From NCBI GenBank assembly GCA_046539005.1, contig JBKHHV010000001.1, positions 1-39,815 on the forward strand: 39,815 nt of DNA, in the 5' to 3' direction. The notes under the pieces are model-generated. The model had not been told where the DNA came from. It did no database searches and saw only the letters and a list, made by a program, of their open reading frames with translations. The position numbers and the translations under genes were made by a program. The DNA comes from Phycisphaerae bacterium. Lineage in GTDB: Bacteria; Planctomycetota; Phycisphaerae; SM23-33. This document shows, piece after piece, positions 1-39,815 of this stretch (within the stretch, counting starts at the first letter, position 1; every line of letters starts with the position of its first letter).

Positions 1-128
1 AGGTCAACGACAAGCTCGATCGCCTGCGAATGTAGCATGCGGCAGGAGTTGCAGGGGGGTTGTCCCCTCAGAACGGAACGCGGGTTGTGGCTCCCGCCGG
101 GCGCCGCGCAAGGCGGGGGAGCCCGCGC

Positions 129-158
129 GTGACACGCCCCCCGAAGACTTGATACAAT
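129..158 (+). promoter_or_regulatory. Candidate sigma70-like promoter (GTGACA-N18-TACAAT) upstream of the 194..1516 CDS
   Basis: GTGACA at 129-134, an 18-nt spacer, and TACAAT at 153-158. The site lies about 36 nt upstream of the ATG at 194. Sequence pattern only. Confidence 0.3.
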
Positions 159-193
159 ACTGCGAACCGCTTTCCTTACTCACGGGTGACACC

Positions 194-1516
194 ATGAACA
201 GGACAACGATTTTCGTGCTGACGACGGTGCTGTTGGCGGGGTCTCTGACCCGGGCCGACGTCGACCTGGCACAGCCTTACCGCGACCCGCTCAGCGGGTT
301 CAGCATCCGCCCGCCCAAGGGCGCCCAGCGCAAGCTCAAGACCGGCACCGCCACGCTCGCCCAGTGGCTCCAGCGCGACGAGGATTCCGGGGCGATCGTC
401 TGGACGCTTACCGTTTCCAAGGCGGCCTACAAGGTGAAGGAAGACGAGGAGTTCAACCTTCGCGAGTACGGCAAGCAGTTGTCGAAGGAGATGATGCAGC
501 GCGACCGCTTCAAGGTCGAGAAGCTCAGCTTCGGCTCCGTCGACAAAAAGCCCGCGATCACCATGGCCGGGCAGTCGGCCGGGACGCTGAAGTTCTGGCA
601 GAAGCAGGTCTGGGTGCGTTCCAAGCCGGGGCGTTTTCTGGTGTTTACGTTGTTCGGTCCGCTCAACAAAGCCGACCGCCTTCGCTCGGTCATGGACAAG
701 GTGATGGACAACGTCACCATCACCGACCCCGAGGAGGAACTCAAACGCCGGCAGACCTATCTGCGCAACGGCAAGGTGGCGCTGCTGGGGCTGACCAGGG
801 AAGCCGTCGCCAAAGCCGCCGCCGACAAGCCTTTGTGGATGCTCATGAAGCTCAAGGGCAAGACCGTCGGCTGGATGCGCCAGAGCGAAAGCATGGACAA
901 GGAGCAGCAGTTCGAGGGGCTCAAGGTGGTGACCCACAGCTCGGCCGAGTTGCCCAAGAGCCCGGTGCGCCTCAGCAAGTCGGACATGTTCTCCTCCATC
1001 GGGCGAACCTACGAACGCTGGACCGAGTTGCTGCAGATCGGCTCGGGCAAGACGGCCGTCTCGTTCATGGAAAAGGCGTTCCGCAAGGATCGGGTGATCC
1101 TGTGCAACGCCAGCCGCAACGGCAAGGCGCTGCCGGTGCTCAAGCGCGAGGACGTGCCCGCCCAATGGTTCCTGCCCAAGGCAATAGGAATGATGCTCCC
1201 GCGATTTCTGGACCTGGACAAGCCCAGAACGTATGCTTTTGCCACGTACAACAGCCGCACCAACAAGTACGACATGCGACTGTTCGTGGTCGGAGAGACG
1301 GTCATGGTCGAGCACGGCGGGCGACGTGTCAAGGCGATCCGCTGCCAGGACCAGGCCCACTGGGACAAGGAACCCGCCACGGTCTACCTGAAGCCCGACG
1401 GGACGCTCATCCGGCTGGAGACGGCCGACGAGTTCGTGGTGGAACTCAGCGACGAGGCGACCGTCCGCAGGAAATTCCCGAAAGTCAACGACGTCATCAA
1501 GGCCCTGGACCGCTGA
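194..1516 (+). CDS. Hypothetical secreted protein (N-terminal signal peptide)
   Basis: Long ORF with high third-position GC. The internal ATG at 194 gives MNRTTIFVLTTVLLAGSLTRADV, which is signal-peptide-like. I recognise no family motif. Confidence 0.7.
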   Translation: MNRTTIFVLTTVLLAGSLTRADVDLAQPYRDPLSGFSIRPPKGAQRKLKTGTATLAQWLQRDEDSGAIVWTLTVSKAAYKVKEDEEFNLREYGKQLSKEMMQRDRFKVEKLSFGSVDKKPAITMAGQSAGTLKFWQKQVWVRSKPGRFLVFTLFGPLNKADRLRSVMDKVMDNVTITDPEEELKRRQTYLRNGKVALLGLTREAVAKAAADKPLWMLMKLKGKTVGWMRQSESMDKEQQFEGLKVVTHSSAELPKSPVRLSKSDMFSSIGRTYERWTELLQIGSGKTAVSFMEKAFRKDRVILCNASRNGKALPVLKREDVPAQWFLPKAIGMMLPRFLDLDKPRTYAFATYNSRTNKYDMRLFVVGETVMVEHGGRRVKAIRCQDQAHWDKEPATVYLKPDGTLIRLETADEFVVELSDEATVRRKFPKVNDVIKALDR

Positions 1517-1550
1517 ACGCGAGCCGGGCAAACCAGGAGATCGGCCGTAC

Positions 1551-2564
1551 ATGAGTGAACCGAAGGTGCACGACGTGATTATCGTCGGGGCCGGGCCCGC
1601 AGGGCTGGCGGCCGCGCTGTATTCCGCCCGCGACCGCTACGACACCGTCCTGCTGGAGAAGAACGGCCTGCCGGGCGGGCAGATCATGCTCACCGAGTCC
1701 ATCGAGAACTACCCCGGCTTCAAGCACGTGGGCGGGATGGAACTGGTCGAGCACATGAAGCAGCAGGTCGTGGACTTCGGGGCGAATATCCTCGCCAACA
1801 AGGCGGTCGACTCGCTGAGCCGCCGCGACGAGGGGCTGCTGGAACTGTCGGTCAACCGCGGCGAGGAAACCTTCCTCGCCCGGGCGGTCATCCTGGCTCC
1901 GGGCAGCGATTACCGCCAACTCGGTGTGCCCGGCGAGGATCAACTCCGCCAGGCCACCCGCGTGAGCTACTGCGCCACCTGCGACGGGGCGTTCTACCGC
2001 GACAAGGAGGTGCTGGTGGTCGGCGGGGGCAACACGGCCGTCGAGGACGCAGTGTACCTGGCGACCCGCTTTACCAGGAAGCTTACCCTCATCCACCGTC
2101 GGACCGAGTTCCGCGCCCAGAAGGTACTGGTGGAAGAGTTGCAGAGCCTTGCCGAGAAGGACGGCAGCGTGGAGATCAAGCTGCCCTACGTCCTGGACGA
2201 AATCGTCCCCACCGAAAGCGGCACCGAGGTGGACCACGTGCGGATCCGCAACGTGGAAACCGACGAGTTGGAGAAACTCACCGTCGACGGGGTATTCATC
2301 TTCGCGGGGATGATCCCGAATACGTCGTTCCTTCGCGACAGCGTGAAGATGAACGAGGCCGGCTACATCGCCTGCGACTGCGTGACGCTGAAGACCTCCC
2401 TGCCGGGGGTGTTCGTGGCCGGCGACTGCCGACAGCAGGCGGCGATGCAGCTTGCGACCGCGACGGCCGACGGGGTGGTGGCGGCGATGATGATGAAGGA
2501 CTACTTCCGCAGTCCCGACACCTGGGACGAGACCCTCGGCGAGGACGGGGTGAAGGAACGCTAG
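1551..2564 (+). CDS. trxB: Thioredoxin-disulfide reductase
   Basis: FAD motif IIVGAGPAGLAAALY, redox-active CATCDG, NADPH motif VVGGGNTAVEDA and C-terminal GVFVAGDC. Length is 337 aa, with a short acidic C-terminal extension. Confidence 0.9.
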   Translation: MSEPKVHDVIIVGAGPAGLAAALYSARDRYDTVLLEKNGLPGGQIMLTESIENYPGFKHVGGMELVEHMKQQVVDFGANILANKAVDSLSRRDEGLLELSVNRGEETFLARAVILAPGSDYRQLGVPGEDQLRQATRVSYCATCDGAFYRDKEVLVVGGGNTAVEDAVYLATRFTRKLTLIHRRTEFRAQKVLVEELQSLAEKDGSVEIKLPYVLDEIVPTESGTEVDHVRIRNVETDELEKLTVDGVFIFAGMIPNTSFLRDSVKMNEAGYIACDCVTLKTSLPGVFVAGDCRQQAAMQLATATADGVVAAMMMKDYFRSPDTWDETLGEDGVKER

Positions 2565-2623
2565 ACACGCTGGACGGTCGGTGTTGCCTGATCGCCCGGG
2601 CGGGGAACCCAAGGAGACGCGAG

Positions 2624-3346
2624 ATGGGATTCGGCAGAGAGGATGCGAGCCTGCAGGACAGGCTCAGCGCCATGGGCCAAGCTTCCGAGAGCCCGGCCGT
2701 CAAGGCGTTTGTGGCGAAGGTGTTCGGCTGGATGTCCGGGGGGCTGCTGCTGACGGCGATCGTGGCGCTGCTGACCGCCCAGTCACAGGCCGCACTGCGG
2801 GTAGTCAGCCAGTGGTGGATCGGGCTGGTCATCGCCGAGATCGTACTGGTGGTGGTGATTTCCTGGGGCATCAACCGCATCCCGGCGACATTGGCGACCG
2901 GGTTGTTCGTGTTATACGCGGGCATCAACGGGTTGACGCTGTCCTTCATCTTCCTGGCGTACACCTCGGCGTCGATCTCGCTGACGTTTTTCGTCACGGC
3001 CGGTACGTTCGGGGCGATGGCGTTGTATGGCTACACCACCAAACGCGACCTGACCAGTTGGGGCTCGCTGGGCTTCATGCTGCTGATCGGGATAATCATC
3101 GCCTCGATCGCCAACTGGTTCATCGCCAGCACGATGCTCTACTGGATCATCACCTACGTGGGCGTGTTCGTGTTCGTGGCGCTGACCGCCTACGACACGC
3201 AGAAGATCAAGTCCTACGTCAGCGGCGACGGGTACGAAGACGCCGAGTACGTCCAGAAGGCGGCCGTGGTGGGCGCCCTGGACCTCTACCTGGACTTCGT
3301 ACTGCTGTTCATCTACCTGCTGCGGATCTTCGGACGCGAGCGGTAG
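2624..3346 (+). CDS. Bax inhibitor-1/YccA family membrane protein
   Basis: Roughly 7 hydrophobic segments and the family-typical TAYDTQKIK motif. AAGGAG lies 7 nt upstream of the ATG. Confidence 0.85.
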   Translation: MGFGREDASLQDRLSAMGQASESPAVKAFVAKVFGWMSGGLLLTAIVALLTAQSQAALRVVSQWWIGLVIAEIVLVVVISWGINRIPATLATGLFVLYAGINGLTLSFIFLAYTSASISLTFFVTAGTFGAMALYGYTTKRDLTSWGSLGFMLLIGIIIASIANWFIASTMLYWIITYVGVFVFVALTAYDTQKIKSYVSGDGYEDAEYVQKAAVVGALDLYLDFVLLFIYLLRIFGRER

Positions 3347-3394
3347 AACGCCGCCCGCCGGGCAGAGGAGCCACACACATCCTGAAGGAGACGC

Positions 3395-4156
3395 ATGAGT
3401 GAGCGCAGTGGCGTAAAGGTACTGAGTGGGCGCACCGCCCTGGTTACCGGCGGCGCTCGAAGGCTCGGGCGGGCCATCGTCGAAGCCCTCGCGACCGCCG
3501 AGGCGCGGGTGGTTGTGCACTACAACTCCTCCTCCCAGGAGGCCGAGGAACTGGTGGAGACGTTGCGGGAGCAGGGCCGCGACGCCTGGTCCATCTCCGC
3601 CGATCTCTGCGAGACCGGGCAGGCCGACCGGCTGCTGCCCCGGGCGTCGGAACTGTGCGGCAGCCCCATCGAGGTGCTGGTCAACAGCGCGTCGGTTTTC
3701 CCCGCCGACAGCGTCCTGGACGTGACCGCCGCCAGCCTTACCCAGAACATGAACCTGCACACCTATGCCCCCTTGGCGCTGGCGAGGGGAATGGCCAACC
3801 AACGCCGCCGCGGACAGATTCTCAACATGCTGGACACCCGCGTGGTCGACTACGACCGCAAGCACGCCTCCTACCATCTTTCCAAGCGGGGGCTGTTCAC
3901 GCTCACGCGGATGCTGGCGATCGAACTGGCGCCGGAAATCGCCGTCAATGCCGTGGCGCCCGGGCTCATCCTGCCCCCGCCCGGCGAGGATGAAACCTAC
4001 CTGCGGCGGCTCGCCCACACCAATCCGCTCAACCGCCACGGGGAGGCGGCCGACGTGGTCGACGCGGCGATGTTTCTGCTGGGAAGCTCCTTCATCACCG
4101 GGCAGGTCATCTTCGTCGATGGCGGCCGACACCTGAAGGGACGCGTCTATGACTGA
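3395..4156 (+). CDS. SDR-family oxidoreductase, possibly a pteridine/dihydromonapterin reductase (FolM/PTR1-like)
   Basis: TGGARRLGRAIV cofactor motif, VNSAS, and catalytic YHLSK (YxxxK). Its stop overlaps the folB start by 8 nt. The pterin function is inferred from that context only. Confidence 0.75.
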   Translation: MSERSGVKVLSGRTALVTGGARRLGRAIVEALATAEARVVVHYNSSSQEAEELVETLREQGRDAWSISADLCETGQADRLLPRASELCGSPIEVLVNSASVFPADSVLDVTAASLTQNMNLHTYAPLALARGMANQRRRGQILNMLDTRVVDYDRKHASYHLSKRGLFTLTRMLAIELAPEIAVNAVAPGLILPPPGEDETYLRRLAHTNPLNRHGEAADVVDAAMFLLGSSFITGQVIFVDGGRHLKGRVYD

Positions 4157-4523
4157 CCCCCGCGGGGCCACCGACCGGATCGTCATCCGCGACCTGCGGT
4201 TCCGCTGCATCATCGGCGTCAACCCCGACGAACGCCGCGAGAAGCAGGACGTCGTGGTCAATGTGGAACTGCTGGCCGACCTGCGGGATGCCTCGACCAG
4301 TGACGACATGGCCGACACGATCGACTATTCGCGCGTCAAGAAGCAGATCGTCGCCATGGGCGAGCAGTCCGACTGCATGCTGGTGGAGCGGCTCGCCCAG
4401 AAGGTGTCCGACATCTGCCTGGCCGACGAACGCGTCGTGGAGGCGAAGGTGCTCGTGGAGAAGCCCTCGGCACTGCGCTTCGCCCGGTCGGTGGGTGTGG
4501 AGATCGTGCGGCGAAGACGGTGA
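4149..4523 (+). CDS. folB: Dihydroneopterin aldolase
   Basis: 124 aa. IVIRDLRFRCIIGVNPDERREKQDVVVNVEL plus DYSRV are FolB-like. It sits between the SDR gene and folK with overlapping stop/start codons. Confidence 0.8.
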   Translation: MTDPRGATDRIVIRDLRFRCIIGVNPDERREKQDVVVNVELLADLRDASTSDDMADTIDYSRVKKQIVAMGEQSDCMLVERLAQKVSDICLADERVVEAKVLVEKPSALRFARSVGVEIVRRRR

Positions 4524-5068
4524 GCGATCGGCCTACCGGCACCCGGGCATTTGTGGGCGTGGGCTCCAACATCGAGCCCCGGCGGAACATCCCTGCCGCC
4601 CTGCGGCGCCTGAAGGTAGTCGTGACCGTCGTCGGCTGCAGCACCTTCTACCGCACCGAGCCGATCGGCGCCCCCCATCAGCCGGCGTTCCTCAACGGCC
4701 TGTGGGAAGTGCGGACCGACCTGCCGCCGAGGGCGCTCAAAGCGCGGCTTCACGCCATCGAGGCCGACCTGGGCCGACGCCGAACCGCCGACCCCAACGC
4801 CCCGCGTCCGATCGACCTGGACCTGGTGGTCTACGGCGACCTCACCTGCGAAGAGCCCGACCTCGTGCTGCCGCACCCGGACCTGGAGCGCGACTTCGTG
4901 CACGCACCGCTGCTGGAACTGGCGCCGGAGATTCTCGACGGCCCGCTGGGAGACGCCATCGGCGGCTGGATCGGCCGAACCCCTGCCCGTCGGCCGACAG
5001 GCGAGCCAGACCGGTCGCTGACGGGCGCACTTCGGGCCATGTTGGAGGGGGAACAGCAGGGGATGTAG
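4520..5068 (+). CDS. folK: 2-amino-4-hydroxy-6-hydroxymethyldihydropteridine diphosphokinase
   Basis: AFVGVGSNIEPRRNI, FYRTEPIG, RPIDLDLVVYGD and LVLPHPDLERDFV are HPPK motifs. The GTG start overlaps the folB stop (GTGA). Confidence 0.85.
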   Translation: MSDRPTGTRAFVGVGSNIEPRRNIPAALRRLKVVVTVVGCSTFYRTEPIGAPHQPAFLNGLWEVRTDLPPRALKARLHAIEADLGRRRTADPNAPRPIDLDLVVYGDLTCEEPDLVLPHPDLERDFVHAPLLELAPEILDGPLGDAIGGWIGRTPARRPTGEPDRSLTGALRAMLEGEQQGM

Positions 5069-5137
5069 CTCGGCAGTCTGCGAGGGATCGCCACGGCCGA
5101 CGTTCTGCCGGCGCGCCCTTGTGCTACCGCCTGATCC

Positions 5138-6007
5138 TTACGGCTTGCAGTAGTCCACCAGTTTCGCCAGTTCGCTGCGGAGTTCCAGGCGCGAGACGAT
5201 CATGTCCACGAAGCCGTGGTCCTGCAGGAACTCGGCCCGCTGGAAGCCTTCGGGCAGCTCGGCCTTGATCGTGTTGGCGATGACCCGCGCCCCGGCAAAG
5301 CCGATCAGCGCGTTGGGCTCGGCGATGATCAGGTCGGCCAGCGACGCCCAGCTTGCCAGCACGCCGGCCATGGTGGGCTCGGCGAACACGGCGATGTACA
5401 GCCCGCCGGCCTCGTGGAACCGCGCCGCGGCGGCCGAGGTCTTGCCCATCTGCATCAGGCTCAGCACGCCTTCCTGCATGCGTGCCCCGCCGGACATGCA
5501 CACCATGATGACCGGCAGGTCGTGCTCGGTGGCGTATTCCAGCAGGCGGGTGACCTTCTCGCCCACCACACAACCCATCGAGGCCATGATGAAATCGCCG
5601 TTCATCACCCCCAGGCACACCCGGCGTCCCTTGATGTACGCCACCCCGGTCAGCAACGCCTCGGTGGTGCCGGCCTTCTTCTGGTAGCGGCCTACGTACT
5701 CGCTGTACTTCTGCCCGCGCCACTCGAATTCCAGCGGGTCGGCCGGGGCGATGTCGCCGAAAAGTTCCTCGAAGGAGTCGGGGTCCACAAGCTGCTCGAT
5801 GCGTTCCCACGCACCGACGCGGAAATGGTTTCCGCATTCGGGGCAGACCTGCAGGTTCTCCACTACGGTTTTGCGGTAGAGAATGCCTTCGCAGTCGGGG
5901 CATCGAAGCCACAGCCCGTCGGGGATGTCGCGTTTTTCGCGCATCGCCGGGCCGGAAAAGGTGGACGGGTCGTACGGATGGACGGGTTCGCTCTGGGGTT
6001 CTGCCAT
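5138..6007 (-). CDS. accD: Acetyl-CoA carboxylase carboxyltransferase beta subunit
   Basis: N-terminal zinc ribbon CPDCEGILYRKTVVENLQVCPECGNH, followed by a carboxyltransferase domain (GGARMQEG, FAGARVI). I start it at the ATG at 6007 (MAEPQ). The 471-aa ORF in the track is an upstream extension that runs through the neighbouring gene. Confidence 0.9.
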   Translation of the reverse strand: MAEPQSEPVHPYDPSTFSGPAMREKRDIPDGLWLRCPDCEGILYRKTVVENLQVCPECGNHFRVGAWERIEQLVDPDSFEELFGDIAPADPLEFEWRGQKYSEYVGRYQKKAGTTEALLTGVAYIKGRRVCLGVMNGDFIMASMGCVVGEKVTRLLEYATEHDLPVIMVCMSGGARMQEGVLSLMQMGKTSAAAARFHEAGGLYIAVFAEPTMAGVLASWASLADLIIAEPNALIGFAGARVIANTIKAELPEGFQRAEFLQDHGFVDMIVSRLELRSELAKLVDYCKP

Positions 6008-6009
6008 GG

Positions 6010-6618
6010 TCAGGTTCCGCTGAGTGTCTGGTCGTTGGTTTCGTAGGCGCCCCAGGTGAAGTCGGGATCGCCGTTGCACCACAATGCTTCGACGTCTTCT
6101 TCCCGCATGATACTCCGCAGCAGCGTCAGCGCCACCGGCCGAAGGACCAGCAACGGGCTTCCGCCGCCTTTCCGTTTGCGGAGGATATCTCGCAGGGCCT
6201 GCCGCAGTCGTTGCTGGGCATCCTGCAGCGATTCTCCGCCGGGGGGCTGGACGGTCATGGGGGCCTTGGTCCACCGGCGGTAGACCCGCTCGTGGCGTCG
6301 CCGGATGTCCTCCAGCGTCAGTCCCTGCCACAGGCCATAGTCGATCTCCCGCAGGGCGTCGCTCTTGTGGCGTTTGACGCCCAGTCGCTTGGCGAGGATA
6401 CGGGCGGTCTGCTGCTCGGCCTCTCCGGGGGGGGCGTAGACGGCGCTGATCCGGCAGTCGCTCAGTTCCTCGGCCAGGCGGCGGGCTTCCTGCACGCCTT
6501 CTTCCGAGAGCGGAGCACCGGCGGCGCTCTCCACGCGTCCCTGCTCCTCCCACACCGTCGTGCCGGTGCGGGCAATATAGACCGTGACCACTTTCTTCTT
6601 CAGGGCAGCCTTGGTCAT
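6010..6618 (-). CDS. Histidine phosphatase (PGAM/cofactor-dependent mutase) superfamily-like protein with a degenerate active site
   Basis: Family-like layout: YIARTGTTVWEEQGR in place of RHGET-W, EIDYGLWQGLTLEDI, and PPGGESLQDAQQR. Start is at 6618 (MTKAAL), one nt from the rpe stop. Its stop is 2 nt from the accD start. Confidence 0.7.
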   Translation of the reverse strand: MTKAALKKKVVTVYIARTGTTVWEEQGRVESAAGAPLSEEGVQEARRLAEELSDCRISAVYAPPGEAEQQTARILAKRLGVKRHKSDALREIDYGLWQGLTLEDIRRRHERVYRRWTKAPMTVQPPGGESLQDAQQRLRQALRDILRKRKGGGSPLLVLRPVALTLLRSIMREEDVEALWCNGDPDFTWGAYETNDQTLSGT

Positions 6619-6619
6619 G

Positions 6620-7369
6620 TCATTCGCCTCGCGCGGCCGAGAGAAGCGCACCCACCGCGGCAGGGATGTCCGCCGCCCCGAACACGTTCTCTCCGGCGAC
6701 GTACGTATCGGCCCCGGCCTCGGCACAGAGGCGGGCGGTGTCGGGATTGATCCCGCCATCCACCTCCAGCCGCTGCTCGGGCGTGAGCATCTCGCGAACA
6801 TCACGAATTTTCGACAACTGGTCCCGCATGAACTTCTGCCCGCCGTAGCCGGGCTCCACGGTCATTACCAACACCATGTCCACCTGCTGCACCACCCCGC
6901 GGAGCGACTCGGCCGAGGTGCCCGGCCGCAGGGTGATCCCCGCGCCCAGTCCCAGTTCGTGGAGGCGCTCGATCAGCCGCATCGCCTGCAGTTCGGCCGC
7001 GGCCTGCTCGTCGGTCCCGGTGGGGGGCTCCGGCGAGCCGCTGCGGCAGCAGGCCTCGATGTGGAAGGTGATGCTGTCGGCCCCGGCGTCGGCGAACCGT
7101 TCGATGTAGTAGGCCGGGTCGGTGAGCATCAGGTGCACGTCCAGCGGGGCATCGGTATACCGGCGGATCTTCTTTATGAAGCCCGGGCCCATGGAGAGAT
7201 TGGGCACAAAGTGCCCGTCCATGATGTCCACGTGCAGCACCTCGGCCCCGGCGGCAAGGACCTCGTCGATCTGCCCGGCCGGGCATGCGAAGTCCGACGC
7301 CAGGAGCGACGGTGCGATCACGGGTTGGCCCGCAAGCGGGCCCCACGGGTTGTTCGGGTCTCTGCTCAT
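6620..7369 (-). CDS. rpe: Ribulose-phosphate 3-epimerase
   Basis: IAPSLLASDF, HVDIMDGHFVPNLS, LDVHLM, TVEPGYGGQKF and VDGGIN. I chose the start at ATG 7369 (MSRDPN). The track ORF extends to 7438. Confidence 0.9.
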   Translation of the reverse strand: MSRDPNNPWGPLAGQPVIAPSLLASDFACPAGQIDEVLAAGAEVLHVDIMDGHFVPNLSMGPGFIKKIRRYTDAPLDVHLMLTDPAYYIERFADAGADSITFHIEACCRSGSPEPPTGTDEQAAAELQAMRLIERLHELGLGAGITLRPGTSAESLRGVVQQVDMVLVMTVEPGYGGQKFMRDQLSKIRDVREMLTPEQRLEVDGGINPDTARLCAEAGADTYVAGENVFGAADIPAAVGALLSAARGE

Positions 7370-7439
7370 GCTCTCTGCCAGCAAAGCAAAACCCACCGCA
7401 CACGGCGGTGGGTCAACACGGAGTATTGTACGGGTCAAC

Positions 7440-7469
7440 CCCCGCTCTGTCTACCCCCGCTTTGTCTAC
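7440..7469. repeat. Tandem 15-bp direct repeat CCCCGCT(C/T)TGTCTAC x2 in the rpe/lysS divergent intergenic region
   Basis: Copies at 7440-7454 and 7455-7469 differ at one position. Read directly from the sequence. Confidence 0.9.
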
Positions 7470-7580
7470 CGAAGTTGACTTGACCGGTTTGTGATAAGCC
7501 CCACCGCGCCCAGCCGACGCTTGACTATCCGCCCCTCGTCGGGGAATATGCTTCCTTTGACCCAAGCAAGGTGAACGCAC

Positions 7581-9299
<1,719 letters not shown>

Positions 9300-9307
9300 C
9301 CTGGTGC

Positions 9308-9330
9308 CACGGGTATCCCCGATACCCGTG
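9308..9330 (+). terminator. Perfect 10-bp-stem hairpin 9 nt after the lysS stop (no U-tract)
   Basis: CACGGGTATC-CCC-GATACCCGTG. It has no T-run, so it is terminator-like or a stabiliser, not a canonical intrinsic terminator. Confidence 0.4.
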
Positions 9331-9439
9331 CGGATCGGCCGTGAAGGTGCCAAGGCCCCGGCGTGGTAAAGGCGCGCCATTCGTAACCTGCTGCCGAAAG
9401 CTTATCACTGACTGCTTACTGCTTATCGCTGAATAGCCC

Positions 9440-11140
9440 ATGTACAAGCTGTTCCTTTGTCTTCGATACCTGCGCAGCCGCCTGCTGGCGATTATCGCCA
9501 TGCTGGCCGTGTCGCTGTGCGCGTTCATGCTGATTGTGGCCGTCAGCGTCATGAACGGGTTCGTGGACAAGCTCGAAGACGCCGCCAAGGGGCTCTTCGG
9601 CGACGTCATCATCGAGGGCACCAGCGCTACCGGTTTCGGGCTCTACGACGAGTTCATCGCCGAGATGACCGACCCCGAGACCGGCGTCGAGCACGTAGAG
9701 GCGGCCTCGCCGTTCATCCACACCGGCGGACTGCTGCGGGTCCCGGGCGACAGCGACTTCCAGCGCGTCGTGCAGATCGCCGGCATTCGCCTGCCGCAAC
9801 GGTCGGCCGTGACGGATTTTCAGGAAGGTCTGTGGATGCAGAAGGACCTTCCGCACGCCTCGTGGGATCCGAACTTCTCACTGCTGATCGATCGGCTGCG
9901 GGAGGAGATGCGCGAGGTGGAGCAGTTCGCCCGGCAGCTCGAGGAAGGCGGGGAGGAGGCTCTGCCCGCCAACGTCGCCGCCACCATCGCCCGTGCCCGC
10001 TCCGCCCAGCACCAGATGGGTTACGGGCTCAGCGCGCTCCAGCAGGCCAGGCCCTACCAGCCCGCCATCCGCAAAATGCTGGACCGCCTCTCGGCCGCCC
10101 GGGAAACCGCCGGCGGCGGCGAGATGACCGACGAGATGGTCGAGCTGGAGGACAAGCTCTTCGAGCTTCTCCAGAAGGCCGCCGTTCGGCCGCCGGGAGA
10201 ACGGGCGATCGTCGGGGCGCGGATTCCCGGCTTCAGCTTCCGGACCGACTTCGGGCGGACCGTGCGGTTCATGGTGCCCGGGCACGACATCGTGCTGGTG
10301 GTGTTCCCCATCGGCCGACGGATTACCGAGACGGACATCTCGCTGCCCAAGCGTCGCCTGACGGTCATCGACGAGGCGGCCACCGACATCTACCAGATTG
10401 ACTCGCAGTACGTGTTCATCCCGTTCGAGACGGCCCAGATGCTCAACGACATGTCGGCCCGTGAGGATCCCAACGACCCGTCGCGGATCGTGCGGCCGGC
10501 GAGGACCAGCAGCATCCACGTGAAGGTGGACCCCGCCCTGGGCGGCGACGAGACGAAGCTGCGCCACATCGCTGTGGAGATCGAGAAACGCTGGGCCGCC
10601 TTCCGCGAGAAGAACCCCCTGGCGTGGGCGGGCTCGGACGTGGAGGTGGGCACCTGGCGGCAGCGGCAGGCGAAGGTCATTGCCCCCATTCAGGCCCAGC
10701 GGACGCTGGTGGCGATCATGTTCGGCATCATGTCGCTGGTGGCACCGGCGGTGATTTTCGTCATCTTCTACATGATCGTCGTGCAGAAGACCAAGGACAT
10801 CGGCGTGCTCAAGGCGATCGGGGCATCGAGCCCCGGCGTGGCGGGTATCTTCCTGGCCTACGGGGCCCTGGTGGGCGTCGCGGGGGCGCTGGTGGGGCTG
10901 GTCGGCGGGTTCTTCTTCGTCAAGAATATCAACCCCGTGCACGACTGGATGGGACGCACCATGGGCTTCCAGGTCTGGTCGCCCGAAACGTTCCTGTTTA
11001 CCGAGATTCCCAACCAGGTCGACTGGGCGGCCGCGGTACTCATCGTGGTCGGTGCGGCGCTGGCGGGCGTGGCGGGGGCGTTGGTCCCGGCCGTCCATGC
11101 CGCACGCATGCAACCGGTGGAGGCGCTGCGATATGAATGA
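9440..11140 (+). CDS. FtsX-like ABC transporter permease (LolC/E-type), with an enlarged periplasmic domain
   Basis: N-terminus MYKLFLCLRYLRSRLLAIIAMLAVSLCAFMLIVAVSVMNGF is LolC/E-like. There is a C-terminal 3-TM FtsX domain. Its stop overlaps the ATPase start (ATGAATGA). Confidence 0.85.
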   Translation: MYKLFLCLRYLRSRLLAIIAMLAVSLCAFMLIVAVSVMNGFVDKLEDAAKGLFGDVIIEGTSATGFGLYDEFIAEMTDPETGVEHVEAASPFIHTGGLLRVPGDSDFQRVVQIAGIRLPQRSAVTDFQEGLWMQKDLPHASWDPNFSLLIDRLREEMREVEQFARQLEEGGEEALPANVAATIARARSAQHQMGYGLSALQQARPYQPAIRKMLDRLSAARETAGGGEMTDEMVELEDKLFELLQKAAVRPPGERAIVGARIPGFSFRTDFGRTVRFMVPGHDIVLVVFPIGRRITETDISLPKRRLTVIDEAATDIYQIDSQYVFIPFETAQMLNDMSAREDPNDPSRIVRPARTSSIHVKVDPALGGDETKLRHIAVEIEKRWAAFREKNPLAWAGSDVEVGTWRQRQAKVIAPIQAQRTLVAIMFGIMSLVAPAVIFVIFYMIVVQKTKDIGVLKAIGASSPGVAGIFLAYGALVGVAGALVGLVGGFFFVKNINPVHDWMGRTMGFQVWSPETFLFTEIPNQVDWAAAVLIVVGAALAGVAGALVPAVHAARMQPVEALRYE

Positions 11141-11840
11141 CGCCCAACCCACACCGGCCGTGGTAACCCGCGACCTTCGCAAGAGCTACCGCCTGGGCAA
11201 GGTGACCCTCGACGTGCTGAGGGGCGTGAACTTCCGCGTGAAGCCCGGGGAATTTGTGGCCGTCACCGGCGCCTCGGGCAGCGGCAAGAGCACGCTGCTG
11301 CACCTCATCGGCCTGCTCGACCGCCCCGACGCCGGCGAGATCACGCTGGATGGGGAGGCAATCTCCGGGCTGCCCGCCCGCCGTCGCAACGCGATCCGCT
11401 GCTCGGAGGTGGGCTTCGTGTTCCAGTTCTATCACCTCCAGCCGGAACTGACGGTGCTGGAAAACGTGCTCATGCCCGCCATGGTCGACAGCACCGCCGT
11501 CGGCTGGTGGCAACGGGCATCCGACGCCCGCGGCCGCGCCGAGCATCTGCTGGAGGAAATGGGCCTCGCCGAGCGCCGGCGGCACCGTCCCAAGGAATTG
11601 TCCGGCGGGGAACGCCAGCGGGTCGCCTTGGCGCGGGCCCTGATGAACGCCCCCAAGTTGCTGCTGGCCGACGAGCCGACCGGCAACCTCGACAGCAGAA
11701 CCGGGCGGAAAATTATCGACCTGCTGCGCGACTACAATCGCCGTCACCACCAGACGGTCGTCATGGTGACCCACGACGATGACCTGGCCTCCGAGGCCGG
11801 GCGATTCGTCACGCTCCAGGACGGCGTCCTGACGAAGTAA
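11133..11840 (+). CDS. ABC transporter ATP-binding protein (LolD/MacB-type)
   Basis: Walker A GASGSGKST, signature LSGGERQRVALARAL and Walker B LLLADEPTGNLD. The start at 11133 (MNDAQ) overlaps the permease stop by 8 nt. Confidence 0.9.
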   Translation: MNDAQPTPAVVTRDLRKSYRLGKVTLDVLRGVNFRVKPGEFVAVTGASGSGKSTLLHLIGLLDRPDAGEITLDGEAISGLPARRRNAIRCSEVGFVFQFYHLQPELTVLENVLMPAMVDSTAVGWWQRASDARGRAEHLLEEMGLAERRRHRPKELSGGERQRVALARALMNAPKLLLADEPTGNLDSRTGRKIIDLLRDYNRRHHQTVVMVTHDDDLASEAGRFVTLQDGVLTK

Positions 11841-11882
11841 CGCCCGCCCCCGGGCGGCCGTCTGCCTGGCCTCGCGGGAGCG

Positions 11883-13331
11883 TCACTCCACCGACGCGAC
11901 GTCCGGCTTGCGGGCCGCGAGCGTCTCGTCCGGGCGGGTGATGGCGGCGGTCTTCGGCATCGCCTCGAAGGCGTCGGGCTCTTCGTCGGCCAGTTTCGCC
12001 AGTTCGATCATCACCTCAATGAAGTGATCCAGCGTTTCCTTGCTCTCGGTCTCGGTCGGCTCGACCATCATCGCCTCGGGCACCGTCAGCGGGAAGTAGA
12101 CCGTGGGGGGGTGAATCCGCCGGTCGATCAGCGCCTTGGCGATGTCTTTGGCGTGCACGCCGCGCTGGGCCTGGCGGGAGGCGCTGAACACGCACTCGTG
12201 CTTGCAGACCTGTCCGAAGGGCAGTTCGTAGTAGTCCTTGAGCTTCTCCTTGACATAGTTGGCGTTGAGCACGGCGTTCTCGCTGACGCGCTCCAGGCCC
12301 TCGCGCCCGAGCATCAGCATGTAGGCGTACGCCCGCAGCACGATGCCGAAGTTCCCGTAGAACGGGGCGACGTAGCCGATGCTGTGGGGGCGGTCGTAGT
12401 CCAGCCAGTGGCTGCCGTCCTCGCGCTCCTGGACGATCGAGATCGGCAGGAACTCGACCAGCTTGTCCACCACGCCCACCGGTCCGGCGCCGGGCCCGCC
12501 CCCGCCGTGGGGGGTGGCGAAGGTCTTGTGCAGGTTCACGTGCACGATGTCGAAGCCCAGGTCGCCCGGGCGGCACCGTCCCAGGAGGGCATTGAGATTC
12601 GCCCCGTCATAGTAGTTGAGTCCGTCGACGCTGTGGATCAGGTCGCAGATCTCCTTCACGTGCGGGTTGAACAGCCCCAGCGTATTGGGGCAGGTGAGCA
12701 TCACCCCGGCCACCTCGTCGTCGAGGGCGGCCTTCATCGCTTCCAGGTCCATCACCCCGTTTTCGTCGGAGGGGATGGTGACCACCTCGTATCCGGCGAT
12801 CGCCGCCGAAGCGGGGTTGGTGCCGTGCCCGCTGTCGGGGATCAGCACGGTTTTCTTCGTGTTGCCCTTCGCGCGGTGGTAGGCCGCCATGATCATCGCG
12901 CCGGTCAGTTCGCCGTGAGCCCCGGCCAGCGGCTGCATGGTGAACTGGGCCATCCCGCAGATCTCGCTGAGCATGCGGTCCATGTGGTAGAGCACCGCCA
13001 GGGCGCCCTGGACATACTGCTCGCCGGTGGGAAGCTGCGGCAGCAGGGGGTGCAGGTCGGCGAAGCCGGGGTCGTGCCCGACGACCTCGGCCATCTTGGG
13101 ATTGTACTTCATGGTGCAGGAGCCCAGCGGGTAGAAGCCGCTGTCGACACCGAAGTTCCGCCGCGACAGTTCGGTAAAGTGGCGGACCACGTCCAGTTCG
13201 CTGAGTTCCGGCAGGTCGGCCGGCTCGTCGCGAAGCAGCGACTTGTTGATGTAGACGGTGTCGGCGACGTCGACCGGGGCGGGGCGGACACCCCGTCGGC
13301 CGGGCACGGATTTCTCGAAGATCAGGTCCAT
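11883..13331 (-). CDS. gcvPB: Glycine dehydrogenase (aminomethyl-transferring) subunit 2
   Basis: PLP-lysine region VNLHKTFATPHGGGGPGAGP. Length 482 aa. It is the last gene of the gcvT-H-PA-PB string. Confidence 0.92.
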   Translation of the reverse strand: MDLIFEKSVPGRRGVRPAPVDVADTVYINKSLLRDEPADLPELSELDVVRHFTELSRRNFGVDSGFYPLGSCTMKYNPKMAEVVGHDPGFADLHPLLPQLPTGEQYVQGALAVLYHMDRMLSEICGMAQFTMQPLAGAHGELTGAMIMAAYHRAKGNTKKTVLIPDSGHGTNPASAAIAGYEVVTIPSDENGVMDLEAMKAALDDEVAGVMLTCPNTLGLFNPHVKEICDLIHSVDGLNYYDGANLNALLGRCRPGDLGFDIVHVNLHKTFATPHGGGGPGAGPVGVVDKLVEFLPISIVQEREDGSHWLDYDRPHSIGYVAPFYGNFGIVLRAYAYMLMLGREGLERVSENAVLNANYVKEKLKDYYELPFGQVCKHECVFSASRQAQRGVHAKDIAKALIDRRIHPPTVYFPLTVPEAMMVEPTETESKETLDHFIEVMIELAKLADEEPDAFEAMPKTAAITRPDETLAARKPDVASVE

Positions 13332-13394
13332 GGTCGTCTCGTTTCTGCAGCAGCAGGGGCGGTCATGCCCTGCCCTCGCTGCCGTTTCCTTCCG

Positions 13395-14726
13395 CTAGAG
13401 GCTCACCTCGACCGCATGGGCCAGCAGGTCGATCTCGGCCTTGGTTCGCTTTTCGGTAATCGCCAGCAGCAGGGCGTTTTCCATCTCGGGGTAGTATCGC
13501 ACCAGCGGGAAGCCGGCGGAGATGTCCTGTTCCAGCAGGCGGCGGATGACCCGGTCGGCCCGGTTGGGCAGGCGCAGCACGAACTCGTTGAAGAAGTGTC
13601 GCCGGCCGAACCACATCTCGACTCCCGGGATCGCCAGCAGTCGCTCGCGTGCGTAGGAGGCCTTCTCGGCACAGTATTTCGCCAGTTCCACCAGCCCCTG
13701 CTTGCCCAGCAGGGAGAGGTAGATGACGCTGGTAAGTGCACACAACCCCTGGTTGGTGCAGATGTTGCTCATCGCCTTCTCACGCCGGATGTGCTGCTCG
13801 CGGGCCTGGAGGGTCAGTACGAAACCTTCGTTGCCGTTGGCGTCGAGGGTCTTGCCGGCGATCCGCCCGGGCATCTTGCGCATGTACTTGGTCCGCGTGG
13901 CCATGAACCCCAGGTACGGGCCGCCGAAACTCAGCGGCAGCCCCAGCGACTGCCCCTCACCGGTGACGATGTCGGCGTCCATTGCTCCCGGGGTCTTCAC
14001 CAGCCCCAGCGAGATCGGATAGCAGGAGACAATCAGCAACGCCCCGGCCTCGTGGACGATCTGCGCCAGATCGGCGAAGTCGTCCAGGCAGCCGAAGAAG
14101 TTGGGATTCTGGACCACCACGGCCGCGGTGTCATCGGAAAGGGCCTCGGCGATCGCCTGGCGGTCGGCAAGCCCGACGTTCGCCTGCGTCTCGGTCAGTT
14201 CGATGCCGAGGTTGGAGGTGTAGCTGCGGATCATCGTGCGGTAAATCGGGCTGACCGACTCGTCGACGATCACGGCGTTGCGCCGGGTGATCCGCATCGC
14301 CATCATCACCGCCTCATAGAGGGCGGTGCCGCCGTCGTACAGCGACGCGTTGGCCACCTCCATGCCCGTCAGCCGTGCGATCGCCGACTGGTACTCGTAA
14401 ATCGCCTGCAGGGTGCCCTGGCTGATCTCCGGCTGATAGGGCGTGTAGGCGGTGTAGAACTCGCTGCGCGAGACCAGCGCGTCGACCGCGGCGGGAATGA
14501 AGTGGTCGTAAAATCCACCACCCAGAAAGTTTACGAAACGCCCGGCGTTGCGATCGGCCATCGCACGCAGCGTGCGGCGGACCTCCTGCTCGCTCAGACC
14601 GGCCGGGAGATTCAGCGGGCTGCAGCGCAGCTCCGGCGGAATGTCGGCGAACAGATCCTCGGCCGAAAGCCCGATCTCCTCGAGCATGGCCTGTCGTTGC
14701 TCGTCGGTATTGGCGATAAATGGCAT
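13395..14726 (-). CDS. gcvPA: Glycine dehydrogenase (aminomethyl-transferring) subunit 1
   Basis: N-terminus MPFIANTDEQRQAMLEEIGL and TAYTPYQPEISQGTLQAIYEYQ. I chose the start at ATG 14726. The track ORF extends to 14819. Confidence 0.9.
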   Translation of the reverse strand: MPFIANTDEQRQAMLEEIGLSAEDLFADIPPELRCSPLNLPAGLSEQEVRRTLRAMADRNAGRFVNFLGGGFYDHFIPAAVDALVSRSEFYTAYTPYQPEISQGTLQAIYEYQSAIARLTGMEVANASLYDGGTALYEAVMMAMRITRRNAVIVDESVSPIYRTMIRSYTSNLGIELTETQANVGLADRQAIAEALSDDTAAVVVQNPNFFGCLDDFADLAQIVHEAGALLIVSCYPISLGLVKTPGAMDADIVTGEGQSLGLPLSFGGPYLGFMATRTKYMRKMPGRIAGKTLDANGNEGFVLTLQAREQHIRREKAMSNICTNQGLCALTSVIYLSLLGKQGLVELAKYCAEKASYARERLLAIPGVEMWFGRRHFFNEFVLRLPNRADRVIRRLLEQDISAGFPLVRYYPEMENALLLAITEKRTKAEIDLLAHAVEVSL

Positions 14727-14858
14727 GGAAGACTCCGGGGTGTCGATAAGCGGCTGCCCGACCACTTGGCGGGGCGAACCGGCTAACCGTTCAATTCGGC
14801 GCGGCGGCGTGTCGGTCACTGCCTGCGGATTGTCGGCGGGCAGGCGCCGCCTCGGGTG

Positions 14859-15245
14859 TCAGTCGTCCTGGGCGGCGAGGAACTTCTCGTAATCCGTCGG
14901 CTTCATGAGCTTTTCCAGGTCGGCGGGGCTGGTAAGGGTCAGCCGGTAGATCCAGCCGTCAGTGTACGGGTCGGAGTTCACCAGCCCGGGATCGTCTTCG
15001 AGGCTGTCGTTGACCTCGCTGATCTCTCCGCCGGCCGGGGCGTATACGCTGGCGGCCGCCTTGCAGCTCTCCAGCGACAGCGCCTCCTCGCCCTGCCGGA
15101 CCTTCTTGCCCTTGTCGGGCAATTCCACGAAGGTCAGGTCGCCCAGTTGCTCCTGGGCGTGCTCGGTGATGCCCACCGTGCCGGTCTGGCCGTCGACGCG
15201 AATCCACTCGTGCTGTTCGGTATACAACAGATCATCCGGTACCAT
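14859..15245 (-). CDS. gcvH: Glycine cleavage system H protein
   Basis: 128 aa. YTEQHEWIRV and the lipoyl-lysine motif LESCKAAASVYAP. The canonical motif is ESVKA; here Cys precedes the Lys. Confidence 0.92.
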   Translation of the reverse strand: MVPDDLLYTEQHEWIRVDGQTGTVGITEHAQEQLGDLTFVELPDKGKKVRQGEEALSLESCKAAASVYAPAGGEISEVNDSLEDDPGLVNSDPYTDGWIYRLTLTSPADLEKLMKPTDYEKFLAAQDD

Positions 15246-15293
15246 TGCTTCCGGTCCTTTCCTGATATCAACGTCCAGCAGGACGTCTGCGAA

Positions 15294-16388
15294 TCACAGT
15301 TTCACTTTCTTCCGGCAGGTTCCGCTGGTGTAGAGGGGCTTCTCGACGAGGGTCGCCTCCATCTTCGCCCGCCCGGTGTCGATGACGATCGACCTGCCGG
15401 CCGCCGAAACGTCCGCCGACACGTATCCGATGCCGATGGAGGTCTGAAGCGACGGGCTGAAAGCCCCGCTGGTCACCTCGCCGGCCACTCGGCCGTCGCA
15501 GAGAATGGTATTGCCGTGGTTCGCCCGGCGGCGCGTGTCGGCCTGGAAGGCGACCAGCCGCCGTGACACGCCGGCGTCTCTTGCCCGCTCCAGTGCCTCA
15601 GCGCCGATGAAATCGTGCGTACGCGTTACGAAGAACCCTAGCTCCGCCTCCAGCGGGTTGGTGTTCTGGTCGATGTCCTCGCCGTAGAGCGGGTAGCCCA
15701 TCTCCAGGCGGAGGCTGTCGCGAGCGCCCAGGCCGGCGGGCTTCACGCCCTCCTGCCCCAGCAGCGTCTGGAACAGTCCCCCCAACTCGGCGGCGGGGTA
15801 GAAGATTTCGTACCCAAGCTCACCGGTGTAGCCGGTGCGGGAGAAGATGCACTCCACCCCGCCCACCTTGGCCCGCCGGGCACGGAAGTAGCCCAGTTCG
15901 TTCAGGTCGGCGTCGGTATGCGGCGCCAGCACCTCGGCCGACCGGGGTCCCTGCACGTCCAGCTTGCCGAAGGACGTCAGCGGCTGCACGTCGATGGACT
16001 CCGGCAGGTGCGTGCGGACCCAGCGGTGGTCCTGCTCGGCCGGGCCGGCGTTGACCACCAGGAAGAACTCTTCCTCGCCCAGGCGTGCGACGATGGTGTC
16101 ATCCAGAATGCCGCCCTGTTCGTTGAGCAGGAACCCGTACTTGCACTGCCCGACCTCCATGGCGGCACAGTCCTGCACGAGCACCTCCCCGAGCCGGTCG
16201 GCTGCGTCGGGCCCGGTAATCAGCAGTTGCCCCATGTGGCAGGTATCGAACAGGCTGACCTGCGAGCGGGTGTGGTTGTGCTCGGCAAGGATGCCCTCGT
16301 ATTGCACCGGCAGCAGCCAACCGTGGAAGTCCACGATGCGGGCTCCGAGTTTCTGATGCATGTCATGCAGGCACGTTTTGTTCGGCAC
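15294..16388 (-). CDS. gcvT: Glycine cleavage system aminomethyltransferase T
   Basis: LHDMHQKLGARIVDFHGWLLPVQY and FDTCHMGQLLITG. I propose a GTG start at 16388, preceded by GGGGAGAG 7 nt upstream. The track ORF extends to 16478, so the start is uncertain. Confidence 0.85.
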   Translation of the reverse strand: MPNKTCLHDMHQKLGARIVDFHGWLLPVQYEGILAEHNHTRSQVSLFDTCHMGQLLITGPDAADRLGEVLVQDCAAMEVGQCKYGFLLNEQGGILDDTIVARLGEEEFFLVVNAGPAEQDHRWVRTHLPESIDVQPLTSFGKLDVQGPRSAEVLAPHTDADLNELGYFRARRAKVGGVECIFSRTGYTGELGYEIFYPAAELGGLFQTLLGQEGVKPAGLGARDSLRLEMGYPLYGEDIDQNTNPLEAELGFFVTRTHDFIGAEALERARDAGVSRRLVAFQADTRRRANHGNTILCDGRVAGEVTSGAFSPSLQTSIGIGYVSADVSAAGRSIVIDTGRAKMEATLVEKPLYTSGTCRKKVKL

Positions 16389-16504
16389 GATGGCACTCTC
16401 CCCGGGTCGTCGGCCCTCTGCACTCCGGCGGCCGGTCGGCAAAGCGACCATGATGCGGGGGAACCCGCCGCGGTTCAACAGATTTCCGCCCTATCGCCTG
16501 GCGC

Positions 16505-16527
16505 CACGGGCGTCTCCGACGCCCGTG
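16505..16527. other. Perfect 10-bp-stem hairpin in the gcvT/hydB intergenic region, related to the one at 9308
   Basis: CACGGGCGTC-TCC-GACGCCCGTG. It has the same architecture as 9308-9330, with compensatory TA->CG stem changes. Confidence 0.5.
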
Positions 16528-17070
16528 CTGTCTCAATGTCGGTGGAATGCTTCGGTAGGGCGGTGCAGCTTTGCTGCCCGCCGCAGAGCCGTTCGTCATC
16601 TTGCCTTCCTTGCGTCGTCTGCAGACTGAGGCCCGGAGGGCCGGCAGAGGATAGCCGGGGGTGGAGCGAAGCGGAACCCCCGGAACAGGCGGCCCTCCTT
16701 CAGAAGGTCGCGCCGCGCCACGGGTCGTAGGTGAGGAGACGTGACAATGCCGGGGCAGGACGATCTGCCGGTGCGGCGGGCGAAGGGTGTAATGGACCAA
16801 GCCATGACGATGACGGCGCTTGTCGTGCACTTCGCGCTGCTTTCTCTGGATCGAGCCCGACAGCGCTGAACGCCAAGGCGACCCGGTGGCGTTTCGCGAA
16901 ATCTCCCATTTCGGTTTGGTGGTTGGCGGGGAGGGGGGCTAAGATACTGCAACCCGGCCGGCGGACAGGAAAGCTCCCCGCGCCGGGGTTTGGTTTTTCA
17001 GTCCCGTTGCGGGCGGCGCCACCCCGGCGACCCTATCCGCCCGCGGGGCAGACCCCTTGCCAGGACAGAC

Positions 17071-19251
17071 ATGAGCAAGATCACCGAAGCGTACCAGAAA
17101 CTGTTCTTCGAGGCCGAGCAGGAGCGACGCCAGAAGAACGAGACCGGGAAGATCCGCATCCAGGTCGGGTCGGCCACCTGCGAAAACGCGGCCGGCGCCG
17201 AGGACATCTTCCAGGAGTTCCAGAAGCACGTGGCCGCCTCCGGGCGGGACGACATTGTCCTGCGCCGCACCGGCTGTACTGGCCGTTGCTCGTGCGAGCC
17301 GATTGTCGGCATTCTCAAGCCCGGCGAGATGCCCGTGAAATATCAGCGGGTCGACCGCGAACTCGTACACAAGATTTTCACCTCCCACATCGTGCACGAC
17401 GAGCCGGTCTTCGACCAGATGCTCGACTCCCACGCCGAGAGGCTCAACACCTACGAACTGCTGATGTGCTCGGGCTCCCGCTGCGGGCGGGGCTTCACCA
17501 AGGGGCTCGACGCTCTGTTCAAGGAGAAGCTCCTGGAGGCGGGGGTGGACCTCTCCCGCATCAACGTGCTGCGGGCCAACTGCTTCGGGCTCTGCCAGGA
17601 CGTCGATCACGGCAACGCCACGCACGTGCTGATCCGCCCGAGCATGGTGATGTATCGCATCGAAACGCCCGAGGACGTCGAGGAGATCGTCGAAACCCAC
17701 GTCAAGAAGGGGCAGTTCGTGGAGCATCTCCGCGTGGCCGACCGCCCCATGAGCCAGCGGTTCTTCAACCTCTACGGCGACGTGGCGTTCTTCAACCAGC
17801 AAAGCCGCATCGCCCTGCGGAACAGCGGCATCATCGACCCCGAGAACATCCACGAGTACATCCACTACAACGGCTTCGAGGCGCTCGCCCAGGTGCTGGA
17901 CCGCGGCGATCAGAAGTGGATCATCGACGAAGTCACCGCCTCCAAGGTCCGCGGTCGCGGGGGCGGAGGGTTCCCCACCGGGCTGAAGTGGGCCAACGCC
18001 GCCGAGCAGGACGCCGACGAGAAGTTCGTGATCTGCAACGCCGACGAGGGCGACCCCGGGGCGTTCATGGACCGCAGCATGCTCGAGGGCGACCCGTTCA
18101 GCATCATCGAGGGCATGATCATCGGCGGGTACGCGGTGGGTGCCACTCGCGGGTTCCTGTATATCCGCGCCGAGTACCCCATGGCCATCCGCCGCGTAGA
18201 GAACGCCATCGTCCAGGCACGCCGGAAAGGCCTGCTGGGCGAGAACATCCTGGATTCGGGCTTCGATTTCGACCTGGAGATCCGTCTCGGGGCCGGGGCG
18301 TTCGTCTGCGGCGAGGAGACCTCGCTGATCCATTCGATCGAGGGCAAGCGCGGTCAGCCGCGCATCCGCCCCCCGTACCCGACCCAGAGCGGGCTGTGGG
18401 GTAAGCCCACGGTCATCAACAATGTGGAGACGTGGGCGAACATCCCGGTGCTGCTGTACTACGGGGCCGAGTGGTTCTCGCAGATCGGCACCGAGAAGTC
18501 CGGCGGCACGAAGGTGTTCGCCCTGGCCGGCAAGGTGGAGCACACCGGGCTGGTGGAGGTGCCCATGGGCACCACGCTGCGGGAGATCGTCTTCGACATC
18601 GGCGGCGGCGTGCCGGGCGGCAAGAAGCTCAAGGCGATCCAGACCGGTGGACCGGCCGGCGGATGCATCCCCGCCAAGTGGCTGGACACCCCCGTCGACT
18701 TCGACACGCTCACCGAGGCCGGCTCGATTATGGGCTCCGGCGGCATGATCGTGATGGACGAGAGCGACTGCATGGTCGACATCGCCAAGTTCTTCATTAC
18801 CTTCAGCCAGGCCGAGAGCTGCGGCAAGTGCACCCCCTGCCGCGAGGGAACCACGCGGATGCTGGAGATTCTCGACAAGATCACCCACGGGCTGGCGACC
18901 CCTGAAGACCTGGTGAAGCTCGACCGGCTCGCCCGGCTGGTGCGTCAGGCGTCGCTGTGCGGGCTGGGACGGGCCGCCCCCAACCCGGTGCTCAGCACGA
19001 TGGAGCACTTCCGCGACGAGTACGAGGCCCACGTGGTCGACAAGACCTGCCCCGCCCACAAGTGCACGGCGCTGGTGCGGTTCGAGATCGACCCCGACAA
19101 GTGCGTCGGGTGCACCGCCTGTGCCCGCAACTGCCCCGTCTCGTGCATCCACGGCAAGCCCAAGCAACTTCACGAGATCGACCAGTCCCGCTGCATCAAA
19201 TGCGGCAAGTGCTTCCAGGTCTGCCGGTTCGACGCGGTCAACAAGCTCTAG
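17071..19251 (+). CDS. hydB: NuoF-like NAD(P)H-binding flavoprotein subunit of a multimeric [FeFe]-hydrogenase (HydB/HndC-like)
   Basis: Two N-terminal thioredoxin-like [2Fe-2S] modules (TGCTGRCSCEP, and CSGSRC...CFGLC). FMN/NADH site GRGGGGFPTG. N3-type cluster ESCGKCTPCREG. C-terminal 2x[4Fe-4S] region CVGCTACARNCP...CIKCGKCFQVC. Start taken at ATG 17071. Confidence 0.85.
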   Translation: MSKITEAYQKLFFEAEQERRQKNETGKIRIQVGSATCENAAGAEDIFQEFQKHVAASGRDDIVLRRTGCTGRCSCEPIVGILKPGEMPVKYQRVDRELVHKIFTSHIVHDEPVFDQMLDSHAERLNTYELLMCSGSRCGRGFTKGLDALFKEKLLEAGVDLSRINVLRANCFGLCQDVDHGNATHVLIRPSMVMYRIETPEDVEEIVETHVKKGQFVEHLRVADRPMSQRFFNLYGDVAFFNQQSRIALRNSGIIDPENIHEYIHYNGFEALAQVLDRGDQKWIIDEVTASKVRGRGGGGFPTGLKWANAAEQDADEKFVICNADEGDPGAFMDRSMLEGDPFSIIEGMIIGGYAVGATRGFLYIRAEYPMAIRRVENAIVQARRKGLLGENILDSGFDFDLEIRLGAGAFVCGEETSLIHSIEGKRGQPRIRPPYPTQSGLWGKPTVINNVETWANIPVLLYYGAEWFSQIGTEKSGGTKVFALAGKVEHTGLVEVPMGTTLREIVFDIGGGVPGGKKLKAIQTGGPAGGCIPAKWLDTPVDFDTLTEAGSIMGSGGMIVMDESDCMVDIAKFFITFSQAESCGKCTPCREGTTRMLEILDKITHGLATPEDLVKLDRLARLVRQASLCGLGRAAPNPVLSTMEHFRDEYEAHVVDKTCPAHKCTALVRFEIDPDKCVGCTACARNCPVSCIHGKPKQLHEIDQSRCIKCGKCFQVCRFDAVNKL

Positions 19252-19320
19252 TCGCCCCCGCAGACCCGTAGCGGACGCAACCAACCCGCCCCCGGCGGAC
19301 GCCAAAGCAAACGAGAACAC

Positions 19321-21081
19321 ATGGCTGAGAAGAAACAGATCAACCTGACCATCGACGGCGTGGAGATCAGCGTGCCCGAGGGCACCACGATCATGGAGGC
19401 GGCCGAGACGCTCGGGGTCCACATCCCGCGTCTGTGCTACCATCCCGACCTGAGCCTGGCAGGCTCCTGCCGCGTCTGCATTGTGGACGTCAAGGGCATG
19501 GGCTTCTTCATGGCTTCCTGCAGCGTGAACGTGTGGGAAGGCATGGAAGTACAGACCAACTCGCCGGAGATCCGCGAGGCGCGGCGCGATATCATCGAGC
19601 TGCTGCTGGACAACCACACCAAGGACTGCCAGACCTGCGAACGCGACGGACACTGCGAACTGCAGAACCTCGCCTACTCCCACGGCGTCCGCGAACGACT
19701 CTTCGAGGGCAAACGCGAAGAGTTCGTCATCGAGACCTCCAGCCGTTCGGTGATCCGCGACCCCAACAAGTGCGTTCTCTGCGGCCGATGCGTTCGCGTG
19801 TGCGACGAGATCCAGGGCGTCACGAACCTCTCCCAGCAGGGACGCGGGTTCGGCACCTTCGTCTCGCCCGCCCACGAGGCCGAGATGGACAACTCCGTCT
19901 GCATCCAGTGCGGACAGTGCATCAACGTCTGCCCCACCGCCGCGTTCCTGGAGCAGAAGCACACCGAGGACGTCTGGAATGCCCTGGCCGATCCGGAGAT
20001 GCACGTGGTCGCCCAGACGGCGCCGTCCATCCGGGCGGCCGTGGGCGAAGGGTTCGGGATCGACCCCGGTACCCCCGAGACCGGGCGGATGATCACCGCC
20101 CTGCGAAGGCTGGGGTTCGATGCGGTGTTCGACACCAACTTCGGCGCCGACCTGACCATCGTGGAAGAGTCGGCCGAGCTTCTGCGACGGCTGGAAGGGC
20201 AGGGCCCGCTGCCGATGTTCACCAGTTGCTCTCCCGGTTGGATCAACTTCCTGGAGAAGTTCTACCCGGCCCTGATTCCCAACGCATCGAGTTGCAAGAG
20301 CCCGATGTCGATGACCTCCACGCTCATCAAGACTTTCTACGCCGAGCAGACGGGGATCGACCCGGCGAAGATCTACGTCGTCGGCGTCATGCCGTGCGTG
20401 GCCAAGAAGTTCGAGATCCACCGCCCCGAGCACGCCATGGAAAACGGCGCGCCCTACACCGACGCGGTGCTGACCACCCGCGAGCTGATCTTCATGATCA
20501 AGTGCTATGGGATCGACTTCGTCTCCCTCCCCGACGGCGAGTTCGACCGCCCGCTGGGGCTTTCGACCGGGGCGGCCGACATCTTCGGAACCACCGGCGG
20601 CGTCATGGAAGCCTCGCTGCGGACGGCCTCGGAGAAGGTCACCGGCAAGCGCGACCAGCTCGAGTTTACCGAGGTCCGCGCGGTGGAAGGCCTGCGGGAA
20701 GCCGACGTGAAACTCGGCGACAAGACGCTGCACGTGGCCGTCGCCAACGGGCTCAACAACGCCAAGACCGTGCTGGACCAGGTGGTGGACGGCAGCAAGG
20801 AGTTCCACATCATCGAGGTGATGGCCTGCCCGGGCGGGTGCATCGGCGGGGGCGGGCAGCCCTATCCGCCCAAGGGCTTCGACGTGCTGGATCCGGAGTT
20901 GCTTCGCCTGCGGGCGTCGGCACTGTACAGCATCGACGGCGGCAAGCAGCTTCGCCGCTCGCACGAGAACCCCGCGATTACCGAAATCTACAGCCGTTTC
21001 CTCGGCGAAATCGGCGGGCCCAAGGCCCACAAGCTTCTGCACACCGAGTACCACCCACGAACCCCCCGAGGGATCCGATGA
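19321..21081 (+). CDS. hydA: [FeFe]-hydrogenase catalytic subunit (M3-type, HydA/HndD-like)
   Basis: N-terminal [2Fe-2S] region (CYHPDLSLAGSCRVCIV), a His-ligated cluster region (HTKDCQTCERDGHCELQ), and 2x[4Fe-4S] (CVLCGRCVRVC, CIQCGQCINVCP). H-cluster motifs are L1 FTSCSPGW, L2 MPCVAKKFE and L3 EVMACPGGCIGGGGQP. Confidence 0.9.
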   Translation: MAEKKQINLTIDGVEISVPEGTTIMEAAETLGVHIPRLCYHPDLSLAGSCRVCIVDVKGMGFFMASCSVNVWEGMEVQTNSPEIREARRDIIELLLDNHTKDCQTCERDGHCELQNLAYSHGVRERLFEGKREEFVIETSSRSVIRDPNKCVLCGRCVRVCDEIQGVTNLSQQGRGFGTFVSPAHEAEMDNSVCIQCGQCINVCPTAAFLEQKHTEDVWNALADPEMHVVAQTAPSIRAAVGEGFGIDPGTPETGRMITALRRLGFDAVFDTNFGADLTIVEESAELLRRLEGQGPLPMFTSCSPGWINFLEKFYPALIPNASSCKSPMSMTSTLIKTFYAEQTGIDPAKIYVVGVMPCVAKKFEIHRPEHAMENGAPYTDAVLTTRELIFMIKCYGIDFVSLPDGEFDRPLGLSTGAADIFGTTGGVMEASLRTASEKVTGKRDQLEFTEVRAVEGLREADVKLGDKTLHVAVANGLNNAKTVLDQVVDGSKEFHIIEVMACPGGCIGGGGQPYPPKGFDVLDPELLRLRASALYSIDGGKQLRRSHENPAITEIYSRFLGEIGGPKAHKLLHTEYHPRTPRGIR

Positions 21082-21614
21082 AACCCCAGAGCCCGACCGA
21101 CAACCGACCCGACGTTATGGCCGCCGCCAAGGCCGAACTGCCCGAGGATATCGTCAAGTTCATCGAGGAATGCTGCTGGAAAGAGCATTCCGAAAGCCAG
21201 CTCATCAGCGTGCTGCACAAGGTGCAGGCGCACTTCGGCTACCTCGCGCCCGAGAAACTCGACGCCGTCGCCCAGCTTCTGCAGGTGCCGGCCGCCACGG
21301 TCAGCGGCGTGGCGACGTTCTATCACTTCTTCCGGCTGACCCAGCGCGGGCGGTTCATCATCAGCGTGTGCATGGGCACCGCCTGCTACGTGAAGGGTGC
21401 CCAGGAAGTGGTCGAGAAGTTCCAGGACGAACTGGGCATTGCCTTCGGTGAGACCACCACCGACGGGATGTTCTCTCTGGAAGAATCGCGCTGCGTGGGA
21501 ACCTGCGGGCTGGCCCCGGTGGTGATGATCAACGAACAGGTCCACGGGAAGGTGACCCCCGACCAGGTGCCCGTGCTGATCGAGGACTACCGCCACCGCC
21601 CCGCGGCCGAATAG
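21078..21614 (+). CDS. hydC: NuoE-like thioredoxin-fold [2Fe-2S] subunit of the hydrogenase (HydC/HndA-like)
   Basis: FYHFFRL and CMGTACYVKG...CVGTCGLAP (C-x4-C...C-x3-C). The ATG overlaps the hydA stop (ATGA). Confidence 0.85.
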   Translation: MKPQSPTDNRPDVMAAAKAELPEDIVKFIEECCWKEHSESQLISVLHKVQAHFGYLAPEKLDAVAQLLQVPAATVSGVATFYHFFRLTQRGRFIISVCMGTACYVKGAQEVVEKFQDELGIAFGETTTDGMFSLEESRCVGTCGLAPVVMINEQVHGKVTPDQVPVLIEDYRHRPAAE

Positions 21615-21657
21615 CCCCCGGGCCCCTCGCCCCTCGCCCACACCGGAAAACCACAGG

Positions 21658-22764
21658 ATGCCCCAGCCGAGTCCCGACATCCCGGATCCCTCGCCCGGGC
21701 GGCTGCGGCGCGTCCGAAATGCCCTGGTGACCTGGTACGCCGAGCACCAGCGCGACCTGCCGTGGCGCCGCACCCACGATCCCTACGCCGTATGGGTCTC
21801 GGAGATCATGCTCCAGCAGACCCGCGTGGCGACGGTGATTCCCTACTTCAATCGATGGATGCAGCGGTTTCCCACCGTCGCCGATCTTGCCGAGGCCCCG
21901 CCGAACGACGTGCTCAAGCACTGGGAGGGGCTGGGCTACTACACCCGCGCCCGCAACCTGCACGCCGCGGCCGGGCAGGTGTGTGACCGCTACGATAGCC
22001 GCCTGCCGCGTGAGCCTGCCGACCTGCGGACGCTGCCGGGCATCGGGCGGTATACCGCCGGGGCGATCGCCTCCATCGCCTTCGGGCTCGACGAGCCGGT
22101 GCTGGACGGAAACGTGGTGCGGGTGCTGTGCCGGGTGTTCGCCATCGACGCCGACCCCGCCCGGGCGACCACGCGCGAGGCCCTGTGGAAGATTGCCCGC
22201 AGGCTGATCCCCGTCGGCCGCGCCGGCGAACTGAACCAGGCGATGATGGACCTCGGAGCCACCGTGTGTGTGCCGCGCGAGCCGCTGTGCCCCCGGTGCC
22301 CGCTGCGACGCCTGTGCGACGCCCGCCGGCAGCACCGTACCCACCAGCTTCCGCGCAAAACCCCCTCCAGGCAGACGCCGCACTACGAAATCGCGGCCGC
22401 GGTGGTGTACAAGGACGATCGCGTGCTCATTGCCCGCCGCAGGCCCGAGGGGTTGCTGGGCGGACTCTGGGAATTCCCCGGCGGCAAGCGCGAGGCCGGC
22501 GAAACACTCACCGACACCGCCCGGCGCGAAACCCGCGAGGAGACCGGCATCGATATCGAAGTTGGCGGCGAGATCACCGTCGTCAAACACGCCTACTCAC
22601 ACTTCCGCATCACGCTGCACGCCTTCCGGGCCCGCTGGCTGGCCGGGGAACCCCAAGCCCTCCAGTGCGATGCAGTCCGCTGGGTCCGCCCCGCGGACCT
22701 GAACCGCTACGCCTTCCCCGCCGCCAACCAGAAGATACTCCAGGCGTTGGCAGACGACGCCTGA
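21658..22764 (+). CDS. mutY: A/G-specific adenine DNA glycosylase
   Basis: LPWRRTHDPYAVWVSEIMLQQTRV, HhH-GPD LPGIGRYTAGAIASIAFG, [4Fe-4S] loop CVPREPLCPRCPLRRLC (C-x6-C-x2-C-x5-C), and a NUDIX-like C-terminal domain. Confidence 0.9.
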   Translation: MPQPSPDIPDPSPGRLRRVRNALVTWYAEHQRDLPWRRTHDPYAVWVSEIMLQQTRVATVIPYFNRWMQRFPTVADLAEAPPNDVLKHWEGLGYYTRARNLHAAAGQVCDRYDSRLPREPADLRTLPGIGRYTAGAIASIAFGLDEPVLDGNVVRVLCRVFAIDADPARATTREALWKIARRLIPVGRAGELNQAMMDLGATVCVPREPLCPRCPLRRLCDARRQHRTHQLPRKTPSRQTPHYEIAAAVVYKDDRVLIARRRPEGLLGGLWEFPGGKREAGETLTDTARRETREETGIDIEVGGEITVVKHAYSHFRITLHAFRARWLAGEPQALQCDAVRWVRPADLNRYAFPAANQKILQALADDA

Positions 22765-22859
22765 GCGCAGTGGCCCGAGGGGGTGTGTCGGTCGGCAGGC
22801 CGGGGCAACCAACCACGCTGCATTGTGTTGCCTGCGGGCGGCCGGTATGATGGCGGGAG

Positions 22860-23414
22860 ATGACTGACCACGACCCATTTTCCACCGAGCGGAATTCCAA
22901 TCTGTGGGCACCCTGGCGGATGGATTACATCCGCTCGCTTCCCGACGGCATCGAGAAGGACGGGGGCTGTTTTCTCTGTCGCTATCGCGACGAGCCTGGG
23001 AACGACGACGAGAACCTCGTCATCTGGCGCGGTCCGCGGTGCTTTGCGGTGATGAACCGCTTCCCCTATACCGGCGGGCACAGCCTCATCAGCCCGCTGG
23101 AGCACGTATCTTCGCTGGCGTCCCTGGACGGGGCGACCATGCAGGAGATGATGGAGATGACCCGCGACCTGCAGGCCGCCCTCGATAGGGCCCTGGGTGC
23201 CGAGGGCTACAACGTGGGCATCAACATCGGCCGATGCGCCGGGGCGGGGCTGCCCGGACACCTCCACCTGCACATTGTGCCCCGCTGGGGCGGGGACACC
23301 AACTTCATGCCCGTGTTCGGAAAGGTCCGCGTGATCCCCGAGGCGCTGGATAAGATTCTACAGAGACTCCGGCTGGCGGCCTGCGAGCTGGACCTGCCCA
23401 AGTTGAGCCCATGA
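22860..23414 (+). CDS. HIT-family nucleotide hydrolase/transferase (Ap4A-phosphorylase-like)
   Basis: Histidine triad GHLHLHIVPRW and NRFPYTGGH. Its stop overlaps the next start (ATGA). Confidence 0.85.
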   Translation: MTDHDPFSTERNSNLWAPWRMDYIRSLPDGIEKDGGCFLCRYRDEPGNDDENLVIWRGPRCFAVMNRFPYTGGHSLISPLEHVSSLASLDGATMQEMMEMTRDLQAALDRALGAEGYNVGINIGRCAGAGLPGHLHLHIVPRWGGDTNFMPVFGKVRVIPEALDKILQRLRLAACELDLPKLSP

Positions 23415-24565
23415 CTTCCGATACCCCATCTCCGCGAGAACTGTTCGAGACCGCCCAGGACGCAAGGCTGTCGTCGGCCGCCGTCCGCGAGCGCGACAGC
23501 GGCGGGCGTCGCACCCCCGAGCAGCCCCACGCCTACCGCACCTGCTTCCAGCGCGACCGCGACCGGGTGATGCACTGCAGCGCCTTCCGCCGGTTGGACT
23601 TCAAGACACAGGTCTTCGTGCCCCACACCTGCGACCACTTCCGCACGCGCCTCACCCACACGCTGGAGGTGGCGCAGATCGCCCGCGACCTGTCCAGGGC
23701 GATGCGGCTCAACGAGGACCTCGCCGAGGCCGTCGCGCTCGCACACGACCTGGGGCACCCGCCCTTCGGACACGCCGGCGAGCAGGCCCTGGCAGACCTG
23801 ATGGCCGACCACGGCTGCTTCGAGCACAACCGCCAGTCGCTGCGGATTGTCGACTACCTCGAACACCCCTACCCCGACTTCCGCGGGCTGAACCTGACCA
23901 TGGCCGTCCGCGAGTGCATCGCCAAGCACGAAACCCGCTACGACACGCCGGTCTGCGAGGACTTCGACACCACGCAGATGGCACCGCTGGAGGGGCAACT
24001 GGTCGACCTGGCCGACGAAATCGCCTACACCGCGGCCGACCTGGACGACGCCCTGCAGATGCGCCTCGTGACGGCGGAGTCGCTGGCGGGGTTGTCGCTG
24101 TGGCGGGAGGCGATGTGCCGGGTGGAGGCACGCTGGGGTCAGGCTCGGCCGATCCACAAGGAGATCCGCTGCTGCAAGGAGGTACTGGCGATGCTTGCCG
24201 ACGACCTGATCGTCACCACCGCCCAGCACATGGAAGCGCTGAACGTCGACAGCCCCCGCGCCGCCCGCCAGGCCGGTCACAAGTGCGTAACGTTTTCGTC
24301 GCACATGCGCGAGAACCTCAGCGAGATGCAGGACTACCTGCTGCGGAACGTTTACACCTCGGAAGGGAACATCCGCCAGGACGAGCGGGCCGGACAGGTC
24401 ATCCGGGAACTGTTCGCGGCGTACCTGTCGCGGCCGGAACTTCTGCCGCATCGCTATCAGAAGCGCAGTAACGAAGATGGGTTACATCGCGTGATCTGCG
24501 ACTACATCGCCGGCATGACCGATCGCTTCTGCAACGAGGAATACACCCGCATCTGCAGTCGCTGA
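23411..24565 (+). CDS. dgt: Deoxyguanosinetriphosphate triphosphohydrolase-like HD-domain protein
   Basis: FQRDRDRVMHCSAFRRLDFKTQVF, RLTHTLEVAQIAR and HDLGHPPFGH, with C-terminal DYIAGMTDRF. Confidence 0.85.
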   Translation: MTSDTPSPRELFETAQDARLSSAAVRERDSGGRRTPEQPHAYRTCFQRDRDRVMHCSAFRRLDFKTQVFVPHTCDHFRTRLTHTLEVAQIARDLSRAMRLNEDLAEAVALAHDLGHPPFGHAGEQALADLMADHGCFEHNRQSLRIVDYLEHPYPDFRGLNLTMAVRECIAKHETRYDTPVCEDFDTTQMAPLEGQLVDLADEIAYTAADLDDALQMRLVTAESLAGLSLWREAMCRVEARWGQARPIHKEIRCCKEVLAMLADDLIVTTAQHMEALNVDSPRAARQAGHKCVTFSSHMRENLSEMQDYLLRNVYTSEGNIRQDERAGQVIRELFAAYLSRPELLPHRYQKRSNEDGLHRVICDYIAGMTDRFCNEEYTRICSR

Positions 24566-24885
24566 GGTCTGGGGGAACCGGACCTCCTTGCAGGTGGACA
24601 CCGCAGGGCTCGCCCTCCAGGCAGGGGGGGTAAAAAGTCTGCCGGGGAGGGGTTTCTGCTTCTTCTTGAACTGTCGCGACTTGCGAAACGCCGGCCGAAA
24701 ACACGCTGCTTCGTCGACAAAAAATCCATTCGTTCCGGCTTGCCCGCGCCTACAGTATACACGGAACGGGCAGGACGAATTGCCAGCGTCTTCCCGATTC
24801 TCCCTACGCTTTCCGCGGGCTCTGCGCGGTGCAGAGCCCACTATTCGGCCAGGTGGAAATGACCACCTAGTGGAAACAGGTGCAG

Positions 24886-24920
24886 ACGGGCGACCCCCCT
24901 CAGGGCCGCCCGTTTGTGTG
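24886..24920 (+). terminator. Terminator-like hairpin with a weak T-rich tail inside the 24.6-25.7 kb gap
   Basis: ACGGGCGACCC / GGGCCGCCCGT forms an 11-bp stem with one A:C mismatch, loop CCCTCA, followed by TTGTGTG. No annotated + strand gene ends nearby; dgt stops 320 nt upstream. Confidence 0.35.
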
Positions 24921-25568
24921 CGCACTGCAATGGCAGGTTTACCTCGGCAAGTCGGCCGTTGCGTTTTCGCCGGCGGTAGGCGTTGCACGTCTTCGCCGAA
25001 GTTGATCCCGCCACCGGTGGAAGTTGCCGCCCGGCGGGGGACCGCCGTCTCTACCGGGGGAAGCCCGCCCTGGTCCCAGTCGGCCGTGGCGATGTTGGGC
25101 ATCATCGGGGGCGGGGTAGCAGCAAGCGATGCCTGCTGAGGCGGAGCCACCGAGGGCTGGTAGGGGGGTGTGGACTCGCGTACGCCACCCAGCACGATGA
25201 TCGGCAGCCCGATGACCCGGTGTCGGCCGGTTCCCCCTTGGCAGTCCAAGCAGCCCCCGAAGCGTACGATTTGGGTGCCTCTTCGCCAGTCCCGCCCCAT
25301 GGCGAGCGAAGAAATGCGCAGCGGATCGGATTTTTGCAGGTTTCCTGCACGGGTAGGACGGGCGAACACCGCTTCAGACCCAATATGTGGGTTTGCCGAC
25401 CGATCCGCCACGCCAGATATTGGGGTTGGAAGCTATCTCCGAAGTCTGCGTGTAAGACCCTGTATCGCAGCGGGTTACGGCTTCATGCGTGGGGCAGGAT
25501 TGCCTAAAGCAGCCTCGCCCAACTTGCCGATAGCCTGAGTGTCTGATGCAACTGGAAGGACACATCCG

Positions 25569-25667
25569 ATGCAAACTGCGTATGGTATTCTGGCGAGTCT
25601 GACCGAGGTGCTGGTGTTCACGGCCGGCGCTATCGGTATGATTGTCGCCGCCTGCATCCTGATCTGA
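25569..25667 (+). CDS. Candidate 32-aa hydrophobic small protein (below the ORF-track cutoff)
   Basis: ATG at 25569 is preceded by GGAAGGA 8 nt upstream. Translation is MQTAYGILASLTEVLVFTAGAIGMIVAACILI, then TGA: a single predicted TM helix. I recognise no family. Confidence 0.3.
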   Translation: MQTAYGILASLTEVLVFTAGAIGMIVAACILI

Positions 25668-25729
25668 GCCCGGCGTCGAGAGGCGCCGCAGCCGGCCGTG
25701 CAAGGACCGGGGTTTCGTTTCTGTCCGTC

Positions 25730-26473
25730 TCAGCCGGGCAGGTACTCTTCCACAAGATCATTGAGCTGCGTAAGTTCTGTAATCACGTGGCGCGCGTGTG
25801 CTGGCGGTGCCATGTCCCGGTCGGTGGAGGCCTTCCACACCGGTATCATTCCTGCCCGGAACGACCCCTCCACGTCGGCCCGCAGCGAGTCGCCCACGAA
25901 GAAGGTACACCCGGCATCGAGCTTCGCTTCCCGCAGGGCCTTGCGGAAGATCCGGCGGCTGGGCTTGCGGTAGCCGACGTCGCAACTGTAGACCCGCAGC
26001 GGGAAGAACTCCAGCAGGTTCTCTTGGGCGAGGTGACGGTCGAGCACCGAGCCGGGCAGAAACGTGTTGGACACGATTCCAACCGTAAGTCCTTTTTCAA
26101 GTATGGCCTGCATCATATCCCGGGTGCCGGGCTCCACCGTCGCATGCTCTGAGAGTGGCTCGTACCACTTCCACGCCAGCTCCTCGGCCTGCTCCCGGGT
26201 GAGGTCCTGTCCCATCTTGTGGCTGATCTGCGTCATGAGGTCCAGCGAGTTGAACTCCCGTCGGGTGAAATGGCTGATGAAGTAGCTCCAGCGGATCGCC
26301 CAGAACTGGCGGCGATGGAACCTCGCCAGCGACGGAACCGGTTGCCCGATCTCCTTCAGGTAGTCGTGCGCCCGGCGGGCACCGGCCTCGAAGAGCATGT
26401 GGACGTCGACCTTCCCGAAGTTCAGGATGGTGTCGCCCAGATCGAACAGGATGCCTTGCAGACGTCTACTCAT
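25730..26473 (-). CDS. HAD-superfamily hydrolase
   Basis: Motif I ILFDLGDTIL, motif II VGIVSNT, motif IV FFVGDSLRADVEG. I chose the start at ATG 26473 (MSRRLQG). The track ORF extends to 26713. Confidence 0.8.
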   Translation of the reverse strand: MSRRLQGILFDLGDTILNFGKVDVHMLFEAGARRAHDYLKEIGQPVPSLARFHRRQFWAIRWSYFISHFTRREFNSLDLMTQISHKMGQDLTREQAEELAWKWYEPLSEHATVEPGTRDMMQAILEKGLTVGIVSNTFLPGSVLDRHLAQENLLEFFPLRVYSCDVGYRKPSRRIFRKALREAKLDAGCTFFVGDSLRADVEGSFRAGMIPVWKASTDRDMAPPAHARHVITELTQLNDLVEEYLPG

Positions 26474-26818
26474 GGTCTCAGAGAATACCGATTTCAGACC
26501 GGCTTGCCAAGCCACTCCCATTGTGGGGCGACCCCGGACGGCCGTATAAAAACCTCCGACCAGCGCCGCAGCGCCGAAGCCGGAGGTTGCCACGGCTGGA
26601 AAACAGCCGATATCGCACTGCCCGGAGGCGGAATGTTGATTCTTGACCCGGCGTGGCATCCTATTCGTCGGCGAGGGGGGTGTCAATCGGCGAGGCCGGT
26701 TGCTCTTCGCCAAGGGATGCTAACGCTATCGAGCCGCGATTCTTAGCGATATGCAGGAAATCCGGGCCGCTTGGCTGGGGTGCGGGCAGGGAGGCCCTTG
26801 CGGGGGATTCTCCGGCGA

Positions 26819-26847
26819 TTGACACCCGCCGGCGGGGGTGGTATCGT
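26819..26847 (+). promoter_or_regulatory. Candidate sigma70-like promoter TTGACA-N17-TATCGT upstream of the PfkB kinase gene
   Basis: TTGACA at 26819-26824, a 17-nt spacer, and TATCGT at 26842-26847. AGGAG lies 9 nt upstream of the ATG at 26905. Confidence 0.35.
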
Positions 26848-26904
26848 CGGTGTCACGGGCAGGCAAACCGCCGGCGTTTCCCCGCCGCCCCAGGAGCTGC
26901 AACC

Positions 26905-28092
26905 ATGGTCCACACAATCGATTGCGTCGTCGCCGGGCATATCTGCCTGGACGTGACCCCCACCTTCCACACCGGCGGAAAGACCGTCTCGGAGATCTTC
27001 CGCCCCGGCTCACTCGTGCAGATCGGACCGGCGACGGTCTCCACTGGCGGGCCGGTGTCCAACACCGGGTTCCCGCTGCGACGGCTGGGCAATACCGTGC
27101 AACTCATGGGCAAATGCGGCGACGACATGTGGGGGCGGGCGCTGATGGAGGCGATCCGGGACGAGGCCCCCGGCACCGAGGCCGGCATGCAGGTAGTGCC
27201 CGGAGAGCCAACGAGTTACACCGTCGTGGTCAACCCTCCGGGGATCGACCGCATCTTCCTGCACTGCCCCGGCGCCAACGACACCTTCACCGCCGACGAC
27301 ATCGACCGCGACACCGTGAGCCGATCGCGCCTGATGCACTTCGGATACCCGCCGCTGATGGCGAAAACCTACGCCGACGACGGGGCCGAACTGGTGAAGA
27401 TATTCCAGGCCGCCCGAAACGCCGGGGCGACCACGAGCCTGGACATGGCTTACCCCGACCCTTCCGGGCCCGCGGCCGCGGTGGACTGGCGGGGAATCCT
27501 CTCCCGCACGCTTCCGCACGTGGACATCTTCACCCCCAGCGTGGAGGAACTGCTGCTGACCATCGAGCGGGACACGTTCGACGCCCTGGCCGACCAAGCC
27601 GGCGAGCAGGAACTGCTGGGGCTGATTTCCGCCGACGTCCTCCGACGGCTGGGGCAGTGGTGCATCGACGCCGGGGCCGCGGTCGTGCTCATCAAGTGCG
27701 GGTACCTCGGGCTGTACGTGAAGGCGGCCGATGCCGACCGGCTTGCCGCAAGCGGACGCGGCCGCCCGGACGATCTGTCCACCTGGGCCGAGAGGGAACT
27801 GCTGGAGCCCAGTTACCGGGTCGAGCAGATCGTCTCGGCCACCGGTGCCGGGGACTGCGCGATCGCCGGGTTCCTGACATCCTTCCTCAAAGGGCTCTCG
27901 CTGGACGACGCCATGCGAGTCGCCTGCGCGGTGGGCGGGCAGAACCTCTCGGCCCCCGACAGCATCTCCGGGGTGCAAAGCTGGGATGCCACGCTGGAGC
28001 AGATCGCCTCGCGCCCGCCGAAGAACGATGTCCCCATCGACCTGCCCGGCTGGACTTTCGACGAGTTGGCCGACCATTACGCCGCGCCGTAA
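26905..28092 (+). CDS. PfkB-family carbohydrate kinase
   Basis: N-terminus VVAGHICLDVTP and the C-terminal anion-hole motif ATGAGDCAIAGFL. Start chosen at ATG 26905, with an SD. Confidence 0.8.
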   Translation: MVHTIDCVVAGHICLDVTPTFHTGGKTVSEIFRPGSLVQIGPATVSTGGPVSNTGFPLRRLGNTVQLMGKCGDDMWGRALMEAIRDEAPGTEAGMQVVPGEPTSYTVVVNPPGIDRIFLHCPGANDTFTADDIDRDTVSRSRLMHFGYPPLMAKTYADDGAELVKIFQAARNAGATTSLDMAYPDPSGPAAAVDWRGILSRTLPHVDIFTPSVEELLLTIERDTFDALADQAGEQELLGLISADVLRRLGQWCIDAGAAVVLIKCGYLGLYVKAADADRLAASGRGRPDDLSTWAERELLEPSYRVEQIVSATGAGDCAIAGFLTSFLKGLSLDDAMRVACAVGGQNLSAPDSISGVQSWDATLEQIASRPPKNDVPIDLPGWTFDELADHYAAP

Positions 28093-28211
28093 CCTGCGGC
28101 GGCCACATCGGGCGAGGGGCACAATCGGACTGCTGACGAATGACGAACCCGGGCGCTCGACCTCTCTAGAATGCGCATGGTATCCTGCCGTGTTTCCGGG
28201 AGTGTCGGCCC

Positions 28212-28763
28212 ATGGCGTTGCTGCAACTGTGCATTCTGGGCGTGGTGATCGGTTCCAACAACCTCGCCGCTTCTCTTGCGCTGGGAGCGCTGGGGCAAGC
28301 GGGCCGTTGGCGGCGGGTGGCGGTGACCTTCGGCTCCTTCGAGTTCCTGGTGCCGCTGGTGGGGATTCTTCTGGGTCGGCTGCTGAGCGTGCGCCTGGTG
28401 CATTGGGCCCAGTGGTTCAGTGCCGCGCTGCTGGTGGGCGTGGGGGTCGCGACGGTCGTCACGGCCGTCCGCCAGCAGCTTCGCGACGAGCAGTTCGGTC
28501 AGAAACTCGCGACCTGGGGCGGGGTCATAGCCTTGGGGGCCGGTCTGAGCGTGGACAACCTGGTCATCGGCTTCAGTCTCGGGCTTCGCAGGTTCGACCC
28601 GCTGACGCTGGCGATCACGATTGCGGTCTTCTCGGTGGCGTTTTCCATGGTCGGCCTGCGTCTGGGGGACGTCTCCCGGCGCCATTGGGAGCGCCCGGCC
28701 GAGTTGGTTTCCGGCGGGCTGCTGATTGTGCTGGGGGTTGTTCAGGCGGCGGGTTGGCTGTAG
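28212..28763 (+). CDS. mntP: MntP-family putative manganese efflux pump
   Basis: 183 aa with 6 hydrophobic segments. N-terminus GSNNLAASLALG and an internal repeat SVDNLVIGFSLG are typical of the MntP/DUF204 duplication. Confidence 0.8.
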   Translation: MALLQLCILGVVIGSNNLAASLALGALGQAGRWRRVAVTFGSFEFLVPLVGILLGRLLSVRLVHWAQWFSAALLVGVGVATVVTAVRQQLRDEQFGQKLATWGGVIALGAGLSVDNLVIGFSLGLRRFDPLTLAITIAVFSVAFSMVGLRLGDVSRRHWERPAELVSGGLLIVLGVVQAAGWL

Positions 28764-29145
28764 CTACACCGTGGTCTGCCGGCGGCACTTACCCTGTCTG
28801 GTGGAGACAACCTCATCGTGGTTCGGGCGACCGATAGCCCGGACACGGTCGAACTGTGGCTGAACCCCGACCCCCACGGCGGCCGACCCCGGCCAGGCCG
28901 ACTGGAGCGAAAGTGGCATGTACGCTCTGGTGACCGGCAACAGCGGCATTGGCTTCGAGCGATTCTTCATCCACGAAGCATTCAACAACAGCTCCAGCGG
29001 CTCGGACGGCGTGCCGCAGTCGGTGACCGTCGACGAACTCCGCTTCGGCGAAACGTACGCCGACGTGACCCCCGTCCACGAACCGGCGACGATGAGCCTG
29101 CTGGCGCTGGGCGGCCCGGGCGTGCTGCCGAAGCGCAGGCGGTAG
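28764..29145 (+). pseudogene. 5'-truncated, frameshifted remnant of a PEP-CTERM-anchored (LamG-like tail) protein
   Basis: Frame A (28764-28875) reads ...GGDNLIVVRATDSPDTVELWLNPDP. Frame B (+1, from ~28864) reads ...ADPGQADWSESGMYALVTGNSGIGFERFF...VTVDELRFGETYADVTPVHEPATMSLLALGGPGVLPKRRR, then stop. No start or signal peptide is present, because the mntP stop codon immediately precedes frame A. Confidence 0.5.
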
Positions 29146-29530
29146 TTCCCAGCCTGTCGAAAGGATCCGCCGTGGGGCGTGCCCGACGGGCGACTGTTAT
29201 CGCTTCATGAAGCGGGCGGCCTGTACCTCCTCGGGTCGCCCGTTTCGCTATGATTGAGCCGTACCGATGCCGGGCCGCCCGCGCGAGCACAACGAAAACC
29301 CGTTGGTTTATCCGGCTGCCCCGGGGGTCTTCAGCGGAGGGGCGGCTGACTTCGCAGACTTGCCGAATCGCGCATATGCGGGTAGCGGAATAGCACTCTC
29401 CCGGCTATACTGGAGACCTGATCTTACGCGTTCATACATGAATACAGTGCATAGGCAGTAACTCTCCCGGCCGGTCCGTCGAAGGTGTTCCGCGCGGCGG
29501 GTCGAGGGATGTCTCTTTCGTGGTGACGAC

Positions 29531-32002
29531 ATGACCAAGCACGCCTACGGCACCGTCTGGGTGCCCCTCACCGTTGCGCTGACCCTGATGCTTGTCTGCG
29601 CCCTCGTTCCGTCCGCGTCGGCCGCCCGGCAGGATTTCCGCGCCGCCCGCGCCTACAAGGGTTTCTCCGACGAGGCCGTCGAGGAAGCCATCGGCAAGGG
29701 GGTTCGTTGGCTTTGGGAGCACCAGAACGACGACGGCAGTTTCAGCGAGGTCGCCCCTCGCCGCAATCGGGGCGGCATCCGGCTGACCGGGCATTACGCG
29801 GTCGGCAGGACCGCCATCGCCATGTACGCGCTGCTGGAAAGCGGAGCCAGCGTGCAGGACGAGCGGGTCAAGAAGACCCTCAAGTACCTCGAAGAAACCT
29901 GGACCGACCGCACCTACGACATCGCCCTGCGGGCCAACGTGTGGCTGCTGGCGATGCGCGGAGACGACTCCTACCGCAAGCATCTGCAGAAGGACGTGGA
30001 TATCCTCGTCAAGAGCGATCTCAGCGGCAGCTACACCTACCAGTCCCGCTACGCCCTGAAGGACGCCCCGCGCAAGGTCAAGGAACGCTACCAACGCATG
30101 ATCGAGGCCCGCCGCAAACTCCGCAAGCAGAACCCCAACCGTCGGCGACGCTTCCGCCGGGGCGACAACTCCAACGCCCAGTACGGCGTGCTGGGTGTGT
30201 GGGCCGGCGTCCGCGGAAACGTGGAGGTGCCCAGCAAGTACTGGAAGGCCGTCGAAGAGCACTGGTCGGACTGCCAGTCCAAGGACGGCGGCTGGGGGTA
30301 TTCCAGCTACGGCCGCCAGAAGCCCTACCCGGCAATGACCGCCGCCGGGGTGGCGACGCTGTTCGTCTGTGCCGACAACCTGTACTACAACAAGTTCCTT
30401 CGCTGTGATACCGGGCTGGAGATGACCCGCATCAACAACGGGCTCAAGTGGATCGAGAAACATTTCGACGAGTCGATGAAGCCGCCCAAGAAAGGACGCG
30501 GCGGGGTCATGGTCGGAAACGTTCACGGACTCAACAACTACTACCTCTACGGGATCGAGCGGGTCGGGCTCGCCAGCGGATACAAGTATTTCGGCAAGAG
30601 CGACTGGTACAAGGCCGGCGCCAGCTACCTGCTCCGCATGCAGAACAAGAAGGGCTTCTGGCCGGGCGGCTGGGCCGACGGACAGAACCTCGGGGCGACC
30701 GCCTACGCCGTGCTGTTTCTTCTGCGCGGCCGCCAGCCGGTACTCATGAACAAGCTGGAGTACGACTGCGACTGGAACAACCGCCCCCGCGCCGTCGCCA
30801 ACGCCTGTCACTGGATGACCCGCAAGTTCGAGACCGAGATCAACTGGCAGATCATCAACCTCAAGGTGCCGGTTTCGGAATGGCATGACGCGCCGGTGCT
30901 GCTGCTGACCGGCTCGCGCGAGCCGAAGTTCTCCGACAAACAGCTCGACAAGCTCCGCCAGTTCGTCCACGAGGGCGGCACGCTGTATTCCATCACCGAA
31001 TGCAACGGCGAAGGCTTCAGCGAGGGCATCCGCAAGGTCTACCGCAAGCTGTTCCCGGACTACGAACTGACGCCCTGCCCCGACGACCATCCCATCCAGA
31101 ACACCCAGTTCGACCTCCGCGGACGGATCAGGTTCCACGAGATCCACAACGGCGTCCGCCCGCTGGTGGTGCATTCCGACCAGGACCTGCCCTTCGACTG
31201 GCAGCAGTACCGCCACCGGACGAAGACCCATATTTTCGAGGCGGCCGCCAACGTGCCTTTCTACATCTGCGGGAAAGACGGCTTCCGCCCGCGAGGCACC
31301 AGCCCCTGGCCGAAAGAGCAGAAATTCCGCCCGGTTGCGACGGTGAAGATCGCCCGCCTCAAGCACAACGCCCACTACGACCCCGAGCCGCTGGCGTGGG
31401 CTCGCATGGCACGGCTGATGGGCAACCGCCTGCAGGTCAAGCTGGACGTCTCCGAACCCATGGCGATGGGCCAGTTGGGCGAGTCGGAGGCGAAGGTGGC
31501 GGTCCTGAGCGGAACCGGCCGCCTCAAGCTGACCCTTGCCCAGAAGACCGCCCTGCAGAAGTTCCTCTTGGGCGGAGGGACGCTCATCGTCGAGGCGTGC
31601 GGCGGAAACGAAGCGTTCGCCGACTCGGCCGAGAAGGCCATCGCCGGGATGATGCGGGTGCCCTCGCTGATGGACCTGCCCGCCACGCATCCCCTCTACC
31701 GCCGTGAGAAAATGGAGATCGACCAGGTGCGCTACCGACGGGGCAAGGGCAAAGCCATCCGCAAGGACAACCCCGACCTGAAGGTCGCCTACGCCGGCCG
31801 CCGGGCGGCCGTGATCTTCTCCGACAAGGACATGACGGCCGGTCTGCTGGGCATCACCCACGACAACATCGACGGGTACATGCCCGAGGACGCCGTACGC
31901 CTGATGCGGAACATCGTGCTGTACGCCGCCGGATCCGAGCTTGATTCGCCCGACGAAAAGGCCCCCGCCGCCGAGGGAAAGATATTCGGCGACGAATCGT
32001 AA
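29531..32002 (+). CDS. Exported protein with prenyltransferase/squalene-cyclase-like repeats plus two DUF4159-like modules (paralog A)
   Basis: Signal peptide VPLTVALTLMLVCALVPSASAA. Repeats HQNDDGSF, QSKDGGWGY and MQNKKGFWPGGW. Module 1 begins KLEYDCDWNNRPRAVANACHW...WHDAPVLLLTGS...FVHEGGTLY. Module 2 begins ARLKHNAHYDPEPLAW...FLLGGGTLIVEACGG...IFSDKDMTAGLLG...RNIVLYA. Confidence 0.85.
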   Translation: MTKHAYGTVWVPLTVALTLMLVCALVPSASAARQDFRAARAYKGFSDEAVEEAIGKGVRWLWEHQNDDGSFSEVAPRRNRGGIRLTGHYAVGRTAIAMYALLESGASVQDERVKKTLKYLEETWTDRTYDIALRANVWLLAMRGDDSYRKHLQKDVDILVKSDLSGSYTYQSRYALKDAPRKVKERYQRMIEARRKLRKQNPNRRRRFRRGDNSNAQYGVLGVWAGVRGNVEVPSKYWKAVEEHWSDCQSKDGGWGYSSYGRQKPYPAMTAAGVATLFVCADNLYYNKFLRCDTGLEMTRINNGLKWIEKHFDESMKPPKKGRGGVMVGNVHGLNNYYLYGIERVGLASGYKYFGKSDWYKAGASYLLRMQNKKGFWPGGWADGQNLGATAYAVLFLLRGRQPVLMNKLEYDCDWNNRPRAVANACHWMTRKFETEINWQIINLKVPVSEWHDAPVLLLTGSREPKFSDKQLDKLRQFVHEGGTLYSITECNGEGFSEGIRKVYRKLFPDYELTPCPDDHPIQNTQFDLRGRIRFHEIHNGVRPLVVHSDQDLPFDWQQYRHRTKTHIFEAAANVPFYICGKDGFRPRGTSPWPKEQKFRPVATVKIARLKHNAHYDPEPLAWARMARLMGNRLQVKLDVSEPMAMGQLGESEAKVAVLSGTGRLKLTLAQKTALQKFLLGGGTLIVEACGGNEAFADSAEKAIAGMMRVPSLMDLPATHPLYRREKMEIDQVRYRRGKGKAIRKDNPDLKVAYAGRRAAVIFSDKDMTAGLLGITHDNIDGYMPEDAVRLMRNIVLYAAGSELDSPDEKAPAAEGKIFGDES

Positions 32003-32042
32003 TGTGTTCACAATCGCAGCACCCTTTGAGGAAACGCAACCC

Positions 32043-34361
32043 ATGAGCAATCGCAGGAAACCCACCCCGGCATGGACGATTGTGGCTTTGATGGCGGTGT
32101 CGCTGAGCGCGGCCGCGGCAGGAAAGCCCGGCATGCTGCCCGGGAAGAACACCCAAACCCGCGACCGTAAGGACTTCACCGACGCCGACGTCCAGAAGGC
32201 GATCGATCGGGGCGTGAGCTACCTTCTGAAAACCCAACAGGATGACGGCAGTTGGGCCAAGAAGAACACCAACAACTACGCCTACCCCGTCGGACCGACC
32301 GCGATCTGCACCTATGCGCTGCTGGAGGCGGGGGTGAAGCCCACCCACCCCAAGGTGAAGAAGGCGCTGGCGTTCCTCTCCAAGACCGAGACCGAGAACA
32401 CCTACTGCTACGCCTTCCGCGCCAGCGCCTACGCCGCGGCGATGAGGTACGACAGGAACACCTTCCTCCGTCCACTGATGAAAGACGTGTCGGTCATCTG
32501 GCACTCGTTCCACAAAGACACCGGCGGCTACTCCTACTTCTGCAAGGGACGACCCGCACGCGACAAGGAACTGGCGAGCTTCGCCGGCGGCCCGGACCAG
32601 TCCAACTCCCAGTACGCGCTGCTGGGCGTCTGGGCGGGTTCCCGCTGGGGCGTGGAGGTGCCCTCGGGCTTCTGGAAGGTCAGCATGGAATACTGGCTCA
32701 GGACCCAGAATGCCGACGGCGGCTGGGGCTACAGCCCCAAGACGCGGAAGGAGTCCTACATGGCGATGACCCTGGCGGGCCTGGCGAGCCTGTACGTCTG
32801 CGTGGACAACCTCTACGCCAGCCGTTTCCTCGCCTGCCGCGGCAACGCCGAGATTCCCCAGATCTCCAGGGGCCTGGACTGGGTGGAGAAGAACTTCAAG
32901 GAGATGCTCGAACTCAAGCAGTGGTTCTACTACACGCTGTACGGGCTGGAACGCGTCGCCCTGGCGACCGGGTACAAGTACTTCGCCAAACACGACTGGT
33001 ACAAGCTGGGCACCTCCGAACTGCTCTCCCGCCAGGACCGCGACGGCTCGTGGTCCGGCGGTAAATACGGCGGGGGACCCACCGCCCAGACCTCCTATGC
33101 CCTGCTGTTCCTCGTCCGCGGCAGAAGGCCGGTGCTGTTCAACAAACTCGAATTCGAGGGCGACTGGAACAACCGCCCGCGCGACATGGCCAACGTCACC
33201 CGCTGGATGCAGGGGCGTTTCGAGACCGACGTCGCCTGGCAGATCATCAACGCCGACCTGCCCGTTACCGAATGGCACGACGCGCCGATCCTCTACATCT
33301 CCGGCTCCAAAGCCCCCAGATTTACCGACGAGCAGATCGCGCGGCTGCGGACGTTCGTCCTTCAGGGCGGGACGATCTTCAGTTGCACCGAATGTAGCGG
33401 CAAGGGCTTCCGCGAGGGGATCCGCCAGGTCTACGCCAAGATGTTCACCAAGTACGAACTGACCCCCTGCGGGCCCGACCACCCGGTCTACTCGTCCCAG
33501 TACGACCTGAAGGGGCGACCCAAACTGCATGAGATCAGCAACGGCGTTCGGCCGCTGGTGTTCCACACCGACCACGACCTGCCCCGGGCGTGGCAACTCT
33601 TCCGTACCCGCTCGCGAAGCAGCGAGTTCGAGGCGGCCGTCAATATCGCGATGTACGTCAACGGGCGAGGCGAGTTCCGCCGCCGCGGTACCAGTCCCTG
33701 GCCGACAGCCGAGCGATTCGAGCCCGTCGCCACCGTTGCCGTCGCACGGCTGAAGCACAACGCCCAATGGAACCCCGAGCCGCTGGCGTACGAACGCTTC
33801 GCCCGCATGCTGGGCAATCGCTGCAAGGTCAAGCTGAATGTCACCGAGCCGATGGACATCGACGCACTTGCCGACTCCGACGCGAAGGTCGCCGTGATGA
33901 CCGGGCTGGGCACGCTGAAGCTCAGCGAGAAGGAGTCGGCCGCCCTGAAGGCCTTCGTGGCCGGCGGGGGAATGGTCATCGTCGACGCAGCCGGCGGGAA
34001 TGAAACCTTCGGCGACTCGGCCCGCAAACAGCTCTCCGAGACGTTCGGCGAACCGTTCGTGAACCTGCTGGGCAGCGGGGCCGTGCTGGGTCGCAAGGGC
34101 ATGGCCATCACCGACGTCCGCACCCGCCGCATCGGCCGGGCGACCGTCCAGCAGGGCAGCCCGCGACTCAAGACGATCCTGGTCGACTCCCGCCCGGGGG
34201 TGATCTTCTCCGACCGGGACATCACCGCCGGCCTGGTGGGATACCCCTTCGACCACATCGACGGTTACATGCCCGAAGACGCCTACCGCCTGATGCGCAA
34301 CTGCATCCTTACCGCCGCCGGGGTAAGCCCCGACAAGACGGCCGAGCCCGGGCAGGACTGA
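32043..34361 (+). CDS. Exported protein with prenyltransferase/squalene-cyclase-like repeats plus two DUF4159-like modules (paralog B)
   Basis: Start at ATG 32043 (MSNRRKPTPAWTIVALMAVSLSAAAAG), with GAGGAAA 8 nt upstream, 41 nt after the paralog A stop. It is colinear with A throughout: TQQDDGSW, QNADGGWGY, KLEFEGDWNNRPRDMANVTRW, ARLKHNAQWNPEPLAY, IFSDRDITAGLVG. Confidence 0.85.
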   Translation: MSNRRKPTPAWTIVALMAVSLSAAAAGKPGMLPGKNTQTRDRKDFTDADVQKAIDRGVSYLLKTQQDDGSWAKKNTNNYAYPVGPTAICTYALLEAGVKPTHPKVKKALAFLSKTETENTYCYAFRASAYAAAMRYDRNTFLRPLMKDVSVIWHSFHKDTGGYSYFCKGRPARDKELASFAGGPDQSNSQYALLGVWAGSRWGVEVPSGFWKVSMEYWLRTQNADGGWGYSPKTRKESYMAMTLAGLASLYVCVDNLYASRFLACRGNAEIPQISRGLDWVEKNFKEMLELKQWFYYTLYGLERVALATGYKYFAKHDWYKLGTSELLSRQDRDGSWSGGKYGGGPTAQTSYALLFLVRGRRPVLFNKLEFEGDWNNRPRDMANVTRWMQGRFETDVAWQIINADLPVTEWHDAPILYISGSKAPRFTDEQIARLRTFVLQGGTIFSCTECSGKGFREGIRQVYAKMFTKYELTPCGPDHPVYSSQYDLKGRPKLHEISNGVRPLVFHTDHDLPRAWQLFRTRSRSSEFEAAVNIAMYVNGRGEFRRRGTSPWPTAERFEPVATVAVARLKHNAQWNPEPLAYERFARMLGNRCKVKLNVTEPMDIDALADSDAKVAVMTGLGTLKLSEKESAALKAFVAGGGMVIVDAAGGNETFGDSARKQLSETFGEPFVNLLGSGAVLGRKGMAITDVRTRRIGRATVQQGSPRLKTILVDSRPGVIFSDRDITAGLVGYPFDHIDGYMPEDAYRLMRNCILTAAGVSPDKTAEPGQD

Positions 34362-34425
34362 CGCAGACAGACCGGCGATGGATGTTGCCGGGTGAGTGGA
34401 AGCGGTTCGCCGATGGCGGCCGCTC

Positions 34426-35052
34426 TCACCGGCGGGCGAGGATGAACGCCCCCAGCAGCACCAGCGGAAGAACGGCCGTGATGCCCCCGGCCACCATCAC
34501 CCACACGCACGTGGACGCCGGCCAGGGGGCGCGGTTCTGCCGCAGCACGCGTACGTTGCCCAGTTCGGCCGCGGGGAACCGGCTGCGGAGCATCGACACA
34601 TGGCGCGGCGGCAGGTCCACCGCCCCTCCGGAAAGCAGCCCTGCCAGGGAGTCCGACGGCTGACGCCCGCCGGGAAGCTCACGCGCCGACTGCTCCACGT
34701 CCAGCCGCACCAGGACGATGAGGCGATCGGCAATGACCGCATCGGCGTCGGTGCTGACAGGTGAGGCAGGGCCTTGGTCCGCCGGTGCCAAGGGGTAGTA
34801 GAACACAGCCTCCCCGTGCTCGCGGTCCTCATCCGCCTCGATCAGAACCCCTTGGTCGCATAGCCGCAGGTGTGGACCGATCTGCACGAAGTTGCTCGGG
34901 GGTTTGCGCCCGGTGCCCAGTTCCTGCAGCGTGATGGGGTGGGGCTCCTGCCCCGCACCACCCCCGATGGCGTGCTGACGGTAGCCGGCCGTCGCCAGCA
35001 CACCGCCCAACGCCACGAATACCCCCACCAGCGCAAACCGCAGGAAGACCAT
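34426..35052 (-). CDS. Hypothetical membrane protein (N- and C-terminal TM helices)
   Basis: ATG at 35052 (MVFLRFALVGVFVALGGVLATAGY) with GAGG upstream. C-terminal TM VWVMVAGGITAVLPLVLLGAFIL. I recognise no family. Confidence 0.6.
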   Translation of the reverse strand: MVFLRFALVGVFVALGGVLATAGYRQHAIGGGAGQEPHPITLQELGTGRKPPSNFVQIGPHLRLCDQGVLIEADEDREHGEAVFYYPLAPADQGPASPVSTDADAVIADRLIVLVRLDVEQSARELPGGRQPSDSLAGLLSGGAVDLPPRHVSMLRSRFPAAELGNVRVLRQNRAPWPASTCVWVMVAGGITAVLPLVLLGAFILARR

Positions 35053-35418
35053 CGAGCTACCTCGTCTGGACACGACAGGAACCCCGCCCGCTACCGGACC
35101 GGTCCGCTACCGAATGCTTCGGCCAACGGCTTGCCTAACATTCAACATAAGAACAGGTTATGCGCAAAATGCCGGCGGACCCCTTCCGCTGCCTTCGCAA
35201 CATGGACGCAGAGTCGACATCTTACGCAATGGTGGGAAACGCTCCCGGTTCCGCTGGTGTTGCAGGCTGGTCCGCAGAATGGTTGTCACCGAAGCCGGTC
35301 GTCGTGGGGCGACTGGTGGCGGTCAGCCGATTGCATTGCCCGCAGGCGGCGCGGTATGGTGCAGGTCGGCCGACGTGGCCGAGACGACCGGCGAGTCCAG
35401 GGACGGAGACACGGTGAG

Positions 35419-36684
35419 ATGGACAGATTTCTGATCCAGGGCGGCACCCGCCTGCGAGGCGAGGTGCGCATTGGCGGGGCGAAGAACGCAGCCCTTCCCA
35501 TCATGGCAGCGGCACTGTTGGCCGACGGGCCTTCGGTTATCCGCGACGTGCCGGACCTGGCCGATATCCGTGCCATGGCCGACCTGCTGTGCGACCTGGG
35601 CGCCCCCACCACCCGCGATTCCGACGGCACCCTGCGTATCGCCGTGCAGGACGAATCCAGCTCGCACGCCGAATACGACCGCGTCCGCAAGATGCGCGCC
35701 AGCATCTGCGTGCTGGGTCCGCTGCTGGCCAAGCGCCGCTCGGCGAGGGTTGCGATGCCCGGCGGGTGTGCCATCGGCTCCCGCCCGGTCGACCTGCACC
35801 TTCGCGGGCTGCGTGCCCTGGGGGCCGAGATCGAACTCGACGGCGGCGATATCGTCGCATCCGCACGAAAACTGCACGGGGCAAGCGTCTTCCTGGGCGG
35901 GCCCTTCGGCTCGACCGTGCTGGGCACCGCCAACGTCATGATGGCCGCCTGCCTCGCCGACGGACGCACCGTGATCGAGTCGGCCGCGTGCGAGCCGGAA
36001 ATCGCCGACCTTGCCGATTACCTCACGAAGATGGGCGCCCGCATCGAGGGGGCAGGCACCCCCCGCGTGGTCATCGACGGGGTCGACCGCCTCCGCGGCG
36101 TCGAACACACCGTCATCGCCGACCGCATCGAGGCCGGCACCTTCATGATCGCCGCGGCGCTGACCAACGGCGAAGTGAAAGTGCGGAACGTGCACACCGA
36201 GCACATGCTGGCAGTCGTCGACCGGATGGGCGACATCGGCGTGGGCATCGAGCACGAGGACGGCGGGGTGGTGGTCTCCAGTGCCCGCCGGCTGGAACCG
36301 GTGGACATCACCACCTATCCGTACCCCGGTTTTCCCACCGACCTGCAGGCCCAGATCATGACGCTGCTGTGCCTTGCCGACGGCAACAGCGCGATTACCG
36401 AAAAGATATTCCCCGACCGTTTCATGCACGTGGCGGAACTGCTGCGGATGGGCGCCAATATCCGCAAGGAAGGTCCCACCGCGATCGTCACCGGCGTCAA
36501 GAAGCTCATCGGCGCGCCGGTGATGGCCAGCGACCTGCGAGCCTCGGCGGCGCTGGTGCTGGCGGGGCTGGTGGCACGGGGTACCACCACCGTCCAGCGG
36601 GTCTACCACATCGACCGCGGCTACGACAGCATCGAGACCAAGCTCCGCGGGCTGGGCGCGAATATCAAGCGCGTCAGCGAGTAG
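35419..36684 (+). CDS. murA: UDP-N-acetylglucosamine 1-carboxyvinyltransferase
   Basis: MDRFLIQGGTRLRGEVRIGGAKNAALPIMAAALLA and the active-site loop KMRASICVLGPLLA...PGGCAIGSRPVDLHL, with the Cys present. 421 aa. Confidence 0.92.
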   Translation: MDRFLIQGGTRLRGEVRIGGAKNAALPIMAAALLADGPSVIRDVPDLADIRAMADLLCDLGAPTTRDSDGTLRIAVQDESSSHAEYDRVRKMRASICVLGPLLAKRRSARVAMPGGCAIGSRPVDLHLRGLRALGAEIELDGGDIVASARKLHGASVFLGGPFGSTVLGTANVMMAACLADGRTVIESAACEPEIADLADYLTKMGARIEGAGTPRVVIDGVDRLRGVEHTVIADRIEAGTFMIAAALTNGEVKVRNVHTEHMLAVVDRMGDIGVGIEHEDGGVVVSSARRLEPVDITTYPYPGFPTDLQAQIMTLLCLADGNSAITEKIFPDRFMHVAELLRMGANIRKEGPTAIVTGVKKLIGAPVMASDLRASAALVLAGLVARGTTTVQRVYHIDRGYDSIETKLRGLGANIKRVSE

Positions 36685-38416
36685 CCTCGCGCAAACCGGC
36701 ACCGGCGAGCGAACCCGATGCGCCGCCGGCCTGTTTCAGGTCCCACACGTAGACGTTCACCGACCGGGCCGGAATGTGGAGCGTCGGCTCGGTGGGGTCC
36801 ACCTTCACCGGCTCGCCCTCCAGCAGGTCGGTCAGGTCGCGGATGAACGGCGTGCTGTTTCGGGGCTGTGCCTGCCATCCGTACCGCGTAACCGCCCGGG
36901 GTGTGCCCAGACCCTTCAGCGTGACCCGCAACGGCAGGTCGCGGTCCCACGAGCGATTGATCACGTGCAGGTACAGCCTGCCCTCGTCGGCCGTGGTCAC
37001 CGCGTCCAGCAGGGCGACGGTTCCCGGCGGCGTCGCCCAGCCGATGCGAAGGTCCACCGGGACGGTCGGCACCTGCCCCAGCTCCGACCGCACCAGCCAT
37101 CGGCCGTGGTTGCGGGCGCTCAACATCGTCGTGACCCCGGTGGGCAGCAGGCCGGGCGGCTCGTTTCCGTCCGGGTCCACGCGAATGGCGGTAATGCCCC
37201 AACTCCTGCCCACCAGCAGCGACTGGTTGGCGAGCTTCACGTGAGCGGCATTGCGGATGAGCCCGTGCAGGAAACCCGCCGAGCCCACGCCGGCCGCCCA
37301 CAGCGGGTCGAAGCCGGGACGGGGCTTGAGCTTCCGCTCGCCCCACCCGTTCCAGTTCCACTCGGTGACGCCGGTGGTCTTGCACATCTCGGTGTATTGG
37401 CGGTACACGTCGCCAAACGCCACGCACTGCCCGTTGGGGTCGTATTCGCCGGGCATGGCCACGAAGACCCGCCACCAGTCGGCGTCGCCGAACTGGTTGG
37501 GATCGGCGTTGTCGGGCTGCTGCATGGGCCCGGGCGCATAGGCGTGGTGGGTGAGTATCTCCACGCGCCGGCGAATCCCCGGCCGCTTCGACAGCCTCGC
37601 CAGAACGCTGTCCTCCCGACGCGGGCCGTCCATGAGGATCGTGATCGACGGATCCACCTGCTTCATGCGATCAATGACGGCAGTAAGACACTCGGCGTAC
37701 CGGTCGGCCGCCTTCTGGGGAGTGTCGAGGCCGAGGTGTTCCTCCCGCTGCACCTTGCCCTGCACGATCCACAGCTCGTTGCCCGCCTGCCACAGCTTCA
37801 CGCCGTAGGGGGCGGGGTGCCCGTTGCGGGCCCGCAGGCGGGGCCATTTCTCCAGGTCGCCGGGCAGGTCGACACCCAGGGGAGCATTACAGTAAGCCAC
37901 GTACGCCGCCGCCTCGTAAGCGACCTGCTCCAGTGTCTGCATGTCTCGGACAGCCGCCAGCACCTTCACCACCAGCAGCGGCTGGGAGTCCAGTTCATCG
38001 CAGAGGGCGAGGAATTCGTCCAGCCCGAAACGGTTGGTGATCCTCCCGCCGGTATGCCCGACGGTGGTGGGACGGGGCTTGCCCTCGCGGCCCGGTGCGT
38101 TGGAGACCATGTCCCGCCAGTCGATGTAGTCCACGTCCGAGCCTCCGGGGAACCGCAGCAGCGGAATCTTCATGTGCTTCATGAGCGTCACCACCCGGGG
38201 GTCGAGGGTATGGGTGCCCGGCAGCAGGGCGGCTTCGGGGCCGGGCTCGCCCCAGCTTGCCCGCTCCAGGAACTGTCCGAAGATGCGGGAGTCGACCTCG
38301 GCGAGAGTCTCGTTGGTTACCGTCAGGCGCGGGCCTGTGTAGCTGCCCGAACAGCCGCACAGCAGCACAGCCGCCAGGAAAGCGGCGAGAAACAGGGGGG
38401 CAAGTCCGTTGGCCAT
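36674..38416 (-). CDS. Lipoprotein glycoside hydrolase, GH51-like (alpha-L-arabinofuranosidase-like clan GH-A fold)
   Basis: Lipobox AAVLLCGCSG. IFGQFLERASWG...IPLLRFPGGSDVDYIDW resembles the GH51 N-terminal barrel. WQAGNELW is a candidate acid/base NE motif. The family assignment is from memory of motifs only. Confidence 0.75.
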   Translation of the reverse strand: MANGLAPLFLAAFLAAVLLCGCSGSYTGPRLTVTNETLAEVDSRIFGQFLERASWGEPGPEAALLPGTHTLDPRVVTLMKHMKIPLLRFPGGSDVDYIDWRDMVSNAPGREGKPRPTTVGHTGGRITNRFGLDEFLALCDELDSQPLLVVKVLAAVRDMQTLEQVAYEAAAYVAYCNAPLGVDLPGDLEKWPRLRARNGHPAPYGVKLWQAGNELWIVQGKVQREEHLGLDTPQKAADRYAECLTAVIDRMKQVDPSITILMDGPRREDSVLARLSKRPGIRRRVEILTHHAYAPGPMQQPDNADPNQFGDADWWRVFVAMPGEYDPNGQCVAFGDVYRQYTEMCKTTGVTEWNWNGWGERKLKPRPGFDPLWAAGVGSAGFLHGLIRNAAHVKLANQSLLVGRSWGITAIRVDPDGNEPPGLLPTGVTTMLSARNHGRWLVRSELGQVPTVPVDLRIGWATPPGTVALLDAVTTADEGRLYLHVINRSWDRDLPLRVTLKGLGTPRAVTRYGWQAQPRNSTPFIRDLTDLLEGEPVKVDPTEPTLHIPARSVNVYVWDLKQAGGASGSLAGAGLREATR

Positions 38417-38454
38417 GGGGGTACCTTTCGAGACGTCTGCCGATGGTCTGGCGG

Positions 38455-38496
38455 AAGAGAAAGGGCGTCGAGACTTTCGTAATTGTCCCGACGCCC
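38455..38496 (-). terminator. Intrinsic terminator downstream of yebC
   Basis: On the minus strand: GGGCGTCGGGAC-AATTACGAAA-GTCTCGACGCCC (12-bp stem with one G:U), followed by TTTCTCTT. It starts 20 nt after the yebC stop. Confidence 0.6.
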
Positions 38497-38515
38497 GTTT
38501 GGTTGTGCGGCGCGG

Positions 38516-39265
38516 CTACGCTTCCATTTCGGCCAGCACCTCATCGGGCAGGTCGAAGTTGGCGTAGACTTTCTGCACGTCGTCGTGGTCCTCGAGATTC
38601 TCCAGGAGGTTGAGCACCTTGCGGGCGTCGTCGGCATCGACCTGGACGGTGTTTTTGGGGACCAGAGCAAGCTGGGCAACCGCCGGTGAAAGTTCGCGGG
38701 CTTCCAGCGCCTCGCGGACGTCGTTGAACGCGGCCGGCTCGCAGGTGATCTCGAAGATCTCTCCGTCCTGCTCGACATCGTCGGCGCCGGCTTCCAGGGC
38801 GATCTCCATGAGGGTATCTTCGTCGGCGGTGTCGGCGGAGATCGTGAAGGTGCCCTTCTGCTCGAACATCCACGCCACACAGTTGGTGGCTCCCAGCGAC
38901 CCGCCGCTGCGTTCAAAGATCTTCCGCATCTCGGGGGCGGTCCGGTTGCGGTTGTCGGTCAGGCAGTCGACGATGAACGCTACGCCCGCCGGGCCATAGC
39001 CTTCGTAGATGACCTGCTCGTAGTTCTCCCCGCCCAACTCGCCGGTGCCCTTCTTGATCGCCTTGGCGATCGTGTCCTTGGGCATATTGACGGCCTTGGC
39101 TTCGTCAATCGCGTACCGAAGGTTCAGGTTGGCGTCGGGGTCGCCCCCGCCGGCCTTGGCGGCGACCATGATCGCCCGGGCGCACTTGCTCCACTGCTTG
39201 CCGCGGGCGGCGTCGTTGCGGGCCTTCTTGTGCTTGATGTTTGCCCACTTGCTGTGTCCTGCCAT
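38516..39265 (-). CDS. yebC: YebC/PmpR-family DNA-binding transcriptional regulator
   Basis: N-terminus MAGHSKWANIKHKKARNDAARGK is the family signature. 249 aa. Confidence 0.92.
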   Translation of the reverse strand: MAGHSKWANIKHKKARNDAARGKQWSKCARAIMVAAKAGGGDPDANLNLRYAIDEAKAVNMPKDTIAKAIKKGTGELGGENYEQVIYEGYGPAGVAFIVDCLTDNRNRTAPEMRKIFERSGGSLGATNCVAWMFEQKGTFTISADTADEDTLMEIALEAGADDVEQDGEIFEITCEPAAFNDVREALEARELSPAVAQLALVPKNTVQVDADDARKVLNLLENLEDHDDVQKVYANFDLPDEVLAEMEA

Positions 39266-39511
39266 CTGCGTATGCTCTCCGAATTATTCGCGTTGCGTCT
39301 GTTGGTGTCGGTGGTATCGCTTTGGTCGGCCGGGGCTTTGGGAATCGCCGGTGACGGGGCCCACAGCCCGGTGCCCGACCGATATTCTAACCGATCCGGC
39401 GTTTCACACCATCCCAAAACCGCCCCCGGTCGCTTGCTTGCAGGGGCCGCGCAAGACCTTGGCCGATCGCACGCTCCCCCTCGTTTTCCGGACGGAACGA
39501 AGCGGCCGACG

Positions 39512-39815
39512 TCACGTTTTGTCGCCCAGCGAGACCTTGACCGACGCTACCGCGCGGGCCGGGATCTTCACCTTCACGGTATTGCCGCCGGCAGTGGCGC
39601 CGCCGTCCAGGCAGCGTTCCAGCAGGTCCACCTCGGCCGCATCGGTAACCGGTCCCAGCAGGTCGGGGTTGAGCTTCACGCGGGCGTTTGCCGATCGGCC
39701 GGTCGTATTCAGAAGCCGCAGCAGCAGTGCCTCGGCGTCCTCGCATTTCTTGATGCCCGTCAGCACCACCCCGGCCGGCGCCACCTCGCTTACACCCGCC
39801 AACGTCGCCGGAAGC
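39512..39815 (-). CDS. C-terminal fragment of a larger protein running off the window. The tail resembles the beta-sandwich C-termini of glycoside hydrolases such as GH38.
   Basis: The open frame reaches the window edge with high GC3. The ending ...AEVDLLERCLDGGATAGGNTVKVKIPARAVASVKVSLGDKT is of the 'NLLEE...G..V.L.L.P.EI.T..L' type. The functional guess is weak. Confidence 0.6.
   Translation of the reverse strand, partial: LPATLAGVSEVAPAGVVLTGIKKCEDAEALLLRLLNTTGRSANARVKLNPDLLGPVTDAAEVDLLERCLDGGATAGGNTVKVKIPARAVASVKVSLGDKT

Follow-up and report, generated by a model that had tools for sequence, protein, structure and literature searches.

A serine-type H-cluster L1 motif (TSCSPGW) in a predicted HydABC-type [FeFe]-hydrogenase of a Phycisphaerae bacterium

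The hydB-hydA-hydC genes and their products

The stretch of Phycisphaerae (Planctomycetota) DNA analysed here, 39.8 kb in length and referred to as the window, carries on its forward strand three consecutive genes in the order hydB-hydA-hydC: hydB (17074..19251, with ATG at 17074) encodes a NuoF-like flavoprotein subunit of 725 aa, hydA (19321..21081) the catalytic [FeFe]-hydrogenase subunit of 586 aa, and hydC (21078..21614) a NuoE-like subunit of 178 aa with a thioredoxin-like [2Fe-2S] domain. The mechanical list of open reading frames begins hydB at a TTG, position 16990. The ATG of hydC overlaps the stop codon of hydA (ATGA); from this 4-nt overlap, and from the length of 179 aa in a sister locus, we infer the hydC start at 21078. 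The gene order is kept in a sister genome with 85% identity, in a Logan assembly and in the cultured Thermostilla marina, and a HydB orthologue of 726-727 aa is present at the same position in the sister loci. The flanking regions are composed of unrelated housekeeping genes, i.e. gcvT/H/PA/PB upstream on the opposite strand, and MutY, HIT and dGTPase-like genes downstream. Genes for the maturases HydE/F/G were found neither in the 39.8-kb window nor, in T. marina, at a distance of up to 10 kb. When the entire window was scanned against Rfam, no family reached the gathering threshold; in particular, a glycine riboswitch was not found between gcvT and hydB.

The HydA protein is composed of a NuoG-like N-terminus with [2Fe-2S] and [4Fe-4S] domains (Pfam families PF13510, PF10588 and Fer4), an H-domain that covers the whole profile of PF02906 (E 1.6e-91), and a C-terminal small-subunit-like tail (PF02256, E 7.6e-22). 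Its score of 820.7 bits against the NCBIfam model NF040763 (FeFe_hydrog_A6; profile positions 1-571 of 571) passes the curated cutoff of 765 for the family named "NADH-dependent [FeFe] hydrogenase, group A6", the very name under which NCBI already annotates the identical protein from a Phycisphaerae MAG; the score against TIGR02512 (503 bits) is likewise above the cutoff (405.95). The top PDB match in the HMMER search was HydA1 of T. kivui (8a6t_A, E 3.5e-181), and HydA1 of A. woodii (7q4v_A, E 1.5e-174) and CpI (E about 1e-143) were also matched. The Pfam, NCBIfam and PDB matches thus bear out the [FeFe]-hydrogenase identity that a first-pass annotation had proposed from the DNA letters.

In HydB, the FMN/NADH domain and the NuoF [4Fe-4S] region are combined with one or more N-terminal thioredoxin-like [2Fe-2S] domains and a C-terminal 2x[4Fe-4S] ferredoxin domain (PF01512, PF10589 and Fer4 in Pfam; nuoF_fam in NCBIfam); the corresponding PDB matches were A. 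woodii HydB (7q4v_B, 4.6e-219), 8a6t_B (1.4e-208) and 7p5h_B (5.9e-191). HydC matched PF01257 (E 1.4e-50) as well as 8a6t_C (2.2e-40) and 7q4v_C (1.9e-38). The NF040763 score of HydA and the adjoining NuoF-like and NuoE-like subunits are those of a HydABC ("group A6") enzyme.

The L1 motif, its register and its serine codon

The codons at positions 20221-20241 of the forward strand (ACC AGT TGC TCT CCC GGT TGG) are in frame with the 586-aa reading frame of hydA and encode the L1 motif TSCSPGW (T301, S302, C303, S304, P305, G306, W307), which is also the motif of A. woodii HydA1. In CpI, Cys299 is established as the proton relay, and Cys300, Cys355, Cys499 and Cys503 as the ligands of the cubane. 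From query residue 211 to past residue 370, the HMMER alignments of HydA with T. kivui HydA1, A. woodii HydA1 and CpI contained no gaps; Ser304 (codon TCT, 20230..20232) therefore lies opposite CpI Cys300, T. kivui Cys299 and A. woodii Ser301, i.e. at the L1 ligand site of the [4Fe-4S]H subcluster, and Cys303 (codon TGC, 20227..20229) opposite CpI Cys299, the relay beside the bridging amine. As the alignment is ungapped and the identity to the solved structures amounts to about 54%, the register of L1 is fixed. The ligand assignment based on CpI is in agreement with that of Katsyv et al. 2023 (PMC10021017), in which Cys299 of T. kivui is a ligand that is replaced by Ser301 in A. woodii.

The remaining H-cluster motifs, compared with the reference patterns MPCxxKxxE (L2) and ExMxCxxGCxxGxGQ (L3), were canonical and invariant in the relatives: L2 (MPCVAKKFE, 20389..20415, forward strand) starts at residue 357 with Met357 (CpI Met353) and includes the ligand Cys359 (CpI Cys355) and Lys362 (CpI Lys358), and L3 (EVMACPGGCIGGGGQP, 20815..20862, forward strand) starts, with the sequence EVMACPGGCIGGGG, at residue 499 and includes Cys503 (CpI Cys499) and Cys507 (CpI Cys503), the bridging cysteine to the di-iron site. 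Cys303 was invariant in 16 relatives. The proton pathway is intact, its residues C303, E283, S323, E286 and R290 aligning without gaps to C299, E279, S319, E282 and R286 of CpI; K362, M357 and M501 are likewise conserved. In consequence, the first-pass annotation had read the motif and its frame correctly, had rightly assigned the relay function to the first cysteine and the cubane ligand position to the second residue, and had rightly described L2 and L3 as canonical; the shifted register that it had named as a possible objection was not present in the alignments with the solved structures.

With respect to the hydrogenase groups, HydA displays the H-domain, the L2 and L3 motifs and the proton-transfer pathway of group A, and departs from the canonical TSCCPxW. 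This departure leaves the group A membership intact, since serine at this position is documented in the family (about 20% of sequences, and A. woodii HydA1). An assignment to group B or group C (HydS) was considered and rejected: the relay cysteine is kept, L1 of HydA lacks the third adjacent cysteine of the group B motif TSCCCP, the score against TIGR04105 (B1) was 187 bits and thus under the cutoff of 450, and the Pfam search of HydA revealed no PAS or sensory domain.

Since TCT differs from the cysteine codon TGT by one base only, and occurs just once among the 31 serine codons of hydA, the serine might be attributed to a sequencing or assembly error, as the first-pass annotation had cautioned. 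However, serine was present at this site in all 120 of the closest 90%-identity cluster representatives (117 with TSCSPGW, 3 with TSCSSGW), which are 73-85% identical to HydA, mostly from Planctomycetota, and derived from NCBI, JGI, ENA and Logan assemblies; none of these relatives contained the cysteine that the same annotation had named as the outcome speaking against its reading. The sister protein with 85% identity is encoded in two assemblies, an NCBI MAG and one obtained independently from Logan, both with TCG for the serine, and T. marina also uses TCG, a codon that is two base changes away from any cysteine codon. Furthermore, the 21 cysteines of hydA are all encoded by TGC and none by TGT, and all four TCN codons occur among the at least 120 matches in species genomes described below. 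The probability that the true codon is TGT is virtually nil; the error explanation is effectively refuted.

Frequency and spread of the serine form

An exhaustive HMMER search of 1.84 billion representatives at 50% identity yielded 2,961 proteins at E<=1e-30. In the best 150 of these 2,961 (155 H-domains), 124 copies had Cys at the ligand position and 29 had Ser, with Thr and Ala occurring once each, which corresponds to a serine share of 19%; about 25 of the 29 serine-type sequences retained the relay cysteine. This share is close to the published one: according to Kertess et al. 2017 (PMC5855289), who cite Winkler, Esselborn & Happe 2013 for the figure, serine is present at this position in about 20% of the analysed putative hydrogenase sequences. 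The rarity of the variant that was implied by the first-pass annotation is therefore mistaken.

The species genomes of GTDB were scanned for PM.TSCSPGW, with the serine encoded by TCN codons only, and gave at least 120 matches. All 120 matches listed translate to TSCSPGW, with TCA in 39, TCT in 38, TCG in 27 and TCC in 16 of them; L2 followed downstream in 117 of the 120 (in the other three, the locus ends before this motif would be reached), and both L3 cysteines were present in every locus of sufficient length. The hosts among the matches listed belong to Bacillota, Bacteroidota, Planctomycetota, Verrucomicrobiota, Spirochaetota, Elusimicrobiota, "Deltaproteobacteria", Caldisericota, Fermentibacteria and others. 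A NuoF-like gene was found in 93 of the 120 TSCSPGW loci listed, and in 10 of 10 where at least 3 kb were available on both sides; in this sample, which is biased by the search pattern, the serine form thus appears typical of HydABC-type enzymes.

In a crude neighbour-joining tree, built from BLOSUM distances and lacking support values, the serine and cysteine forms were interleaved; about 15 parsimony changes were required, a count of transitions to be taken as indicative only. The serine-type enzyme of A. woodii and the cysteine-type enzyme of T. kivui were both placed in the neighbourhood of the window protein. A single serine clade or a single origin of the serine form was rejected on account of the interleaving. 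A compensating residue was sought by covariation analysis of 13 serine-type and 79 cysteine-type H-domains, a small sample uncorrected for phylogeny, and no convincing candidate was found: the best column reached a mutual information of 0.24 bits versus 0.59 bits for the Ser/Cys column itself.

The serine also occurs in proteins that have lost further catalytic residues. Within the same 155 H-domains, some homologues with serine at the site lacked the relay cysteine or L2/L3 residues (SSSSPAW, TSYSPGW, TSFSPAW), and Di Rienzi et al. 2013 (PMC3787301), the sole relevant result of a literature search on "TSCSP" (the rest being mostly acronyms), documented TSCSPGW in hydrogenase paralogues of Melainabacteria that have additionally lost an L3 cysteine. 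By analogy to these proteins, HydA of the window might be regarded as a degenerate, non-catalytic or sensory (HydS-like) paralogue that has lost H2 production and uptake. This is extremely improbable: HydA has retained L2, L3, the relay cysteine and the complete proton pathway and contains no PAS or sensory domain, the protein scores above the curated NCBIfam cutoff of the catalytic family, hydA is translationally coupled to the genes for HydB and HydC, and the 39.8-kb window contains no second HydA.

Predicted H-cluster arrangement and comparison with known systems

The window operon would encode a HydABC-type, NADH- and ferredoxin-dependent, bifurcating or confurcating [FeFe]-hydrogenase, which very probably contains an H-cluster ligated by Ser304, with Cys303 as relay, in a complex coupled to the NuoF- and NuoE-like subunits. 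In the proposed arrangement, Cys359, Cys503 and Cys507 (the latter bridging to the di-iron site) would supply three of the ligands of the [4Fe-4S] cubane, the O-gamma of Ser304 would serve as fourth ligand in place of a cysteine S-gamma, and Cys303 would still pass protons to the bridging amine as the final relay. The window and its relatives themselves contribute the motif sequence and its register, the conservation of the serine, the integrity of L2, L3 and the proton pathway, and the operon; the occupation of the ligand position by serine and the normal spectroscopy and activity are taken from the literature on a homologue of ~52% identity, from which we infer the properties of the window enzyme.

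This homologue is the HydABC complex of A. woodii, the structure of which was solved together with that of T. kivui (7Q4V, 7Q4W and 8A5E with a best map of 3.4 Å, and 8A6T, respectively; Katsyv et al. 2023, PMC10021017). In the A. woodii model, Ser301 ligates the [4Fe-4S] part of the H-cluster; since a resolution of 3.4 Å cannot resolve an Fe-O(Ser) bond, the term "ligand" denotes a modelled assignment in this case. The A. woodii enzyme revealed the normal FTIR states (Hox, Hred, HoxH, Hhyd and Hox-CO) and activities similar to those of the cysteine-bearing T. kivui enzyme (PMC10021017). Given the corresponding arrangement, HydA of the window is expected to be matured and to turn over H2 normally.

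As the map of A. woodii is too coarse to settle the ligand formally, a register shift might alternatively be envisaged, in which Cys303 ligates the cubane and the relay function is lost or passed to Ser304 or a water molecule, with a slow or strongly biased enzyme as the result. We consider this very unlikely. The normal FTIR states of the A. woodii enzyme, which has the same motif, and its activity on the level of the cysteine-type T. kivui enzyme are hard to reconcile with the loss of the relay thiol, and Katsyv et al. modelled Ser301 at the ligand position (PMC10021017). Moreover, the remaining proton pathway is strictly conserved in HydA, which implies that it is still in use, and about 25 of the 29 serine-type sequences among the best 150 of 2,961 have retained the relay cysteine. 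The first-pass annotation had left the choice between a serine that ligates the cubane and a remaining cysteine that shifts to ligation at the expense of the relay: its first option agrees with the cryo-EM model and the spectroscopy of A. woodii (PMC10021017), and the loss of the relay is unlikely because the relay cysteine and the whole proton pathway are conserved. Its further expectation that catalysis or bias would be changed in either case runs counter to A. woodii HydABC, in which the same TSCSPGW is combined with normal FTIR states and T. kivui-like activity.

The TSCSPGW motif is thus real and correctly read, but it is a natural variant that is documented and widespread, and of which one example has been solved structurally and characterised by spectroscopy: reviews, mutagenesis studies and a cryo-EM structure combined with spectroscopic data have already covered the replacement of the cysteine ligand by serine. 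Judged by its sequence, with a serine that aligns to A. woodii Ser301 and CpI Cys300 and a relay cysteine that is kept as in the A. woodii HydA1-type subgroup, the window enzyme is a Phycisphaerae member of the known serine-ligated HydABC hydrogenases. Because the variant is common and has already been described, including a structurally solved active enzyme, the finding as such is ordinary; for annotation, it teaches that TSCSPGW is no defect when [FeFe]-hydrogenases are called functional.

When serine ligates a [4Fe-4S] cluster, the reduction potential tends to fall by tens of mV, so that a subtle tuning effect is conceivable. The effect of an engineered serine was documented for C. reinhardtii HydA1 (CrHydA1): in the variants C115S/D/A, the [4Fe-4S] cluster was largely lost, the di-iron site was not taken up and the activity was below 1 umol H2/min/mg, a loss in the C115 mutants that Kertess et al. 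2017 call "particularly surprising" (PMC5855289). The residue numbers of this work refer to the mature protein, C115 being C170 of the precursor and C300 of CpI (PMC5855289), as verified by the spacing 55/192/4 and the neighbouring C114. The active "C170S" variant of the same work was considered as support for a functional serine and rejected, as C170 in the mature numbering is the L2 cysteine (PMC5855289). Since the engineered serine inactivates CrHydA1 while natural serine enzymes work, serine ligation appears to be context-dependent. This is a puzzle of the field rather than of the present locus: natural scaffolds tolerate the serine and CrHydA1 does not, and it may be asked whether the cubane is tuned to suit bifurcation. 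In NuoF-linked bifurcating hydrogenases, selection could repeatedly have favoured the serine as a means to tune the [4Fe-4S]H potential or the robustness of the cluster, enabled by the scaffold, with a permissive feature that would be absent from the algal enzyme; we regard this reading as speculative and rather unlikely. If true, it would explain the death of CrHydA1 C115S versus the roughly one fifth of natural enzymes that contain serine, and the Planctomycetota clade with its fixed serine (120 of 120) would be a clean natural system for finding the determinant. Irrespective of its outcome, a uniformly serine-type clade including the cultured T. marina is possible material for the question of serine tolerance and cluster potential.

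The window protein is itself a member of this Planctomycetota "group A6" clade (T. marina, Pirellulales, Thermoguttaceae and Phycisphaerae MAGs; 73-85% identity), in which the serine is present in all members and the order hydB-hydA-hydC is shared. Among the characterised systems, A. woodii HydA1 resembles HydA in the identical TSCSPGW with Ser301 at the position of Ser304, the canonical L2 and L3, the domain architecture, the NuoF-like HydB and NuoE-like HydC partners and an H-domain identity of ~52%. In contrast, A. woodii is an acetogen of the Bacillota and not a planctomycete, the genes of the window are arranged as hydB-hydA-hydC, and the window HydB is extended by ~125 residues at the N-terminus. 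The bifurcating HydABC enzymes of T. kivui (HydA1, 8A6T) and Thermotoga maritima (HydA, 7P5H) share the same subunits and cofactor-binding motifs, but have the canonical cysteine as L1 ligand, the motif of T. kivui being TSCCPSW. HydA shares with CpI and CrHydA1 the H-domain motifs, the proton pathway and all but one of the four cubane ligands, whereas these two enzymes possess a cysteine at the position of CpI Cys300 and are monomeric, ferredoxin-dependent and devoid of NuoF and NuoE partners.

Residues of the L1 and L3 motifs

In the HydA L1 motif TSCSPGW, the residue between Pro and Trp (motif position +2) is Gly306 (20236-20238, hydA). Among the 155 H-domains of the broad sample, counted without correction for phylogeny, this intervening residue was glycine in 22 of the 25 Ser-type motifs with the relay Cys (Ser-type and Cys-type denote the residue at the cubane-ligand position of L1), but in only about 41 of the 111 Cys-type motifs, in which alanine was the commonest residue. 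In the L3 motif, the residues between the two cluster cysteines differed in some of the TSCSPGW hydrogenases among the matches listed in the scan of GTDB species genomes: CPGGC was replaced by CPNGC, CRGGC, CPSGC, CSGGC or CTGGC (loci L005, L009, L021, L029, L033, L045 and L053), with both cysteines being retained.

A 50%-identity cluster representative from outside the window, P0121, comprised 4122 aa with seven tandem H-domain copies (score 1823.7 bits, 7 matched stretches); its L1 motifs read TSCCASW in six copies and TSCCAGW in one. Either a giant polyprotein of several hydrogenases or an artefact of assembly or gene calling could account for this protein.

Genes surrounding the hyd locus

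A complete glycine-cleavage cluster (gcvT, gcvH, gcvPA and gcvPB; 11883-16478, minus strand) and hydB are divergently transcribed. The intergenic region of about 600 bp that separates them (16479-17073) revealed neither a glycine riboswitch nor any other family in the Rfam scan. In the sister genome, a Mur ligase-like gene instead of gcv is present upstream of hydB; the gcv-hydB pairing is therefore not conserved. Elsewhere in the window, two adjoining large paralogous ORFs of 823 and 806 aa (29531-34361, plus strand) both contained DUF4159 and weak squalene-hopene-cyclase or TED-like repeats; the long high-GC3 ORFs at 149-1516 (plus strand) and 36674-38416 (minus strand) had no Pfam matches.

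N-terminal segment of HydB

According to the PDB alignments, which began at query residue 128 (7q4v_B, 7t2r_B) or 121 (7p5h_B), HydB possesses an extra N-terminal segment (residues 1-127; 17074-17460, plus strand). The segment includes four cysteines (GSATC...TGCTGRCSC) and weakly matched the thioredoxin-like [2Fe-2S] ferredoxin family of Pfam (PF01257, E 6.9e-4) as well as, in two stretches and likewise weakly, NCBIfam fdxn_Azotob; it might carry a further [2Fe-2S] cluster. In comparison, the N-terminus of the A. woodii HydB is about 125 residues shorter, whereas the HydB orthologues of Planctomycetota (726-727 aa) likewise extend about 125 residues beyond the A. woodii protein.

Follow-up and report, generated by a model that had tools for sequence, protein, structure and literature searches.

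We propose that the gene-poor gap between dgt and a HAD hydrolase gene in this Phycisphaerae genome is a composite in which one small gene, itself real, is surrounded by the products of gene decay and rearrangement, a reading to which we assign a probability of about three in four. Under this proposal, the ORF at 25569-25667 would make a membrane peptide using its own Shine-Dalgarno sequence and an upstream promoter motif. An adjacent DUF5684 gene would have lost approximately 340 nt, comprising its 5' part and the domain, together with its stop codon. Finally, positions 24566-24985 would represent unconserved DNA at a junction that is shared by no relative. In these terms the gap is an ordinary case of gene decay at a rearrangement junction and not an RNA locus. 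All positions refer to the window, by which we mean the whole stretch of 39,815 nt that was analysed. The genome from which it comes is a 78%-complete MAG, and the MAGs closest to it carry the labels Phycisphaerae or 'Planctomycetaceae'.

The borders of the gap are formed by two convergent genes whose stops, at 24565 and 25730, lie 1164 nt apart. On the left is dgt, encoding a dGTP triphosphohydrolase (23411-24565, plus strand), which was identified by a match to NF002326 of 407 bits against a cut-off of 390 and by its HD and HD_assoc domains. On the right is a gene for a HAD-IA hydrolase (25730-26473, minus strand) with matches to PF00702, PF13419 and TIGR01549. This is the largest spacer in a GC3-based gene map of the whole window, where most gene pairs are separated by 34-250 nt and a few by 385-576 nt, the map being produced by a crude gene picker that took an antisense ORF of dgt and overlooked the HIT gene. 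The gap has a G+C content of 63.1%, falling to 56% at 25300-25600, vs 65.8% in the window, and thus the shift to lower G+C is true but modest. While the flanking genes have GC3 values of 0.85-0.98, no frame of the gap reaches such a signal among the six examined, and a weak coding-like signal (GC3 of 0.75-0.82) is confined to 24980-25340 on the minus strand. Searches of all gap ORFs against Pfam and NCBIfam returned nothing. The original prediction had described a gene-poor, 1.16-kb gap of lower G+C content with A-runs, T-runs and no convincing long CDS, and this description is confirmed; the quoted runs are present in the gap sequence. A Logan contig of 5470 nt (SRR21542054_1973) is 100% identical over the HIT-dgt-gap-HAD region; if this contig was assembled separately, a chimeric origin of the junction is unlikely, although the window's assembly may share its reads.

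Conservation and coding pattern show positions 25569-25667 (plus strand) to be a real gene, predicted to encode a conserved membrane peptide of 32 residues (MQTAYGILASLTEVLVFTAGAIGMIVAACILI) and converging on the HAD gene. A small hydrophobic ORF had been listed here before, and it proves to be conserved in at least 14 genera of one Phycisphaerae family. Of 99 genomes of the order, 23 gave a match to a profile of four peptides, and every one of these belongs to this single family. In the three genomes of the same genus, the ORF is invariably located directly 3' of HAD and differs from ours by many synonymous changes and no indels. The start, stop and length are all kept: ATG is the start codon in 21 of 21 loci, the ORF has 32 codons in 19 loci and 33 in two, and the stop codons vary in identity but are constant in position. 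Substitutions are biased towards the third position, with mean pairwise differences of 0.41, 0.30 and 0.60 at codon positions 1, 2 and 3, respectively, and of the six frames only the named one is open in all 19 of the sequences compared. Inspection of the sequence also reveals a ribosome-binding site, the Shine-Dalgarno sequence GGAAGGA (25554-25560, plus strand), 8 nt before the ATG; a purine-rich run resembling it is found at the same place in most orthologous loci. On two occasions gene callers have predicted this ORF as a 32-aa protein. It is present as a single copy in the window's genome.

The HAD orthologue is adjacent and convergent in 18 of the 20 best small-ORF loci, with HAD identities of 42-64%. 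The upstream neighbour of the small ORF differs between genera, and hence the conserved unit consists of the small ORF and HAD. Two features between the converging stops could contribute to termination, namely a hairpin, CGGCGUC-GAGA-GGCGCCG (25671-25688, plus strand), which the centroid fold retains, and a stretch rich in T (25709-25724, plus strand). As positions 25671-25724 are overall no more stable than shuffled sequences, these two features can be regarded only as a possible terminator. Similarly, neither the small-ORF mRNA nor the inter-stop region has any special structure (z = -0.4 and +0.7 vs shuffles, respectively).

A single transmembrane helix is the most likely form of the peptide, and a glutamate in mid-helix, E13, is one of its three invariant residues alongside M1 and A9. 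The peptide matched no entry in Pfam or NCBIfam, a profile of its alignment matched none in the PDB, and a search of a large protein collection with a 42-aa form of the query returned only itself and one JGI 'hypothetical protein' of 88% identity. Our search of the literature on small proteins and sigma factors of the Phycisphaerae found nothing relevant. By these comparisons, the peptide is an undescribed family of putative small membrane proteins. Its size, hydrophobicity and invariant glutamate suggest that it may join a larger membrane protein as a small subunit or regulate one. KdpF, CydX, AcrZ and MgtS are membrane proteins of small size with a single helix, and they form part of larger membrane complexes or regulate them. 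The peptide resembles these proteins in having around 30 residues, one hydrophobic helix and its own ribosome-binding site, and in being encoded by a gene that easily escapes annotation and is kept within a lineage. Unlike them, it does not lie in an operon with an obvious membrane partner, its constant neighbour being a soluble HAD phosphatase on the opposite strand, and it has an invariant glutamate in the middle of the helix. Type I toxin-antitoxin loci, in which a small hydrophobic peptide is paired with an overlapping antisense RNA, offer a second comparison because the peptide is hydrophobic and its gene converges on HAD, such that a 3' overlap is possible. These loci are usually patchy in distribution and multi-copy, whereas the gene described here is single copy and stably tied to one housekeeping-type neighbour across genera.

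Beyond the small gene, the minus strand at approximately 24986-25216 is shown by tail homology and synteny to carry the probable remnant of a DUF5684 membrane-protein gene, of which the 3' part survives as a pseudogene with an alignable core at 24986-25102. An intact DUF5684 gene (PF18936, E = 9e-16) is present in two of the same-genus genomes (G001 and G002), on the HAD strand and just beyond the small ORF; the relic takes the same place, on the same strand, with respect to the small ORF and HAD. In BLASTP, window residues MPNIATADW...LPPVETAV...GGGINFGEDV match the C-terminal 59 residues of the DUF5684 protein of G002 with E = 1e-5, so that homology rests on 59 low-complexity residues together with synteny. 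An alignment of the 3' ends at the DNA level places the TGA stop of the relatives opposite CAA in the window, and homology stops at this point. The relic therefore shares with the intact genes a C-terminal tail, a 3' DNA end and a syntenic position beside the small ORF and HAD, but differs from DUF5684 proteins in having neither the domain nor a stop codon. The distance from the small ORF to the shared motifs is approximately 340 nt shorter in the window than in the relatives, which fits a gene that has lost its 5' part, DUF5684 domain included. No such domain was detected in the window ORF, even at E = 10, or in a six-frame search of the genome, while the same searches do detect it in all three same-genus genomes (Pfam cut-off of 27.4 bits); as the MAG is 78% complete, an intact copy elsewhere is still possible. 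With the domain deleted and the stop lost, this sequence does not belong to the family but is a fragment of a pseudogene. The copy at this locus in the third same-genus genome (G003) has been broken independently by an internal deletion.

The decayed ORF that the original prediction had listed can be equated with this 3' relic. A separate suggestion, that the region holds a DUF1559/H-X9-DG remnant, is unsupported, as the 272-aa ORF that covers the relic matched no Pfam family up to E = 10 and the DUF5684 tail accounts for the region. Upstream of the relic core, positions 25103-25300 have the best GC3 signal of the gap and no demonstrable homology. Further towards the small ORF, alignment with a JGI contig and the three same-genus genomes revealed two conserved blocks in what would formerly have been a divergent intergenic region, a T-run at 25328-25346 and CCAGATATTGGGGTT at 25413-25427.

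Between dgt and the relic there is an unconserved spacer of about 420 nt (24566-24985) with no detectable coding sequence or known RNA. Neither DNA nor translated searches matched it in 40 relatives or the fetched loci, and it is single copy in the window's genome. Its first part, 24566-24820, folds like shuffled sequences (z = -0.16), and is followed by three consecutive stable hairpins formed by inverted repeats (24817-24839, 24851-24868 and 24883-24916). The presence of several stable hairpins had been noted from the sequence, and the cluster at 24817-24916 is indeed more stable than its shuffles, with z-scores of -3.3 on the plus strand and -4.5 on the minus strand. No further copies of the stems occur in the genome, and no counterpart was found downstream of DUF5684 in relatives. 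Counted from where the DUF5684 gene formerly stopped, the cluster begins after approximately 70 nt, and on the plus strand UUUGUGUG follows the third hairpin. In the simplest reading, the hairpins may be leftover or still-used terminators between the converging transcripts of dgt and the former DUF5684 gene; a simple terminator scan detected nothing at these hairpins. The stability of the cluster is significant, and its hairpins could have a role beyond termination.

These hairpins also bear on the suggestion in the original prediction that the gap harbours an unannotated RNA gene. The three hairpins and the UUUGUGUG tail (approximately 24770-24920, plus strand) could be the body of an independent small RNA gene, given their stability on that strand, an AT-rich patch about 60 nt upstream, and a weak, sub-threshold likeness to the sRNA models BjrC80 and CC3552 (E = 0.9-3.8). 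We consider this unlikely. Membership of an Rfam family requires a covariance-model score at or above the gathering threshold of that family, and no family reached its threshold anywhere in the window. When matches in the gap were ranked by E-value, the best had chance-level scores of 15-18 bits vs gathering scores of 45-80, the top match being that of the hairpin cluster to BjrC80 (18 bits vs a gathering score of 80). ARAGORN found no tRNA or tmRNA, and scans of the gap for consensus sigma-70 promoters and intrinsic terminators were empty. The putative RNA has no homologue among the 40 relatives, in the fetched loci or in the rest of the genome. Furthermore, the minus strand folds even better than the plus strand, as is expected of plain inverted repeats, and a position some 70 nt beyond a former stop codon is the usual place for a terminator. 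An RNA gene has no support from these searches and is not needed to account for the gap, which we continue to read as gene decay at a rearrangement junction.

The evidence for rearrangement comes from gene order. In all three same-genus genomes, dgt and HAD are on different contigs. The dgt orthologues of these genomes are 76-77% identical to that of the window and have different downstream neighbours: the order is HIT-dgt, then a convergent yhaM-like HD gene and then proS, and it is prmC that precedes HAD. In our genome, other contigs carry these neighbours, namely the yhaM-like gene with proS, and prmC. HAD and PfkB, which adjoin on the right side of the window, are also adjacent in a genome of another genus (G063). 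The differences in neighbours between our genome and those of the same genus indicate that the dgt side of the gap is a lineage-specific junction, and this side is syntenic with none of the relatives examined. Attempts to find closer relatives yielded only distant matches for the dgt protein among metagenome contigs and none for the HAD protein among genome contigs, and a query with an alignment recovered just the three same-genus genomes. The spacer is not a remnant of the yhaM-like gene that neighbours dgt in the relatives, as tblastn produced no match.

A lost element had been proposed as one origin of the gap, its scar being what remains. Part of this proposal survives, in the form of the DUF5684 remnant and the changed gene order, and the part concerning a mobile element does not, as no sign of one was found. 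A mobile element that brought about the rearrangement and then was excised or decayed, leaving 24566-24985 as its scar, would be consistent with a junction unique to this lineage, with the slightly lower G+C content, and with the location of the yhaM-like gene in our genome, at the end of a contig where repeated hairpin elements abound. This explanation is nevertheless improbable, a little more so than a small RNA gene, since there is no transposase, integrase or tRNA remnant, there are no flanking direct or terminal inverted repeats, the spacer has no second copy in the genome, and it is unlike the repeats at the contig end in question. The original prediction had also allowed that related genomes might simply have an ordinary protein gene here, and synteny comparison shows this to be correct for one portion only: the same-genus genomes carry the DUF5684 protein gene at the corresponding position, and the dgt-proximal 420 nt are unconserved, without shared synteny on the dgt side.

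Loss of the relic's stop codon means that its frame continues by chance into dgt for a total of 272 codons. The resulting ORF (24482-25300, minus strand; 309 aa if started from the GTG at 25411), which a gene caller annotated on the Logan contig, overlaps dgt in antisense by 84 nt, has no Pfam match even at E = 10 and found only itself among 5.8 billion protein clusters. That it is instead a real, fast-evolving, lineage-specific gene, with the gap being merely a divergent CDS, is the least probable of the alternatives: automatic annotation, 272 open codons and the coding-like GC3 at 24980-25340 speak for it, and against it stand the lack of any homologue or domain, the disappearance of GC3 periodicity over the distal 500 nt, the antisense overlap, the termination of the relatives' DUF5684 protein where this frame reads on, and the frequency of accidental long ORFs at 66% G+C.

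Returning to the small gene, comparison of 21 loci identified a bipartite motif, CTAAAG-N16-GCCGATAG, upstream of the ORF (25504-25533, plus strand), whose boxes occupy 25504-25509 and 25526-25533 in the window. The pattern cT[ACT]AAG, 18 nt of free sequence and CGAT[AG] is present in all 21 of these loci, from at least 14 genera, and lies 31-87 nt upstream of the ATG. When the genome was scored with a weight matrix from which the window had been left out, the window's motif ranked eighth among 7 million positions. Sites of >18 bits in the window's genome numbered 14 and 9 at the preferred gaps of 17 nt and 18 nt, respectively, as compared with 1-4 at other spacings and 0-1 for a column-reversed matrix. 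At the two preferred spacings, 35 of the 47 sites of >16 bits were intergenic by a crude ORF test. The genes behind similar sites include PilZ, murC, clpC-like, MerR, EAL, CheY-type and others, and are mostly not flagellar. We infer that 25504-25533 is a promoter, which would place the transcription start near 25540 and give a leader of roughly 30 nt.

The consensus of sigma-28 (FliA/WhiG) promoters is TAAAGTTT-n11-GCCGATAA (PMC2859248; also PMC8325347). The small-ORF motif resembles these promoters in its -35-like TAAAG and -10-like GCCGATA(G) elements, both of which are conserved, but departs from them in having a spacer of 13 nt instead of the canonical 11 nt in all 21 loci. Measured between T.AAG and CGAT, the canonical 11-nt spacer corresponds to 16 nt, and flagellin loci of the same family have T[CTA]AAGTT with this 16-nt gap in 17 of 25 cases; the 18-nt gap of the small-ORF motif is always 2 nt longer. 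We rejected a canonical flagellar promoter for the small ORF because of this longer spacing and because the peptide also occurs in two genomes that gave no flagellin match. The window's genome encodes a FliA/WhiG-type sigma factor (258 bits vs a cut-off of 190), and such a factor, scoring about 250-260 bits, is present in each of five family genomes tested, two of which had no flagellin match in a search that left out G063. A second FliA/WhiG copy with a lower score of about 215-223 bits occurs in only two of these five genomes (G019 and G063); in the flagellated G019 it lies beside the flagellin gene. The longer-spacer motif may be read by a non-flagellar FliA/WhiG paralogue, the proposed factor being the one present in every family member tested, including the two without a detected flagellin. 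It is possible, though we advance this tentatively, that the peptide gene belongs to the regulon of this second, non-flagellar FliA/WhiG-type sigma factor, for which the promoter elements would be 1-2 nt further apart.

For the annotation of this genome, our analysis removes a candidate RNA locus, adds a missed small gene, marks a 272-aa 'hypothetical protein' as a pseudogene relic and records a rearrangement junction. The small gene is the only part of the gap with wider interest. To our knowledge, almost nothing has been established about the promoters of Planctomycetota, and the peptide, together with a sigma-28-like motif of unusual spacer length, provides a handle on small proteins and on alternative sigma-factor specificity in this phylum. 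If the proposed regulon exists, two paralogous sigma-28 factors would be separated by spacer length in these Phycisphaerae, and the peptide, with PilZ, EAL and other such genes, would contribute to a c-di-GMP or lifestyle switch.

The locus comprising the small hydrophobic ORF and the DUF5684 membrane-protein gene is decaying in the sister genomes of the genus (G001, G002 and G003) as well. The G003 copy of the DUF5684 gene (L019:2984-3316) carries an internal deletion of approximately 120 codons together with a frameshift. An exported protein of 815 aa is intact in G003; an N-terminal stub is all that is left of it in G001 (L017:1880-2275) and G002 (L018:3926-4060). Within the window's own genome, the end of contig C84 that follows the yhaM-like gene (C84:1-338) contains hairpin-rich DNA with a twice-repeated element, CCCCCATCG..CTTCGCAGGCACTTCCCCCAAGG.GGGG, in exactly the position held by dgt in the relatives. 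This DNA may have a connection with the rearrangement or with the break in the assembly.

The closest relative of the small ORF (88% peptide identity) was found on a JGI 3300012009 contig, L046. Upstream of the small-ORF promoter, the window contains a conserved T-run (25328-25346) and a conserved block, CCAGATATTGGGGTT (25413-25427), both of which the JGI contig shares and G001-G003 retain in part. Approximately 680 nt upstream of the ORF in L046 appear non-coding and include a repeated CGGGAGTC(ATCAGG) motif (L046:60-300); a 191-aa gene call in this stretch appears to be spurious. In the genus of G055 (L029, from contig C38, 1501-2933), the next gene after the small ORF, in the same orientation, encodes a PfkB-type kinase, without an intervening HAD gene. 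The same kinase lies just past HAD in the window and in G063. These arrangements hint at a loose association of peptide, HAD and PfkB.

The longer-spacer form of the sigma-28-like motif (17- or 18-nt gap) is represented by 23 sites scoring >18 bits in the own genome, for example at C117:2895, on the minus strand of C346, and on C2, C178, C89 and C308, and intergenic DNA is enriched for it. Genes behind the motif include three PilZ-domain genes, two murC paralogues, clpC-like genes, and genes for a MerR regulator, an EAL protein and a CheY-CheX protein. The motif may therefore define a regulon.

Two FliA/WhiG-type sigma paralogues occur in this Phycisphaerae family. One (about 250-260 bits; C182:9061-9726 in the own genome) is present in all five genomes tested, including two without a flagellin match. 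The second (about 215-223 bits) was detected in just two of these five; its gene in G019 (C5:80294-80953) adjoins the flagellin gene (C5:83616-84026). Ahead of flagellin genes from 17 genera (loci L053-L076), the motif T[CTA]AAGTT-N-(C/T)CGATA occurs with canonical sigma-28 spacing, 118-191 nt before the point where the Flagellin_N domain begins, providing a promoter consensus usable for this little-studied lineage.

Follow-up and report, generated by a model that had tools for sequence, protein, structure and literature searches.

Members of the Phycisphaerae abound in sediments, where they degrade polymers, and knowledge of their cell envelope is limited. In a 39,815-nucleotide (nt) stretch of a Phycisphaerae contig (hereafter referred to as the window), two adjacent genes, A and B, encode large, probably exported paralogues in which a helical toroid is followed by two DUF4159 modules. 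An earlier note, made from the sequence alone, had proposed that their products form a heteromeric envelope or periplasmic machine. The locus therefore raises two questions: whether the two genes constitute one system, and what proteins of this architecture might do. Here we report a computational analysis of the gene pair, its family and its domains.

Gene A (29,531–32,002, + strand; 823 residues) and gene B (32,043–34,361, + strand; 772 residues) share the same domain order of signal peptide, toroid and two DUF4159 modules, as derived for A from the open reading frame (ORF) call, Pfam and the AF2 model. The A product is 100% identical to the NCBI entry 'DUF4159 domain-containing protein [Phycisphaerae bacterium]', and the B product is identical to a 772-residue entry of the public protein collection (P0005). 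The two proteins are colinear, with 47% identity over ~810 aligned positions (BLASTP, E = 0), amounting to 47% in the N-terminal domain and 54% in the C-terminal ~400 residues, in agreement with the half-identity noted earlier for the C-terminal part. At the DNA level, direct repeats across the two genes have a spacing of 2,389–2,392 nt and an identity of 72–77%. The + strand frames of both genes pass a codon-position G+C filter (GC3 0.87–0.88), whereas the long ORFs antisense to A and to B (915 and 800 residues, respectively) fail it and were set aside as high-G+C artefacts.

The genes lie on the same strand, as previously described, and the gap between them measures 40 nt rather than 41 (32,003–32,042, + strand). 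It contains a GAGGAA Shine–Dalgarno-like motif (32,028–32,033) ahead of the ATG start of gene B at 32,043; the open frame of B reaches upstream to a TTG at 31,941. A terminator scan of positions 28,500–35,500 gave no terminator-like site for the + strand, and the sites that were predicted all lie on the minus strand and do not exceed the shuffle expectation. Given the shared strand, the short gap with its ribosome-binding site and the lack of a predicted + strand terminator, A and B are likely to be co-transcribed. The earlier note had also considered that one copy might be decaying. Among family positions with at least 95% conservation, A retains all 80 and B retains 79 of 80; by this measure neither copy is decaying, and both are intact.

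Both proteins are probably exported. Their N-termini, read from the sequence, combine a basic and a hydrophobic stretch with an A-x-A-type site, in line with the signal peptides assigned earlier. The predicted Sec signal peptide of A spans residues 1–31 (29,531–29,623, + strand; ...VPSASA/ARQ) and appears as a low-confidence helix in the AF2 model, and that of B spans residues 1 to ~26 (...SLSAAAA/GK). An N-terminal hydrophobic segment is present in 224 of 236 full-length family members (95%). Moreover, Cys280 and Cys292 of the toroid (A numbering) are both present in 83 of 91 members and likely form a disulfide, a co-conservation that fits export.

A and B belong to a large family, comprising 4,283 clusters at 50% identity (E ≤ 1e-30), which we found in Planctomycetota only and mainly in Phycisphaerae, with at least 4–6 paralogues per metagenome-assembled genome (MAG). 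Members typically have ~750–800 residues. Some carry extra domains, namely lectin-like ones (F5/8-C or Laminin_G_3 (LamG)), HEAT plus VWA, or trypsin-like Trypsin_2 behind a signal peptide; although present in a minority of members, these additions point to an extracytoplasmic macromolecular target.

The organization of the family loci bears directly on whether A and B work together. On the proposal of a heteromeric machine, the two proteins would be its subunits, possibly joined by a protein with two hydrophobic segments (2-TM) encoded by a convergent ORF downstream (34,426–35,073). The probable single transcript and the full intactness of both copies after long divergence are compatible with a lineage-specific A–B interaction, and 13 of 80 related loci have the family in tandem, as pairs or triples (L080 carries a triple). 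However, the family occurs as a single copy at 66 of the 80 loci. The orthologues of A and B lie on different contigs in a related MAG, CAZFPT (L004 and L008, respectively), and three A orthologues, each from a different MAG (L004–L006), have no paralogue in their visible contig flanks, which for L006 extend only ~0.7 kb downstream. In 11 of 13 comparisons, adjacent same-strand partners rank 0–3 of 90 as mutual nearest relatives. Since tandem partners are thus mostly each other's closest relatives, we interpret the arrays as repeated local duplications, by which the family grows; the partners elsewhere are recent duplicates within differing lineages and not conserved pairs of an A type and a B type. 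Adjacency of the two orthologue types, which the earlier note had itself put forward as the test, is not conserved across the 80 loci, and the inference of a heteromeric machine is consequently unsupported; we regard it as distinctly improbable.

The gene neighbourhood offers no further component. All-against-all clustering of six-frame ORFs at the 80 loci yielded no conserved partner gene, and the convergent 2-TM ORF has no family match and no homologue at any of these loci, in keeping with the previous remark that no functional partner adjoins the pair. Upstream of A lie genes for a PfkB kinase and MntP. Synteny is confined to a single orthologue group, in which 20 loci have prfB on the upstream side and, on the downstream side, a convergent gene for a polytopic BPD_transp_2-like membrane protein; we read this as inherited gene order and not as a functional link. 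Most family loci lie among housekeeping genes and not in clusters resembling polysaccharide-utilisation loci, with sulfatases or glycosidases as occasional neighbours. A connection with peptidoglycan was considered, as MurA is encoded beyond the 2-TM ORF in the window and a related locus (L001) carries AnmK and a SIS-domain (GKRP_SIS) gene, possibly MurQ-like, ~1.6 kb upstream; it was dropped because these neighbours do not recur. PADLOC anti-phage models matched neither A, B nor the 2-TM ORF, and Rfam and tRNA scans gave no matches.

The N-terminal domain of each protein is predicted to be a single (α/α) toroid of ~360 residues (A, residues ~41–401, 29,651–30,733, + strand; B, residues ~41–361, 32,163–33,125, + strand). 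It consists of helical hairpins in the AF2 model and carries three Q-x-x-(D/K)-G-x-(W/F) motifs per protein, at residues 65, 249 and 371 of A and 65, 222 and 331 of B. A basic insertion at residues ~175–210 is specific to A in the conservation profile. The N-terminal region (roughly residues 40–290) gives weak Pfam matches to SQHop_cyclase_C (27–42 bits), TED_complement (borderline, with A at 26.0 and B at 19.4 bits against a cut-off of 22) and Prenyltrans (PF00432; 15.0 and 14.5 bits, below the cut-off of 26.5). Foldseek returned generic toroid matches (2sqc, 4gtm, 2rgk and 9y6c), with GH154, YihS/AGE isomerases and other six-hairpin enzymes among the neighbours, all of them weak (target-normalised TM 0.32–0.53, E ≥ 3.7e-4). 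Toroid matches in a PDB profile search were likewise weak. The QW-like motifs, the hairpins and these matches together uphold the earlier description of a toroid of the terpene-cyclase, prenyltransferase or TED type.

This similarity of fold might suggest a similarity of function, with the toroid acting as a genuine enzyme of the terpenoid-cyclase or prenyltransferase kind, or as a thioester capture domain of the α2-macroglobulin/TED kind. Squalene–hopene cyclase, the prenyltransferase β subunit and the complement/A2M TED indeed share with A and B the helical-hairpin toroid and the Q-x-x-D-G-x-W repeats. However, A and B lack the DxDD, DDxxD and CxEQ motifs, and the Pfam search detected no macroglobulin domain in either protein. 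No toroid histidine is conserved at 97% or above among 91 aligned members, which argues against a zinc site of the prenyltransferase or LanC type. In the NCBIfam scan the cyclase models TIGR01507, TIGR01787 and TIGR03463 reached only 12–38 bits against cut-offs of 323–851. Squalene–hopene and oxidosqualene cyclases, furthermore, have a two-toroid body of ~630 residues, whereas A and B have one small toroid and share with them the QW-like repeats only. As the catalytic and thioester motifs are missing, we consider these assignments effectively refuted.

Alternatively, the toroid could be a new (α/α)-barrel glycoside hydrolase or polysaccharide lyase that uses conserved acids such as D282 and E343, or R344, K352 or tyrosine residues, in catalysis, with the DUF4159 modules in an accessory or oligomerisation role comparable to that of domain B of GH42. 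Enzymes of the GH42 type and their relatives include some with accessory domains that resemble GATase1. The six-hairpin enzymes among the Foldseek neighbours are consistent with this assignment, as are the polar and aromatic residues conserved where toroid helices begin (located by the AF2 model and the conservation profile), the lectin-like fusions of some members, the sulfatases and glycosidases that occasionally adjoin family loci, and the presence of an α-L-fucosidase chain (6tvk) among the structural neighbours of module 1. By contrast, the toroid matches are uniformly weak, neither Pfam nor NCBIfam gave a CAZy-type family match, only two acidic residues of the toroid are invariant, and conservation is lower in the toroid than in either DUF4159 module. 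We therefore deem a toroid-based carbohydrate enzyme improbable.

The C-terminal half of each protein comprises two DUF4159 modules. In A, module 1 spans residues ~402–598 (30,734–31,324, + strand) and module 2 residues ~599–803 (31,325–31,939, + strand); in B, they span residues ~362–558 (33,126–33,716, + strand) and ~559–762 (33,717–34,328, + strand). PF13709 (DUF4159) matches two stretches in each protein and exceeds its cut-off of 25.9 bits in both A (126.6 bits, E = 1e-36) and B (121.2 bits, E = 5e-35). The two modules are homologous to each other (hhalign probability 98.8%), and module 1 is the more conserved copy. In the AF2 model of A (pLDDT 87, pTM 0.86), the toroid joins module 1 directly, with no linker, and conservation of the whole protein peaks at this junction (residues ~341–460). 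Conservation at such a junction could reflect domain packing alone.

A structural comparison of module 1 with known proteins revealed its closest match in Hoch_4089 of Haliangium ochraceum (PDB 4I66; Foldseek E = 3.1e-9, TM 0.72, rmsd 3.1 Å), a member of the same Pfam family. This structure is also the top Foldseek match of the full-length A model (target-normalised TM 0.74) and was recovered by a PDB profile search (E = 8e-7); when only the C-terminal half was compared by sequence with the PDB, nothing but chance matches resulted (for example, DNA polymerase epsilon, E ~0.05). Hoch_4089 and module 1 have in common a G-D-W...P loop after strand 1, a G-G before strand 4 and a ...D-L after a late strand. 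Hoch_4089, which carries no functional assignment, is a stand-alone single-domain protein (chain of 209 residues; relatives in the collection, ~250–280 residues) and differs from A and B in having neither the toroid nor a second module, nor the cysteine and histidine of module 1 described below. On two Myxococcota contigs, a relative of 4I66 is encoded directly upstream of a PF07090 (GATase1_like) protein of ~830–890 residues and a protein of ~390 residues.

Pfam places DUF4159 in the class-I amidotransferase clan on structural grounds. The Foldseek neighbours of module 1 after 4I66 include the true amidotransferases 2a9v (E = 6e-4, TM 0.40), 2vkt, 2d7j and 1wl8, along with the GIFT-group structure 5fmr (E = 3.6e-3, query-normalised TM 0.50) and the ThuA-like protein 4pxy (E = 7e-4). 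The models thus assign the DUF4159 modules a class-I amidotransferase/GIFT-like fold, with weak similarity to amidotransferases proper, in accord with the two successive modules of glutamine-amidotransferase-like fold recognised earlier. GIFT domains (IFT52, GldG and the OST subunit Wbp1) and ThuA-like 4PXY belong to the same fold group as DUF4159 and are non-catalytic. According to the literature, GIFT-type domains lack catalytic activity and serve for docking or, as has been proposed, for binding sugars (PMC9753473; PMC7226087, citing Beatson & Ponting 2004). Their similarity to the present proteins is weak, as PF23355 (IFT52_GIFT) is marginal in A (27.5 bits, cut-off 27.2) and below the cut-off in B (20.8 bits); they also occur with other partners and in other contexts, and none is fused to an (α/α) toroid. 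Profile and structure searches assigned A and B to no family of established function, and a literature search for DUF4159, PF13709, Hoch_4089, 4I66 and IPR025297 found only the 2016 Pfam paper.

Module 1 also contains a candidate, unproven Cys/His/Asp set, so that the earlier note's inability to assign any catalytic residue needs qualifying. In A, the motif T-E-C491-N-G (Cys codon 31,001–31,003; family form [T/A/S]-E-C-x-G) lies at the elbow between strand 484–489 and helix 494–507, and the motif H548-S-D550-Q-D552 (His codon 31,172–31,174) places an H-x-D on strand 544–549; the equivalent cysteine of B is Cys451 (codon 33,393–33,395). Class-I amidotransferases (GMP synthase subunit A 2A9V, HisH and the CTP synthase glutaminase domain) have the same α/β fold and strand order as module 1, and by topology, though by topology only, Cys491 and the H-x-D correspond to the strand-4 elbow cysteine (G-x-C-x-G) and the late-strand H-x-E of GATase1. 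Module 1 may accordingly be read as an active cysteine hydrolase or amidase, with Cys491 as nucleophile, His548 and Asp550 or Asp552 as general base and acid, the toroid holding the substrate and module 2 as an inactivated duplicate. Cys491 is present in 82 of 91 and 217 of 264 members in the two sets (82–90%), and His548 in 91 of 91 and 235 of 264 (89–100%). A co-conservation check found no conserved partner cysteine, leaving Cys491 unpaired in an exported protein. Both residues are missing from 4I66 and from module 2, where the family consensus reads D-A-A-G-G and F-S-x-E-D at these positions and Cys690 of A aligns with E490 and not with C491; the pair therefore seems to be a family-specific addition.

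The pattern of loss, however, speaks against a coupled dyad, which should vanish together. Among the 264 members, 40 retain the histidine only, 22 the cysteine only and 7 neither, compared with 5.2 expected by chance, indicating that the two residues are lost independently, and catalysis by module 1 is for this reason unproven. The pair is thus neither universal nor co-lost in this family, in contrast to the class-I amidotransferases. Asp550 is present in only 69 of 91 and 177 of 264 members (67–76%), and the most invariant residues of the family lie largely elsewhere (G482, G483, W415, N540, R543, W439, Q440, R418 and D552). No sequence relationship to GATase1 was detectable, with an uninformative alignment of module 1 to six E. 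coli GATase1 domains (hhalign probability 0.4%) and no PF00117 match of A or B in the Pfam search, and the structural similarity to real amidotransferases stays at a TM of ~0.4. Moreover, A and B are predicted to be exported whereas these enzymes are cytoplasmic, and they have no synthase partner. On balance, we consider it unlikely that module 1 is an active hydrolase, and quite unlikely that it represents a novel exported lineage of class-I amidotransferase-fold proteins with catalytic activity, in which a Cys–His–Asp hydrolase or amidase uses the toroid as a substrate clamp.

We favour, with middling confidence, the interpretation that A and B are intact, probably co-transcribed paralogues that act as stand-alone or homo-oligomeric exported proteins, their tandem arrangement reflecting an old local duplication. 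Each copy would work alone or as a homo-oligomer and would act extracytoplasmically on a macromolecule, the likeliest being an envelope or environmental glycan or glycoprotein; we infer the nature of this target from the domains fused to a minority of members and from the types of residue conserved. Conserved polar and aromatic residues start helices 128–141, 213–228 and 336–349, which we take to be inner helices of the toroid. Y129, D212/S214/N215/Q217 and Y337/E343/R344 would, with the face of module 1 that abuts them, make up a putative ligand site, and we infer their clustering in space from their positions in the predicted secondary structure. Module 2, as a degenerate copy, may serve as a scaffold or docking surface, like the GIFT domains of IFT52 and Wbp1, and the paralogues may owe differences in target to the N-terminal half of the toroid, which is the more variable one, and to the added domains. 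The site may only bind its target or may also cleave it; for cleavage, either Cys491, which is unpaired, or two acidic residues of the toroid could supply the nucleophile. Most likely, then, A and B bind or process a polymer.

The A/B pair is accordingly best treated as two paralogous stand-alone genes and not as a novel multi-component system. The wider significance lies in the family. It comprises thousands of clusters and is present in several copies per genome; none of its members has been characterised, and a Pfam entry is all the literature there is on it. It marks a sizeable blank in Phycisphaerae biology. Were a defined polymer to be bound or cleaved at the junction site, these proteins would constitute a new type of extracytoplasmic enzyme or binding protein that combines two well-known folds. 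Should module 1 prove catalytic, the 4–6 paralogues per genome would represent an unrecognised family of enzymes for envelope or environmental glycans or glycopeptides.

Genes A (29531-32002) and B (32043-34361) are tandem + strand open reading frames encoding proteins of 823 and 772 residues, respectively, the latter counted from an ATG with a GAGGAA motif 9 nt upstream; the open frame of B extends further upstream, to a TTG at 31941. The spacer is 40 nt, a scan of 28500-35500 for terminator-like sites predicted none on the + strand, and the two genes probably form a single transcript. Codon-position G+C marks the A and B frames as coding (GC3 of 0.87-0.88). Two antisense ORFs overlying them on the − strand (29432-32179, 915 aa; 31854-34256, 800 aa) failed this filter and were rejected as high-G+C artefacts. 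A and B are 47% identical over ~810 aligned positions (BLASTP), with 47% identity across the N-terminal domain and 54% across the C-terminal ~400 residues, in line with the estimate of about half in the earlier note. In the DNA, the duplication appears as repeats spaced 2389-2392 nt and 72-77% identical. A matches, at 100% identity, a Phycisphaerae MAG protein in NCBI named "DUF4159 domain-containing protein".

The 767 nt that separate MntP from gene A seem empty but contain a frameshifted PEP-CTERM protein C-terminus (28790-29146, + strand; ending DELRFGETYADVTPVHEPATMSLLALGGPGVLPKRRR and a stop), a remnant that lacks a start codon and a signal peptide and is thus probably a pseudogene fragment. 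Elsewhere in the window, a 613-aa ORF (36674-38515, − strand) has a lipoprotein-like N-terminus (...AAVLLCGCSGSY) and no Pfam match. Within 11883-21081, a − strand glycine-cleavage operon (T, H, P1 and P2) is adjoined by + strand genes encoding a NuoF-like flavoprotein and the large subunit of an [FeFe]-hydrogenase, a gene content that suggests an anaerobic, fermentative organism.

Each protein contains two Pfam matches to DUF4159 (PF13709; E = 1.2e-36 and 5.5e-35). The first ~290 residues also match SQHop_cyclase_C, TED_complement and Prenyltrans weakly, and the C-terminal half matches IFT52_GIFT, DUF4350 and ABC_transp_aux marginally; an NCBIfam scan returned nothing but far sub-threshold cyclase matches. 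The AlphaFold2 model of A, computed from an alignment of 35 sequences, is confident (pLDDT 87, pTM 0.86) and comprises a toroid of helical hairpins (residues ~41-401) and two alpha/beta modules (module 1, 402-598; module 2, 599-803), with the last toroid helix running directly into module 1 without a linker. The two modules are homologous (hhalign probability 98.8%). The best Foldseek match in the PDB, for both the whole model and module 1 alone, is 4I66 (E = 3e-9, TM 0.72), the structure of Hoch_4089, a DUF4159 protein without an assigned function. For module 1, the matches that follow, all with TM ~0.4-0.5, are true class-I amidotransferases (2a9v and others), ThuA-like proteins, the GIFT domain of IFT52 and an accessory domain of a fucosidase. 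A literature search on DUF4159 found a sole mention, the Pfam 2016 paper, which assigned it to the amidotransferase clan by structure alone. The agreement of Pfam, the model, Foldseek and that paper confirms the architecture proposed in the earlier note, a toroid followed by two DUF4159 modules of amidotransferase fold. Canonical single-domain DUF4159 genes resembling 4I66 occur in Myxococcota (L083, 8001-12511; L084, 8001-12670), directly upstream of same-strand genes for a ~830-890 aa PF07090 (GATase1_like) protein and a ~390 aa protein, likewise without assigned function.

Both proteins are predicted to carry signal peptides, as previously noted, their N-termini resembling those of Sec substrates, and an N-terminal hydrophobic segment is present in 224 of 236 full-length relatives. 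The toroid residues Cys280 and Cys292 (numbering of A) are co-conserved in 83/91 relatives, the pattern expected of a disulfide.

Mean conservation is highest in module 1, followed by module 2 and the toroid, and peaks where the toroid meets module 1 (residues 341-360 and 395-460). In module 1, a [T/A/S]-E-C491-x-G motif falls precisely on the turn that links strand 484-489 to helix 494-507, and H548-x-D550-x-D552 lies on strand 544-549, according to the sequence and the model. By strand order, class-I amidotransferases carry G-x-C-x-G and H-x-E at the matching places (E. coli alignment), whereas 4I66 and module 2 lack both features, which are thus family-specific to module 1. This placement would suit an active cysteine hydrolase, a reading that we nevertheless consider rather doubtful: Cys491 is incompletely conserved (82/91 and 217/264 relatives; His548, 91/91 and 235/264), the two residues are lost independently (both absent in 7 relatives, against 5.2 expected by chance), Asp550 occurs in just 67-76% of relatives, and profile-profile comparison of module 1 with true amidotransferases detected no relationship (probability 0.4%). 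No co-conserved partner Cys for Cys491 was found among 91 relatives. In an eight-locus subfamily (L035, L048, L053, L057, L062, L063, L066 and L068), a W-N-C-R-P-R-D motif places an extra Cys in alignment with N417 of A, E-A-A-C replaces T-E-C, and H-S-P-x-E-V replaces H-T-D-x-D-L; L048, L062 and L068 retain the new Cys alone, which could represent a disulfide, a metal site or a relocated Cys.

The toroid has only generic six-hairpin structural neighbours (SHC, farnesyltransferase beta, YihS/AGE, GH154 and C5 TED; target-normalised TM ≤0.53). It lacks DxDD, DDxxD and CxEQ motifs and has no His conserved at 97% or above; that it is a genuine terpenoid cyclase or a thioester domain is highly improbable. 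Conserved polar and aromatic residues (Y129; D212/S214/N215/Q217; Y337/E343/R344) occupy the N-termini of helices 128-141, 213-228 and 336-349, which we infer to be inner helices, and these residues may cluster in space. Inner-helix N-termini are the usual ligand-binding place in toroid proteins. Catalysis by the toroid itself seems unlikely. Residues ~175-210 of A (30053-30160) form an insertion (ALKDAPRKVKERYQRMIEARRKLRKQNPNRRRRFRRG) that is highly basic, predicted to be helical, and missing from B and from the family consensus (column conservation 0.03).

A word-indexed search found 792 relatives, those named being without exception from Phycisphaerae or Planctomycetota, and a profile search run exhaustively against 1.84 billion cluster representatives yielded 15009 matches at E ≤ 1e-3 and 4283 at E ≤ 1e-30. 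Scanning one genome per species gave 216 loci, the best 80 of which all derive from Planctomycetota MAGs, several contributing 4-6 family genes each. Among these 80, the family gene is single at 66, double at 13 and triple at one; L080 holds an additional triple. Adjacent same-strand partners are mutual closest relatives (rank 0-3 of 90) in 11/13 comparisons, with identities of 0.50-0.61, a signature of repeated local duplication. The orthologues of A, its closest relatives within this set (L004, L005 and L006; 60-63%), have no paralogue beside them in the flanks visible on their contigs (for L006, only ~0.7 kb downstream), and L004 and the closest relative of B (L008, 62%) lie in one MAG on separate contigs with unrelated flanks. 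The pairing is therefore not conserved, and, tandem arrangement notwithstanding, the A-B heteromer previously proposed is quite improbable. Nor is either copy decaying, judged by sequence: of the family positions conserved at 95% or above, A retains 80/80 and B 79/80.

No window neighbour of A and B recurs at L004-L006 or L008, the convergent ORF 34426-35073 has no family match and no homologue at any of the 80 loci, and clustering of all neighbouring ORFs there revealed no partner common to the whole family. At 20 loci that form one orthologue group, the family gene has immediately downstream of it a convergent gene for a polytopic membrane protein of ~400 aa (BPD_transp_2 in L002; loci L002, L007, L009-L011, L013, L015, L018, L031, L037, L039, L043, L051, L072, L077, L078 and others); a partly overlapping set (for example, L002) has a prfB-like release-factor gene upstream. 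We read this arrangement as inherited synteny around what appears to be the ancestral core copy of the family. Nothing observed points to a multi-component system.

A and B are best read as exported, stand-alone proteins, paralogous members of a family that has undergone expansion in Phycisphaerae. Each is probably a rigid protein of three domains, with a site near the junction of toroid and module 1 for binding, or possibly cleaving, an extracytoplasmic macromolecule; module 2 is probably a degenerate scaffold. The targets may be glycans or glycoproteins, because some relatives add lectin-like, VWA or protease domains (an N-terminal double zinc ribbon and Trypsin_2 behind a signal peptide; C-terminal F5/8-type-C; Laminin_G_3; HEAT and VWA) and because the known non-catalytic members of the fold suggest the same: in IFT52 the GIFT domain serves to dock proteins (PMC9753473), and Wbp1 and GldG are proposed to bind sugars (PMC7226087). 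The sequences are already public under a DUF name and both folds are known; the architecture of a toroid and two DUF4159 modules is without a characterised member, and the family that carries it is large.
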